From the NCBI GenBank assembly GCA_030704615.1, contig CM060734.1, forward strand, positions 15,376,001-15,440,000: DNA of 64,000 bases, written 5' to 3'. This DNA comes from Takakia lepidozioides. Its lineage: Eukaryota; Plantae; Bryophyta. Under the pieces are notes generated by a model. The model worked only from the letters and a program-made list of their open reading frames with translations, did no database searches and was not told the DNA's origin. Below are positions 1-64,000 of this stretch, piece by piece. Every line of letters begins with the position of its first letter. The first letter of the stretch is position 1. The position numbers and the translations under genes were made by a program.

Positions 1-3000
1 GATTCGCCTGCCTTTCATATCGTTTCCTAGCTTGGCAATGTTGTACTTTGCGAGCTTTTAACAAACGCTTCGCGTTCTTCCAGTACCGCCGCTACTGCCT
101 GTTCCTCAACGTCCTGGGCCTACGCCAACTTGTCGGCACCAGAGGTGCTTTTCCATAGACCAATACGAAAGGGGAAACTCCCGTTGCGGAGTGTTTTGTG
201 TTATTATAACAGAACTCTGCCGCGTCTAAGTGTTCCACCAAGTCTGTTTGGTCTGCCGACACGTAATTCCGCAAGATCTGCTTCACTACTACGGGAATTC
301 ACTCTTTCTTGTTTGGCCGTCGGTCGTAGGTCGGAAGGCGTGCTCATCTTCAGCCTCGTCCCCATCTTCTTCCAATGGCCCTCCAAATTTACTCGTAAAC
401 TTTGATCGCGGTCCGAGACAATATCCTTCGGGACTCCATGATGCTTTAAGACGTGGGCGAAAGTAAAAGTCGCCCTGTCTCCTGCGCCGTTGCCGTCCCT
501 TGGTGGGGATGAATGGCCCATTTTATTGAACCTATCCACCACCACCATGATTTGCATCGAATCCTTTTGACACAGCGGCATAGCAGTCATGAAATCCATC
601 GAGACGCTTTCCCAAGTCCCCTCTGGAATCGGCAAGGTTTTAACCCCGCTTGTTTTTTTGTACTCGCTCCGGTTTTGTTGGTATGTGGTGCATGTCTTTG
701 TACATACTCCTCTGCCTCCTCCCTCAGTTTGGGCCAGAAATACTCTTTCTTTAAAGTGTGCCGCAGTGCGCTTGGCTTCGCGCCGTGGCCCGCAAGCGGG
801 CTATCATGGCATTCCTCTCAGAGGCTATCTCTGATCCCCTCCCTTCTGCACGTAGAGACGTTTTTGCTTATGACCGGAGCAGTCGCTTTGCAAGTGGAAC
901 TGCGATTTAACCCCCTCCTCAAGTCCTGCATCACGGACTTCGCCAGCTCATCCTTCCGGCAACCGTCCGGATCTTCCTTTGGAGCGCCGTCTCTCCCCTG
1001 TACACACCAACAGAGCTGGTGCTTTCTACTTAATCATCGCCCACCACGTTGTCCCGTCCCGGTTTGTACTGGATATCCACGTCGAACACTGCCAAAGTAT
1101 CTTCCACCTAAGTTTTTTGGGGACAACTTGGGCTGCGTGGCAAATAACTTCACCGTGACATGTCCGTAAACACCTTCACTTGGTTGGAAGGAACCACATA
1201 GTGCGCCAAAGCTCAAGACTTTGCACCCTCCACCGCCTTTCATCTATTTCTCGTGCGTCGGCCACCGTCGCGCTCACTTCATTCACTTTCTTACTTTCGT
1301 ACGCCACTGGACGTTCATCTTGCATCAGTACAGAACCACCCCCAATCGCGAAGTCCGACGCATCTGTATGACTCTCGAACGGATGATCGAACTCCGGTAT
1401 TTTCAAGACTGGAAGCTTCTTGCCTCCGCTGCTTCAATTCAGCAAAAGCTTAGCCACAAAAGGTGTTCCAAGCCCAGACTTTGGATTTACACAGAAGGTC
1501 TGACAAGCAGGCCCCGCGATCTTGGCGAAATTTCTCACATACTTCCGGTAATAGGAGGCGAGTCATAGGAAGGATCGCACTCCCGGGACCGAAGTCGGGG
1601 CTCCCAGTCCAAGATTGCCCTCCCTCCTGTCATCCATTCTGATCCCATCCGGTGTAATCACATGCCCCCCTCCACTTTTGTGACCCCGAATTCGCACTTT
1701 GAAGCTTTGGCATACAGCTTCCCTTCCCGCAATTTTCTGGAACACCTTTTTTGAGGTGCTCCAGGTGCTCCTCCTTTGTTTTCAAATACACCAAGATGTC
1801 GTCGATGTACACGATCACAAAGTCATCCAACCACTCTTGGAAAAGGTTGTTCATCAGCGTGCTAAAGGTCGTGGGAGCGTTGGTGAGTCCAAAAGGCATC
1901 ACCAAGAACTCATATGAACCATACCTTGTCCTGCACGCGGTCTTCTCCTCATCTCCTTCCTCCGCCACTCGAATTTGATGATAGCCGGAGCGCAGATCGA
2001 TTCGGCTGAAATACTTCGTTCCTGCCAACCGATTGAAAAGGTCGTCGATCCTTGGCAAAGGGTACCGGTTATTGATAGTCACCTTATTCAAAGCCCTGTA
2101 ATCGACACACATCCGCAGCGTCCCATCCTTCTTGTCTGCGAATAGCACCGGGGCTCCGTAAGGTGACTTACTCGGCCGGATGTACCCCTTTGACATTAGA
2201 TCTTTGAGCTGAGTCTTCAGTTTGACCAACTCTCTGTGGCTCAACCAGTAGGGCGCCTTGGCAGGCGGTTCCGATCCCAGTATCACCTCAATCTTGTGGT
2301 CAACTCCTCTTCGCGGTGGCAAGCCGCTTGGTAAATCCTCCGGCATCACATCATAGTATTTCTCCAAAATCCTCTTGATCCAATCTGGGCTCGGCTCCCC
2401 ATCGCCTTCTCCCTTCACTTCTCTAATGTAGAGCAAAAACTGGGGCTCGTGTGCCTCCTCCACGGCCCACTCCCTTGCTGATAGAAGGTTGATTCGCCCT
2501 CCCACGGGTTTGGGCGTTTCCGACACTTGTAAGACCTCGCCACCATTCCCACATGGCAGCGTGACTACTCTCTTGCGGCCATCTATGACCGCTCCGGATT
2601 TGCTCAAAAAGGTCATCCCCAAAATGAGATCCACTCCATCGATCTCGCAGATGGTGAAGTTCTCACGTCCCTCCCAACTCCCCAGTTGAAGAGGAACATC
2701 AAACGCCAACCTTGTCGCCAATTGCGGTTCTCCTTTGGCAGAACGCACCTCAATAGAGGCCCCCACGTCACTTGTCGGGAGTCCCAGCTTTTGTGCCATT
2801 GCCGGTGTCATGAAGGAGTGCGACGCTCCTGTGTCCACCAACAACGACACGTTAGTTCCGGATATTATCCCATCCACGAACAATAACTGACTCCCTTTAC
2901 GTAAGGCGCCAGTTTCCTGATACAACTCACAAGAAAATTTGCCTACCTTGCAAGTCCTGGCGACCACCACTTCCACCAAGCGACTGACGGTATCTTCCGA

Positions 3001-4106
3001 CAGCTCTGTGGTCGCCCGAGTCATGTTCAATTGCCGGGGCTTCGTGCACTTCTTGGCCATGTGCCCGGGCTCCCCGCAATTGAAACACACTCCATCAAAG
3101 GTCGCCTTCTGTCCGCCATAGGCCGCTCCACCCGCTTTTCCTTTCGAAGCACCGGGTGCCGCCTTGACTTGTGAAGGCCCTCCCTTTGATTTCCACGTGC
3201 CATTGTCGCCGCGTGGCCTATCCCACTTCTTTTCCGGTCGGAAGGAGTCACCTTCCCGCCGGGTCTTCTTGTGGTTCAGCTCCGTACGGCCTTATCTTTC
3301 ACCCTTAGGGACATCCGAGAAACATTCAGCCCTCTCAATTGCCTCGTTCAAAGTCTTAGGTGGCTTCTCCTCCAACTTCCGCCTGGCCCATGGGGCCAGT
3401 CCCGCCACAAAGTTGAAGACCATTTCTGGTTCTGCCATGTCCGCGACTTGAGCAACAACACATTGAAAGCCTGGACATATCCCCGAATGTCATCTGTTTG
3501 CTTCAAATTCCTCATCTTGTCCCGGGCGAGCCAGGACGCGTTGAGGGGCACAAACAGCCTCTTCATCAATTCCTTAAACCCACTCCAGTTCAAGGTTTCC
3601 GGGCTTGGACCTCGGTTGTGAAGGCGTTTCTGCCACCATTGTTGAGCATAGCCCCTCAAATAGGTGGGAGCCACTTCCACCCGATCCTCGTCACTCAACT
3701 TGGCCGCCCGAAAGTACTGCTCTAGCTCCAAGAGCCAGGTGTTGAGTGCCTTCCGATTTCGGACGCCCTTGAAGGTGCCGGGTTCCTTAGGCTTCACCTT
3801 AAACTTTGCCTTAGTGGAAGTGGCATTAGCCGCCTTCAACACGTCTTTCAACGTCCCGCCAAATTGCACCAACAACCCTTCCCAAAAGGCTGCCGGCATG
3901 GGAGACATCTGTTGGTCGGTCGGAGCTCTCAGGGATTCCTTAGGCTCCGACTCCTCAGCTTCCTCTTGCTCTTGAGCGGCCTCGTTTTCGGAAACATGCA
4001 TCGCTTCCTCAAACGGCCGCCTCGGTGACACGTCGCCCCCATCGGGCTCACCAGGATCATCATCTTTTGGGCCGTTCCGCTTTCGCTTTGGCTTGCCCGA
4101 CCCCAT
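1..4106 (-). pseudogene. gag-pol polyprotein of chromovirus copy A, multiply frameshifted
   Basis: ORF pieces 3348-4394, 1630-3090, 1176-1406, 204-635 and 92-286 align by eye with the more intact ORFs of copy B. Many 1-bp indels. Confidence 0.9.
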
Positions 4107-4147
4107 GATGAGGCCAATCCCAAGGACGATCGCGTACTGAACTCTAA

Positions 4148-4159
4148 GCTCTGATACCA
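4148..4159 (-). promoter_or_regulatory. Primer-binding site (tRNA-iMet) of copy A
   Basis: Reverse complement TGGTATCAGAGC, abutting the LTR. Confidence 0.9.
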
Positions 4160-4870
4160 CTTCGGTAAGCTCCCCCCTCAAGTCATAGTTACTCGCTTGA
4201 TGCGCACGCCTAACTCCCAACCTGGCCGCCGGGCCAACTTGGAGCTCCGGCTGCTCACCGGGGCATAACGGTCCCCCTTTGATCTCCCAAAGAACCCTCC
4301 AACGATTTGGAACCAGCGGAATTCCCTTTGGTAGTTGGCAGTCCGGAACAGCTCCCCACTCTTTGGTCGCTTTCCGGCTCGCTCGCTTACTCACTAGTTT
4401 TTGGTCACCAACGGGCTTGCACCGTTCTCGGGGTTACTACTCCCTATATATACTTCTGTAGCTGTCTGCGGGGGTTTCACAAACAACCATGCCATTTTAT
4501 GGCGAACCACCATGAACACCCTCGACTCCCGGTGGTGAGTCGCGGTGAGTCTTGGCCCACCCACCACGGCCCCTATGGACCGTGATGAGTCCCAAGACTC
4601 CCCACGACCCCCACCACGAGGTCTCCGCCCCAGGGTGAGTCCTATGCCACCCCCACTAAGTCCCGCTAAGCTACCACCACCCCTTGTGGAGCCACCCCCA
4701 CCGCAACCTAGTGTGCGGGGCTCCACCTAGTGAGCGCCTCCGCCTCCTTGAGTGCCTTGGGCACTCAAGGGTGCTTCAGCCCCCCATACCTATCGTTGCC
4801 ACTGCCCCCACCTCAGGGGTAGCCCTTCTTGTGTCCCGACCCCCTGCCCTCAAGGCAAAGGGCCACGACA
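4160..4870 (-). repeat. 5' LTR of chromovirus copy A (U5 terminus deleted)
   Basis: Starts TGTCGTGGCC on the minus strand at 4870. Matches 57962-58689 and, in the opposite orientation, 30681-31395. Confidence 0.9.
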
Positions 4871-5186
4871 GTCCCACTCCACAAACGATTAAAGTTCTTT
4901 GTGGTGTCGCATCTATGTTTTACTTTTGATCAATTTGCTCACTGTAGAATGCATGTTGGACATGGATAACAACTGTGGAGACCTGCTACTCACCTCGTGC
5001 ATCCTCACTAACACACATCTTGATGTGGTGGTTTTTGGGACGGGCACAGGTGAGGGTCTTCACTGGATGTGTATTTGTTCAGTTTGCAGATGATCAAAGG
5101 ACGATTGACGCTACATACTGCTTCAGTGGGGCATCTGATACAATTCGGCCTCTCAATCTTAATCCTTTTTGGTTTTTATGGGTTGT

Positions 5187-5302
5187 AACCTGATTATAAG
5201 TCAGTTTTCTGGTATGATACTAGTCTGAACTTTGGCACCATATTAGTGGGGTTTTCAACCTGATTGTAAATCAGTTTTCTGGCATGATACCAGTCTGAGC
5301 TT
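5187..5302. repeat. Short imperfect direct duplication (~46-bp unit, 70-bp period)
   Basis: aacctgattRtaaRtcagttttctggYatgatacYagtctgaRctt at 5187 and 5257. Confidence 0.7.
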
Positions 5303-5403
5303 CGACTGCATTTTGATATGGTGCTGGAGTACCATATTTTTTTAATATACTTTCGGCATGGGTAACGTGGAATTCTTTATCGCTTCGCCATTGAGGTCAT
5401 TAC

Positions 5404-5605
5404 CAGTGTTGTGCGGGTACCCGCTTAGGCGGGTTGGAACCGGCGGTTCCGGTTCCGGTTCCTGGGAACCGGTACTGGAACCGGAACCGGCGCCCCGGAA
5501 CCGAGGGAGCAGGGACGAGCCGGTTCTAGAACCGGAACCGGCGGGTTCGGGTTTTTCCAGGAACCGGGGGGTCAGTGGCGGTTCTGGATCCAGTTCCCGC
5601 ACTAG

Positions 5606-5648
<43 letters not shown>

Positions 5649-6493
5649 CTCCCGCGATCTGTCGTCTCTCACGCGCGATCTGCTGCAGTAGCGACTTCAG
5701 CGCAGGGGAGGGTTTGGTTTTCCTGCTTTTGTGGTCTCGCAGTTTGTGAGATGTTTGTCCATTTCTAGTTGTGACACTTCTCGCGGTGTCATTAGTGTTG
5801 TTTGTGCAGGGATACGTTACAAGAGGGTTGGTTGCTTCTGTGCGTGGGTCCGGGGTTGAATGTTGGACCAGGTGTTATGGAGGAAGGCATGGAGCATTTG
5901 TAGAAGGGAGGAAGAATGAGAGTGTGGAAGAAGATGTAGGTAGGTCTGCAGGGTGTTGGATTGTGAAAGAATGGCATCAGCTGGGAGAGGATCCGAGCGG
6001 CCCACATGATTGAATGGATGGAGTTGACATGGTCCAGGTACTCGCTTCTAAATATGTAATTTAATGTGTCTCTCGTCTCACCAAAGGATGGACTCATGGT
6101 GCACAATTGTAGTAGAAAGCCGTTATAGACCTGGTTCTAACAACGACTCCATTGTCTTGTAGAACTACAATTGTGAACAATTGCTTTCTATGCATTCTAT
6201 GCTTTCTTTGTTTATGAATGTTGTGTTGTTTCTTTTCAACATGGTCAAAATATTTCATATAACTAATGGGGATTCACAAATCATTTTCAGATTTATAAAA
6301 AAAGATAAATTATAATTATATATATATATATATTCAAAAAATACAGAACCAGAACCGGAAACTGGAACCGGCGGATCCTTCCCAAAAAATACCCGGAACC
6401 GGAACCGGCATCTGCTCCGAAACCGCCTCTTTAAATCTATCAAGGAACCGGAACCGGCGGTTCCTTCAATATGGCAAGAACCGCACAACACTG
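5404..6493. mobile_element. Non-autonomous hAT DNA transposon
   Basis: 13-bp TIR CAGTGTTGTGCGG / CCGCACAACACTG. Perfect 8-bp TSD GTCATTAC (5396-5403 and 6494-6501). Dense subterminal GGAACC/CGGTTC repeats at both ends. Confidence 0.93.
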
Positions 6494-7785
6494 GTCATTA
6501 CTTTTCTGAAAATTTCAGATAAGCAAAATTTGAATTAATAAACGCCGGACATCGAATGACTCTACGGTATGGTATCAAGAGAGAGATAAGAGGGGAGATA
6601 GAGTTGAATAAGATCCTGAAACTTAAAGAATAAGGGTAGCATGAACACTTCCCTGTTCTGATCAGCCGTCAAGAGGGTGCTCTCATTAAGGAACAGGAGC
6701 CGGCTGGCATGTAAGCGCCATTCTCAACAATCACAGTATCCTTTCGCGGAGAACGAGGTGGTGGGAGTGCTGTTCGATTGCTGGTGAGCGCAGCGGAGCT
6801 TAATAGAGGTCATAAAATTATCAGAGGAAGGCGGCTTCATCAGAGCGCAGGAGCGGCATTTTGTCTGATCATGCGGGGAATGCAGCAGCTCAGCCGTGTC
6901 AGCTCATTGATGTGAATGAGCTGGGAAGCACTCGTGGATGATGGAGAGAGAATGCGTCAGTGAAGAAGAGTGGAAAGAGGGGAAGAAGCGGAATTCTGTT
7001 AGCTGGATAGATAGTGAGTTAGGATAGAGCCGGGGAGACAAGTCAGCTTTCACAGAGACGGCGCTTAAATAACCTGCTGCCACTAGGAGGTACTTGAAGC
7101 TGCAACTGGCATCAGTACACTCACGAGCATGAGAGTTAGTCCTTGATGGGTGAGCGGGAGAGAGCTTGAGAAAATCTAAGTCCCAGAGCTCTCTCACCGC
7201 AACATGCGGAGCCATCGCGCTGTTTTTTTCCCTGCAAATTAAAATTCATCTTTTCATAGCATTGACATCTCTAGCATTGGCATCCTCAAGATCGCACCTC
7301 CAATGCCTAATCTTGTTGCTTCGATTGCGGGTTTCCTCGTCGTATGTGATACGTGCAATTGAGGGACACTTGAAGAACAAAGATACTCACACTCTAGTGG
7401 TCCGGAGATGATTGGCGCTGAATAACACAGGCCTCTTGTTCCAGGTAGGAAACAACCCAAAAGTATATGGGCTGTACCTCATGCAGATGATGCAGGCTCC
7501 CTTTTATTAAAAGAAAAGAAAAAGGAAATAAGATAGAATGTATGTAAGATGTTTTCTTAAAAATATTTCCTTTTGTATCTTTGACATCTGGATTTCAAAA
7601 AAAGAAAAGTTTTTAAATACAAAAGGGTACGAGAGGAGGGTGAGGCGGGTTCTTCTTCTTCGTCTGCTGCTGCTTCTGCTTCGTGTTGAGTGTGGGGGTG
7701 ATCTTGTGAGCTTGTGCAGGGATCGTTGTGAGGTAGGGTAATCTGTGTTGGGGCTGGGAGTTGAGGAGAGGGGGCAGCAGGCATC

Positions 7786-8223
7786 ATGCCGAAGAACAAG
7801 GGAAAGGGAGGGAAGAACAGGAAGAGGGGGAAGAACGAAGCGGAGGACGAAAAGCGAGAACTGGTGTTCAAAGAAGATGGGCAGGAGTATGCACAAGTGC
7901 TGAGAATGCTTGGAAATGGAAGATGTGAAGCGGTTTGTATAGATGGGCCCAAGAGGCTGTGCCACATACGAGGGAAGATGCATAAGAAGGTGTGGATCGC
8001 ATCAGGGGATATTATTTTGGTAGGACTTAGGGATTACCAAGATGATAAAGCAGATGTGATTCTCAAGTACCAGCCTGACGAAGCCCGGCTGTTGAAAGCC
8101 TACGGTGAGCTTCCTGAGAACGTGCGTCTCAACGAGGGTATCGCCGGCGGGATGGATGAGGAGGAAGATGGCGGCGGCGATGATTATATCGAGTTCGAGG
8201 ACGAGGACATCGATAGGATCTGA
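7786..8223 (+). CDS. EIF1A: Eukaryotic translation initiation factor 1A (intronless CDS, 145 aa)
   Basis: [18 protein letters not shown]...[15 protein letters not shown]...[14 protein letters not shown]...[16 protein letters not shown], with the plant-type acidic tail [13 protein letters not shown]. Confidence 0.98.
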
Positions 8224-9049
8224 TGGGTTTGTGTCATCGTGGCGGAGGTCTGCCAGGGCCCAGTGTTGTTTATAATTTGTTCACACACATGGATTATAAC
8301 GTCTTCTATGAATGTGCTGCTCGATTATCCTTTTTCGTAGCTTACTGGGGCTCTGTAAGATTGGGATACATGTTGAAGGAGGAGCTTTAGGGTTAGGATA
8401 TTGGGCTTCACGGACATCGGGGCACTGTGGCGAGTTCTTGAATTTTCTTCATCAGGATCGACTTCGAAGCAAAGAGACTGATTGAGTTAAGAGAACCTCT
8501 CTCAAGCTTTGTAAGAAGCACGCTCTTACCGTCCATTTGAATGTATTGTTTGTTTAAAGTACAATCACTCTTGCGTATCCCTGCAAACTTTCCTTTCCTT
8601 TACCTTCCTGCATATTGGTCATCCTCACCTTTGTTTTATCACTCCCCTCGTAGCTCATGGACACCTTCAGGAAATGGCAATCAACGTCCAGTGTCTTGTT
8701 TTTTGGTCTTTGTGGAAGGACTGCATTGAGTTCATGGTTATTTTTGGTGTCCTTGTTTCTATACGTACAACGGTCATTTCGTCAATTGGTGATTGAAGAT
8801 CATATTCCAGCACTCTTGCACACCTTGGTGATTTAGAAGTGTAAAAACAAAAACCAAAAAAAAAGTGTCGATGAGTTTATTTGGAAAAGAGGGCGTTTCT
8901 CTTGCACACATGTGGTGCAGCTTTAACACTTAATGTAGATCTTAAGTGCCCAGTGGCGCCATTCACATCGGTCCCAATATGAATGTGGCTTGATTTTTAT
9001 TGCAAGCTTGTGAGCTGACAGGTACGGCCTGCGAGGTACAGCCACACGC

Positions 9050-11050
9050 TCCGGCACCCTCGTCGGCGAGCTGGACGTCCCATGTCAAATCGCCCCCACC
9101 CCCCGACTGCCCCCGTCCCCGCCAGTCCCCGCCCGGGACCCCTGACCCCCGCCCCACCGCTGGCCACGTGGCGCCCCACACCACCGCCCGATCTCCAGCC
9201 ATGTGGCAGGCCCCCTGTTGTGGAACCCCTCAGTGGGTTGATCTCCCGTCCAGTTCCGGAGCTATCCCCCACCCCCCATCTCCAGCCACGTGGCGCTCCC
9301 CCGCACCGTCGATCCCCTCCCCATCCATCCAACCTCAATTAAATGGATGACGTGGGTCATCCGCCTCTCACATCCCCCGCCATCCTCCCGCGCAGGGGAT
9401 GGATGACGTCCGAATGAAGGCCCGATGATGCGGCCATCGCCACGTGGTGCTCCCCCCGCCGTCGATCCCCTCATCCCATCCACGGCGCGATCCCCCAGAC
9501 GTCGGCGCTCCCCCGACCCCCGACTGGGGTTGATCCCCCCTCCAGACCGGGAGTGATCCCCCAACCCTAATCGCCCGCCACGTGTTGCTCCCCGAACCGT
9601 CGATCCCCTACGTATCCATCCAACCTCACAAACAATGGATGATGTGGGTCATCGGCCCCTCATCCCCCCGCCATCCTCCCGCACAGGGGATGGATGACGG
9701 CTGAATGAAGAGGCGATGACCCGTCCATCCCCACGTGGCGCTCCCTCGCCGTCGATCCCCTCATCCCATCCACGGCGCGATCCCCCGAGGCGTCGCCGCT
9801 CCCCCGACCGGCAGTGATCCCCCACCCATAATCGCCCGCCACGTGTTGCTCCCCCGACACGTGCTGCTCCCCCGAACCGTCGATCCCCTGCGCATCCATC
9901 CAATCTCAAAACAATGGATGTTATGGATCATCCGTCCCTCATTCCCCGCCATTCTCCCGCGCAGGGGATGGACGACGGCCGGATGAAGGCCCCATGACGC
10001 GTCCATCACCACGTGGCGCTCCCCCCCGCCGCCGATCCCCTCGTCCCATCCACGGCGCGATCCCCCGTGATGTCGCCGCTCCCCCCGACCTGGCTTGATC
10101 CCCTGCGCATCCATCCAACCTCAAAACAATGGATGTTCTGGGTCATCCACCCCTCATCCCGCCGCCATCCTCCCGCGCAGGGGATGGACGATGGCCGGAT
10201 GAAGGGCCGATGACACTGACACGCCACGTGCCGCTCCCCCCGCCGTCGATCCCCTCATCCCATCGGAGCCGTTTCCCCGCAACTGGGTTGATCCCCCGTC
10301 CATTGCGGGAGTGATCCCCCACACCCAATCGCGCGCCACGTGGTGCTCCCTGAACCGTTGATCCCCTGCCCATCTATCTTACCTCAAACCATTGCCGTTC
10401 ACAGTGACACGCCACGTCGCAATCCCCCCCACCGTCGATCCCTCCAACGATCAGAGGGCCGATCCGCCTGCCGTCGCCGCTCCCCCACCCTCGTTGATCC
10501 CCCGTGTTGTGCGGGAGTGATCCCCGAGCCGTCAATCCCCTGCCATCCATCGAACCTTTATAAATTGGATGATGTACGTCATCCGTCCGTCATCCCCCCG
10601 CCATCCTCCCGCGTAGGGGATGGATGACGTGCGGATGAAGACTCCATAACACTGCCACGCCAGGTGGCGGTCTCCACCACCGTCGATCCCCACCGCCGTC
10701 GATCCCCTTCGACCATGGACGGCGCGATCCCCGCATTTTCGCTCCCCCTGCCTCGGTTGATCCCCTCGTCCAATTCGGGGACTGATCCCCCTCCCCACAT
10801 TTTGCGGCACGTGCTGCTCCACGGTGCCCTCGATGACTGGGCCACGTGGCGGTCCCCTCGCCACGCCGTCCATCTCCCTCGGTCCCTTGATCCCCTCTTC
10901 AACGTCATGTGGCCGTCCCCCCACCGTCCGATTGTGTCAGGCGATGGTCCACTAGGTGCGCTCCCTCAGTCGTCCATCCCCCACCCTGGTCTTGCCGCCG
11001 ATCTTCTGCTTTGATCCCCCTTCGACCGATCCCCGAATTCCTTCCATTTC
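9050..11050. repeat. Degenerate C-rich tandem array (~170-290-bp units)
   Basis: Anchor CATCCATCCAACCTCAA recurs near 9322, 9613, 9893, 10108, 10371 and 10544. Sub-motifs GATCCCC and CCACGTG(G) recur throughout, with related motifs again at 11840-12120. Confidence 0.85.
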
Positions 11051-12189
11051 CAACGATGGGTATCGCACCACGTGGACCTGCATGTGCTGTTCACTTTGTC
11101 CTGGAGGTAGGGTTCTCCATCTCCGTGGTTGAGGGTTTCTAGCTATCGTGCTTGTTCGTGCTCCTGCTTCGACGAGTTTGGGATGACCTGTCAGTGCCTG
11201 AATCGTGTGCGCTCGACGGCGTTTGTGATTCTCTTGCGACGAACGTCTTCCATACAATGCGTTAAGGGGGTTTTCTTCTTCTCTTCTTCTTCTTGTTGTT
11301 CTTCTTTTGTTGTTTTTTCTTGTTTTCTGCTTTGTTGTTTGTTGTTTGTTGTTTTGAAAGCTGAAGCAGAGGATTGGCGTAGGCTGCACCTAATCCCATG
11401 TGCAGGGGGATGAGGATCTGTGACTATAGTAGCTTTCCCATATTAAACTTCAGCCTCAACTTCATGTTTTCTTTTTTATACTACTTACCTTGCTAAATTG
11501 ACATGTAAGTTCATCTGTGTGTTGCAGAATCGAACATGGTTGCATATCGGGCAGCTGAATAGGATTGATGCAGGTTGCAGAGTCCAACATGGTTGTATAC
11601 CGGCCAGCTCATAATGCATGCACTTATAGGTATTTCTTTTTCGACCTAGCATGGTGTTTTACTCGTCCTACACAACGGTCTCCTTCTCATGTTCCCTGCC
11701 CCTGTAGTTTTGGTCCCCTTCCTCTCACGAGTTGCCTCCCTCCCTCAATCCCTCACTTGCAAAATCCCCCAACATCCAATCCCTCCCGAGTTTCTGCTCC
11801 TCCACTGTCTGGTCCCCCCCACCGCTCCCCTGTCTTCGCTGCCCACGTGTCACCTCCCTGACCACAGAATCGCCATGCATATCACATCCAGTGCTCTCCG
11901 CACATAGTTGTTCCCCTCTACTAACATCCCCCCACGTGTCTGGCCCCCCTACTTTGATCCCCATGTTTTAACACTGCCTAGGGGTTTGCTCCCCTTCACA
12001 TCTCCCCATGCCTGCTCCCCCTTATGTCCGCCCAGATCTCCCCACGTGTCGGGATCAGTGATCCCCAGCCTGGTGCTGTCGCCACGTGTCCCAGTAGTGA
12101 TCCCTGCTCACGTGCCGCTCCCCTCGGTACATTGCACGTGCGGAATGACCCTCGACCCCCTGTTTTGCACTTGTATCCTTTGGCCGATT

Positions 12190-13400
12190 TAAGGCACGAC
12201 ATCTGCCCCAGTCATATCATGATGCTTTTTGCACCACAGACTGCTCACAAACTGCCCTATCATGGATTTGGACTCTTCTTGCATGGAGGTTGGCGGACGT
12301 TTGGGAATTTTCAGAATCAGGAAAGTATGCTGAAAGAAGTGCTCCTGGCAGAGGGACGACTTAAGATATGGTACAATGCAGGACAAAATGCTGATCATCG
12401 ACTCCTGCCGAGCATTTTTTCGCATGGTGCGTGCCCGAGCGTTTCATGAATTTGCGGCAACGGAAACGGCCCACTTTCAACTTTTGTGGTGCAAGGGCAA
12501 CGATGCCGAAGGCCTACAACGTGCAGCCAGGGCCTGGGAGGATCTATTGTTTAGGCGGGAGCACATTGATTTGGGACGCTACGTGCATCTTTTAAGTAAG
12601 TTCATGTTTTGCCCCTCCAAGAGTCTGTCATTGTAAAGATCAGAATTGGAATAGATGAATGGGGGATCACGGGGATGAAAACTAAGACAGAAGCGGTTGT
12701 CTCTATGATAGGTGATGCTAAGGCAGCTGATGTTGGAGTTCAAAATGCCATGGAGGAGGTCTTGCGAGCAAACAAGGTGTTGTTGGCGAGAAGACATGAA
12801 CTACATGAGCGACGAGTGTCACCATATGCCCCTCACCTTTCCCACATTGATGTTGACACCTTCAATTTATCGCAGTTGTCCCACCTTGCATCGCAGATGA
12901 CGTCGCCAACACCCGCACAGGTTCAAGCACCGCCACTACAGCAAATGGGGGGGGAGTGGTGGTTTGCGACGCCAGCCGCGCCCCCACACCCCGCGCACCG
13001 CCCTGTCAAACAGGATGAGCCCTGGGAGAAGAGAGTAAAAGAGATTCTCAAGGATCTGAATCTGGACCCGCAAGTCTTGACCTTGCTGGATAAACCTGAC
13101 TTAGAGAGTGTAGTGTCCAAAGCCATGTCTGTTACCAGAAAATTATCCGAAGAAAAAGAAGTTAGGAAGAAAACTTCCCTGAACCTGTTTCTAGTCTGTG
13201 ACAAGGGGGAGGACATCATGGATGCGCTCAAGGGTCTATCCCACTCTTGGCACCATACCTAAATTTAAAGTCAGGGCAGGAAGACTACCTTTGAACAGTA
13301 AACACAAGCAGAGAGGAAAGGGAGAGTGAAATTTCCCTGACGTACCTCTGCTGCTGCTGGTGCTTGAAGCGAGCTGGCGCGGCGAGCTGTTGCGGTGCTG
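12190..13400 (+). pseudogene. Frameshifted coding-like region of unknown family (possible TE accessory gene)
   Basis: Overlapping plus-strand ORFs 12024-12449, 12376-12636 and 12609-13262 have protein-like composition and chain together by frameshifts. No motif recognised. Confidence 0.3.
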
Positions 13401-14014
13401 TCGCGGCTGCCAACGGTGCAGGTCCCCGCCGCTGCAGGGCGTCTCTCCCCCACTCACCACGGCTCTCTCTCTTGAGTCTCTTCAGCTCGTTAGGTCGCGC
13501 CTCTGCGCGGCGTTCCTACCACACAGGGGAGAGTGACATCAGCCCGTGCTTAGGGCAAGAAAGAAAGACAGAAAGTGAGGGAGGAGGCGGTGCTTACCTT
13601 GGGTGTTGGAGCGGCGTTGGGGCAAACTCCTTGGGGCCTTGCGACCACCTCGGGCTCAGCAGCAGGTGCGTTTTTCCTCCACCCTAAACCCCACTCTCTG
13701 AACTACTTCTCTCCCAAAGAACAAACGAAAACGGGAGGGGAAAGAGATGCTTGAAGCACTTAGGGGAAAAAAGGGGCACGGCGCCCACGTGTGACGCCCG
13801 GCCGTCGCACGCCTGCGCCCGCCCCTTTTTTGAAATGTAAAAATGAAGATTGCGACGGCTGGCCGTCGTTTCTTGAGACCCTCGGCCCCATAAATAAAAA
13901 AACACATCGCCCCAGCCGTCGCGGGGTGCGACCCCAAGTTAAAAATAAAAATAAAAACTCGTCGTCCAATGCGACGCCAGGGTGTCGCAGGAGGCAACGG
14001 CCGACCTTTCTGGA

Positions 14015-14028
14015 TTTAGGGTTTAGGG
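14015..14028. promoter_or_regulatory. (TTTAGGG)2 telo-box-like motif upstream of the SET-like gene
   Basis: Two plant telomeric repeats in tandem. Function is inferred only. Confidence 0.3.
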
Positions 14029-14424
14029 CCTTTTGGGTTTCTTAGTTTTTATTTTATTTATTTATTTTTTCATATGGTACTGGGTTAGGGTGTTTGCTTT
14101 TTTTTATGGTGCTGGGTTTTGGATTGGCGGTTTTGGTTGTGGGTCTTGGGGTTAAAAGAATAAACGGTGTAATTAGGATTCACATACCCAAAATGTGGTT
14201 CAATCTGATAATCGCAAAGCGCTGGGTCTCAACAAATTTTTCCATAGTGTGAGCATCCTGAAGATAGAACGAGAGGAAGGATTTATTGTCTTGGGCTCTA
14301 GCACCATAGGGATGCTCCGCCTTTGGTTACCAATTTTGAAAGCCCTGAGGCTGAGGCATAGGGTTTTTTTGCCAACGGTTTTTTAGAAATGAAAATGTTG
14401 GTGGTGTGTGTTAATTAGGATGGG

Positions 14425-15958
14425 ATGGTGAGGAAACATCGACCCGTCTCCCTCGAGGATGGGGAGGTAGTACCACATATCGATTGTGGCCCTAGAGCGA
14501 CTATTTTTCGTGGCGATGCGGAGGATGTTGACACTCCGGGATCGAATCGGGCGCGCCATGGGTTGCCCCCTCGCGGGCCACCCCGTCCAACCACGTCCAC
14601 CTTTAACCCCCCCGACAAGATTGAGTGTTGGTGCACTAAGTGTTGGGAACGGATACCGCCGGGCGGCACCAGACCACCGAGGCGGCGACTGCATGTTGTC
14701 GAAAAACATTACAAGAAGAACAAGATTGCGGATGCGGCAAAGGTGAGTGTTTTTCCCACCCCTCTCATTAACATTCATTTAAGGTACATTTAGGTTTATC
14801 AAATAATATAGTATGATTGGTAAGCATACATGAATCAAAATTACGACATAAGTATTGATACGTCGTTCACTACGCACATTGCAGCCACGACTTGATGCCC
14901 AAGCTCGCAATCACATTGCACATGAGGCATTTCGCGCCGGTCTACTTGCATAATTTGTGCCAGAGCATGTGCCCGATGTGACCAGTTGGTTCCCCCAACA
15001 GCACGTAGATGAGATGCGTAGGATCGAGGGGTATCGTAGGTGTCGTAGGCGTTATGGCCAACGACGAGCAGGCCCACCACCACCCCACCCCCCCCCCCCA
15101 GTTTCCTCAGGCGGTCCCCCTGATTGTGGCCCCCCCCCCCGTCTGTTTCTTTGCCTGATCCACCTCCAGTTGTACCTGATCCGGACGTTGTACCCCCGGC
15201 TGCACCTCCGACATTACATCCTCAACCACCTCCACTTTCATCTCCTCCGCCAGCAGTACCACCTCCACCTCCACCTCCACCTCCACCTCCAGGTGCATGT
15301 GCCCCCCGAACCCCTAGGAGGGGTCGGCTTTGCCCTAGGTTTCCTCCCCTTCGGCTTGGGCGGCCTGAGCCGAATCCTCGCCCCCAATAGGAAGCGCATA
15401 GGACTATGTTACTGAGGACCGTCCAGCCTCGTTGTTGGGGGAATCATCTCGACCCTCCCACCCCCATCTGAGAAAATGTGGAGTTCGAGTATTGGGGGAG
15501 ACGGTATATTGTGAGAGCCGCTACAAACCCTGCTATGGGTCGGGGTTTATTCACGGTCGATGATATTGTGGTTCCGCCTCAGAGAAACAGCATGGTGGAC
15601 TTGTTTCCCTACTACGGTCCATACTACACCTCCGCGGAGTTCCGTACATTACGCCTCGAAGCCCCATACATCCTACTCTACATTTTGTGTGTCAACGGAC
15701 AGGATGTACGTAGACGGGGGTTGTCTGCCATTTTGTGATGGTGACCCCGACATCTTCGGCAATGTTGCTGGGCTGGTCAATAGTTCTTTTGGTCATCCTA
15801 GGAGAACCAATGTAGTATGGGACGAGCGAAGCGATGGGCATGAGAGCTTTTGTGGTCATACGTCCGTATATTGTGAGGGGATGCACATGTTTGTGATGAC
15901 ATGTGCTAGTAGGACTATTAGGGCTGGCAGCAAACTTCCAAGATATAGAGTCGATTAA
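14425..15958 (+). pseudogene. Decayed two-exon gene: CxCxxC...H...H motif, Pro-rich linker, divergent SET domain
   Basis: Exon 1 14425-14742; GT..AG intron 14743-14884; exon 2 continues in phase. SET-like motifs GRGLFTVDDI, LFPYYG, DGDP..GNVAGLVNSS and ASRTIRAG. Stops at 14951, 15388 and 15469; frameshifts near 15135 and 15733. Confidence 0.65.
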
Positions 15959-17601
15959 CTTAGGATATCTGGTGTTGGACATATGTTACAGCTCAACCCA
16001 CGATCTGACCTTGAATTTAGGGTGTCGGGAGCTTAAAAGAGAGCAGCACAGAAGAGAGGGAAGATACTTTTTGTCATGTCAAGACAAAGACAGGACCCCT
16101 AGGATCGTTGTCATGAAAGAATAAATAGACATATCAGCCACTTAACAGTGGCACCATCCATCAATCATCAAGCTTAGAAAATCCAGAATTACATCCATGC
16201 ACAGTAATGTGTTCATGTCAGTATGATTCATAATCCAGAGAGTATGCCACTGATGCTGATTGACCACCAGTCAAGATCATGATACACTTACATAGGTCTG
16301 GGTGGGATGGCGGATACTTGGCCATATTTTGGCCTTGATGTGGTGCAGGTCACATAGTCATACAGATTTACTGTCTGCAAGCTGTAATCCAAGCATACTT
16401 ACTAAAACCCCATGGGTGTCATGGAGGGTTTTCTTAAAAAAGAAAGGAACACTTGGATATCACAGATTTAAATACCTTGTCTTGCCAGTATTTGTTTAGA
16501 CTGGTGTGCAGTACAGCTTGCCCCCACAGGGGACGTGGATATGTCTGGTAAGTTTTCCAGAACACCCCTATACCCTTATTTCTTGCTACAGCTGAAAATC
16601 AAAGCTCATGACAAAGCAAGGTAAATATAAATGACTGCATACACATCCTGTGATAGTATACGGTACTGTCAGTACACCCTTCACATCATTCCACATTTGA
16701 CCATGTCATTACACCATGTCCAGGGGGTATTTCCGCTTGACCATCCTGGCTGCCTCAAAAACCAGTTACCATTTATATTACTGTCATATTTCAGTGTCAG
16801 CCGAATAGCCACAGGCAGAAACTTCACCATACCCTGGCCTAAGCATCTAGCTAATCAAAGCCATCTGGGTTGGAACATAACATGGGTCTTTTAAACAGAG
16901 GTACCCGAGTAGCTGCAGCAAACAGTTCCTTGCAGCCTCTCAATTTGTTTCCAACTACTAGCTCAAGGCCTTGTGGCCATTTGAGGCAAGAAGTAGAGGA
17001 GCACTCCATGAAGTGGGAGACTTGAGGACGAGTAGGAGTGCCGGAGGAGGACCAGGCTTGAGTACCATTCTACCAAGCGATTTAGTGCATCCCAAGCACC
17101 ACTTGTTTCAGAGGGTGACTTACCATACTATCTTGACCTTTGAATTCATTTATTTCATTTGCTGTTCAAGCTTGTTCCAAGAAGGGACCTTATAGCACTG
17201 TTTGTTAAAAATCTATAAAAACTAACCTTCTTTCAAAGAGGATGTGTGTGCATCTCTATGTACATGTGTGAAGAGCACAGGTGTGAAGCCCCAGGAGACA
17301 GGGCCTTACGAATCTAACCCAATTACGCCATGGAAGTGAGGATAGATGTCCATTATTATGTTTAAGGAGAGGGCGAGCTTGCATGAAGTGGCAAAACTCT
17401 TGTCAAATTCCCTTTCTAGCTTAGTGGCGACGGCCATATTGCATGAGACGGCGAAGCTATCGCCAAAATTTCCATATTATTAAGTTCATATCTATGTTCA
17501 TAAGCCCCCTGGCCATAGAGGACCATAGGAGGCAATGCTAACTAGCTTTATAAGTGGTTAAGCTATTTTGTAGAGAGCTGCCAAAAAAAGGTAGAGCCCA
17601 A

Positions 17602-18000
17602 CACTATAGTGCCGGCGCCTTAGGCGCCTTGGGGCTGGAGGTCAACCAAGGAGGTTGCCTAGAATCGCCATGGAAAGGCGCATCTAACACGGGTGGCGCG
17701 GCCTTCCCCCGTGGGGGGAGTTGACCCCTGGAGCAAAGTACGGGTTGCTGGTACCCTGCGTGGCAGCACCAGGCGCCATAGCTGGGCCCGCGTAGGTACG
17801 ACACGAACGGCAGAGACGACGGAGCCTGCCTATTACCCACTGGACCCGCGCCGGCGGCGGGCCAGTCACGCCGCGCCATGTAGCGCTGGCCGCGGGGTAT
17901 CGGGTTTAACCGCTGGATATTACGACGGACCCCGCCATGGACTGTTGGTCCCTGGGACGGGTATTTTAAGGGGGGTTTTCTCCCTATGCCTTTGATTTCT
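17602..18000 (+). mobile_element. Possible CACTA/EnSpm left end
   Basis: CACTATAG at an abrupt transition into a GC-rich block with repeated GGCGCC/CGCCATG motifs. No matching right end found. Confidence 0.3.
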
Positions 18001-20862
18001 TGTGCACTATTCATGGTGTTCTTCTTGCATGGGAATGAGGGCGTGTTTTAGCAAAAGATAAGAAATGGTTGGAACCATTGGATAGGCCCCAGTGAGGCCA
18101 TCAGTTTGATATGTATTCCGGGGTTTGTGAAAGCACGGCTCACGGGTGGATGCCACAGGCAGAGAGAGAAAGCCCAGAGACAGGGAGGAGAGAATCCCTG
18201 GTAGGGTGGAAGAGGCGCAGGGAATGGACCCTGGGACCCACTGAATGTTTAATTATTGTTTATACACCAGGGTGGCGAGCAGATGAGAAACTGATGGGCG
18301 GCAGATTTCATTCATCCTGGCCCAGTGATGGTTTAAGTTGCTAATGCGTTGTTAATTGGTTGGGTATAGGAATTTAGGGGCGCTCCCAAGTGGAGAGCGG
18401 TTCCCCAATGCTCCCGACATAAAGGGCGTTCCTAGGGCGTTCCCCTGGTACCTTGAGGGTAATTTAGTTAGCTCCAGCACCCTACGATGATTCTTTATTT
18501 CTACAAATTTCATGCATTTGTAGGAATATTTTAATGATTTGTTCTTTATTATTTAGTAGGGTAATTCGCCTTTATTAAGGGATTTTATCCGGACCCCCTT
18601 AACTTAAAAACGGCAATTTTAAGGGCGGTATCGCCTCCTTCCGCCGAGGGTATTTGAAGTCAAGTACCCGGCCGTTGGGGGGGGGGTCGGGCCAAGGAAC
18701 GGCTATTGTTTTATTAGATCTCGGGAATTACCTAGAGGTTTAAATTGTTATCATTCACTGGATGGACTGACCATTGAGGTTGGATTTGGGATCGCTCCAA
18801 GCAGGAGAAACTGACTTGGGAAAGTGGATCTGGTCCCTTCCTAGGAGGTAGGATACTAATCCACCTCGGGATTTAGGGGGGGGCATTGGGCGGGAGATAG
18901 ATTATCCCCGTCTCCCTGGGCTCGGGATTCGTTTTGTGAAGGGATTTGTTTTATTCCTCAAGTGCATTTTCATATTTGCATTGTGATATTACAGACATCT
19001 ATGGGTTTACTACAGTGGTCATGCTATATTTGTATATTGAGAGCTCTTGATCAATGGTAGAGGGAGGTATTTAATGTCAGACCTACTGGAAAAAGGAGCA
19101 AAAACAGTGTCATGGCCACTGTCTATGGGAGGTGGAGACAAAGTGTTTTTATGATTTTGCAGCAAAATGATGACCGTTTGGGCTGGAATTTTAAGGGGGC
19201 GAATTACTATTTTGTATCGGACTGCGTAATATTCATTTACAACTGTGTGTGAGCATTAAGTGCGAGTGGTTGTGCACAAGGTACAGTGGGTTGGTTGTGG
19301 GTTCTTTGTGTGTGTTACGCCATTGTTGTGATAGTTAGGGTCATACACTACGGGACCAGAATTAGAAGACTTTAGCATGCCGGGTGGGAGTACAGTAGCC
19401 TTGCAAAGATTGGTTTGATTAGTGGGCGGAGGGAAGGGAGGGGTTTAGAGGTAAGCATGTAGGATGTATAATTAGATGTGTGGGGATATGTGAGTTGGCA
19501 TGTTATGTGATAGAGGCAGTAATGTTAAGTGGTGAAGTAGCATATATTATTCCAGATTTGCTGTATATGAGAGTGGGGGATTTGAAACAGGGGTACGTAT
19601 AGTCTGTCTTGGGGGCGATCTGCGGGTGGTTGGATAATGATGAATGCATGGTTAGTGGAGGAGAGGAGCTAGGATTTGGGACGTTGAGTGTAGGTTGTGG
19701 TACTGGTGAAGGGGAATTAGTGTGTTGCGATTGCATGAGTTTATGTGGGGGGAGTATAATGTAGCGCGTTTGTGTATGTGTGTTGGGGTACGGTGTGTAT
19801 AATATGTAGTGTGGGAAAAAAAATAGGTAAAGTAGTAAGTGATCGTGTTGAAGCAATGGAGATATATGATGACATTGCGGAGTATGCAGAGATGTGGGCT
19901 GGGGGTGGCTGCATGGGTATGTTGGGACAACAGAGGTGTTATGAGAAGGGGTGGGGGCATAGTACACCAAGTATGCAAATTGAGGACGTGCGTTTGTGAG
20001 TAGATTTGTCGGGACCTGTGGAAATTAGATACTAGGAAGACATGGCAAAGTGGGGTGTGTAATGAGGATCTTTAATCTACAAGTTGCTTTATCAAGGGCT
20101 AGTGCATAAGGAAAGCTAGGGTCATGAAAGGGCTGGGATGTCATCAGCCATAATACTATTGGTTTAGCTATGGTGTGGATATGAGGATGTATGTTTTGAG
20201 CCGTGGGTTCAGCTGCTATTGAGTATTGCACCTTGACCTGATGGTTTGTGCCACTACTAACAAGCAGTTGCATATGGCAGTAATGTGGGTTTCTTGTGCT
20301 ACATATCCATTCATATCTATGGTATCTTTGGCAGTTAGGGCGGCTCATGGTAAGTCTTTCATAAATGGTTAGCAAGTAGGAATGGTAGCTAATTAAGGAA
20401 GCAATGCAATAGGACAGAACATAATATTCAATTTTAAGTGGAGTCACAAATAGAGTATGAGTAGTGAGGAGTTGGGTATTGGCAAGAGACAGGAGATCTA
20501 AGTGTTTGTTCGAGGATGTTACAGCCTGAAGATATAAGCATTGATATGGTGAGGTCTGGAATAATGTGGGCAAAGGATGCTGAAAAGCTAGCTTAGTCTG
20601 TTGTGTCTGTGGATTTTGGAATTGGAATCTGCAAGTCCAAGATGATCTTGTACACCGGGGTTGCAGGCTATTCACGTAAGCTGCAATGCAACAACTCGGT
20701 TTGGCATACCCTTGAGTTGGTAGAATTACAAGTGAAGAACAAATAGCAGGACAAGTATGGGATGTCAAGGATGTCAAGTGGGGATAACAATTTTTTGGAA
20801 CACCCAAGCGGCTAATGTGGAAGCAGTACGCCTGATACATTGGAGACAACAGGGGTTGAGTT

Positions 20863-21753
20863 TGTTAGAGTGTTTGTTCACTTCAGTGTAACTGATGCTC
20901 CCTAAATAGCAAGTTGGATATTGTTAGATACTTGCTATTCATGTCATGACTAAAAAGGTTCAGATAGAAATAACAAGTTGGATACTTGTTAAACAAACAC
21001 ATATCTGTTAGTCATGATAGACAGAGGACATACACAGAATAGGCATAGAAGTGCAGATAAGAATAGCACTAGGACTTCAAATAGAAATATCTAAAGTTGA
21101 GGTTTGTGTATTTGTGTATGCACTCAGGCCATTGAATGTATCTCAATCTCTCTCTCGAATGAAGTGTGTTTCTTCAGTATGAAGTTGAAACCTATCTTTG
21201 TCTCTGTTTCTATATTGATAGCATGATCGTATGCTAGAGTACTCATCGTCTTTCCTCCTGTGAAAATCTTGAAGTTAATTGTCGTCCATGACTTCTGGTG
21301 CAACCACCAGCTCTAGGAAAGTTTTAGGTCAACACGTTATGGGCCCACAGGGTTCAGATGAGTTAGGCATTGTGTCAAGGCTCCTACAGACGTCACTCCC
21401 AAAATTTGGTGGTGAGAACTTCCATCTATGGAAGTTCAAGATGTCAATGGTGCTGCAAGAGATGAAGCTTTGGAACATAGTGAAGGGCACTGAGCATAGA
21501 CCTTCACAAAATGATACTGCAAATAGGTTGCAGTATGATGAGAGGGATCAGAGGGCACAAGCTCTAGTTGTTTTAAGTTTACAAGACTCTGAATTGATGC
21601 ATGGGCGTACAACTACAACTGCTAAAGAGACATGGGATAAGTTGGAGGCTCAATATAAGCAGAAGGCATTAGCAAACAAACTATGTATATATTATATATT
21701 ATATTTGACGCACAAGGCGAAGTGGCTCTTAATTACGCCGGCTTTGGCCGGAG

Positions 21754-21795
<42 letters not shown>

Positions 21796-23110
21796 TTGAC
21801 ACCTCCCGAAAGAAGCGTAAGCAAACAAACTATACGTTCTAAGACAGCTGATGAACATACAGATGCAGTCAGGAGACACCATGACAAGTCACATCAATAA
21901 GCTTAGAGAATTGTCACTACAGCTTGATGCAGTGGGAGAGTCTGTGAGTGATGGCATGTTAGTAATGATTTTGTTATTAAGCGTGCCAGAGAACTATCGC
22001 AACCTCATTACTGCTCTAGAGACTAGGACAGATGCTCTAACGTTGGAACTTGTAAGTGGGAGGTTGCTGCATGAGGAGTTGGAGATGAAGATGAAGGGAG
22101 TAGGGACATCTTCAAGTGATGAAAAAGTTTTTTACGTACAGAAGCTGAATGGGACAAACAAGAGTCATATGGACAGCAACAACAACAACCGCAAAAAAAG
22201 TTCAAGCGGAGATGCAAAGTTCTGTAACAATTGCCATGAGCGCGGCCACTGGGCATGAGAATGCCCGCATCCAAAAAGGTTTGTAGAGAAGAGGCAAGCA
22301 CATACAGTTGAGAATGCCTTCGTTGCAGGTCCAGAAGCTTTGAAATTAGGGAGTTTGTATGTTGAAACTTGACTATGGTGCGTCACAATATATGTCTTTT
22401 CAGAAAGAATTATTCTTAGATTTGAAGGAGATTCCTAAGACTAGGATTTACTTGGGAGATAATTCAATACAAGAGGCTGTGGGAAAAGGATCTATAGTTA
22501 TTGAGATGTTAGTCAATAGCAAGGTAGAAAAGGATCGTCTGCATGATGTGCTATTTGTGCTAGGTTTGGCCAAGTACCTTTTCTCAGTCAGTAAGGCTAC
22601 AGCCAAGAACTTATCTGTTGAGTTCCGTAGCCGAAATTGTCGGATCAAAGATGATTCTGGAAAGATCATAGCAGAAGCTGTGAGGGATGGTAGACTGTAC
22701 AGATTGCTTTGTAGCGCAGAGATGGCAAATGAATATGCTCATCTTGGAAGAGACCAAAAGCAAGATGTGTCAGTGTTTCAGGGCTTCAGCAAATGCAAAA
22801 ATTTGATCTAGTGGATGGAATGGACGCTAGGCCATGTGAAGCTAATCTACATAGTTGCAAAGGTTGCTTGCTTGGCAAGCAGAAGAGACTTCCTTTTGCA
22901 AATGGTGAAGCAGACAGAGCTTCTAAGCCCTTGGAGTTAGTGCACTCCGATATATGTGGACCCATGAAGAACAGCTCTTTGGGAGGCAGTAAGTATTTTG
23001 TCACATTCATTGATGACCGCACTAGGAAGGTATGGTGCTATTTTTTGAAGCAGAAAAAATGAGGTGCTAAATAAGTTCAAGGAGTTCAAGGTGGGAGTAG
23101 AAACCTCAAG
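20863..23110 (+). mobile_element. Ty1/Copia LTR retrotransposon, 5' portion (truncated in integrase)
   Basis: Putative LTR TGTTAG (20863)...TCAACA (21334); PBS-like cGTTATGGGCCCA (21335-21347). Gag (FGGENFHLWKFKM; CNNCHERGHWA), protease (LDYGASQYMS), integrase zinc finger and core (CKGCLLGKQKRLPF; LELVHSDICGP; YFVTFIDD). The LTR start is less certain than the rest. Confidence 0.9.
21685..21819 (-). mobile_element. 135-bp TPRT-type insertion (5'-truncated non-LTR element or SINE tail) in Copia gag
   Basis: Flanked by the 14-bp direct repeat AGCAAACAAACTAT (21671-21684 and 21820-21833). Removing it restores gag ALANKLYVLRQLMNIQM. Contains (GA)n and an AT-rich tail. Confidence 0.75.
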
Positions 23111-24762
23111 TGAAATGACCCGTGGGCGCCCAAGTGACCCCCGCCCAGTGACGCATCTGGAAGGCAAGCAACCAATTAAGCATGTACGTGGAGGATACTC
23201 AAAGGTGGAGGTGCATGAATACTCCAAGTATTCAGATCCTCCAGAACAATCAAACATGACATGCAGCTAGCGTATCATGGGGTGCCATGAATTTGTTATC
23301 TCCCTTAGTTAATGATTGTTCTCAGTTAAACAGTGAAGTGGGGTATCCTAGTTTCTGATTATCTATGTCATCTCTTCAAGTACAATTCATATTCTCTTCA
23401 TGCATTTCCACAGCTTCACTTGAGTATCTCTACACAATATTGGAGTTCAAGTGGGTGTTGCTTAATATCATAATGGTATACAGACAGGCCGCAGCCTCTG
23501 TTTCCTAAGTTCCTACTCCCCTCGTCTAACTCTGGAACTCCATTATCCCATGCTTATCTCCCTCTAGCCTTCTCTTTGTTTCATACTCTCTCTCTCCTCC
23601 GCTCCTGCATCAAACCATGCTCCGTATGACAAGGATCATACAGTAAATGATCACTCTGCCTTCATCGTAGCTCCGTAAGTACTGCTTCTGCCAACCGCCA
23701 TGACTCCAACCGTCCATGTTCTCTTTCTTGCAATCATCTTTTGTTCTTGGCTCATGACCTAACCACCATGATCATGGTTCATGTTTCCTTTGTGTTCCCC
23801 TTCATGGTCTGTTGTTCCTGCTCATGATCCTTCGTTCCCACTCATGGTCATGTTTCCCTGTCATGGTCCTGGTTCATGGTTCATAGTCATTCATGGTCTT
23901 GGGCCATGATATAGTCTTCATGATCGTTGCGCCATGAGGGTTTATGGTCACTGCACCATGAGAATTCATGGTCGCTCATGATTCCTATGCCATGATTAAT
24001 CATGGTGACCAAGGAAAGAAATCACAAAGAGTGAAACATATTGATCACTCACGTTTGACATTGGCCAACCGAGTGAGAGAGCGACGTGCATCATTGCCCA
24101 CACTCATGAGTTTTTCCTTGTCTCATGCTTCTCGAGACAATGGTTCAACAACCAGATTGAGTATCTAGGCCATAGATATATCTTACAAGGTCAAATCGGT
24201 GTTGCATTCAGGTGTCTTCATCTTGGAAGGTCGAGATGACATGGTGTGGAAGGATCATGTGCACAATTGCACGCCATGTCATCTTTCCCATGTGGATGGG
24301 CAAATAAATCCAAACCTTGCAGTGGTACCTGCAGGATTGCGGTGCATGTTATATATACATGCCATTAGATGGTACTTAGTGCTGCAACCATGTTAGGGTG
24401 AGACAGATGCTCAAGGGGGTGACACAGGGGGTGCTTCACACTACCACTTGAGGAGATCCTTATTGGGGAATGGTTGTGTCTACGTTGCATTTGTACATAG
24501 AGAGTGGGCTTAACAATGTAGATGCTGACACCGAACTAGTGGGAGACCAACGCCACTGACATTCAACTCAGGGTCACAAATTGCAAGTAGGTGACTAACG
24601 ATGGGACTACCTTTGCACCCGACCTCTTGATCTTCAAAGCTTCAGAACTGAAACATTGGCAATGGCAGATATAGCACATGGATCTATTGGGGATTGATAC
24701 ATGTCAGCTAAGTGGTATTAGAAAGACCTAATTATCAGCTGGGGGGGCGACTTTGGCACGAA

Positions 24763-25090
24763 TTTGTAAGATGATATGCTACACTAGTGTGGTTAGACAA
24801 CGATGTGTGTTGTAGCACCATGCTTAAGTACACGACAGCTATCAAGGTTTTGGTCATGGGGTGCTCTCATATTGACTCAATTTATGTGATAGAGTGGATT
24901 TTCACTTTAAAGGACTAGGGTTTGTTCCTAGTGTGATTACTTTTATGCTTAGAATGTTTTCATTTCTTTCTCTTCTTCAGTTTTCATCTCTTATCATTGT
25001 GACACAGATTTGTAGTATGATATGCTACACTAGTGTGATTAAACAACGATGTGTATTGTAGCACGATGTTTAGGTGCATGATATCAAGGT
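24763..25090. repeat. Imperfect ~80-bp direct duplication
   Basis: tttgta..atgatatgctacactagtgtg.tta.acaacgatgtgt.ttgtagcac.atg at ~24763 and ~25009. Confidence 0.7.
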
Positions 25091-26722
25091 TCTCATTTAC
25101 AAAACCATTGGCGCTATTGTTTTATCCAATCATCAGTGTTGGATGGTCAATTGTGATTAATTATGATCAACTGTTTGACAGGGGTTAATTTATGGGAAGC
25201 ACTGCACGAGGACAAGACAAATGACATGCTACATACATAGTTGGAAATGATGACGAGGCTCCAAGTGGTGATCCCAGGCCTCAAACTGCTGCGTCACTCT
25301 CAAGGCAATCTGGATTTATTGCGGAAATGTTTCTGACCCATGCATTTGTGGCTCAATAGTAGATTCTGAAGTTTGTTTTACATGTCAACAGTTCCAACAT
25401 TGTTAAGCTTTTGGAGAGTGTCGATTAGGCTCCTTCAGGTGGCAAACTAAAGTAGAATTTGATGGCAGTACATTTGGTTTAATCAAGGGGAAAATATATA
25501 ATTGACACACTTAACTAAGGCTTGGACATAAACTCGTTTGGCTATGTCCAGCCTCCCCAAGTTTGTACAGCAAAATGCTATTTCAGGTTACATATTGCTC
25601 AGAAACTCTGGCATGCAAAGGTTTTTAAGACTAGGGCAAAGTGTGTGGAATTATTGGAGGCGCAACAAAGGTCGTATCTTAGAGTTTCTAACAACCACGA
25701 CCTTATTGTATGGTTGCTAAACTCTCGAGGTACAAAGTCCAATTGCAATCCACCAGACTATGTGACTGATTGTCACTATGCCCATCTCAGGCCTGGGCCT
25801 GGGACGATGGAATAAAGCAGCAGTCAGGCAAGATTTTCCAACCAAACTGCACCAATTTCTCCCACCATTGCCGAGCAAGATCTCAGTGGCATCTTGCACT
25901 TCTTCTCTTCGCAGCATGGCATGGAGGCTTTGTCAATGCGGTTTCATTCGGGTTGAGTAGTCAACATGGGAGCTGGAGAAAGGGAATTGAATTGTGCACT
26001 ACTGTTCAACACTTCTCGTGGGGACCTTTCATAATTGACCATACTGAGCCAGAGTCAACACTGATATATGGTATCTAGGTTGAGAATCAACTGTTCGACA
26101 TGAATCCTTTGTAGAATGTAGACCCTTAACATTCGCAGATGTATGGTACCTTACTCTTGTACCTTACTCTTGATCCGAAGTTTCTAGGAAGCATTAGTTC
26201 ATGTGAATTCCCCCACAGTGCCCTTTCAGCTTCCCACCGTTACAAACAGAGAATGCTAAAACGCTTTGCACAAGCAAAACAATTCAGGCAAGATCCAATG
26301 AGACAGGAAAAGAGAGTACAACAGGTTTGAGAGAGAGGTCAAAAGGTACAGCATTTAGATATCCTAGGAAGACACCAACACTGAATGTTTATCAGCATGG
26401 ACAACAAATCCCAAAACATACATACACAACTTGGTCACCACGATGGAGCTGCACGATCAAGGCTAAGGCTAAGGGCCACAATGCAGGTTTGATTACATTC
26501 CAAGAAAGAGAGTCCACATAAAGGGAACAGTGAGGAGCAACTACAAGAGGTTGCTTTTGAATCTTCAAAATACCAGGCGTGTGACATGTTGATTGGTGCA
26601 AAGATTCAATCCTGTATTTGTTATGGTAGCCTTGAATTGATGTAACACATCCCACATTGTCAGTAGCCGTTAGATGATTCTTACTGACCCTCTCCTTTCT
26701 TAACTACACCATGGATCTATTT

Positions 26723-27328
26723 TCAGACTCCCAGAGAACACGGAAGAAAATTACCAATTACAGTTTGGAACTGAGGACAAAAGACACTGAATTCTTCCAG
26801 TAGATCAGTGTGGCCCCGGAAGAGAGTGGCCACTTTCTGGCACACTTCACCAAAGGACTTATCCGTCTTAGAGCCTGACTGAAACTGGCGCATAGTCTCT
26901 AAGAAGGCTATGTATACATGTTTTTCAGCCTCGAATTTCTTCTTGATCTTATTAATGTAATTGATTGCGAGGATTCTGCCCTCCTCTAATGGTGGGCAGA
27001 TTTCATAACCCGTGGGCAGAAAGTCATTGAATCCCAGCATGAGGTCGAGGTGGCCCCTAAATAGATCCTTCACTCTGAACATCACCCCTGCAGTATCCAG
27101 CCTCTGCTCTCTGTAAGAATTCAAAGTTTCCATGAAATCATCGTACTTCGCCAAGTCATCCTGGAATGCCTTTCGCACTGCCATTACATAGGCGTCGGGA
27201 TCAGGCCGCTGCTCTGTGGCTGCATACTCCATGTAGTTAGGCCGACGCGCAGCTACCCTCTTCCCTGCTAACCCGATCCCTCGCGTCGTCCCTGCGCAGT
27301 GCCAGCTCTCGTCCCTCGAGCGTTTCAT
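26723..27328 (-). CDS. Paired amphipathic helix (PAH) protein, Sin3-like PAH1+PAH2 only (201 aa)
   Basis: DAYVMAVRKAFQDD..KYDDFMETL..LDTAGVMFRVKDLFRGHLDLMLGFNDFLP (PAH1) and AINYINKIKKKF..VYIAFLE..VATLFRGHTDLLEEFSVF (PAH2). N-terminal MKRSRD resembles plant Sin3-like proteins. TATAAAT at 27684-27690 (minus); possible 5'UTR intron 27334-27524. Confidence 0.9.
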   Translation of the reverse strand: MKRSRDESWHCAGTTRGIGLAGKRVAARRPNYMEYAATEQRPDPDAYVMAVRKAFQDDLAKYDDFMETLNSYREQRLDTAGVMFRVKDLFRGHLDLMLGFNDFLPTGYEICPPLEEGRILAINYINKIKKKFEAEKHVYIAFLETMRQFQSGSKTDKSFGEVCQKVATLFRGHTDLLEEFSVFCPQFQTVIGNFLPCSLGV

Positions 27329-28093
27329 TGTCCCTGCATTACCAGGCCACCTAGCGCGTCAAAGCTCATCAGAGATGAAAGGACACTCTAAGCAAAAACG
27401 TGGGCTCCGAGCAGCCAACGAAATCATTCAATGCACACAAGATCACAATCCACCTGACTGAGTGCACAGTCGCCAACAACAGGGAGCCAATCAGACTCAG
27501 CTTGCAACCCAACAAATGTTCTACCTTGCTGTTGTCCGAATCACGATCTGGAGAAGGATGAGAGTACCCAGTCCTACACCCGGGCACTGGATTGCAACAC
27601 GAACAGATGTGGAACTACGCCGCGCAACAGGAGACACCCCTGCGCCTCCTTTCGCCGTCAATCCAGCCAGGAAGCTCCCCTCGATTTATAGCCCGCCCTT
27701 TCTCCACTTCTCCCTCTCTCTATTAGGGCAGACTTGGCTTGTGATGTCACCCGCTCCACCTGACCTCATTCGAGCTCTGCTGGCTCCTCCAGGTGGGCCC
27801 CGTCATCTCTCTTGCGGAAAGGCCCGCAATGTGTGCGAGTGCGATCGTCGTCTCCATCTCAATTCTTTAGACCTCTAGGGTATGTTGGCATATGACCATA
27901 CACTTAAGGACGTTTTCATCCCTATAGGATGAAGTTCTTAACGGATTTTTCATGTTCAAAGTTCAATAGATTTTAGAGCATTTAAGGGCATTTAGTGCAG
28001 GCCACTTATGGCCGTTCAACATTGTGTTTTCATAGAGACACGTTTGCTTCTTAAAACGTACAAGACCTAAGTGTCAGGCAAGATGGAAGAGAC

Positions 28094-30293
28094 CACTGTT
28101 GGTCTGGTATGGGTATCAGACCCTGAGTATCAACGCTAGTATCAACCCTGGTATCACGGACCAGACCAGCCTGGTCTTAAGTTCTACAATACCAGGTCAT
28201 ATACCAAACCAGGCTGGTATCCGTTTTCTCAGACCAGCCACAATACCACTACCCCATGCCGTCTTCCTCATTTACTCTGGTATGAATATTATACTAGTTT
28301 ATGTGGACGTACATATACTTATTTACATTTAATTTATGTTTATTATATTTCTTTTCACTTGATATTTGATAAACTTGCAAGTCAAATGGCTTTTTGGGCC
28401 TCTCTCAAGTCAAGGACATTTGGACCAATCAGCAATTCATTGACCTCAATTCCGCTGCCCAGAAAGTGGGCCTGCCTCGAGCCTCGGCAGGTCTCCAAAC
28501 CGTAATAGCTTCTATTCCCCCCCTCTGGCTAACCTCCCTCCAGTCGGGCCCTCTTGTTCCCCATTCTTACTACTAGTCTCTGGGTATTCTAAACAATATG
28601 CTTCACATTTTCTTCATCATGGAACGACTCACTTGAAGATTCCTCATAGATCAAGTCACCATGACCCTCACCATGCAATGCAATAACCCTCTTACCCTTC
28701 CCTCCTTTCCTCATACCCCTGTCAGAATTTGTCCCCTACCAAGGATATGAATCCAACCCCTGATTCCTCTGTCCCTGTCAATACCTGGCTCGCATCCAAC
28801 ACCTTTGTATGGAATTCCGGCTGTCCCCTGGCAGAGCTCCAATTCGATCCCAGTGAATGGGCCTGGTCTTTCAAACGAACCCCAGAACCTTTCTTCCTAT
28901 GCACCACAAAAAAAGCCTACAAAGCCCTTGTCTCTCCGCTCCCCCTCTCAGCCAAATGGAATGAAAAATGGGCATCCTATGGGAAGACCATCTGGAGCTC
29001 CATCTGGGCTAAATCCAGGCCAGCAAAAATATCGGCATTTCTCTGGCAGATTGCAAATAGAGCTCTTAAGGTAGGTGAATGGCTCCAACATGCACTCCTC
29101 TGTTCCTGCTGCTCCTCTGGCATACTCGAAACTCTGGAGCACTGCCTCCTTTTTTGCCAGGCCCCTGCTAGAATTTGGCCTATTGCAAAACAATTCTATT
29201 TGGATTGGGATGACCAGCCCCAGACACCTATCAGCCTCCTCCTTAATTATGACATGGGTTCCAAAAACAAGGCCTTTCACTGCCCTATTTTGAATGCCTA
29301 AGAGCCTCCACGCTTTGGCATATCTGGAAGGCTAGATGTGCCTAGACTCTCTCAGGTAGGACATGCTCAGTTTCCTCTCTGCTATCTCGAGTGTATTGGG
29401 ATCTTCAGATTGAAGCAAGGAGGGCATGGACTAAACTTTGTGCAGATATGGCAAGGAAACCCCAGCAAGCAGACGCACTCCACTCAGTCTTCCGATCTAT
29501 CTGGGCCAGAAATGGCCATATATGCAGGAGCCCCTTTCCATCAGACTGCTCCTGGACAATGCTGACACTAGCCACCTGGAGAAACATCAGAGCACCCCTC
29601 CATCGTGTCGCCAGAGTTTGAAATAGAGATCAACTGGTGCCACATCCGTGCATCTAACAAGCTTCACTTCACTTAGGCAGTAGCAATCTAAATTTGTCTT
29701 TCAACGTCTCTTATCTCCTCCCTTCCTAGCACTCTAAGGCTGATAGCCTCAACCCCCTAGTGTAATCTGCAATCAGTAGACCCCATCGCTGCTACCCCCT
29801 TCTCCTACTACCTACTCACTCCATGCTCGTAGATTACTCTTTCAGGCCAAAAGCCTGGTTCTTCATAACCCCCTAAGGGATATGCCCGTGTAGGGTTTCT
29901 TGTTGACAGAGTCTCTGTCACTCCGTTCAGGAGGATGGTTCTTTTCTCAGACAGCTCCCCTAGGGAGGTTAGTTCGATGATCACTGATTATGGTGTATAT
30001 ACCTCTATGGTGTTCAACGGGGTTTTAAATTTTTCCCCCCAATAAACTTAATAAAATTCTGCCAGGGCACCGGCCCTGTTCTCTTAAAATTATTTAAATT
30101 TTTAAAAAAAAAACTTTGGAGTGATACCAGAATTAATATCTCATACCAACTGGTATTGTGGTCCTGATACTCATACTCATACCAATATCTGGAAAAAAAA
30201 AATACATCGACCAGACTGGTATAAAAGTTTTGTGATGGGGTTGGTACCAGGACCAGTCTGGTATGTAAAAAACCTGATACCAGACCAACACTG
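28094..30293. mobile_element. Non-autonomous hAT DNA transposon with a nested LINE
   Basis: 17-bp TIR CA(C/G)TGTTGGTCTGGTAT with 1 mismatch. Perfect 8-bp TSD GAAGAGAC (28086-28093 and 30294-30301). Subterminal TGGTAT/ATACCA repeats. Confidence 0.92.
28380..30113 (+). mobile_element. L1-type LINE 3' end (ORF2 C-terminus, zf-RVT), 5'-truncated
   Basis: IWSSIWAKSRPAKISAFLWQIANRAL..CSCCSSGILETLEHCLLFC..W (zf-RVT). AATAAA signals and poly(A) at 30104-30113. The 5' boundary is approximate. Confidence 0.85.
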
Positions 30294-30633
30294 GAAGAGA
30301 CCCTTAACTGATCAAGGCATTGGGAAATCTGGCACGTGTAGTAATAGGTAGTGATACATCTGTCCACAAAGGTATGTGGCGAACTATCACACTATGTGCT
30401 CATAGGCCTTTGTTTGGTGATACCATACACTACTAGATTCTCGTCCCATTCGATAAACACGTACATGTAGAGTATTCACACACTCAACTTTTATGTAAGA
30501 ACCGAATATACTTCACATGTACGTTTCTTATAACAACCACTTTACTTTCTTACCACAATTGAATAGACAAAAACTTTCCTTCCTTATAACAACCGAATGG
30601 TTTAACATCTGGCCTGATTTCCACTCCCTTCCA

Positions 30634-30678
30634 GTCGCGCACCTTGCTTTGATAAACTCCCCTTCAAGTCATAGTTAC
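30634..30678 (-). repeat. Inverted 45-bp fragment of the chromovirus LTR U5 end
   Basis: gtcgcgcacctt..taaactccccttcaagtcatagttac is the near reverse complement of 31350-31394 and matches 57963-58007. Confidence 0.85.
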
Positions 30679-30680
30679 AT

Positions 30681-33005
30681 TGTCACGGCCCTTTGCCTTG
30701 AGGGCAGGAGGTTGGGACAGAAGAGGGGTTGCCCTTGTGGTGGGAGAGCAGTACGAATGGGGGCTGGATGACCAATGAGTGTCGAAGGCACTCAAGAGGG
30801 CGGAGGCAGTCACTAAGTGGAGCCCCACAACCGGGTTGCGGTGGGGGTTCCGAGTGGGGTGGTCGTAGCATAGGGAGTCATAGTGGGGTGGCATAAAACT
30901 CACCACAAGGCTGAGGCCTTGTGATGGGAGTCGTGGGGAGTCTTGGGGCTAACCACGGTCCATTGGGGCCGTGGTGGGTGGGCCAAGACGCATCGCAACT
31001 CATCACAGGGAGTTGAGGTTCACGGTGGTGGTTTACCAAAAAAAACTTGGGCAGTTTGTGAGACCCCCGCTGACACCTCCAGAAGTATATATAGGGAGTA
31101 GTATCCCCGAGAACGGTGCAAACCTGTTAAGCGACCAATAGTTATTGAAGCAAGCAAACGAGCCGGAAAGCGATCACAGTGTGGGGAGCTATTCCGGACT
31201 GCCTACGACCAAAGGGAATTTCCACTCAACCTGCATAGTCGAGGGTTGTGCGGGGGAGCAAGGACAAGACCGTTAGGTCCCGATGAATAGCCGAAACTCC
31301 GAGTTGGCCTGACGACCAGTTTGGGAGTTAAGCGCGCGCATCAAAACGAGTAATTATGACATGAAGGGGAGTTTACGGAAGTGAGGTGCGCGACACGTGG
31401 TATCGGAGCCTAGAGTTGAGTACGCGATCGTCCTTGAAATTGGCCTCACCATGGGGTCGGACAAAATCAAGCAAAAGCGGAATTGCCCGAAAGCCGATGA
31501 ACCTAGTGAGCCCAGTGGGGGTGACGCGATGTCAGAGCAGCATGGGGAAAGAGAGAAATATCTCTCAGAGGATAATGTTGCCAAGATCAAGGGCCACCTG
31601 AGGAATCGGAGCCCAAGAATTTTGCCGAGCCGACCATCTCAGATGCCGCCGACATTTTGGAAAATTTGTTAGCTCAATTAGGTGGGACTTTAAAGGATGT
31701 GGTGAAAGCCACCAATGTCACTTCCACAAAAAAAAAAAATCAAGATGAAGCCTAAGGAGCACGACACTTATGAGGGTGTCCGAAGTCGAAAGACGCTCAA
31801 TATTTGGCTCCTTGAGTTGGAGTAGTATTTTTGAGTGGCCAAGCTAAATGATGAAGACCAAGTGGAGGTGGCTCCCACCTATTTGAGGAGCTATGCCCAA
31901 CAATGGTGACGAAAATGCCTTCAAGACCCAGGACCCACCTCGGAAATGATGAGTTGGAACGGCTTCAAGGAACTCTTGAAAAAATAGTTTGTGCCTCTCA
32001 ACGCATCTTGGCTCACCTGGGACAAGATGAGAAACTTGAAGTAGACGGATGAAATTTGGGGTTACTTTTAGGCTTTCAATGTGTTGTTGCTCGAAGCCAC
32101 AGATATGGCGGAACTAGAAATGGTCTTCAACTTTGTGGCAAGACTGGCTTCATGGGCCAGGCGGAAGTTGGAGGAGAGGCCACCAAAGACTTTGAATGAG
32201 GCAATTGAGAGAGCTGAGTGCTTCTTGGATGTCCATACGGACGAAAGACAATGTTGTACGGAGCCGAACCATAAGAAGCTGCGACGAGAGCGTGACTCAT
32301 CCCGGTTGGAAAAGAAGTGGGATAGGCCACGTGGCGATAAGGGCGTTCGGAAACCAAAGGGAGCTTCCCTTTGCACGCCAAGGTGACGTTTGGTGCTTCC
32401 CGCAATTAAAGCACATTCCATCAAATGTTGCATTTTGCCTGCCATGTGCCATCGCGCCTGATTTTTCTTTTGGACTAGGCACATGGCCAGAAAGTGCCCA
32501 GATCCAAGGCGTCTGAAGATGACTCGAGCACCCACGGAACTGTCGGAATACTCAATCAACCGTTTGGTGGAAGTGGTCGCCCAAACTTACAAGGTAGGCA
32601 GCACACTTGCGAGTTGTACCAGGAAGTGGGAGCTTTCAGTAGCGGATGCCGGCTAATGTTCGTGTAAGTGGGGAATTTTTGGAACTAACGTTTTGTTGTT
32701 GGTGGACACAGGGGCGTCGCACTCCTTCATGACACCGGCAACGGCACGGAAGTTGGGGCTCCTGACAATTGACGTGGGGGCCTCTATTGAAGTGCGCTCT
32801 GCCAAAAGAGAGCCACAAGTGGCGACGAGAGTGGCATTCAACATCCCTCTCCAACTAGGAAGTAGGGAAGGGTGTGAGGACTTCACAACTTGCGAGGTAG
32901 ACGGAGTCGACCTCATTTTGGAAATGACATTTTAAAGCAAACATGGAGCAGTCATAGATGGCCGCAAGAAGTTGGTCACGTTGCCATGTGGGAACGGTAG
33001 CAAAG
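30681..33005 (+). mobile_element. Galadriel-like chromovirus copy C (older): 5' LTR, PBS, decayed gag and protease, truncated
   Basis: LTR TGTCACGG (30681)...GCGACA (31395); PBS TGGTATCGGAGCC (31398-31410). Gag and protease ([11 protein letters not shown]) homologous to copies A and B, with many stops. Confidence 0.92.
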
Positions 33006-34589
33006 TCTATAGACAATATGAATAGGAAGTAGAATACAAGCAAACTTGTGTTTGTATGATGATAAACTGTCATATATTTGTGGGTAATGGGCATGAGCAC
33101 CGAATAAAGAAGCAGGAAAATGCACTGTTGCATTCAACATGATAATCAATAGTACCTAGTAGTTTGTATATTATAAGATGATTTGTATGATGGTAAACCA
33201 TCAAGTAACTTTGAGTAATGGGAGGTATCACGTAGAGAAAAGGCATGAGAGTGCACGTCGCCACACTCATCCGCACAAGCCAATAGTACCAAATAGTATT
33301 GAGTTGGATTACATAGGAATATGTGTTGCGATCAAAGGCAGATTGCCAATAAGCTTCATTGTTGCAAGGGAGATTGTTCTCCATTATGGAGAAGGTCTGC
33401 CAACCTACGAACACTATATGGTTAGTGTAGATGGTTGGAATGTGCAACAGTGAGTTGGCATTGCCACACTTCGTCCAGATTTCTGTATGTGTAGGTATTG
33501 TAGAAACGGAAATAGTATATGACAAGAGAGGTGTCCAAATATGCTTGTGATTATAAGAGGCAATATTGGGCAATCTTACAGCACTACTGCAAGAAATAGC
33601 GTTCTTCATCAAGTTGGGGGCCTGCAAACTAGCTATATGTAAAGTAAAGTTGGCAGTGTAAATGATGCAAGAATTCAGTATTGAATTGGTCAAGTTTAAA
33701 TCATATCATGTCCTACTGTTTGTAATCAAATTAGGTGGAGAGAGGGTGTGGCATGACCGGAGTACAAGTTGGGTTGTTGCTGTAGAGCTCGATTTTGAGC
33801 CAGGCTCTTTGGTTGTTGCAAAGGGCGTCATGCCCCTTCCTATTGAAAGTCTGCAAGCTTGCAATGAGTGTGGAATTGTGAGTGTCGTAGTGTGTGTAGA
33901 AGATGCATACAACCTGCCTAATTTCAAAATTGAGCAGTGATGAGCTGGCAATGTCAGTCTTGTTCCAATACTTAGTGTTTGTGGAGTGTGAGAAAGAGAG
34001 TGAATACATCAAAAAAGAAGTATACTTATGGCCCTATTGTTGTAATCCGTGGCGGGTGTAGTGTACACCTAGTCAAGCTTAAAGCTTGGTTAGTTTCCTA
34101 CATGCTTCCTCATTAGTCAAAATAAACAACAAAGGCCTCATGACTAAGGTAAGTAGTCCACTGAAGCATGGTTAGAGACACCCCACATGGTTAGTGCTCC
34201 CTCAAGGTTAGATCTCTTCCTCCCTCATGACAACCACAAAGGTTCAATCAAAATCCCATGGGCCTTTTGGCCGCTCTAGGGTTAGTCCCTCTCTTGCATT
34301 GCAATGAAAACTTCCTCGTAATTGATTAGTACACACTCTTCCAAGCTCTCCTCATTACTCTCTTCTGTGGTTAGTGGGGGCTTGTCAAAAGAGCAATACA
34401 ACAATAAAACAAGAAAGCAAGAGCAAAGTAAGCTTCTCTCCTTTCTTGAGGTGCGCCCAACTTGCTCAATGGATGCTACCAAAACCTAGTGAATGGGGTT
34501 AGTAGCTCACATTTCTTTGGGGTTTGTTGCTTACTACCTCCATTCTCTCCTAGGGGCTCACCTCACTCCGAGTTTGCAAGGTACACTAT

Positions 34590-35075
34590 CTTTTTGGGGG
34601 AAGTTCTATATGATGAAAAATCTGATCCAGATATCCATCTCAATCAATTTGAAAACATGTGGCACCATTTACAATGAATCAACAGATCAGGAGAAGATTC
34701 GGTTGTTTCCTTGCTCAATGGCCAGGAAGGGCATTGAGTGGTTGGCAACATTCCAGCCAATCATTTTGAAGCTTGGGCTGATATGAAAGCAGCTTTTCAA
34801 GAAAGGTATCGATCCAACAAATCCACATTTGAAATCTTCATGGGATTACAAAATCTAAGAAAAAAGAACTGGTAGTTGACTACTTGGAGAGGATGAAGAC
34901 TATGATCAAGGAAGCTACCTCAAGCACTAGGGGATGACTTACAGAAGTCATGGTTCATCAATGGACTCCGTACTCCTGAATATGTAACTATGGTTACAGC
35001 CATGCCTAACAACACTTTGGCTGAAGCAATGGGCACTGCAAAGAAATTGGAACTTGGGCTCCACCAAAACAGAAG
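34590..35075 (+). pseudogene. Retrotransposon gag fragment related to the gag at 54428-56572
   Basis: DPDIHLNQFE..EKIRLFPCSM...EW..QKSWFINGL..NTLAEAMGTAKKLE parallels DPDVHISQFE..KMRLFPCSL..QKTWFVSGL..NTVEEAFETANKIE. Confidence 0.75.
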
Positions 35076-37073
35076 CAAGGATTTTAGAACATTATGTCCA
35101 TTATTAACGGAAATTCAGACCTCATGCCTCATAAGACACAGTGCATTGGGGAGGGAAGGCGGGATACTTTGAGAGTCTTACCACTGGAAATGAACTGGAA
35201 GAGAATACGAGAGGAGTCCAACGAGGTGACAATTCTCCCTCCTCTATTTTCTTGACTCAATATTTTTTGTGCCTTGGATCTTTCAAATGTCTTCCTTTTC
35301 TCGTTGACCTGCAAGTTTCTAGAACCTCCACTGTATAGCGGACGTTCAGTTTCTGACACGTTTGGGGTTGAGACAAACAACTATTCGGATTGAAGTATTT
35401 ATGCCGTACCTGTGCATAACTTGGGTGATCCTGGGTTTAATCCTTCAACATGTGCTTTCAACTGTCCATTGGCCCATCGATGGGCTGTGTGTTGAGCACT
35501 AGGTTCTTTAAATTCACTTGACGTTGAACAAACTTTACTTTATTTTTTTTTTTTCACTTCTTTATTTCTTGGCCTCATTACTATGAGAGAGTCCGTGGGA
35601 GACTCAACTGTCCTCACAGAAGTCTTCCATTATGAGGATCAGAAATTTCATTGACTACAGAATACAAGTCATTGTCTTTCTTGGGGAGAGAATATCCTGG
35701 GATGGGTACTCGCGCATGCATGAAACTATTGATCCAAGGAATTCATTCATTCATAGGTGTGGATGAAATATTCCCATTACACCTGTCTTGATCTAATTAG
35801 AAACTTAGTGCGTGCATCAAAACCCCCTTTGCTAGTCCTGTCTTAGAAAGGCAGGGCCAACAAGATTGACCCCATGTCAAACATTCTGTTCTTTTTTGGG
35901 GAGAGAGAGGCTGGATGAGAGGGAGCCGTACAATTTTCGTTCAGAAGTCATCCACATCCAACAGCATATGTGAATGCTGTGAAGATTCCGCCAACGGCAG
36001 CAGAGTCGGGAGATTAAGGGTTAATAGAAGATGAAGTGAAGATCTTGTCGTCCAGGATGCTATCCTCCTCCTCCTCATTTCTGTGTATCCAACTGCATCA
36101 TTGGCTTGGTATCATGTACATGCTCAGCAAAGTGAGGGATTTCCACCAGCTCAAACCTTCCCCATCACCCAAGATATTCTCTTGAAAAACACCCAGTTCC
36201 TGCTCCTCTCAAGGTTGTAGAACCCCACTCCAACTATGTTCTCAACCCCGTGATTCGAGGAACCGAAGCGTCTTCCTCTTGATAAATTGTAGAAGGTCGA
36301 AGTCATCTACCCTCAAGTCCTGTCATGAAGCTGAGGGTCTTCTTATTACAACACTTCCACCCATTTTCTGAGCATATTTGCCAGTATGGAGGAGGCCTCT
36401 GTATTGGCTCTTGACATCTGCTCCTTCAATACATACCATCACAACCTTTTTGGTTTAACTTATCTGCGAGATGAGAAGTGCTGACCATCAGAAAATTCTT
36501 GCCAGAACAGTACCTTATGATGTGTAACTTTGCAGTCAAGCAGACTTCTTGAATGGAGCAGTCTCCCAAAATACTGGAGGAAGACTTTGAATCAGGTGGA
36601 TGATTGTATCACCCTTTGAATCAGGTGATACAATCATCTCCAATCAGGCATCCAACACAAACAGTATAGATAACCAGTATGTCTTTTATGACCAAGGCCA
36701 ATGCCGTGCAAAACCTCGGGTTGCATTGAATCAACAAGTTGCTAGGAACTAGGAAATACCTCAACAAATCTGGAAGTGCAATATTTATCTCTGCACTGGC
36801 TGCGCTTCCACATTCGCCTTTGCCAGCAACATGCCATCTTCTTTGGCGGTTGTTTTCCTTTCCCCGTTCTGTTCTGTCACCCTCCTGTCTGCAACAGCCA
36901 GCCAGGGCAACCGGCCAGGTAGCCAGTTCTATGGTGATGTTGGAACTAGGGTCTGTAACAAAGAAATCGCTTCACCAAATCAGGCTTATCCCCCAGGGCT
37001 GCATTGTCCCAGTAGCACTGCTGGTACATTCTCCGTCATGTTTCAAAGTGCAGGGCATAAGTTGACATACCAA

Positions 37074-38120
37074 TCATGATAATTCCAAAAGTGAAGACAG
37101 ACTATCCATCCTCATAGAGCCTTGCCATGGAGAAGCAGTAATCTGCTGAACTACAATAATCCGAGCTTTATTGAGGGTCTCACAAGAAAACTTGATGTGC
37201 CCTCGAAACTCTTGCAACTGCGACCGGAAACTTCCTTGATGTTTTCTGAGCTGGTCTGCTACCACTCTCACTGCACGATAGTCTTCCCTTCTCTTTTCAC
37301 AAAAACAAATCCGACTCTTCGTGCTCTCCACGTCGTTTCGCAAGCGCGTTACCAAACAGTTGACGGTTTTCAACACCTGGAAAATAGAGTAGGTTCCTTT
37401 GCTAGCTTCCTCTAACTGGGCGTACTGAACTTCCAGCTCAACATTGTCGTATCGATGCTTAATAGCCCTCAACCTTGACCTCCAAGAATCCAGTGAAATC
37501 TTAGCTGCACCAGGCTCTGAGATTCCAATACACTTCATTGCAGCGGGCACTGCAGCACAAACTAACAGCGGTCCACCATTAGCGACTAGAAGAAATGGCA
37601 CAAATTTCTTCCGCCTCTCATTTCTTCGGAGCTTTGTGGATAAAATCGTCTTCATATGCTCCAGCTGTATGCCCATCTGATCATAGTCATCATGAACAGT
37701 CTGAAATTGGTCAAAGTCTTCCCTGGAAAATGGATTATCAGTGGCTGCAAATTTACCGAGCTCCTTCAACACCTTTCCGTGTATCCTTTTGCTAGGGTTG
37801 TCCCCGCCCTCAGACACAAGTTTGAGGGCCTCATCAATGCTCTTCTGGTTTTGTTTGGCTCGAATGATGCTTCCAAGCAATGCTCTATACATATCCGACG
37901 CCCTCTCTGTCCGATCAAAGTACAATTTCAATAGGTCGCGAACCTCTGCACTTGGCCATGTGCTTTCCCCCTCAGAAAACATCCTTTCGACCTCTTTACT
38001 GTCAGGCTTCAAGAGAGATAAAGAATCAAGCTTAAAGGATAGGTCGTCGCCAATCTCAATGCACGAGTTGCTAAGGATGGTCTCGTTATCGACACCGTCG
38101 CTGCTCCCGTTCGATGTCAT
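37074..38120 (-). CDS. UPF0496 / DUF677 (At14a-like) family protein, intronless, 348 aa
   Basis: LLKLYFDRTERASD..LLGSIIRAK..VLKELGKFAATDNPFS..FQTVHD, a hydrophobic segment and KGTYSIFQVLKTVNCLVTRL. Clearly similar to the neighbouring paralogue. Confidence 0.85.
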   Translation of the reverse strand: MTSNGSSDGVDNETILSNSCIEIGDDLSFKLDSLSLLKPDSKEVERMFSEGESTWPSAEVRDLLKLYFDRTERASDMYRALLGSIIRAKQNQKSIDEALKLVSEGGDNPSKRIHGKVLKELGKFAATDNPFSREDFDQFQTVHDDYDQMGIQLEHMKTILSTKLRRNERRKKFVPFLLVANGGPLLVCAAVPAAMKCIGISEPGAAKISLDSWRSRLRAIKHRYDNVELEVQYAQLEEASKGTYSIFQVLKTVNCLVTRLRNDVESTKSRICFCEKRREDYRAVRVVADQLRKHQGSFRSQLQEFRGHIKFSCETLNKARIIVVQQITASPWQGSMRMDSLSSLLELS

Positions 38121-38822
38121 TTCGCGCCCTCGGTGGCCGCCTCATACTCGCAGCCTCAGCTACAATCATTGCAGCATGCGCTTAACCACATGCCAATCCC
38201 AAGGCACAAGAAGAAGAAAAATGCAAGCAACTTACAGCTCTGTAAACTTCTCGACCATAGACGCATCCGACACCATCGCAGAAAGAGAATTAAGACTACC
38301 TGTTTCCCGGAGCTGAGATCAATCTTCTAGTTCTCTACAAATTTCGAATGGATGTCTGTTTCCGAGATATGCGATCAGTACTAACATCTCACCAGTCACT
38401 GAATGCCAAAGACTTGAATCCGAAGCCATGACTCTCACAGAAACCCTAAATCGCAAGACAAGAAACGCGGTGCCAAACAGGATAGACGAAGATCGACATA
38501 CTAACTAGCTTTAACTATTTAATTTCATTTCATTTCCTGTCAATTAGCTTACAGTATTATTACGTACTGGCCTCCCCAAAATTTCAGTCCGGGCAGCGAA
38601 AGGGGCAGAATGGCCCGGCCCTGACCGTTCCATCGCGTTATGGTCAGCTACAGAAACTGCCCGAAACAGCCAACTTACTCGGCATTCTGCGACCTGCTGG
38701 GGCATTCTGCGACCTACTCGGGCATTCTGCTACCCCACTCGACTCGAATATTCTGCCATTTAACGGAGGGGCAAAAATGGCAGAAAAACCACCTCCTGAC
38801 CATAACAGTACTACCGTACTTA

Positions 38823-39140
38823 CCTAGCTTATTAGGCACTTCCGCGCCTAATAATTAATACAAATGGATTATTATTATTATTATTATTTTTGGTTGAATA
38901 TTATAAGGCAGATTCGTTTTTATTATTTAGGCACCTCACCTAGGTAATTTCCAAACATTAGGCATGTATTACAGTCGACCCTATTGTTGAGGTAATTTTC
39001 TCTTAAGAAAAACATAATGGTTTTGAAAATAGATTCCAGCAATTAGGCACTTCTCAGGAAATTTTTCCAAGTTTTTTCAAAAATGTTCTAAATTTAATTA
39101 GACACTTGATTTTAAATTAATTATTGCCTAATAAGCTAGG
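38823..39140. mobile_element. Tc1/mariner-type MITE
   Basis: Perfect TIR CCTAGCTTATTAGGCA / TGCCTAATAAGCTAGG flanked by TA on both sides. AT-rich interior with TTAGGCA repeats. Confidence 0.85.
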
Positions 39141-40802
39141 TAATCCCTCTAGAGTGAAAGGGAATGGTACTACGTGACCCCATTTGTCGCTGGCAACTGT
39201 CATTGGGTTCCGATGGTTGAAATGCGCCACGTGGTACCAACTACAATTGTCGCATATCGGTTGGAGCGCTGCGGCGTAGCCGCGACGTTATAAAAGCGCC
39301 TTTCTGTACGTGAGCTACAACACACTTTCCATCTCCATCTGCGGATGAACGTGCAACAGAACTACTCGTCCAGTTCCTTGGAGCGGATGAATGTCTCTCC
39401 ATCCGCTCAGTTGGCGTGATGTTCCTGGCTGTATGAGTAACCAGCTGTGGATGCTGACTCATAACGGATGTCATCTTGTCGATATGGATGAATGTCGTGG
39501 AGTCTGACGCGCCATAACCATATGGTGGACCCGTTGTCAGAGGCCGCTTGCAATTTTCCTGTCCGAGTCTGACACACATTCATTCTCTTTAATAGGTCTG
39601 AAGCTTTGGATTACGGGCAATCGACAAAGTATATATCGGAACGCGTGCTCAATGGGTTTTTTGCGAAGTTGGTCACACGCCACCACCCGAGGGATGGTTG
39701 CAACAATGCAATCCGGTCTCACACAAGGGCCTTGACGCCCACGCCCTTACCCCACAATTTCTGGAGCATAAACCGAGATTCGCAGAGAATGGCTTTTAAC
39801 TTAGTATAGACAGAACATTTTTGCGTGCAGAAAAAAAAGAAAAAACAGAAAAGAGTGCAAGGTACCTTCGACGAGGAGTGAGGGAGACGAGAGAGAGAGG
39901 GCGGGCAGTGGGCTGCAGTAGCATGCAAGCCTTGCCCAACGCAGTGTGCGATGGAGGGCAGCCTTTTGCTTTCATCCTGAGTGATCGGTGCCTGGGTGTC
40001 CACTCTAGTGCACACTCTGTCGTCATTGCTTCATTTCAACGCCGTCTCAGCTCCGAAAGGATCCAGCTGTTGTGCTGCCCCTGCTGAGGGAGAGTTTGGG
40101 TGGCTCACGAGTCCGTCTCTTGTGGGCTTCAGGTCCCGCTTGAGGTCCACAGTTCGACGGGAGGCGAAGTGAAGTCTGGAGCTGCACTATCAGTTTCCCA
40201 TGGGGACTAGTTTTGCATGCAGTTGTCTGGATGTGCCTTCTTGCGCCTGAAGTAACCTTTGCCAGCGACGAGCCTGCATTACGAGGGGGATTGGGTACTC
40301 TTTGTTACATGCTGGGGACACTCTGGAGTTTGAATGCATAGCTGGAAATCAGCATGATCCAGCATACTCCTTCGACGCTATTAGAGCGCCGCACACGTAT
40401 CATGTAGAACTTGGGTCATCGGTATTGAGGAAGGACGTACAAGTAAGAGGCTTTTCACTTCTGTGCGCGAATTTATCTTCTGGGGTTCAAGCTTCCATTC
40501 GAAGAGATGTGACTGAAGAACTATTTTAAGATGCCTACGATGTTTTCGGACAGATTATATGAGCCGGGTCTTTGAAGCATGGGGGAGACCGCCATTTAAT
40601 TCTTCCTGCGAGCGATCTATCCTCCAAGTGCAACTTTCGAAGGGAGCGCTTTGACGCCGTAGCTCGTTTTCCAAAATATACTAGCTTCTTGTTGTGCAGA
40701 CGAGCTTCATTTCAGGTCTATCCCACATTCTAAGCGCTCTTGCTTGTCCCCAGGAGGTAAAAACAACTCCTAAGCAGAAGCATTAGCCGGTGTGGCTTTA
40801 AT

Positions 40803-43800
40803 ATGGGTAACAATCACAGTACTCGCAGCCAGTCGGTCAAGCCTCTGCCACAGGTCAATCTGGCAGATTACGAGTCTGCTTGCAAAAGCGATCCTGCTGT
40901 GAGAAAATTTGATGAGAGTCTTCATACTCGCACAACGGAAGCACTTTCCAGCTTGGCGGACGGGGTGGATAAGGATGGTGGGCTGTCGTTCGAATCCCTC
41001 AAGGTGGTAACCACAAGTTTGTTCAAGGTAGATCAGGAGGTGGTAGACATAATATTAAGTTCTAAGGAAGATGTGTGGGCCAATGAGGAGTTGAAGCATC
41101 TCGTGGATGAGTATTTCGAATGCACTTTAGAGGCCTTGGGTTTCTGCACAGTGCTTGACAATGATGTGAAGCGCTCCGAAGAAAAATTGGACATCCTTCA
41201 GGTGGGTTTCAATCTCCATTTCAATGAAAATCCTAATTCAAAAGCTGGTTAACACATGCCAGCCAATTTTTGTTGGCCAATCAGCACCCTTGGGCCTTCA
41301 TTCTGAGAGTTTATAATCTTGGAGTCTAGATAAGGGCAGGGGGTGTGGTCCCGAGACCAGACAAAAGAGGAGATCTTTTAGATGTTCTAGTCTAACTCTA
41401 TAGTGAGGTCAGCTGCAAAACTGGTGTTGTGTCTCAGCTCTCTTCGAAGAAGCAATCTTCCAAAGCCAAATCGACCCCCTTTAAGTTTGATGTGCTGCCA
41501 ATCTAATGTAATCCCAACAACGCAGTTTGACCTTAGAACACCTCCACATAAGGTCAGCATGGATCCCACTGATGAGGTTCTGCCAAACTTGAAGGTGTTA
41601 GAGATAAAAAGCTAGACTCATTTCCTGCCATCCACGGGAGGCCATTCTGAATGATGGTAACACCTTGAGGACTGGAGGAGGAAAGGTTTATTCAAATCAG
41701 TGTATTAGTTTTCCATCTCTATAATTGCTTTTTGTGTTTGTCTTCACTGGTCTAGATCCAGACAAGTTGTGGTTGCTCTGTCCTACTACATCCACCAGGT
41801 TGACCATGAACATCATCATTATTGACAATTCTTAAGGTTTTACGCTGTGCAGGTATGGTAGCAATCAGACAATGCAATCCAATTTTAGCCTTGGCTGCCT
41901 CCCTCCTCTGTCCATATCTAGCATGTGCTCAACAGCATTTAGATTTATGCAAGCATGAATGGCGCATTTCTCCCTCTTCCTTGCTACCCCAATTCAAACC
42001 AGTGTCTCCTTCCCTGTCTCCTGGGGGGGGAGCAAATGTGTGACCGTCTGAAGCAATTATCGCCTCAACTTCTACAGACGTGATATTACCTTTTGTAGCT
42101 TGTGCTCACAACAGATGCACTGCAGGTGGCTTTCAACCTGATGCCCCCTCATGGAAAGCCCTCCAAGGAGGAATGCGACAAGGTCCTGAAAGAGCTCCGT
42201 GACTTCGTTCAAGCTGCAAACCCGTTCTCTGAGGACTTCAACAACCAATTCAAAAAGGTATACGATCGACATCTTGCGATGCAGCTGAATCTGCAAGCAA
42301 GGAAGAAGAAGCTCGACAGCAGGCTCCGTACTGTAAAGGGATGGACTAAGGTGTCAAATGTCATTCTAGCAGCCTCTTATGCGGCTCTTTTCATCTGTTC
42401 TGTTGTTGCTGCTGCTGTTTGTGCCCCATTTGTCGCTTTAGGCATTGCTGAAGAGTCAAGAAAACCTTCTGGGTCCATGGGGAGCTGGTTCAAGCCTCTG
42501 TGTACTCGATATGAGGAGCAGATCAAAGCCCAACAGGCGATTCAGGATGCATTTAGCTCCGGAACGTATGTGACCATTCAAGATCTGAACACCATAAAAG
42601 CTCAAGTACACAGTTTAGAGGTATGTTCCAGTCTTCTGAATCTCACTGTTGTTGAGGAGCAAGGCCCTACAAAATATGATGTAGCTCTCTGTGCTTTCTT
42701 TCCTCCTTTTGACCATGTTCGTACTGCAATTAACAGGCCACTTATTATTGTCCTGCTCGTTACTTTCCTTTTCCCTGCATCCCTCTTGCGTGGTTCCATG
42801 TGCATACTTTGCCCCTTCATCTCTGTGATGTCAGAAAACCATTGGCGTGTGGTCGGGCTCAGGATTGAGCCTAGGATCTCCCCCATTACGGTGGGGTGCT
42901 CTAGCACTGAGTTATCAGTCCCGTTCTGTTCTCAGAGTGCCGTGCAAGGGCTATAGCCTTGACACCTCCAACACTCCCCCTCAAGGCATAGTCCTTATTG
43001 CTAATGCCCACCCGTTTCTGACCACTGCCACAACCTTGGCTCTGATACCGCGTCAGAAACCATTGGCGTGTGGTCAGGCTAGGGATTGAACCTAGGACCT
43101 CCCCCATTCCGGTGGGGTGCTCTACCACTGGCTACCCATCCAGTTCTGTTCTCAGTGTCATGCAAGGGCTATAGCCTTGACACCTCCAACATGTGAGGCC
43201 TGTCAGCTTGGAAGTTTCACGGCCGTGCTCTATGCGTGGGGGCCCAATGTAGGAGTTTCAGGAACTCAGTACCTAGAACGTTCCATTTACTAAGGCCATG
43301 TTTGGTGATGTTGTGTCAAGTTGGCAAATTGGACTTCAATTGTTTGTTGGTTTCTATCAAACCAGAATGTGAGTCTGACACTCATCTCTTAAAGCAGTTG
43401 AATATATTCGGTTACAGTGCAGGGGAAAACTTTCAAGTTGGTGCAAAATTACTCTGCATTTTGGGTTCTTATTTCAGATCTGAAATTGAATCTCAAGTCT
43501 GTTGGAGTGAGATAAGTTGAATTGGGGATTTCGAAGGATGTGACTCATAGTCACTGCTTCACGTTGTCTGCATGGCAGATTAAACTCACAGCAATCAAAG
43601 AGAATGTCGGCTTTGCTGGGGGACGACCGGAGGACCCCAGTTCCTTGCAATTTGTTGTGGAGGCAATTAGGAAGAAACAGGCAATGTTTATCGAGCAATT
43701 GGGAGATCTAAAGAAGTCTGTGGAAACTTCTCGTCAACATATAAGTGTGGCTAGGACGACAGTTGTGCGAAGGATTCTGGAGCCTGGTCTGGTTGAGAGA

Positions 43801-43845
43801 AGAGGAATGAAGGATAAAGTATGTTGCTGTTGTGGAGGTGGATGA
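40803..43845 (+). CDS. UPF0496 / DUF677 family protein, 3 exons (40803-41201, 42126-42620, 43579-43845), ~386 aa
   Basis: MGNNHS myristoylation-type start; YESACKSDPAVRKFD; LSFESLKVVT; LVDEYFE; LKELRDFVQAANPFS; GTYVTIQDLNTI; ARTTVVRRI. All junctions are GT..AG, phase 0 and keep frame. Confidence 0.92.
42829..43191 (-). mobile_element. TRIM (miniature LTR retrotransposon) with tRNA-derived LTRs, Helenus-like, in intron 2 of the DUF677 gene
   Basis: LTRs 42829-42973 and 43051-43191 (TGTTGG...CTGACA on minus). PBS cGGTATCAGAGCC (43038-43050); PPT TGAGGGGGAG (42974-42983); 5-bp TSD TGTGA. Each LTR holds A-box and B-box-like motifs. Confidence 0.9.
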
Positions 43846-44514
43846 ACTCTGTACTCCCAGTTCTCTTCCTGGGGAGTGCCTTATTGCTAAAAGGCTACAT
43901 CAAAGTCATTTGATGAAGATCTTCATCAGAGTCATTGGGACCTGTTGGAAGGCAGCTATGATGATAACCGTGTGGAATTGTACATGTGAGCGAATACCTG
44001 ATTGCTTTCCTGGTTGATGAGTGCAACCATCAATTAGGGTGGAGGGAGAGTCCCAGTTTTTGGCCGGTAGTTCTGCCTTCCTAGTCTTTTGGGTCGAGGT
44101 TGTTTCTTTAATCTCTTTATGCTGCGGTCACAACCTCTAGAACCAGTTTTGAAACTAGGGATATTCATGAGCTTGGTTGCTTGTACTGTTCTCCCTATGT
44201 GCTCTGTGATGAGGAGGGATTGGACAAATGGAATATGAAACCAAGTCCAGATGGTCTCGGGGGATTGAGTCTTTAGACAATTTGAACCCTTCCTCGGAGC
44301 TGCTTTATTATTGACTTGCTATTTGTTGTGGATGATTTGGGAACTGCCAACCCAAGCAAGTCACATTCACCCGTCGTCAATTGCCAGACCATGATTCAGC
44401 ATTCTACTATTTTTTCAAGGTATCAGTGATCCCATCATCATCTCGATTCTAACTCGTGGTCTATATCTCGGTATTTGGCCACACATATAACATTGAATCA
44501 CTATTCACCAGCTA

Positions 44515-44940
44515 TTACGCAATACTCGCAACATATCCCAAAACAGATGCGATCGTGCATCATGCAAACCATTACCATGACCTGCGGGAGAATGTCCTTG
44601 GCAAGGCCACCCTTCTATCACCAAGTCAATGGGACCATGCCGGTCCAAATCGCAAGGCCACCCTTCTATCACCAAGTCAATGGGACCATGCCGGTCCAAA
44701 TCCTCCGCCCCCAGCATGGTAATGTCTGCTGGCAAGGCCTTTTGGTACCCTTGAATGGCTGAGAGAGGCAACAACTCAGGATACTGGTGTGTGAGCAAGG
44801 CAATGTGGCGCATGAAAATACGCCAAGCAATCTCATCCTTTTCCCCATACAAGTACTTGCGTACTTTGATTCCTGCTTACAACACTCCTGCAAGCCCAGT
44901 GCTCATGCCTCCAAACAGGTCTAGCAAACAAATGCCTAAG
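44515..44940 (-). pseudogene. C5-cytosine DNA methyltransferase domain (DNMT3/DRM-like motifs I-V), truncated before motif VI
   Basis: Motif I LLDLFGGMSTG; II YLYGEKDEIA; III ADIT; IV GPIDLVIEGWPCQGHS (catalytic PC); V GLHDARSHLFWDMLRVL. Confidence 0.9.
44601..44702. repeat. Perfect 51-bp tandem duplication covering DNMT motif IV
   Basis: 44601-44651 is identical to 44652-44702, giving DLDRHGPIDLVIEGWPC twice. Confidence 0.95.
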
Positions 44941-47143
44941 TCAGGTGGTTGCCAGATAATAGACACCGCGTCCAATGGAGCTAACTGAGGAGGTCCAGGT
45001 GATGTCACTGAACTCCCCTCATCCACCGATGGAAAGACCTCCTGCCATGCCTGCTGAACACATTGACCTCCCATCCAATGCAGATCCCCAACTGTATCCC
45101 ACAGTGGGCTATGAACATACGCATGAGGAAGCAACTCAGCCGTGTACGCCAATTGCCTCTCTTCATCAGGTGGTGGGCTATCCTTTGCATGGCTGTTGCC
45201 CTCCAAGAGCTCACCACCCCAAGCCACCACACCTGAGAATGCAGCCAATGTGGGTCTCATGTTCCTATGATCCACGGCTACATTCCCAGTAAACCGCACC
45301 GGAAGCAGTGCACGCCGGCCATCCCCTGACTGCCATCCTGGGCTATAGGACGTTGTCTCCTCCCAGAAATCCAACATGAATCCCATAGAGTACAACACAG
45401 CCCCACCAACAAGCACATCATAGGACATCGCGTCCGTAACAATGGCTTTTGCTCTCATGACTGAGCCTTGTGTGGGATGATCTGGCTGCAGTCAAATGAA
45501 AAACTCATGGCGTGTGATCCCCCTCGGCTTCTCTGAACCACCCAAAGATGTTTGAATTTGGAAAGGGCAAGGCTCCAAATCTACCTCTGTAAGGCCCAAG
45601 CCTGCAACTGCTGCTCTCCCCAACATCAATGGTTGTGCTCCCGAATCCAACAAGACTCGCAATGGCCTATATCTCCTCCCGACTGGGCCACTCAACTGAA
45701 ACACTCCATCTTGATTGTCCACCAGGACTACTCCAGGAGTCACCATGCTGCGCTCAATGGCTGGCCTAGCTGACAACTTTTGCAACCTTACAGCTGCCGC
45801 TTGCCATGGCGCAGCTGTGGTTGACTTCACCCTCAAATCCAAGGCATCCATAGACTGCACCTTATCTGCTATCCCCGCAAATAGTACCGATGCATCACCA
45901 CTCTCACAGAGTCTAGCTGCTAGTCTGAACACAACAGCTAGCCGAATCCCCGACATTGCAATGGTCATTGCAGAAGACAAAGGAGCTTGGCAAACCACTG
46001 TAGCCGCCCCCAACAATGTACTGGCTGCACCTTGCTTTGTAGCACCACCCACTGGCATTTCCCGAGCCACACCAACTCTCCCCAATGACACTCGTGGCTC
46101 TACCTCTGACACACTTGGGCGAGCGAGTGCCATTGATGGTGTAGGTGGCACTGTAAAGGACTGTGGAAGCCTTGTCTGACGACTTGCTTCCCCCCTTTGT
46201 GGATCAAAATCCACATCCGCTCCTCTTGGCTCAAGAGCACGCGTTGCTGCTCAAGTGACAGCAGCAGCAGAGTCCAGTACATGCAATGGCCCTGCAAATG
46301 CGGCTGCACACATGAAGCCCATACCAATCTGGTCTTCCCTAGGCATAGGAGGTTGTGCAGGTGGAGCTTGAACCTCAGGCCTTGGAGCTGGCGCAACATG
46401 AGTAGTGGCCATGGCAGCAAGACGTTGCTCTAGCTGGGCAAGTCTATCCACCATGCCTTGGTCATGACCTTGATCCTGACCCTGTGCTCCTTGGTTTTGG
46501 TTACGACCTCCACCACGATGTCAGCCTCCTCTACCTCTCTAGACTACATTGCCTTGTCCTCGACCACCATTGTTCCCTTGGAACTGGCCTGGTCGTAGCT
46601 CATGATGCAAGTCATAACAATAGGCCTCCTCATGCCCATACTTGCCACAATGCCCACACTGTAATTGTGTAGGCTGTGCCTATGTCGGCCCTTTGCCTCT
46701 CTCCTGGCAATCCTTCTTGACATGGGGTCCTCCACAATCCCAACATGACACACTCGTCTGTTGCTGGCCTGAGAATGAAGGAAGAGACCTTTGCATCGAC
46801 TGAGATCCTCTCTGACCTTCCCTGGGCTTTGTCTGAGCCCCCTTGTTGCCTTGAGCACGTTGGGGGGTTGGTTGTTGTTGACTAGGAGCCCCACTTTGTT
46901 GTGTCTCCTTGCCAAACCCCACCATAACCACCCGCTCCTCCACCATGTTGAGCTCTATCCACTCTGCTAGCAAGAACACATTTGCTAGGGTGGGTTGGCC
47001 CACTTGTAGGAGAGTTGCATCCCGCACCCTTCTCCTCAGCTCCGTGTCCATGTCGAGCGGCTTTTACTCACCCATCCCTTCGCTATCCCAGACAGCCCTC
47101 TAACATTACCCCTCCCCCTCTCAAAAAGCCGTGTCCTCACAGT

Positions 47144-50100
47144 TTACTGTTTAGGATCAGCAAACCTTTGTGAATGAGCACCTTTCTGTCGGTGAGAGTC
47201 CCTTGGAGGGCTCTGTGTGCAAGCCTGAGCCCTGTCACTAGCTGATGGAGGCAATTGAGCACCAAATGGAAATGTCTGACCCTCCTGTGGTTGATAACGA
47301 GGTAACCTCTCAGGCATAGGAGATCCCCGTCGTTTCTTCTCTGCCATCTGTAGTGCATAGTCCTCCGCCAGGTCAAAAGGTTCCTCCGTAGAACCAGTAA
47401 TATTAGAATCATCTTCCCCCCTGAGGTGTTTCGGTGGCCGAACCTTAAGTGGCTTCTCCGAAATTCTGCGTGGCATACAGTGTCGGCCCACTATGTTGGG
47501 AAGCTTAAACTGTACTACTTGCATTAGTCGCTTGCAAGCAAAATGAGTGTACTCCCTGAATTCCTTGTCCGTATAGGTGAGAGGTGTGCCAATGACTTTG
47601 GAACGGTGTAAGTATTTCTAGGCCTCATGTCCCTTATAAAAAATATCGTCAGGGCCCAATTTTTCCTTGGTCAAGTTGGTCCAAGCCAAATTAAACCATG
47701 AACGAAGTTGAGAATCCTTCTGCAACATGACTTTCGCATCATACAGATACATATGGGGTGGAACTGAAGGTAAGACCCAATGATCCCCAGTGGAATAGCT
47801 CAGAAATCTTGACTGCATCTTCTGCTACTCAATGTGATAACGTGCAATGAAACAAGCAGCATAGTATAATCCACAACCCATGACCAAACTAGATACCTCC
47901 TTGGTCTTGGTGTAGATGTACCCATGAACAACTTGGAAGGCAATTAATTCCTTCAACATGGTGCCTGGCTCAGACCAGTACCTTGCAAAATGATGATCCT
48001 CAATGGGTCGATTGTTCGGAAAAACCTTAGTCCAAGTTGCCACTGGCAACCAAATGCGCATGATCTGGTAATAATGTGTCAAAGACTGTGGAGGACTGAA
48101 TTCCTTCCAAGCCAAATCCATCACAATGGGAATTTGGTTGAAGGGCATAATCATAGCCCGATTGTACTCAAGTGCAACAGGAGTCCTAGGTGGGTTAAAA
48201 GCAGCATCCCCCCAAACCTCAGACTGTGGCATTGCCATGGTATCAACAGTGTCAGCCACTTGCACAGCCACCTGCTGTGGGGGCTGTGATATTGCCGCCA
48301 CTGTCCCGCCTATTGTTGGCAACTCCTACTCCTCCTGTGATGAAGACTGAAAAATCAGAGTCCTGGCATGCAAATAAGTAGCCATCAGCTGCTCCTCAGG
48401 AACAAAAACTCTTTTGTCAATGTTGGAACTCAAGTCATCCACTTGAGTCTGCAACCCTTCCACATCATCCTATAACTCCACTATCCTACTATAGACATTG
48501 TCTATAGTAGTTGTGGCAATGTTCTGCACCTGCAACCTGAGATCATTCATCTCCCCCTGGGTGAGCTTTCTTGGTGCCTTTCCTTCCACCGGCCCTTGTG
48601 TTAACCATACTTGCATAAGATGATTATCCACCAAGTCCTACGTAGCACCCCTGAGAGCCTGCTCCTCCTTGAGTTTGTACATATCTAATTGCTACTGTAA
48701 AGCCTCCATGCACTTTGTATGAGGTTCAACCAGGGCGGCATAGGCAGCAGTCAGATTATTGGCTTCCTTCCAAGCCTTGTTAGCCACAGAGAGTTCATTC
48801 TTTTGGCCCGTGAGTGTTTGCTGCAACTTCAGGATGTACCTTTCCTTCTCAGCCTCAACCTGACTGTACTGTTGGAAAGTATCCTCATTGCGACGGATAG
48901 TAGCCTTCAAATCAGCAATGAGTTTCCTTTGCTCTACTATCTTAGCCTCCGCCATCATACACCTCTTTGCTTGTCTGTTAACTTCTAATGCAATTTGCTC
49001 CAGAGCAGTTGTTAGTGTGGCACATTGGATGGTCATTTTCTGATGAACTGCCTCCAACTCTATATGGAGCACCTTCACTTCCTGCAATTTGCCCTCATGC
49101 TTCACCTGCAACTGGTATAGCTGTTGCTTATGTGCTTCATGCAACTTCTCCCGCTCCAGACCCGCTTCAATCAGATTCCCCTTTGCTAGCTGCAAGACAG
49201 CCTTCGTGTCCTCCAACTCTTTCTGCAACTTGAGGTTGGCCTCCACATCCACCTTGTTTGCACACTCAGTGGCAATTATAGCCTCAAACTCCTACTTGAG
49301 TTCCTCCCACAAAGCTGCCAATTGTGTGGATGGAACATGGGATTTCACATAAGTGCCCAACAAATTGAGTGTCTTACTTATGGAACTCATAAGCATGGCC
49401 TGTTGTGGGTCTTCATGGGAAACTTGTTGATGGTCCCCCTGATTCTCCACAGTGTGATGTTTCACCAACCATTCAGGCCAAGTTCCCACAAGATCTTCTT
49501 CCTGAACGACCTCATTCTCCACAGGTGCTGTAGTGCCCTTACCTTCTACCCCTGGAACCTCCTCCACAGGTTCGGGCATCACATGCACTGCAGGGATTTC
49601 CTTGGTCAAACTCTGCATCTTTGGTACTACTGGTTCTCCAACCATGCCAGGGTTCTCATAGAGAAGGTCACCCTTCTCAATGTCTACCACTACCTGCTCT
49701 ATAGTGGGAATGTCCAACCCTTCTCCTTCCACAACATTAGGCTCTGGTGTGACAGCATGCACAATATGAGTTACTCCTGGGGCAACCAAGTCAATTGGTT
49801 GTGGTGGCCGTGGCACTGAAGTGACTTCTTCCTCCCTCTCCAAGGGTCGTGCTTCCAATAGTAACAGCCCTTTGTGCTGCTGTTCCCCATCTTGCACAAG
49901 AGCTATGGAAACATCATCTTGCGGTTTCCTTGAAGCTAGTGGATTTGCCACTATAGTCGTATCCCGCTTCTGCCTCTTGGACTGGTGCTGCCCCTCCAAT
50001 CCTCCTTCACCGTGTGAAGAGCCCTGGTCCTCAATTGCAGTGGTTGTTGTCTCAAACACTCCCATCTCCTTGCGTTCACGCGCATCAAGCAAACAAGAGT

Positions 50101-50710
50101 CAAGAATAATTTGAGCAATTATTGGGCCAGACACAATAATCGAAGACTTAGCAGCAGTGTAACCGCTTCATCTCTTCCACCAGACCATTGTACATCAACT
50201 CCGCCCAAGCCACATCTTCTCCCCTCAAGGCTTTCAGTATCTCCTCGGTGAATGATGTGCTAAGGTACTGTTGGTTCTGCTTCATGGCAAACAGAACATT
50301 CAGTATTTGGCCAACTTCCCTTAACCCTGGGTACTCGGCCTTGGTGCAAGTGTATCCTTGAGTCTTAAAGAAACTCGCTTCTTGGAACAAATTCCCTATT
50401 TGCAATCTTGCCCTGTATTCATCCACATTCACATGTCCATATGGCAATTCAAACAGTTGCTGCAAGTACTGGGGAGTAATCTCTATATCTACTCCCCTCA
50501 CCTATGTAACTCCTGTCCGGGGCTCAAAGTTCTGAATGAATTGGATCATGTACTTTCGATGATGCAAGGACCATTCCGTGCGTAGCAGCCCTTCCAATCG
50601 CAACTCCTTCAGCAGCTGCACTGCCTGTGGTGTAGCAATTGTTTGCTTTTGCAGAATCGTGGTGCTCTTCACCCTAATATCCTCCATTTTCCTAATTCTC
50701 TTCATCCCAG
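47144..50710 (-). pseudogene. Extra ORF downstream of integrase (~1,200 codons; plant-transposon-protein-like N-terminus, central coiled coil)
   Basis: ORF pieces from 50134 to 47144 share one frame, split by point stops. The N-terminal part (50710-50148; VRGVDIEITPQYLQQLFELP, DVAWAELMYNGLVEEM) joins through one frameshift. Confidence 0.7.
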
Positions 50711-51225
50711 ACAAACAAGAAGGCCTTGTTTGGAATAGCTGTAGGAAAGCTTGCAGGGCGTAGAGCATAAAGGTATGGTTGGCACAAAAAGGAATGGGTA
50801 AGTGCGTGTAAGCCTATGGGGCTTGCAGATAGTGGTGAGAGAGAATGTTCTTTCAACCCGTCCGTCCTTGCGCCACTGCGTGAGAAGTAGAGCTAGCGTA
50901 TAGTCTGTAATATCCGCCATAGCTACAAAGCTATCAATGGGCCCACTATTAATTTTGGCTGCTGTACCGGGTAGGTACTTCGACGGCCCAGTTTTTCTTT
51001 TTGCATGATAACACCCGCTTTTGCAGTACAGGCAAAGCGGAGTGCTTTGCCCCTTAGGCCACGTGTTCGAATTCAAACACTCTTCCGTTGCCCTCTGTCC
51101 GCGTGGCTTTTTCTCCGAGTTTGACTCCCAAGCTAACCTTACACTTACTGGCCACTTTTTTGACGTTAACCCGCGTCCACCTGTCACTGATCCTATGGAC
51201 TGTGCAACCCGCGTGGGCTGTGTTG

Positions 51226-51330
51226 GGCTGTGACAGGCTGTATCAAACTGTGACGAGCTGTGATAGGCTGTGTGATGCTGTGATGGGCTGTGATAAGCTG
51301 TGTCATACTGTGGTGGCCTGTGATGACTGT
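51226..51330. repeat. 30-bp minisatellite (3-4 copies) between pol and the extra ORF
   Basis: gggctgtgaYaggctgt.tc..actgtga. repeated. Confidence 0.75.
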
Positions 51331-51399
51331 GTGAACACCCATGTTCTACGCTCAGGCCATACACATTCGGCTTTACGACAAGTGCCTCGTGCTCCGTTG

Positions 51400-54300
51400 G
51401 TATTACCGGTGTAGTCCGCGACTGCTTCTGTGTTTCAATATGCAAATCATGCTGCAATGGTTTATCATGGATACCACTGTATCCCTTCAACTTATTGGCA
51501 TTAACTCTTCCAAGCATCTCTTTGTTAATGGTTTGTAACATGGCTATGTTGTTATCATACGTCTTCTGTATGACATAAGGTTCTTTCCATGGTGACTTAA
51601 GCTTAGAAGCTTTAATCTTTCCCTTCTTCTGCAACCACAGAACCAAATCGTCCGTCTTAAAAGTTTTCAATTTACCTTCATCAAATTGATCCTTCCTCTT
51701 CATCTGAATTCTGGTCATGTTATCTACTGCATCAACACGTACTTCTTCCACATGATATAATTCATGTTTCCTGACTTTAATTGAATCCTTCAATTCCATT
51801 CTCCTTCCCCATTCAGTTCTCATGGTAGGTAACAAGAATTCCACTGGAAGTAAAGCTTCCATATCATAAACTAATTGGAATGGTATATACTTAGTGGTGA
51901 CTTTATATGAAGTCCTATATGACCACAAAGTTGTCAGCAGCTTTGTATCCCAATCCGTTCTGTTTGCATTGACTATCTTAGCCAAAATAGTGCATAGTAT
52001 TTTGTTGGTGGCCTATGCCTGCCCATTACCCTGTGGGTAATAGGTTGTACTTTTCTTGTGCACAATCATGAACTCTTTAGTCAATAATTCTATGGTCTCA
52101 TTAATGAAGTGACTTCCCTAGTCACTGATAAATTCCAAGGGACAGCCAAATCTTGTAAGTATGTTCTCATACAGGAACCTTGCTGTAGACTTAGCTGTGT
52201 TGTCCCTCAGAGCCTTAGCTTCCACCCACTTTGTAGTATAATCAGTGGCTGTGATTATATACTTGTTCTGTGTATTTCTGGCTGGTGGGTTTATTGGTCC
52301 AACAAAGTCTAGTCCCCATTTCTGAAATGGTTCAGTAGGCATCGTCGGATGCAAAGCCATCTTTCCAGATCTTTGCAAAGGTCCTAGCCTCTGACACTCA
52401 TCACAACTTTTGCAGTACTTGTGCACATCTTTGAACAGAGTAGGCCACTAGTAACCAGCAAGTAGTATTTTTCTGCTGGTCGTCTCCTCTCCAAAATGAC
52501 CTCCAGCCACTCCTTTATGAACTTTCTTCCAAGACTTTATTTATTTCATGGTGGTACAAGCATCGTTTAAGAACTCCATCAGGTCCTAGCTTATACAATC
52601 TGCCACCTATCATAGTGTAAGGTAAAAGCCTTGATAGCTATTCTCTTTCTCTGTTCCTTCCCATAACTGGGTGGGCACTGACCATGAGTAAGGTAGTATC
52701 TAATTGGCCACTGCCAATCTAACCAATCATCTGCACTTCCCTGCACCTCCACTGCAAATAGACTCGCATCAGGTAATTGGTCGTCTACTCCCGTGGCGGG
52801 CTCTCCTGTTGATAGGCGTGACAAGTGATCTGCCACAAGATGCAAACGGCCAGACTTGTAAACAACTTTGAATTCAAACTCGCGCAAGATTATCAACCAT
52901 CTTGCTATCCTGCCACTTATCAAAGGCTTGTTCACCAGATAAATCAAAGCCTGATGATCCACATAAAACATAAACTTCCTTCCCAATAGGTAATGCCTGA
53001 ATTTCTTGACTGCATAAATCATTGTCAATGCTTCTCTTTCAGTGGTGCTATAGTTCCTTTCAGCACTGTTCAACAACCTGCTAGCATAGTACATAGGTGA
53101 ATCTATGTTTTCTGTGATAGTTTGAGCTAACACAGCTCCCAATGCTTCCCCTGAGGCATCACAGTGTACTTGAAATACTACATGCCAGTGAGGGTTAATC
53201 AGCACAGGTGTAGTTGTTACTGACAATGTAAGTTCCTCAAAAGCCTGCTGACATTCAGCTGTCCATGTAAACACTGCATCCTTCTTCAAAAGCTTACTCA
53301 AAGGTGCTGCCATCTATGCATACCGTCTGACAAACCTTCTGTAGTAACTGGTTTGTCCAAGAAATCTCCTTAGACTTTTAACATTTCCTGGTGGTGGAGA
53401 TGCTTTAATGGCCTCTGTCTTTCTGGGATCCACAAGCAGTCCTCCCTTACACACAATGTGTCCCAGAAGTACCCCTGAATTCACACAGAAAGTACACTTT
53501 TCTGGATTCAACCCAAGACCTCTCATCCTGCATCTGGCCAAACATAATTCCAACTTCTGCAAGTGCTCATTCTTAGAGCTGTACACAGTGAAGTCATCTA
53601 AGAACACTTGCATGAAATCATCCAGATACTCGTGAAAGATTCACTTATCACCCTCTGGAAAGTTGTTGGTGCATTACAAAGTCCAAAAGGCATGACTTTG
53701 TATGCATAAGCACCCCAGTCCGTGATGAAAGCTGTCTTTTCCTAGTCTTCTTCTGCCACTTGCACTTGGTTATACCCACTAAAGCTATCCATGAATGAGT
53801 ACATCTCATGGCTTGTCACAGTGTCCAGTACAGCTTCTGTGAATGGTAAAGGAAATGGATCTTTCTTTGTACAGGCATTCAACTTCTTATAGTTCACACA
53901 AACTCTCAGTTTGCCATTCTTCTTGGGAACTATCACAATGGATGACAACCAAGTTGTATACTCTATCGGGTATATGAACTTAGCCTCAGCCAGCTTCTTG
54001 ATCTAATCCCCAACCTTCTGTGTATAGTTCTGTACCTAGCCTATTTGATTGGTACCGACCCTGGTTCCAGTTCAATCCTGGCAAATCTCAGGTGGTATCC
54101 CTTTTAGATCCTCATAACTCCAAGCAAATACATCTTTGTATTTGATAAACAGGCTCTTAGCTTCCTCAAGGAATTTTGGCTCCAAGTCAGCCCATACTTT
54201 CACCATTCTTGGTTCCTCCTTAGTTCCTACATTCACGTCTCTCACCTGCTCTTCAGCTGTGATTGTCCATCCAGCCACTACTTCATCCTGTAAACTCACA

Positions 54301-56760
54301 GTGGCTGGTTCTTCTAGGATTTCCATTTCTCCCTCTCTTTCCTCATAAAAATGTGGTGGGTAACTACTTGTTTCCCCCTCAATTGGTGTTGTTGTTACTG
54401 CACCACAGCAGATACCTTTAAAACAACTCAGGCCTCCCAGTTGCATTTCTGCAACCTGCTCCCACTCTGGGTGTGCAACAAACAGGGTAGCCTCCTAAGT
54501 CCTCCCCTCCAGTCATACTCTCTGACTCCACGAGGTCTTCTGGTAGCAGGTAGCCTACTAGATTTCTTAGTGGTGACCTGTATCTTGTGCTTCCCATCAT
54601 CAGTCAGTAACTGGGAATTCCAGTCATGGAATATCCTGGCCTGTTTCAGCCATGGTTGACCCAGAAATAAGGAGTAAGCTTCCATAACATTATCCATTTT
54701 CAACACAGTCGTTGTGATCTTAAAGATCATTTTTTGAATCTGTATCTTAACTCCTCTTATCAAGCCTAAAGGTTGTACACTCCTTTGATCTGCCATTGTT
54801 ACTATAAATGGGGCTGGTTTCATGTTACTCAGACCAAGCTTCTGCCTTAATTGGTCTATCATAATATTCACTCCTGAGCCTCCATCTATCAGTACATCAG
54901 TCAAGTCTGTGCTTCCAATTCTCAATTGGATTATTGGCATAGAATCATCAAAGTCCATGACTGTTTCTTGCCCCTCAGGCTTCACATTATAACTTGCCAC
55001 CTTGCTGCTCAGGTCTCTGTTCTCTGTCACATGAGCAATCTGATTAATTGCTTGATACAGCCTGTGCCTACAATGAGATGCTACAGCCAATAGCTGTCCA
55101 ATGGTAATCTCAGCTTTGGTTTGGCATATTACTTCAGCCAAAGTCCCTTCATTACTCTGCACTTGTGCAGCTTCTTTCTTCACTTCATCTTCACCCTCTC
55201 CATCTTCTCTATCAGAGTCATGAGAATCTGCCATAGGAATATCAGTATTCTTCTGCATTTCCCTTATGGTGTCAGCCACTTCCCTGTGTAGTTCCTTCTC
55301 ATCTCTCCAAGCCTCATCATTTTCAGGCACATCATTGCCATCCTCATTATCATCTTCTTCCTCATCCACTGGAGGTATTAGTTTAGCTTTGCTTCTGGTC
55401 ACTATCATTGTACTCACTTCTGGTACAAAACATGGCCTAACCATGTGAGCTGCCACAACTGGGCCCTCATTCACAGGAGCTCTCATCTCATTCTGGTGTC
55501 TGATCCAGAATGGAGAGGCTGCCTTGCGATGTCCTGCCTGGTTACAATAGTAACACAGTTCTTCCCCATTAGGTCCTCTCCCTTGGTCTGCTCTGGGATT
55601 ATTTCTATAATCATGATTCCCTGGCTGGTAATTCCCTCTTGGATTACCTCTCCCTGCCATACCATTGTTATAACCACCAGGCCTTCCATAGTGGTCCTGA
55701 TCATTGTTTCTTCTTGGCTGGGGCTGCACTTGATGCACCTTTACTTGCCTAGGTTCTCTTGCAGCTGTCCTTCTGTTGTAATAACAATTCTCAGTAGAAT
55801 GGTTATCCATTTTACAGATAGTACAGTGTTTCTCCTTCATGTGGCATTCAGCTGTGGTAGGGCCTTCATTCTGACATTTTGCACACCAAACACCCTTCCT
55901 CCAATGTGTTGCAGCCTCTGTGGCATACTTCTTCAAAATCTCCTCCAGTCTTTTCTCATAGTTTTCCCTCTTCAACTTTTCCTTCTTCTTACTCTTCCTC
56001 TTGAGCTCTTGCTCTTCTTCCTCATCTGACTCATCTTCAGAGTCCTCATCATCCCTTTTCTCTCTCCTGAGCATTCCCAATTGCTCAATTTTGTTGGCTG
56101 TTTCAAATGCCTCTTCCACTGTATTATGGGGTAGCATATCCACTTTCTTTTGTAATTCAGGTCTTAATCCACTCACAAACCAGGTCTTCTGTAACCCTGG
56201 TGCTGGCACAGCAGCCAACTTTTTCATCATCAACTCCATCTTTTCCATGTACTCTTCAACAGTTTCATGCTTCTTTTGCTTTAACTGTTGTAAACTCCCA
56301 TACACTTCAACCTCAGTTTTGCTTGTCCTGAACCTATTTCGGAATGCTGTACTAAGGCCATTTCAGGTTAGGAAATGATTACCAGGGAATCTTGCATACC
56401 ATTCACTTGCTTTCTTGATAAGTGAACAAGGAAAGAGTCTCATCTTGGCATCATCGCCATTCTCATTGTTCACAATACACATGTGCTCAAATTGGCTAAT
56501 GTGTACATCAGGATCCCCTTTTCCTGCATATATTGGAAAAGGTGGTTTTGCCCGTGTTGGAGGTACCGCCATCTGTGGCCCTACACCCTGCCCTCTGACA
56601 GGTGTTGGTCCTCCTGTTGGTGTTGGTCCTTGAGGACCTGTTGTTGTAGTGGTGGAACTCCCACCAAGTATTGGCCCTTGAGCACTCCCTGCTACTGGCC
56701 CCTTTGTACTTACAGTATTCCCAGCTCCAGTTGCACTACTTCCTACATTCCCTGTCCCCC
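51400..56760 (-). pseudogene. Gypsy gag-pol (gag with three knuckle-like motifs, protease, RT, RNase H, integrase; no chromodomain)
   Basis: VLIDGGSGVNI; LRVCVNYKKLN..DPFPLP; VFLDDF; HCDASGEALGAVL; WGLDFVGP..ATDYTTKWVEA. Several in-frame stops and frameshifts. Confidence 0.92.
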
Positions 56761-56979
56761 CAGAGCTAGATCCAAGCTTCCGCCTGATCCCCCTGAGCCG
56801 ACACCTTCGTTGGCCTGTGATTCAAGTGGAGGTTAGCTATTTCATAAGCATGAGCGGCATGAATGGAGTAGTAAGACAATCGGTTTTCATGAGCAGAAGT
56901 ACAAATTAGGGAAATAAAAAACATTAAAAACATTATTTTAATGGAATGTGTCAGAGAAAAAATAATAATAATATTCATT

Positions 56980-57960
56980 GTTTGAAGTAGAAATTGTAGT
57001 TTTGAGAGCCGTGCTCATGATATTTCGTCTTCCGCTCATGCGGATTCCGAGCGACATCTGCAAAAATGGCGTCGAATTTCACGGTAATAGGTTCCGCAAC
57101 CGGAGAAATCTGCAACGTATTTCGCGGTAATAGGTGTCTCTGGCGAAAAATGGTGCCGAATTTCGCGGCTATAGGTCCCAACATGGTTGAAGTGTAAGCC
57201 CAAAATTTAGAAATGTGGCGCCGAATTTCGGTACATGGTGCCGGGGATTGCACAGATGTTGGGCAGTTCTAGGCTATGTAACTGGAAATTCGGCGCCATT
57301 TTTCCAGACATCGTTCCTGTACATGTTGGGACTTAGCCAGTTTCGGCCCAAATTAGGAAAATTCGGCGCCATTTTTCCAGAAATGGCCCCCACAACTGCT
57401 ACTGTTGGAACTCAGTTTTCTGGAAGATTTGCAAATTTTTCCTGTCGCCATCTTTGTATTGATTCTGTTTTGACATTGAATTGCCACTTGACATCAACGG
57501 ATATCCAGCAGTCCATAGTGTTTAAAAGACATTACTTTAATATTGTCTGTCTCATTCCAGGAGTTTTGGGGTGCATTTCATTACACTGCAAAACAAAGTC
57601 TAATGCATCAAAATGCAATTGCAAATATCCATATGGTGGATTCCCTTTGCCCCATCAATGATTTATGGAATCCCGGCGGAGGAGTTTGTGCAGCTCGTTC
57701 ACGCTCAACGCTGGTGCATGAATAAAGTCATTAATAGTCAAGTTCATCCTCAATCTCTTCAGGTAAATGTAATACAGATGCTTGCACGGATAATACTTTG
57801 ACCCCTTCTTTGCTTCCATCAACGAGAAGTCCGTACAATTGCAAGTCGGCTCCACTCCGATCGTATTGTGTAAACGTCGTCGCGTACAACCGAGCCGGCC
57901 GTTGCCATCCGATAAACACGCCCAAGGCCGGGTGGGGGTATGTCCACGGAGCTCTGAATA
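56980..57960 (-). mobile_element. Fragment of a SWIM-zinc-finger-encoding (MULE/Zisupton-like) DNA transposon, interrupted by chromovirus copy B
   Basis: ORF 57655-57855 EPTCNCTDF..YPCKHLYYI (SWIM CxC..CxH). Repeated GCCGAATTTC / AATTCGGCGCCATTTTTCCAGA motifs at 57060-57420. Confidence 0.55.
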
Positions 57961-57961
57961 G

Positions 57962-60900
57962 TGTCGCGCACCTCACTTCGGTAAGCTCCCCCTCAAGTCA
58001 TAGTTACTCGCTTTGATGCGCGCGCCTGACTCCCAACCTGGCCGCCGGGCCAACTTGGAGCTTCGGCTGCTCACCGGGACATAACGGTCCCCCTTTGTTC
58101 TCCCAAAGAACCCTCCACCGATTTGGAACCAACGGGAATTCCCTTTGGTAGTGGCAGTCCGGAACAGCTCCCCACTCTTTGGTCGCTTTTCGGCTCGCTC
58201 GCTTACTCACTAGTTTTTGGTCACCAACGGGCTTGCACCGTTCTCGGGGTTACTACTCCCTATATATACTTCTGTAGCTGTCCGCGGGGGTTTCACAACC
58301 AGCCATGCCATTTTATGGCGAACCACCACGAAAACCCTCGACTCCCGGTGATGAGTCGCGGTGAGTCTTGGCCCACTCACCACGGCCACTATGGACCGTG
58401 ATGAGTCCCAAGACTCCCCACGACTCCCACCACGAGGTCTCCACCCCCATGGTGAGTCCTATGCCACCCCCACTAAGTCCCGCTAAGCTACCACCACCCC
58501 TTGTGGAGCCACCCCCACCGCAACCCGGTGTGCGGGGCTCCACCTAGTGAGCGCCTCCGCCTCCTTGGGTGCCTTGGGCACTCAAGGGTGCTTCAGCCCC
58601 CCATACCTATCGCCGCCGCTGCCCCCACCACAGGGGCAACCCCTCATGTGTCCCGACCCCCCCTGCCCTCAAGGCAAAGGGCCGCGACACACACCCCTAC
58701 CAACAGGGAGTCGATGTCCTCATCGACTTGTCCATTTTGTAGAAACGAACATCCAAGTTGTGGCGTCCCACATCAAGGAGTTTGTTTCCGTACCATGGCG
58801 TCCCATGGCAAAGAACCAAACCCCACACTTGACTCTACTCCCCACTAGCTAGTTCGGCCGACTTCCTCCAAGTCCCAGCCAAGGGTGGAGCCTCTCCAGC
58901 TCCTCCCAGTGCACTCTTCTTGGCCTACTTCAAGGCCAAGGAACGATCCTCCCCGAGGATCAAATCGCCTTATTGCAACAACATTGCTTGCGATCGCTCA
59001 TGATGCCGCTTTTGGCATCACCTTGAGCAAGGGTTCACCTGGAACCCTCTTTGATTAGGAAGATAACCTTGAACCAACCGTGCACCCCAATCACTACAAT
59101 TGGGTCCGCCTTGGAATGCTGGCCTGAGGTACGGGAACACGCTGAAGCCGCACTACGACTTCGTCCCGAGGCTACACGATTATAGTACGTGAACGGAAGC
59201 ACGTAGCTTCCGCGTTAGCCCACACTACAACGCAACCCCCTCGGTAGCGCAGTTATAGTACGCGCACGCGCCAGGTGCGCACTAGCACGTGAACTCCCAA
59301 AGAAGGCGCAAGTTTCCTTGCCCCTTGGATGGGGGTCACCCGATTTCGGCACTACGCAAACACACGATTAAGCCAATTTACCTCTCCCACTTTTATAAGC
59401 TAGCATGCATTCTACACACTAGCCAACCATACCATGCATCACCATTCCAAACAAAATAGGACGCACAACATTTGGAAGCCATTTCATTTATAACACGTTT
59501 TGTACAATACCAGTTTTTGCAATCGGATTCCTAAGCTAGCTAAGCCGGGCTAAGCATGCATTTCCTCCCACACGCTCCAAGGTTGATGTCCCCATCAACT
59601 CTTCTTCCGCTTTTGAGGTCGCCCTTCGAAAGCTGCAACCGCCTCGGATGCGTTTCCCATTTCTGAGGCACACACCCAAGATGCCTCCACATGATGATAG
59701 CCCTTCCATTTGACGAGATACTCCGTTTCTCGGTTCCTGAACCTCCTCGACTTAAGTATTGCCTCCACCTCGTACTCAGGTTCATTTTCATGATCCAACA
59801 GCATAGGTGGCGGACGCAACACTTGATGCCGATTCGGACGCGCTTCATCTTTGAAGTAAGGCTTCAAAAGGGATAGATGGAATACTGGGTGCACCTTACT
59901 GTTTGCCGGCAGCTCCAATTCATACACATCCTCATTCATAACCTTCCGAATGCGAAAGGGTCCCGCATACGGAGGTACGAACTTCGGACTCACTTCCGGA
60001 GGTAGTCGGAAATTCTTGATGTTCAACCAGACTTTTGTGCCTGCCTCAAACTTCACCTCCCTCCGCTTCCGATTCGCCTGCCTTTCATACCGTTTCCTAG
60101 CTTTGGCAATGTTGTACTTTGCGAGCTTCAACAAACGCTCGCGTTCTTCCAGTACCGCCGCTACTGCCGGTTCCTCAACGTCCTGGGCGACCCAACTTGT
60201 CGGCACCAGAGGTGCTTTTCCATAGACCAATACGAAAGTGGAAACTCCCGTTGCGGAGTGTTCTGTGTTATTATAACAGAACTCTGCCGCGTCTAAGTGT
60301 TCTACCCAGTCTGTTTGGTCTGCCGACACGTAATTCCGCAAGATCTGCTTCACTACGGAATTCACTCTTTTTGTTTGGCCGTCGGTCGTAGGTCGGAAGG
60401 CGGTGCTCATCTTCAGCCTCGTCCCCATCTTCTTCCAAAGTGCCCTCCAAAATTTACTCGTAAACTTTGGATCGCGGTCCGAGACAATATCCTTCGGGAC
60501 TCCATGATGCTTTAAGACGTGGGCGAAGTAAAGTCGCCATGTCTCTTGCGCCGTTACCGTCTCCTTGGTGGGGATGAAATGGCCCATTTTACTGAACCTA
60601 TCCACCACCACCATGATTGCATCGAATCCTTTTGACAGCGGCATAGCAGTCATGAAATCCATCGAGACGCTTTCCCAAGTCATCTCTGGAATCGGCAAGG
60701 GTTGTAACAGCCCCGCTTGCTTTTTGTACTTGCTCCGGTTTTGTTGGCATGTGGTGCATGTCTTGACATACTCCTCTGCCTCCTCCCTCAGTTTGGGCCA
60801 GAAATACTCTTTCTTCAGGAGTGCCGCAGTGCGCTTGGCTCCGCCGTGGCCCGCAAGCGGGCTATCATGGCATTCTCTCAAGAGGCTATCTCTGATCCCT

Positions 60901-63900
60901 CCCTTTGGCACGTAGAGACGTTTTTGCTTATACCGGAGCAGTCCATTTTGCAAGTGGAACTGCGATTTAACCCCCATCCTCAAGTCCTGCATCACGGACT
61001 TCGCCAGCTCATCCTTCCGGCAAGCCTTCCGGATCTTCCTTTGGAGCGCCGTCTCGCCCCTGTACACCAACAGGAGCTGCTGCTTTCTACTTAAAGCATC
61101 GGCCACCACATTATCCCGTCCCGGTTTGTACTGGATATCCACGTCGAACACCGCCAAAGTATCTTGCCACCTAAGCTATTTTGGGGACAACTTGGGCTGC
61201 GTGGTAATATACTTCACTGTGACATTGTCCGTGAACACCTTCACTGGGTTGGAACCAACATAGTGGCGCCAAAGCTCAAGGCAATGCACCACCGCCTTCA
61301 TCTCTTTTTCGTGTGTCGGCCACCGTCGCTCCACTTCATTCAGTTTCTTACGAATCTCAAATGGACGATCGAACTGCGGGATTTTCAAGACTGGAGCTTC
61401 CGCCATCCGGTGCTTCAATTCAGCAAAAGCTTGGCCACAAAATGTGTTCCATACCCAGACTTTGGATTTACACAGAAGGTCCGAAAGCGGCCCCGCGATC
61501 TTGGCGAAATTTCTCACATACTTCCGGTAATAGGAGGCGAGTCCTAGGAAGGATCACACTCCCGGGACCGAAGTCGGAGGCTCCCAGTCCAAGATTGCCC
61601 TCACCTTCCTGTCATCCATTTTGATCCCATCTTGTGTAATCACATGCCCCAAGAACTCCACTTTTGTGACCCCGAATTCGCACTTTGAAGCTTTGGCATA
61701 CAGCTTCCCTTCTCGCAATTTTTGGAACACCCTTTTTAGGTGCTCCAGGTGTTCTTCCTTTGTTTTCGAGTACACCAAGATGTCGTCGATGTACACGATC
61801 ACAAAGTCATCCAACCACTCCTGGAAAAGGCTGTTCATCAGCGTGCTAAATGTCGCTGGTGCATTGGTGAGCCCAAAAGGCATCACCAAGAACTCATATG
61901 AACCATACCTTGTCCTGCACGCGGTCTTCTCCTCATCTCCTTCCGCCACCCGAATTTGATGATAGCCGGAGCGCAAGTCGATCCGGCTGAAATACTTCGC
62001 TCCAGCCAACCGATCGAAGAGGTCATCGATCCTTGGCAAAGGGTACCGGTTTTGGATAGTCACCTTATTCAGAGCCCTGTAATCGACACACATCCGCATC
62101 GTCCCATCCTTCTTGTCTGCGAATAGCACTGGGGCTCCGTAAGGTGACTTACTCGGCCGGATGTACCCCTTTGACATTAGATCCTTGAGCTGAGTCTTCA
62201 GCTCGACCAACTCCCTGTGGCTCAACCGGTAGGGTGCCTTAGCAGGCGATTCCGTTCCCAGTATCACCTCAATCTTGTGGTCAACTCCTCTTCGCGGTGG
62301 CAAGCCGCTTGGTAAATCCTCCGGCATCACATCATGGTATTTCTCCAAAATCCCCTTGATCCAATCTGGGCTCGGCTCCCCATCGCCTTCTCCCTTCACT
62401 TCTCTAATGTAAAGCAAAAACTGGGGCTCGTGTGCCTCCTCCACGGCCCACTCCCTTGCTGACAGAAGGTTTATTCGCCCTCCCACGGATTTGGGCGTTT
62501 CCGACACTCGTAAGGCCTCGCTACCATTCCCACAAGGCAGCGTGACTACTCTCTTGCGGCCATCTATGACCGCTCCGGATTTGCTCAAAAAGGTCATCCC
62601 CAAAATGAGATCTACTCCATCGATCTCGCAGATGGTGAAGTTCTCACGTCCCTCCCAACTCCCCAGTTGAAGAGGAACATCAAACGCCAACCTTGTCGTC
62701 AACTGTGGTTCTCCTTTGGCAGAACGCACCTCAATAGAGGCCCCCACGTCACTTGTTGGGAGTCCCAACTTTTGCGCCGCCGCCGGCGTCATGAAGGAGT
62801 GCGATGCTTCTGTGTCCACCAACAACGACACGTTAGTTCCGGATATTATCCCATCCACAAACAATAACTGACTCCCTTTACGCAGGGCGCCAGTTTCCTG
62901 ATACAACTCACAAGAATAGTTGCCTACCTTGCAAGTCCTGGCGACCCCCGCTTCCACCAAGCGACTGATGGTATCTTCCGATAGCTCCGTGGTTGCCCGA
63001 GTCATGTTCATTGTCGAGGTTTCGTGCACTTCTTGGCCATGTGCCCGGGCTCCCCGCAATTGAAACACACTCCATCAAAGGTCGCCTTCTGTCCGCCATA
63101 AGCCGCTCCACCCGCTTTTCCTTTCAAAGCACCAGGTGCTGCCTTGATGTGTAAAGGCCCTCCCTTCGATTTCCACATGCCATTGTTGCCGCGTGGCCTA
63201 TCCCACTTCTTTTCCGGTCGGAAGGAGTCACCTCTCCGCCGGGTCTTCTTGTGGTTCAGCTCCGTACGGCCTTGTCTCTCACCCCTAGGGACATCCGAGA
63301 AACATTCAGCCCTCTCAATTGCCTCGTTCAAAGTCTTGGGTGGCTTCTCCTCCAACTTCCGCTTGGCCCATGGGGCCAGTCCCGCCACAAAGTTGAAGAC
63401 CATTTCTGGTTCTGCCATGTCCGCGACTTCGAGCAACAGCACATTGAAAGCCTGGACATACCCCCGAATGTCATCTGTTTGCTTCAAATTCCTCATCTTG
63501 TCCCGGGCAAGCCAGGACGCGTTGAGGGGCACAAACTGTCTCTTCATCAATTCCTTGAACCCACTCCAGATCAAGGTTTCCGGGCTTGGACCTCGGTCGT
63601 GAAGGCGTTTCTGCCACCATTGTTGAGCATAGCCCCTCAAATAGGTGGGAGCCACTTCCACCCGATCCTCGCCACTCAACTTGGCCGCCCGGAAGTACTG
63701 CTCTAGCTCCAGGAGCCAAGTGTTGAGTGCCTTCCGATTTTGGACGCCCTTGAAGGTGCCGGGTTCCTTAGGCTTCACCTTAAACTTTGCCTTAGTGGAA
63801 GTGGCATTAGCCGCCTTCAACACGTCTTTCAACGTCCCGCCAAACTGTGCCAACAACCCTTCCCAAAAGGCTGCCGGCATGGGATGCATCTCTTGGTTTG

Positions 63901-64000
63901 TCGGAGCTCTCAAGGATTCCTCGGGCTCCGACTCCTCGGATTCCTCCCGCTCTTGAGCGGCCTCGTTTTCGGAAACATTCATCGCTTCCTCAAACGGCCG
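57962..64000 (-). mobile_element. Galadriel-like chromovirus copy B (3' LTR 57962-58689, PPT, integrase-chromodomain, RH, RT, PR, gag; runs off the window end)
   Basis: LTR TGTCGCGG...GCGACA; purine-rich tract at 58690-58702; ORFs 59595-61157, 61554-63068 and 63008-63982. Confidence 0.96.
59595..61157 (-). CDS. Integrase with C-terminal chromodomain (pol C-terminus of copy B)
   Basis: HHCC (CHDSPLAGHGG..CTTCQ), core (SMDFM..VVVDRFSK..VSDRD), GPF motif, and YEVEAIL..EYLVKWKGY..ASWV chromodomain at 59595-59777. Confidence 0.93.
   Translation of the reverse strand: MAVFDVDIQYKPGRDNVVADALSRKQQLLLVYRGETALQRKIRKACRKDELAKSVMQDLRMGVKSQFHLQNGLLRYKQKRLYVPKGGIRDSLLRECHDSPLAGHGGAKRTAALLKKEYFWPKLREEAEEYVKTCTTCQQNRSKYKKQAGLLQPLPIPEMTWESVSMDFMTAMPLSKGFDAIMVVVDRFSKMGHFIPTKETVTAQETWRLYFAHVLKHHGVPKDIVSDRDPKFTSKFWRALWKKMGTRLKMSTAFRPTTDGQTKRVNSVVKQILRNYVSADQTDWVEHLDAAEFCYNNTEHSATGVSTFVLVYGKAPLVPTSWVAQDVEEPAVAAVLEERERLLKLAKYNIAKARKRYERQANRKRREVKFEAGTKVWLNIKNFRLPPEVSPKFVPPYAGPFRIRKVMNEDVYELELPANSKVHPVFHLSLLKPYFKDEARPNRHQVLRPPPMLLDHENEPEYEVEAILKSRRFRNRETEYLVKWKGYHHVEASWVCASEMGNASEAVAAFEGRPQKRKKS

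Follow-up and report, generated by a model that had tools for sequence, protein, structure and literature searches.

A decayed retrotransposon copy bearing a DNMT3-like cytosine methyltransferase domain in Takakia lepidozioides, and its relatives in bryophytes

Structure of the locus

The window analysed here, i.e. the whole 64-kb stretch of Takakia lepidozioides DNA, holds on its minus strand a single frame of 846 codons (47051–44514), which is interrupted by six in-frame stops (at 46682, 46541, 46523, 46253, 45494 and 44879; translated as X) and encodes the end of Gag, two zinc knuckles, an aspartic protease (PR) and the first half of a C5-cytosine methyltransferase (DNMT; table 1). Over its whole length, the frame shares 44% identity with an uninterrupted relative (E = 0), and its methyltransferase passes the Pfam cut-off for PF00145 (E 2e-8 to 9e-8). 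These results bear out the original prediction, which had read knuckles, a protease and methyltransferase motifs I–V in such a frame. Among the profile matches that it proposed, PF00145 was recovered; the Pfam protease matches fell under the cut-off (E 0.005–0.18; Asp_protease_2 E 0.005) and zf-CCHC gave no match in the window frame.

Table 1. Features of the window, with their positions, strands and supporting observations.
Feature	Position	Strand	Observation
Gag C-terminal remnant	46905..47050	-	63% identity to residues 201–249 of Marchantia P0004
Two zinc knuckles (nucleocapsid)	46617..46745	-	sequence; aligns with knuckles in 10 full-length relatives
Retroviral-type aspartic protease	45345..45758	-	56% to Marchantia P0004; stop at 45494
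DNMT3-like C5-cytosine methyltransferase, N-terminal half, motifs I–V	44514..44936	-	PF00145; 61% to P0004
Exact 51-bp in-frame tandem duplication	44601..44702	.	doubles motif IV; not in relatives
LTR remnant of a separate Ty3/gypsy element, inserted in gag	47051..47105	-	TG...CA, polypurine tract just before
Inserted gypsy body (gag-pol 56800–51400, long extra ORF 50200–47144)	47140..56800	-	no DNMT
Spliced host DUF677 gene	40000..44512	+	Pfam DUF677; tail to tail with DNMT
Second DNMT-family remnant, heavily deleted	24007..25083	+	tblastn E 6e-8 and 9e-24; blastn 65%/300 bp to L027

The zinc knuckles lie at 46745–46707 and 46658–46617, the second being Cx2Cx4Hx4C and the first having its histidine one position earlier. 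In the protease, LLDSG is found at 45653 (DSG 45653–45639) and YDVLVG at 45422, all on the minus strand. The methyltransferase half has motif I at 44924 and GWPCQ at 44612, and the stop at 44879 falls inside it. The solved structures closest to it are those of DNMT3A/B/C, with DNMT3A on top in the PDB.

This frame had been described as broken only by point stops. The six stops are real, but the decay exceeds them, since the 51-bp duplication doubles motif IV, and the copy was also truncated by an insertion. No start codon lies at 47051, since the ATG there uses the last base of a foreign LTR fused to mid-gag: a 55-bp TG...CA remnant and its polypurine tract terminate at 47051, inside gag. The interrupting gypsy element occupies about 47051–57960 and is itself split by a chromovirus. 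Residues 1–200 of the Gag of Marchantia P0004 were matched nowhere within the window, and contigs of sequencing runs X1 and X6 diverge from the window sequence at 47050–47051 and 47086–47088.

At the other end, the domain had been said to break off before motif VI near 44515, and the final matching codon indeed lies at 44514, ahead of that motif, at the point to which the last DUF677 exon extends. The copy is thereby left without motifs VI–X, reverse transcriptase (RT), RNase H (RH) and most of the integrase (IN). This break is in the DNA, because a contig of run X2 crosses 43164–44565, from the host gene into the DNMT, without a difference. Stops 46682 and 44879 are private to the window copy, since 98–99% of the X1 depth carries another letter at these positions. 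With its six stops, its gag interrupted by a gypsy element and its 3' half missing, the copy is as dead as was first proposed, and we consider it almost certainly a remnant of a real multi-copy retrotransposon family.

The summed X1 depth, which is not a copy number, reaches about 60,000 on the DNMT versus 55–61 on the adjacent host gene. Together with the second remnant, this depth indirectly suggests that other copies in the host extend beyond 44514 and 47050. The DUF677 gene is represented by spliced contigs in runs X5 and X6, both of which we guessed to be RNA; some X5/X6 contigs also resemble further copies of the family (matching at about 85%) and may be DNA rather than RNA. A tRNA prediction at 43070 was dismissed, as it sits within a repeat.

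Relatives and their hosts

The protease-DNMT query matched 19 proteins among 7,994 candidates, 15 of which are Marchantia polymorpha gene models, most of them spanning protease-DNMT end to end at 42–50%. PF00145 is passed by 14 of the 19, and RT and RNase H are also present in two. A Marchantia DNMT query then returned 62 long proteins and 612 short ones (the best 120 of the 612 being examined by name), and 281 proteins (50% clustering) match at E < 1e-30. Besides M. polymorpha, the named bryophyte hosts are Calypogeia fissa, Sphagnum fallax, S. troendelagicum, S. tenellum, Marchantia paleacea and Riccia sorocarpa; a collinear protease-DNMT member also occurs in Mesostigma viride. Neither a vascular plant nor Klebsormidium occurs among the matches listed for the Marchantia DNMT and protease-DNMT queries.

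Of 218 loci confirmed in metagenomes, 80 were retained, and 74 loci represent one family; some are repeats of the same insertion, so that counts over these 74 are not independent. The integrase of one of them, L031, is identical to a Sphagnum fallax protein across 131 residues. From bacterial genomes, only one of 131 candidate stretches proved to be a relative (L105, an unbroken member of a distant subfamily), and this is most probably DNA of a plant that was sorted into a metagenome bin. A viral donor of the DNMT was also considered and rejected, since IMG/VR yielded 30 loci that are all weak phage-type methyltransferases, matching at 28–48% over part of the domain.

These data bear on the least flattering explanation of the locus, namely that it is a misassembly, contamination from an alga, or a singular event in which a gypsy fragment was fused to a pseudogene of a host DNMT. 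The window taken by itself, with only a truncated copy and one small remnant, would be compatible with it. However, collinear and intronless relatives exist in seven named bryophyte species, and the window DNMT groups with the sequences from Marchantia, Calypogeia and Sphagnum with a support of 99 in both trees (a quick tree and FastTree, holding element and phage enzymes only, in which the window row fills 37–38% of columns). Furthermore, the neighbouring DUF677 proteins match Streptophyta clusters at 0.97, and the X2 contig bridges host gene and DNMT. The probability left to such an artefact is minute, and we discard it on the strength of the bryophyte relatives, the 74 loci and the bridging contig. 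The original prediction had opposed a multi-copy land-plant family to a one-off fusion and to contamination by an alga; the relatives in Marchantia, Riccia, Calypogeia and Sphagnum, together with the second remnant, favour the former on the first count, and the streptophyte neighbours and the bridging contig do so on the second.

The methyltransferase domain

Relatives match PF00145 and have motifs I–X in unpermuted order, the complete ones retaining PC, ENV, AHR-x-R-x-x-WTN and the motifs near the C-terminus. An unbroken domain is present, for instance, in Marchantia Mp4g09160. The relative P0285 matched DNMT3A at E 6e-12, DRM-type enzymes at 1e-8 to 2e-4 and HhaI at 4e-3. For another relative, P0022, the fold was predicted with a pLDDT of about 90 across the domain; the top Foldseek ranks are all DNMT3, with DNMT3A first (E 1e-16; TM 0.78–0.84 by target). 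By sequence and modelled fold, the family methyltransferase thus lies closer to DNMT3 than it does to the enzymes of bacteria or of the DRM and DNMT2 groups. In a 26-row alignment, the catalytic cysteine, ENV and the arginine of motif VIII are invariant; motif IV reads EC, not PC, in 75 of 234 relatives.

Coding layout and the conserved stop

Where the 74 loci are long enough, their domain order is Gag-knuckles-PR-DNMT-RT-RH-IN-PHD. In these relatives, the DNMT closes ORF1 and a conserved in-frame stop precedes RT, RNase H, a DDE integrase and a PHD finger. Among the 43 loci with both the DNMT end and the RT start, the 573-nt in-frame spacer is intact in 30, all of which have the stop codon at the same position, and the other 13 have indels. 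The stop site is TAG or TAA in 49 of 54 loci, and CAACCC comes directly after it in 49 of 54. In L105, ORF1 ends with TAG CAA TCA and is followed in phase by a 1047-codon RT-RH-IN-PHD frame.

Among the proteins of relatives, 78 have PR and DNMT without RT, and nine run on into RT. A single-ORF cluster accounts for three of these nine; five others, predicted genes of Marchantia or Sphagnum, probably lose the stop by splicing. In cluster P0146, DNMT and RT follow each other without an intervening stop. An alternative layout, RT-RH-DNMT-IN-PHD, is common among other contigs; the RT tree in which both layouts were compared had as references only the two chromovirus RTs of the window.

Readthrough at the motif UAG-CAR-YYA is known from tobacco mosaic virus and SIRE-1. 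Compared with this motif, L105 has TAG CAA TCA and the other family TAG CAA CCC; the stop context fits a readthrough signal of this type. The present case differs from tobacco mosaic virus and SIRE-1 in what the stop separates, i.e. protease-DNMT from RT. As it lies after the DNMT and ahead of RT, the DNMT would be produced as often as Gag. There is a good chance that ORF1 would be the bulk product of translation, RT-IN being reached only by leaky readthrough. The alternative to readthrough would be splicing, or reinitiation at an ATG that lies two codons further on.

Termini, priming and integration

Paired LTRs were found at none of the loci. The eight with both ends all start with one repeat (A) and finish with another (B), the anatomy being A-coding-B or A-coding-B-A-B. 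The longer form is complete in L027 and is represented by right ends in L045, L048 and L031 (the last cut by the contig end). The expectation of PR-DNMT-RT-RH-IN between LTRs was therefore right for the domain order in relatives, but not for a single frame, which the conserved stop divides, nor for the LTR pair, replaced here by split repeats.

An exact 4-bp target duplication flanks seven of the eight loci with both ends (chance about 1 in 256 each), and TG stands at the left end in seven of eight. A polypurine tract is present in relatives, and B follows it. The palindrome GACA-GC-TGTC forms the B|A joint in L027, L031, L048 and L105 and is altered at one position in L045, and the A|B joint holds the 1–2 bases lying between the polypurine tract and B, as in a two-LTR circle joint. 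The second remnant of the window shows the same design, since its order is a piece of the methyltransferase C-half, the integrase tail, the PHD finger, the polypurine tract (24741) and a B-GC-A-B end: 24741–25083 is a right end with the B-A-B arrangement, and the B|A palindrome recurs, decayed, at 24831–24844.

The primer site, i.e. the 11 bases that follow A, pairs with a site within A in 18 of 24 left ends, the pairing between LTR and primer site being 11–15 nt long. This pair folds in L027 (z -3.2); it exists in L105 too, where it loses to a local hairpin in the lowest-energy fold. Self-priming is known from Tf1-type gypsy elements, which the present ones resemble in the pairing of the primer site with their own LTR.

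Overall, the relatives have the PR-RT-RH-IN order and DDE integrase of Ty3/gypsy elements, TG...CA termini and a target duplication within the usual 4–6 bp, without two identical flanking LTRs. We slightly favour a scheme in which the true LTR would be B+A, reverse transcription would be self-primed, the cDNA ends would circularise and the integrase would cut GACA-GC-TGTC within the LTR, giving CA-3' ends and permuted termini. A staggered cut after CA on each strand would yield the usual processed ends. Taken together, the split ends and target duplications suggest that a retroviral-type integrase would insert the element from a circle; such a route is, to our knowledge, usually regarded as a dead end.

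Split direct repeats are otherwise typical of PAT/Ngaro elements, with A-coding-B-A-B repeats and a probable circular intermediate. It is conceivable, though we would not bet on it, that the ends arose without integrase-cut circles, either by PAT/Ngaro-like copying or, in the case of A-coding-B copies, by later recombination between B repeats (B x B) of the inserted element. Such recombination would convert A-B-A-B to A-B with the duplication retained, and B precedes none of the 26 left ends, an asymmetry that a plain two-LTR circle leaves unexplained. The repeat order is, moreover, the one given for DIRS-type elements in the legends of Figs 1 and 4 of PMC5890265. Against this, L105 encodes an unbroken rve integrase and no tyrosine recombinase was found in its 9,158-bp unit (7 of 16 frames scanned, including both long ORFs), so that it departs from the tyrosine recombinase without DDE integrase that defines DIRS/PAT/Ngaro elements. 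The 4-bp duplications in seven of eight loci and the primer-side bases retained at the A|B joint also argue for a cut circle; compared with PAT/Ngaro, the family has a DDE integrase, a 4-bp target duplication, TG...CA ends and a polypurine tract.

Selection, methylation traces and function

Among dead copies, with pairs of dS < 0.02 excluded, the median dN/dS is 0.58 for DNMT (65 loci), 0.62 for PR (56), 0.40 for RT (40) and 0.41 for RH (33), no significance test being applied to these medians; the DNMT thus resembles the protease and lies above RT. Between the window copy and 64 loci, 124 DNMT codons gave pN 0.23 and pS 0.74, the latter saturated. Judging from these alignments, the DNMT domain would seem to be maintained between families, the within-family figure for selection being weak. 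For the Klebsormidium family, the criterion was purifying selection on the DNMT, with Ka/Ks < 0.2 (PMC5890265).

The CpG observed/expected ratio is 0.36 in the DNMT element versus 0.15 in the neighbouring gypsy element without DNMT, and CpG and CHG ratios do not set the former apart from its neighbours. Composition thus shows no self-methylation, because CpG loss is weaker than in the DNMT-less gypsy neighbour. Together with the EC variant of motif IV, this lack of special CpG loss could suggest that the domain is retained for binding (to cDNA ends, the circle joint or RNA) rather than for catalysis. The Klebsormidium enzyme points the same way in that it produced no methylation in yeast, a result that its authors call inconclusive (PMC5890265). 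Nevertheless, a purely binding role appears quite improbable, as the catalytic residues are invariant in the 26 rows and a related retrotransposon enzyme, that of SymbioDIRS-Dnmt3 from Symbiodinium, methylates CG in yeast (PMC5890265).

An active enzyme could work in either of two places. The reading to which we give reasonable credence is that of a Ty3/gypsy family of bryophyte type whose DNMT3-like enzyme, at the end of ORF1 and made at Gag level, would likely methylate the cDNA of the element itself, either ahead of integration or in its course. The DNMT would, with fair probability, be packaged with Gag, and may be released by the protease; it would then, by a slim preference on our part, write 5mC on the cDNA, new copies coming pre-marked like host DNA. 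Alternatively, the enzyme may act on nuclear chromatin, silencing integrated copies or marking the target site of the PHD-integrase, and so limit copy number, an idea discussed in PMC5890265. Bulk production with Gag, as the stop layout suggests, would permit such action in trans, and the integrase does bear a PHD finger. We nonetheless regard the nuclear role as unlikely: the Gag fusion puts the enzyme in the particle next to the cDNA, and the alternative layout also keeps the DNMT with the cDNA machinery, between RNase H and integrase. The most inclusive proposal, i.e. an old streptophyte gypsy lineage, multi-copy to this day in Marchantia and peat mosses, that makes a DNMT3 at Gag level by means of a leaky stop, uses it on its cDNA inside the particle, and inserts from joined circles through a cut by its DDE integrase at a palindrome within the LTR, is put forward tentatively and may well fail in one of its parts.

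Known methyltransferase-bearing elements and implications

The closest known element is KnitGypsy-Dnmt3 of Klebsormidium nitens, which has DIRS-like repeats and a DNMT placed in the Pol ORF (de Mendoza et al. 2018, PMC5890265). Both are gypsy elements whose coding region includes a DNMT3-related domain without introns, and both have DIRS-like repeats and a streptophyte host. They differ in that the hosts here are land plants and the DNMT ends ORF1 before a stop instead of lying in the RT ORF (except in P0146); for KnitGypsy-Dnmt3, the accessible part of PMC5890265 mentions neither a PHD finger nor a target duplication, a palindromic joint or a self-priming pair. The bryophyte family would work like KnitGypsy-Dnmt3 and is probably its land-plant kin. 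Other elements encoding a C5-methyltransferase belong to other classes, SymbioDIRS-Dnmt3 being of the tyrosine-recombinase and SymbioLINE-Dnmt of the LINE class (PMC5890265), and the EpiLTRs of Cymbomonas and Euglena carry a DNMT4-related enzyme at the pol end with a chromodomain (bioRxiv 10.64898/2026.05.21.726589).

Within the open literature, to the exclusion of subscription papers, Repbase and REXdb, we found no report of land-plant members or of a split-repeat gypsy mechanism. Marchantia is absent from the text and readable supplements of PMC5890265, and the accessible parts of PMC11982613, PMC10714607, 10.1101/363937 and 10.1101/2021.02.12.428880 do not mention such elements. Two papers, PMC12344493 and bioRxiv 10.64898/2026.05.21.726589, speak of streptophytes in their accessible text and cite PMC5890265, and their trees may hold land-plant copies.

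Why a retrotransposon should encode its own silencing enzyme has been an open question since 2018, the known hosts being hard to work with. If our reading is true, a land plant harbours a self-methylating, circle-integrating retrotransposon overlooked by tools that look for paired LTRs. The question becomes testable in a tractable plant, as Marchantia offers many full-length models, methylomes and methyltransferase mutants. In annotations, the enzymes of these elements pass for hypothetical genes of the host, and they may distort both host DNMT counts and the residual methylation seen in mutants. Full-length Gag-protease-DNMT gene models are numerous in M. polymorpha, and some of them lie on the V chromosome.

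Methyltransferase-bearing gypsy elements

A second, highly diverse layout of DNMT-bearing gypsy elements, RT-RH-DNMT-IN-PHD, was identified in proteins P0036–P0064 and in many of P0146–P0283 (among the proteins collected, 55 display the order RT-MT-IN and nine RT-MT). The DNMTs of these proteins formed one group with a support of 99 in one tree, and no such group in the other. We suspect that their hosts are algae, and no description of this layout was found in the portions of the literature on DNMT-carrying retrotransposons consulted. As for the methyltransferase itself, the usual PC of motif IV is replaced by EC (GWECQ-type) in 75 of 234 relatives, including P0146.

An unbroken element was also detected: the distant relative L105 (1–9285), filed under a cyanobacterial metagenome bin. 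L105 was assembled as a circle of 9,158 bp, its ends overlapping by 127 nt, which is consistent both with repeat collapse and with real circular DNA. A similar mis-filing was observed for P0311 and P0066.

Other features of the window

The two DUF677 genes are divergently oriented, one being single-exon and the other containing introns, one of which harbours a short repetitive segment (42836–43130) that includes a pair of 74-bp direct repeats. As assembled in sequencing run X6, the end of the last exon of the intron-containing gene lies 2 bases from the methyltransferase break, and any readthrough transcript of this exon would be antisense to the DNMT element.

Chromodomain gypsy copies 1 and 3 are 92–98% alike and scarcely depleted in CpG (o/e 0.85), indicating that both are young.

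The extra ORF of the inserted gypsy element (approx. 1,000 codons, with several stops and a coiled-coil middle) had no Pfam match below E 0.03, and its region is multi-copy in sequencing runs X1 and X2.

Features located in the window
Feature	Position	Strand
Chromodomain-bearing gypsy family, copy 1	125–4870	
eIF1A, intronless gene or retrocopy	7786–8223	+
Array of approx. 280-bp repeats, GC-rich	9200–10750	
Copia remnant	21279–23100	+
Piece of PAH-domain (SIN3-like) gene	26723–27358	-
Chromodomain-bearing gypsy family, copy 2	30634–33008	
DUF677 gene	37074–38141	-
DUF677 gene	40761–43800	+
Last exon of DUF677 gene (X6 assembly)	43577–44512	+
Long extra ORF of inserted gypsy element, between integrase and right LTR	47144–50200	-
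Chromodomain-bearing gypsy family, copy 3	57961–64000
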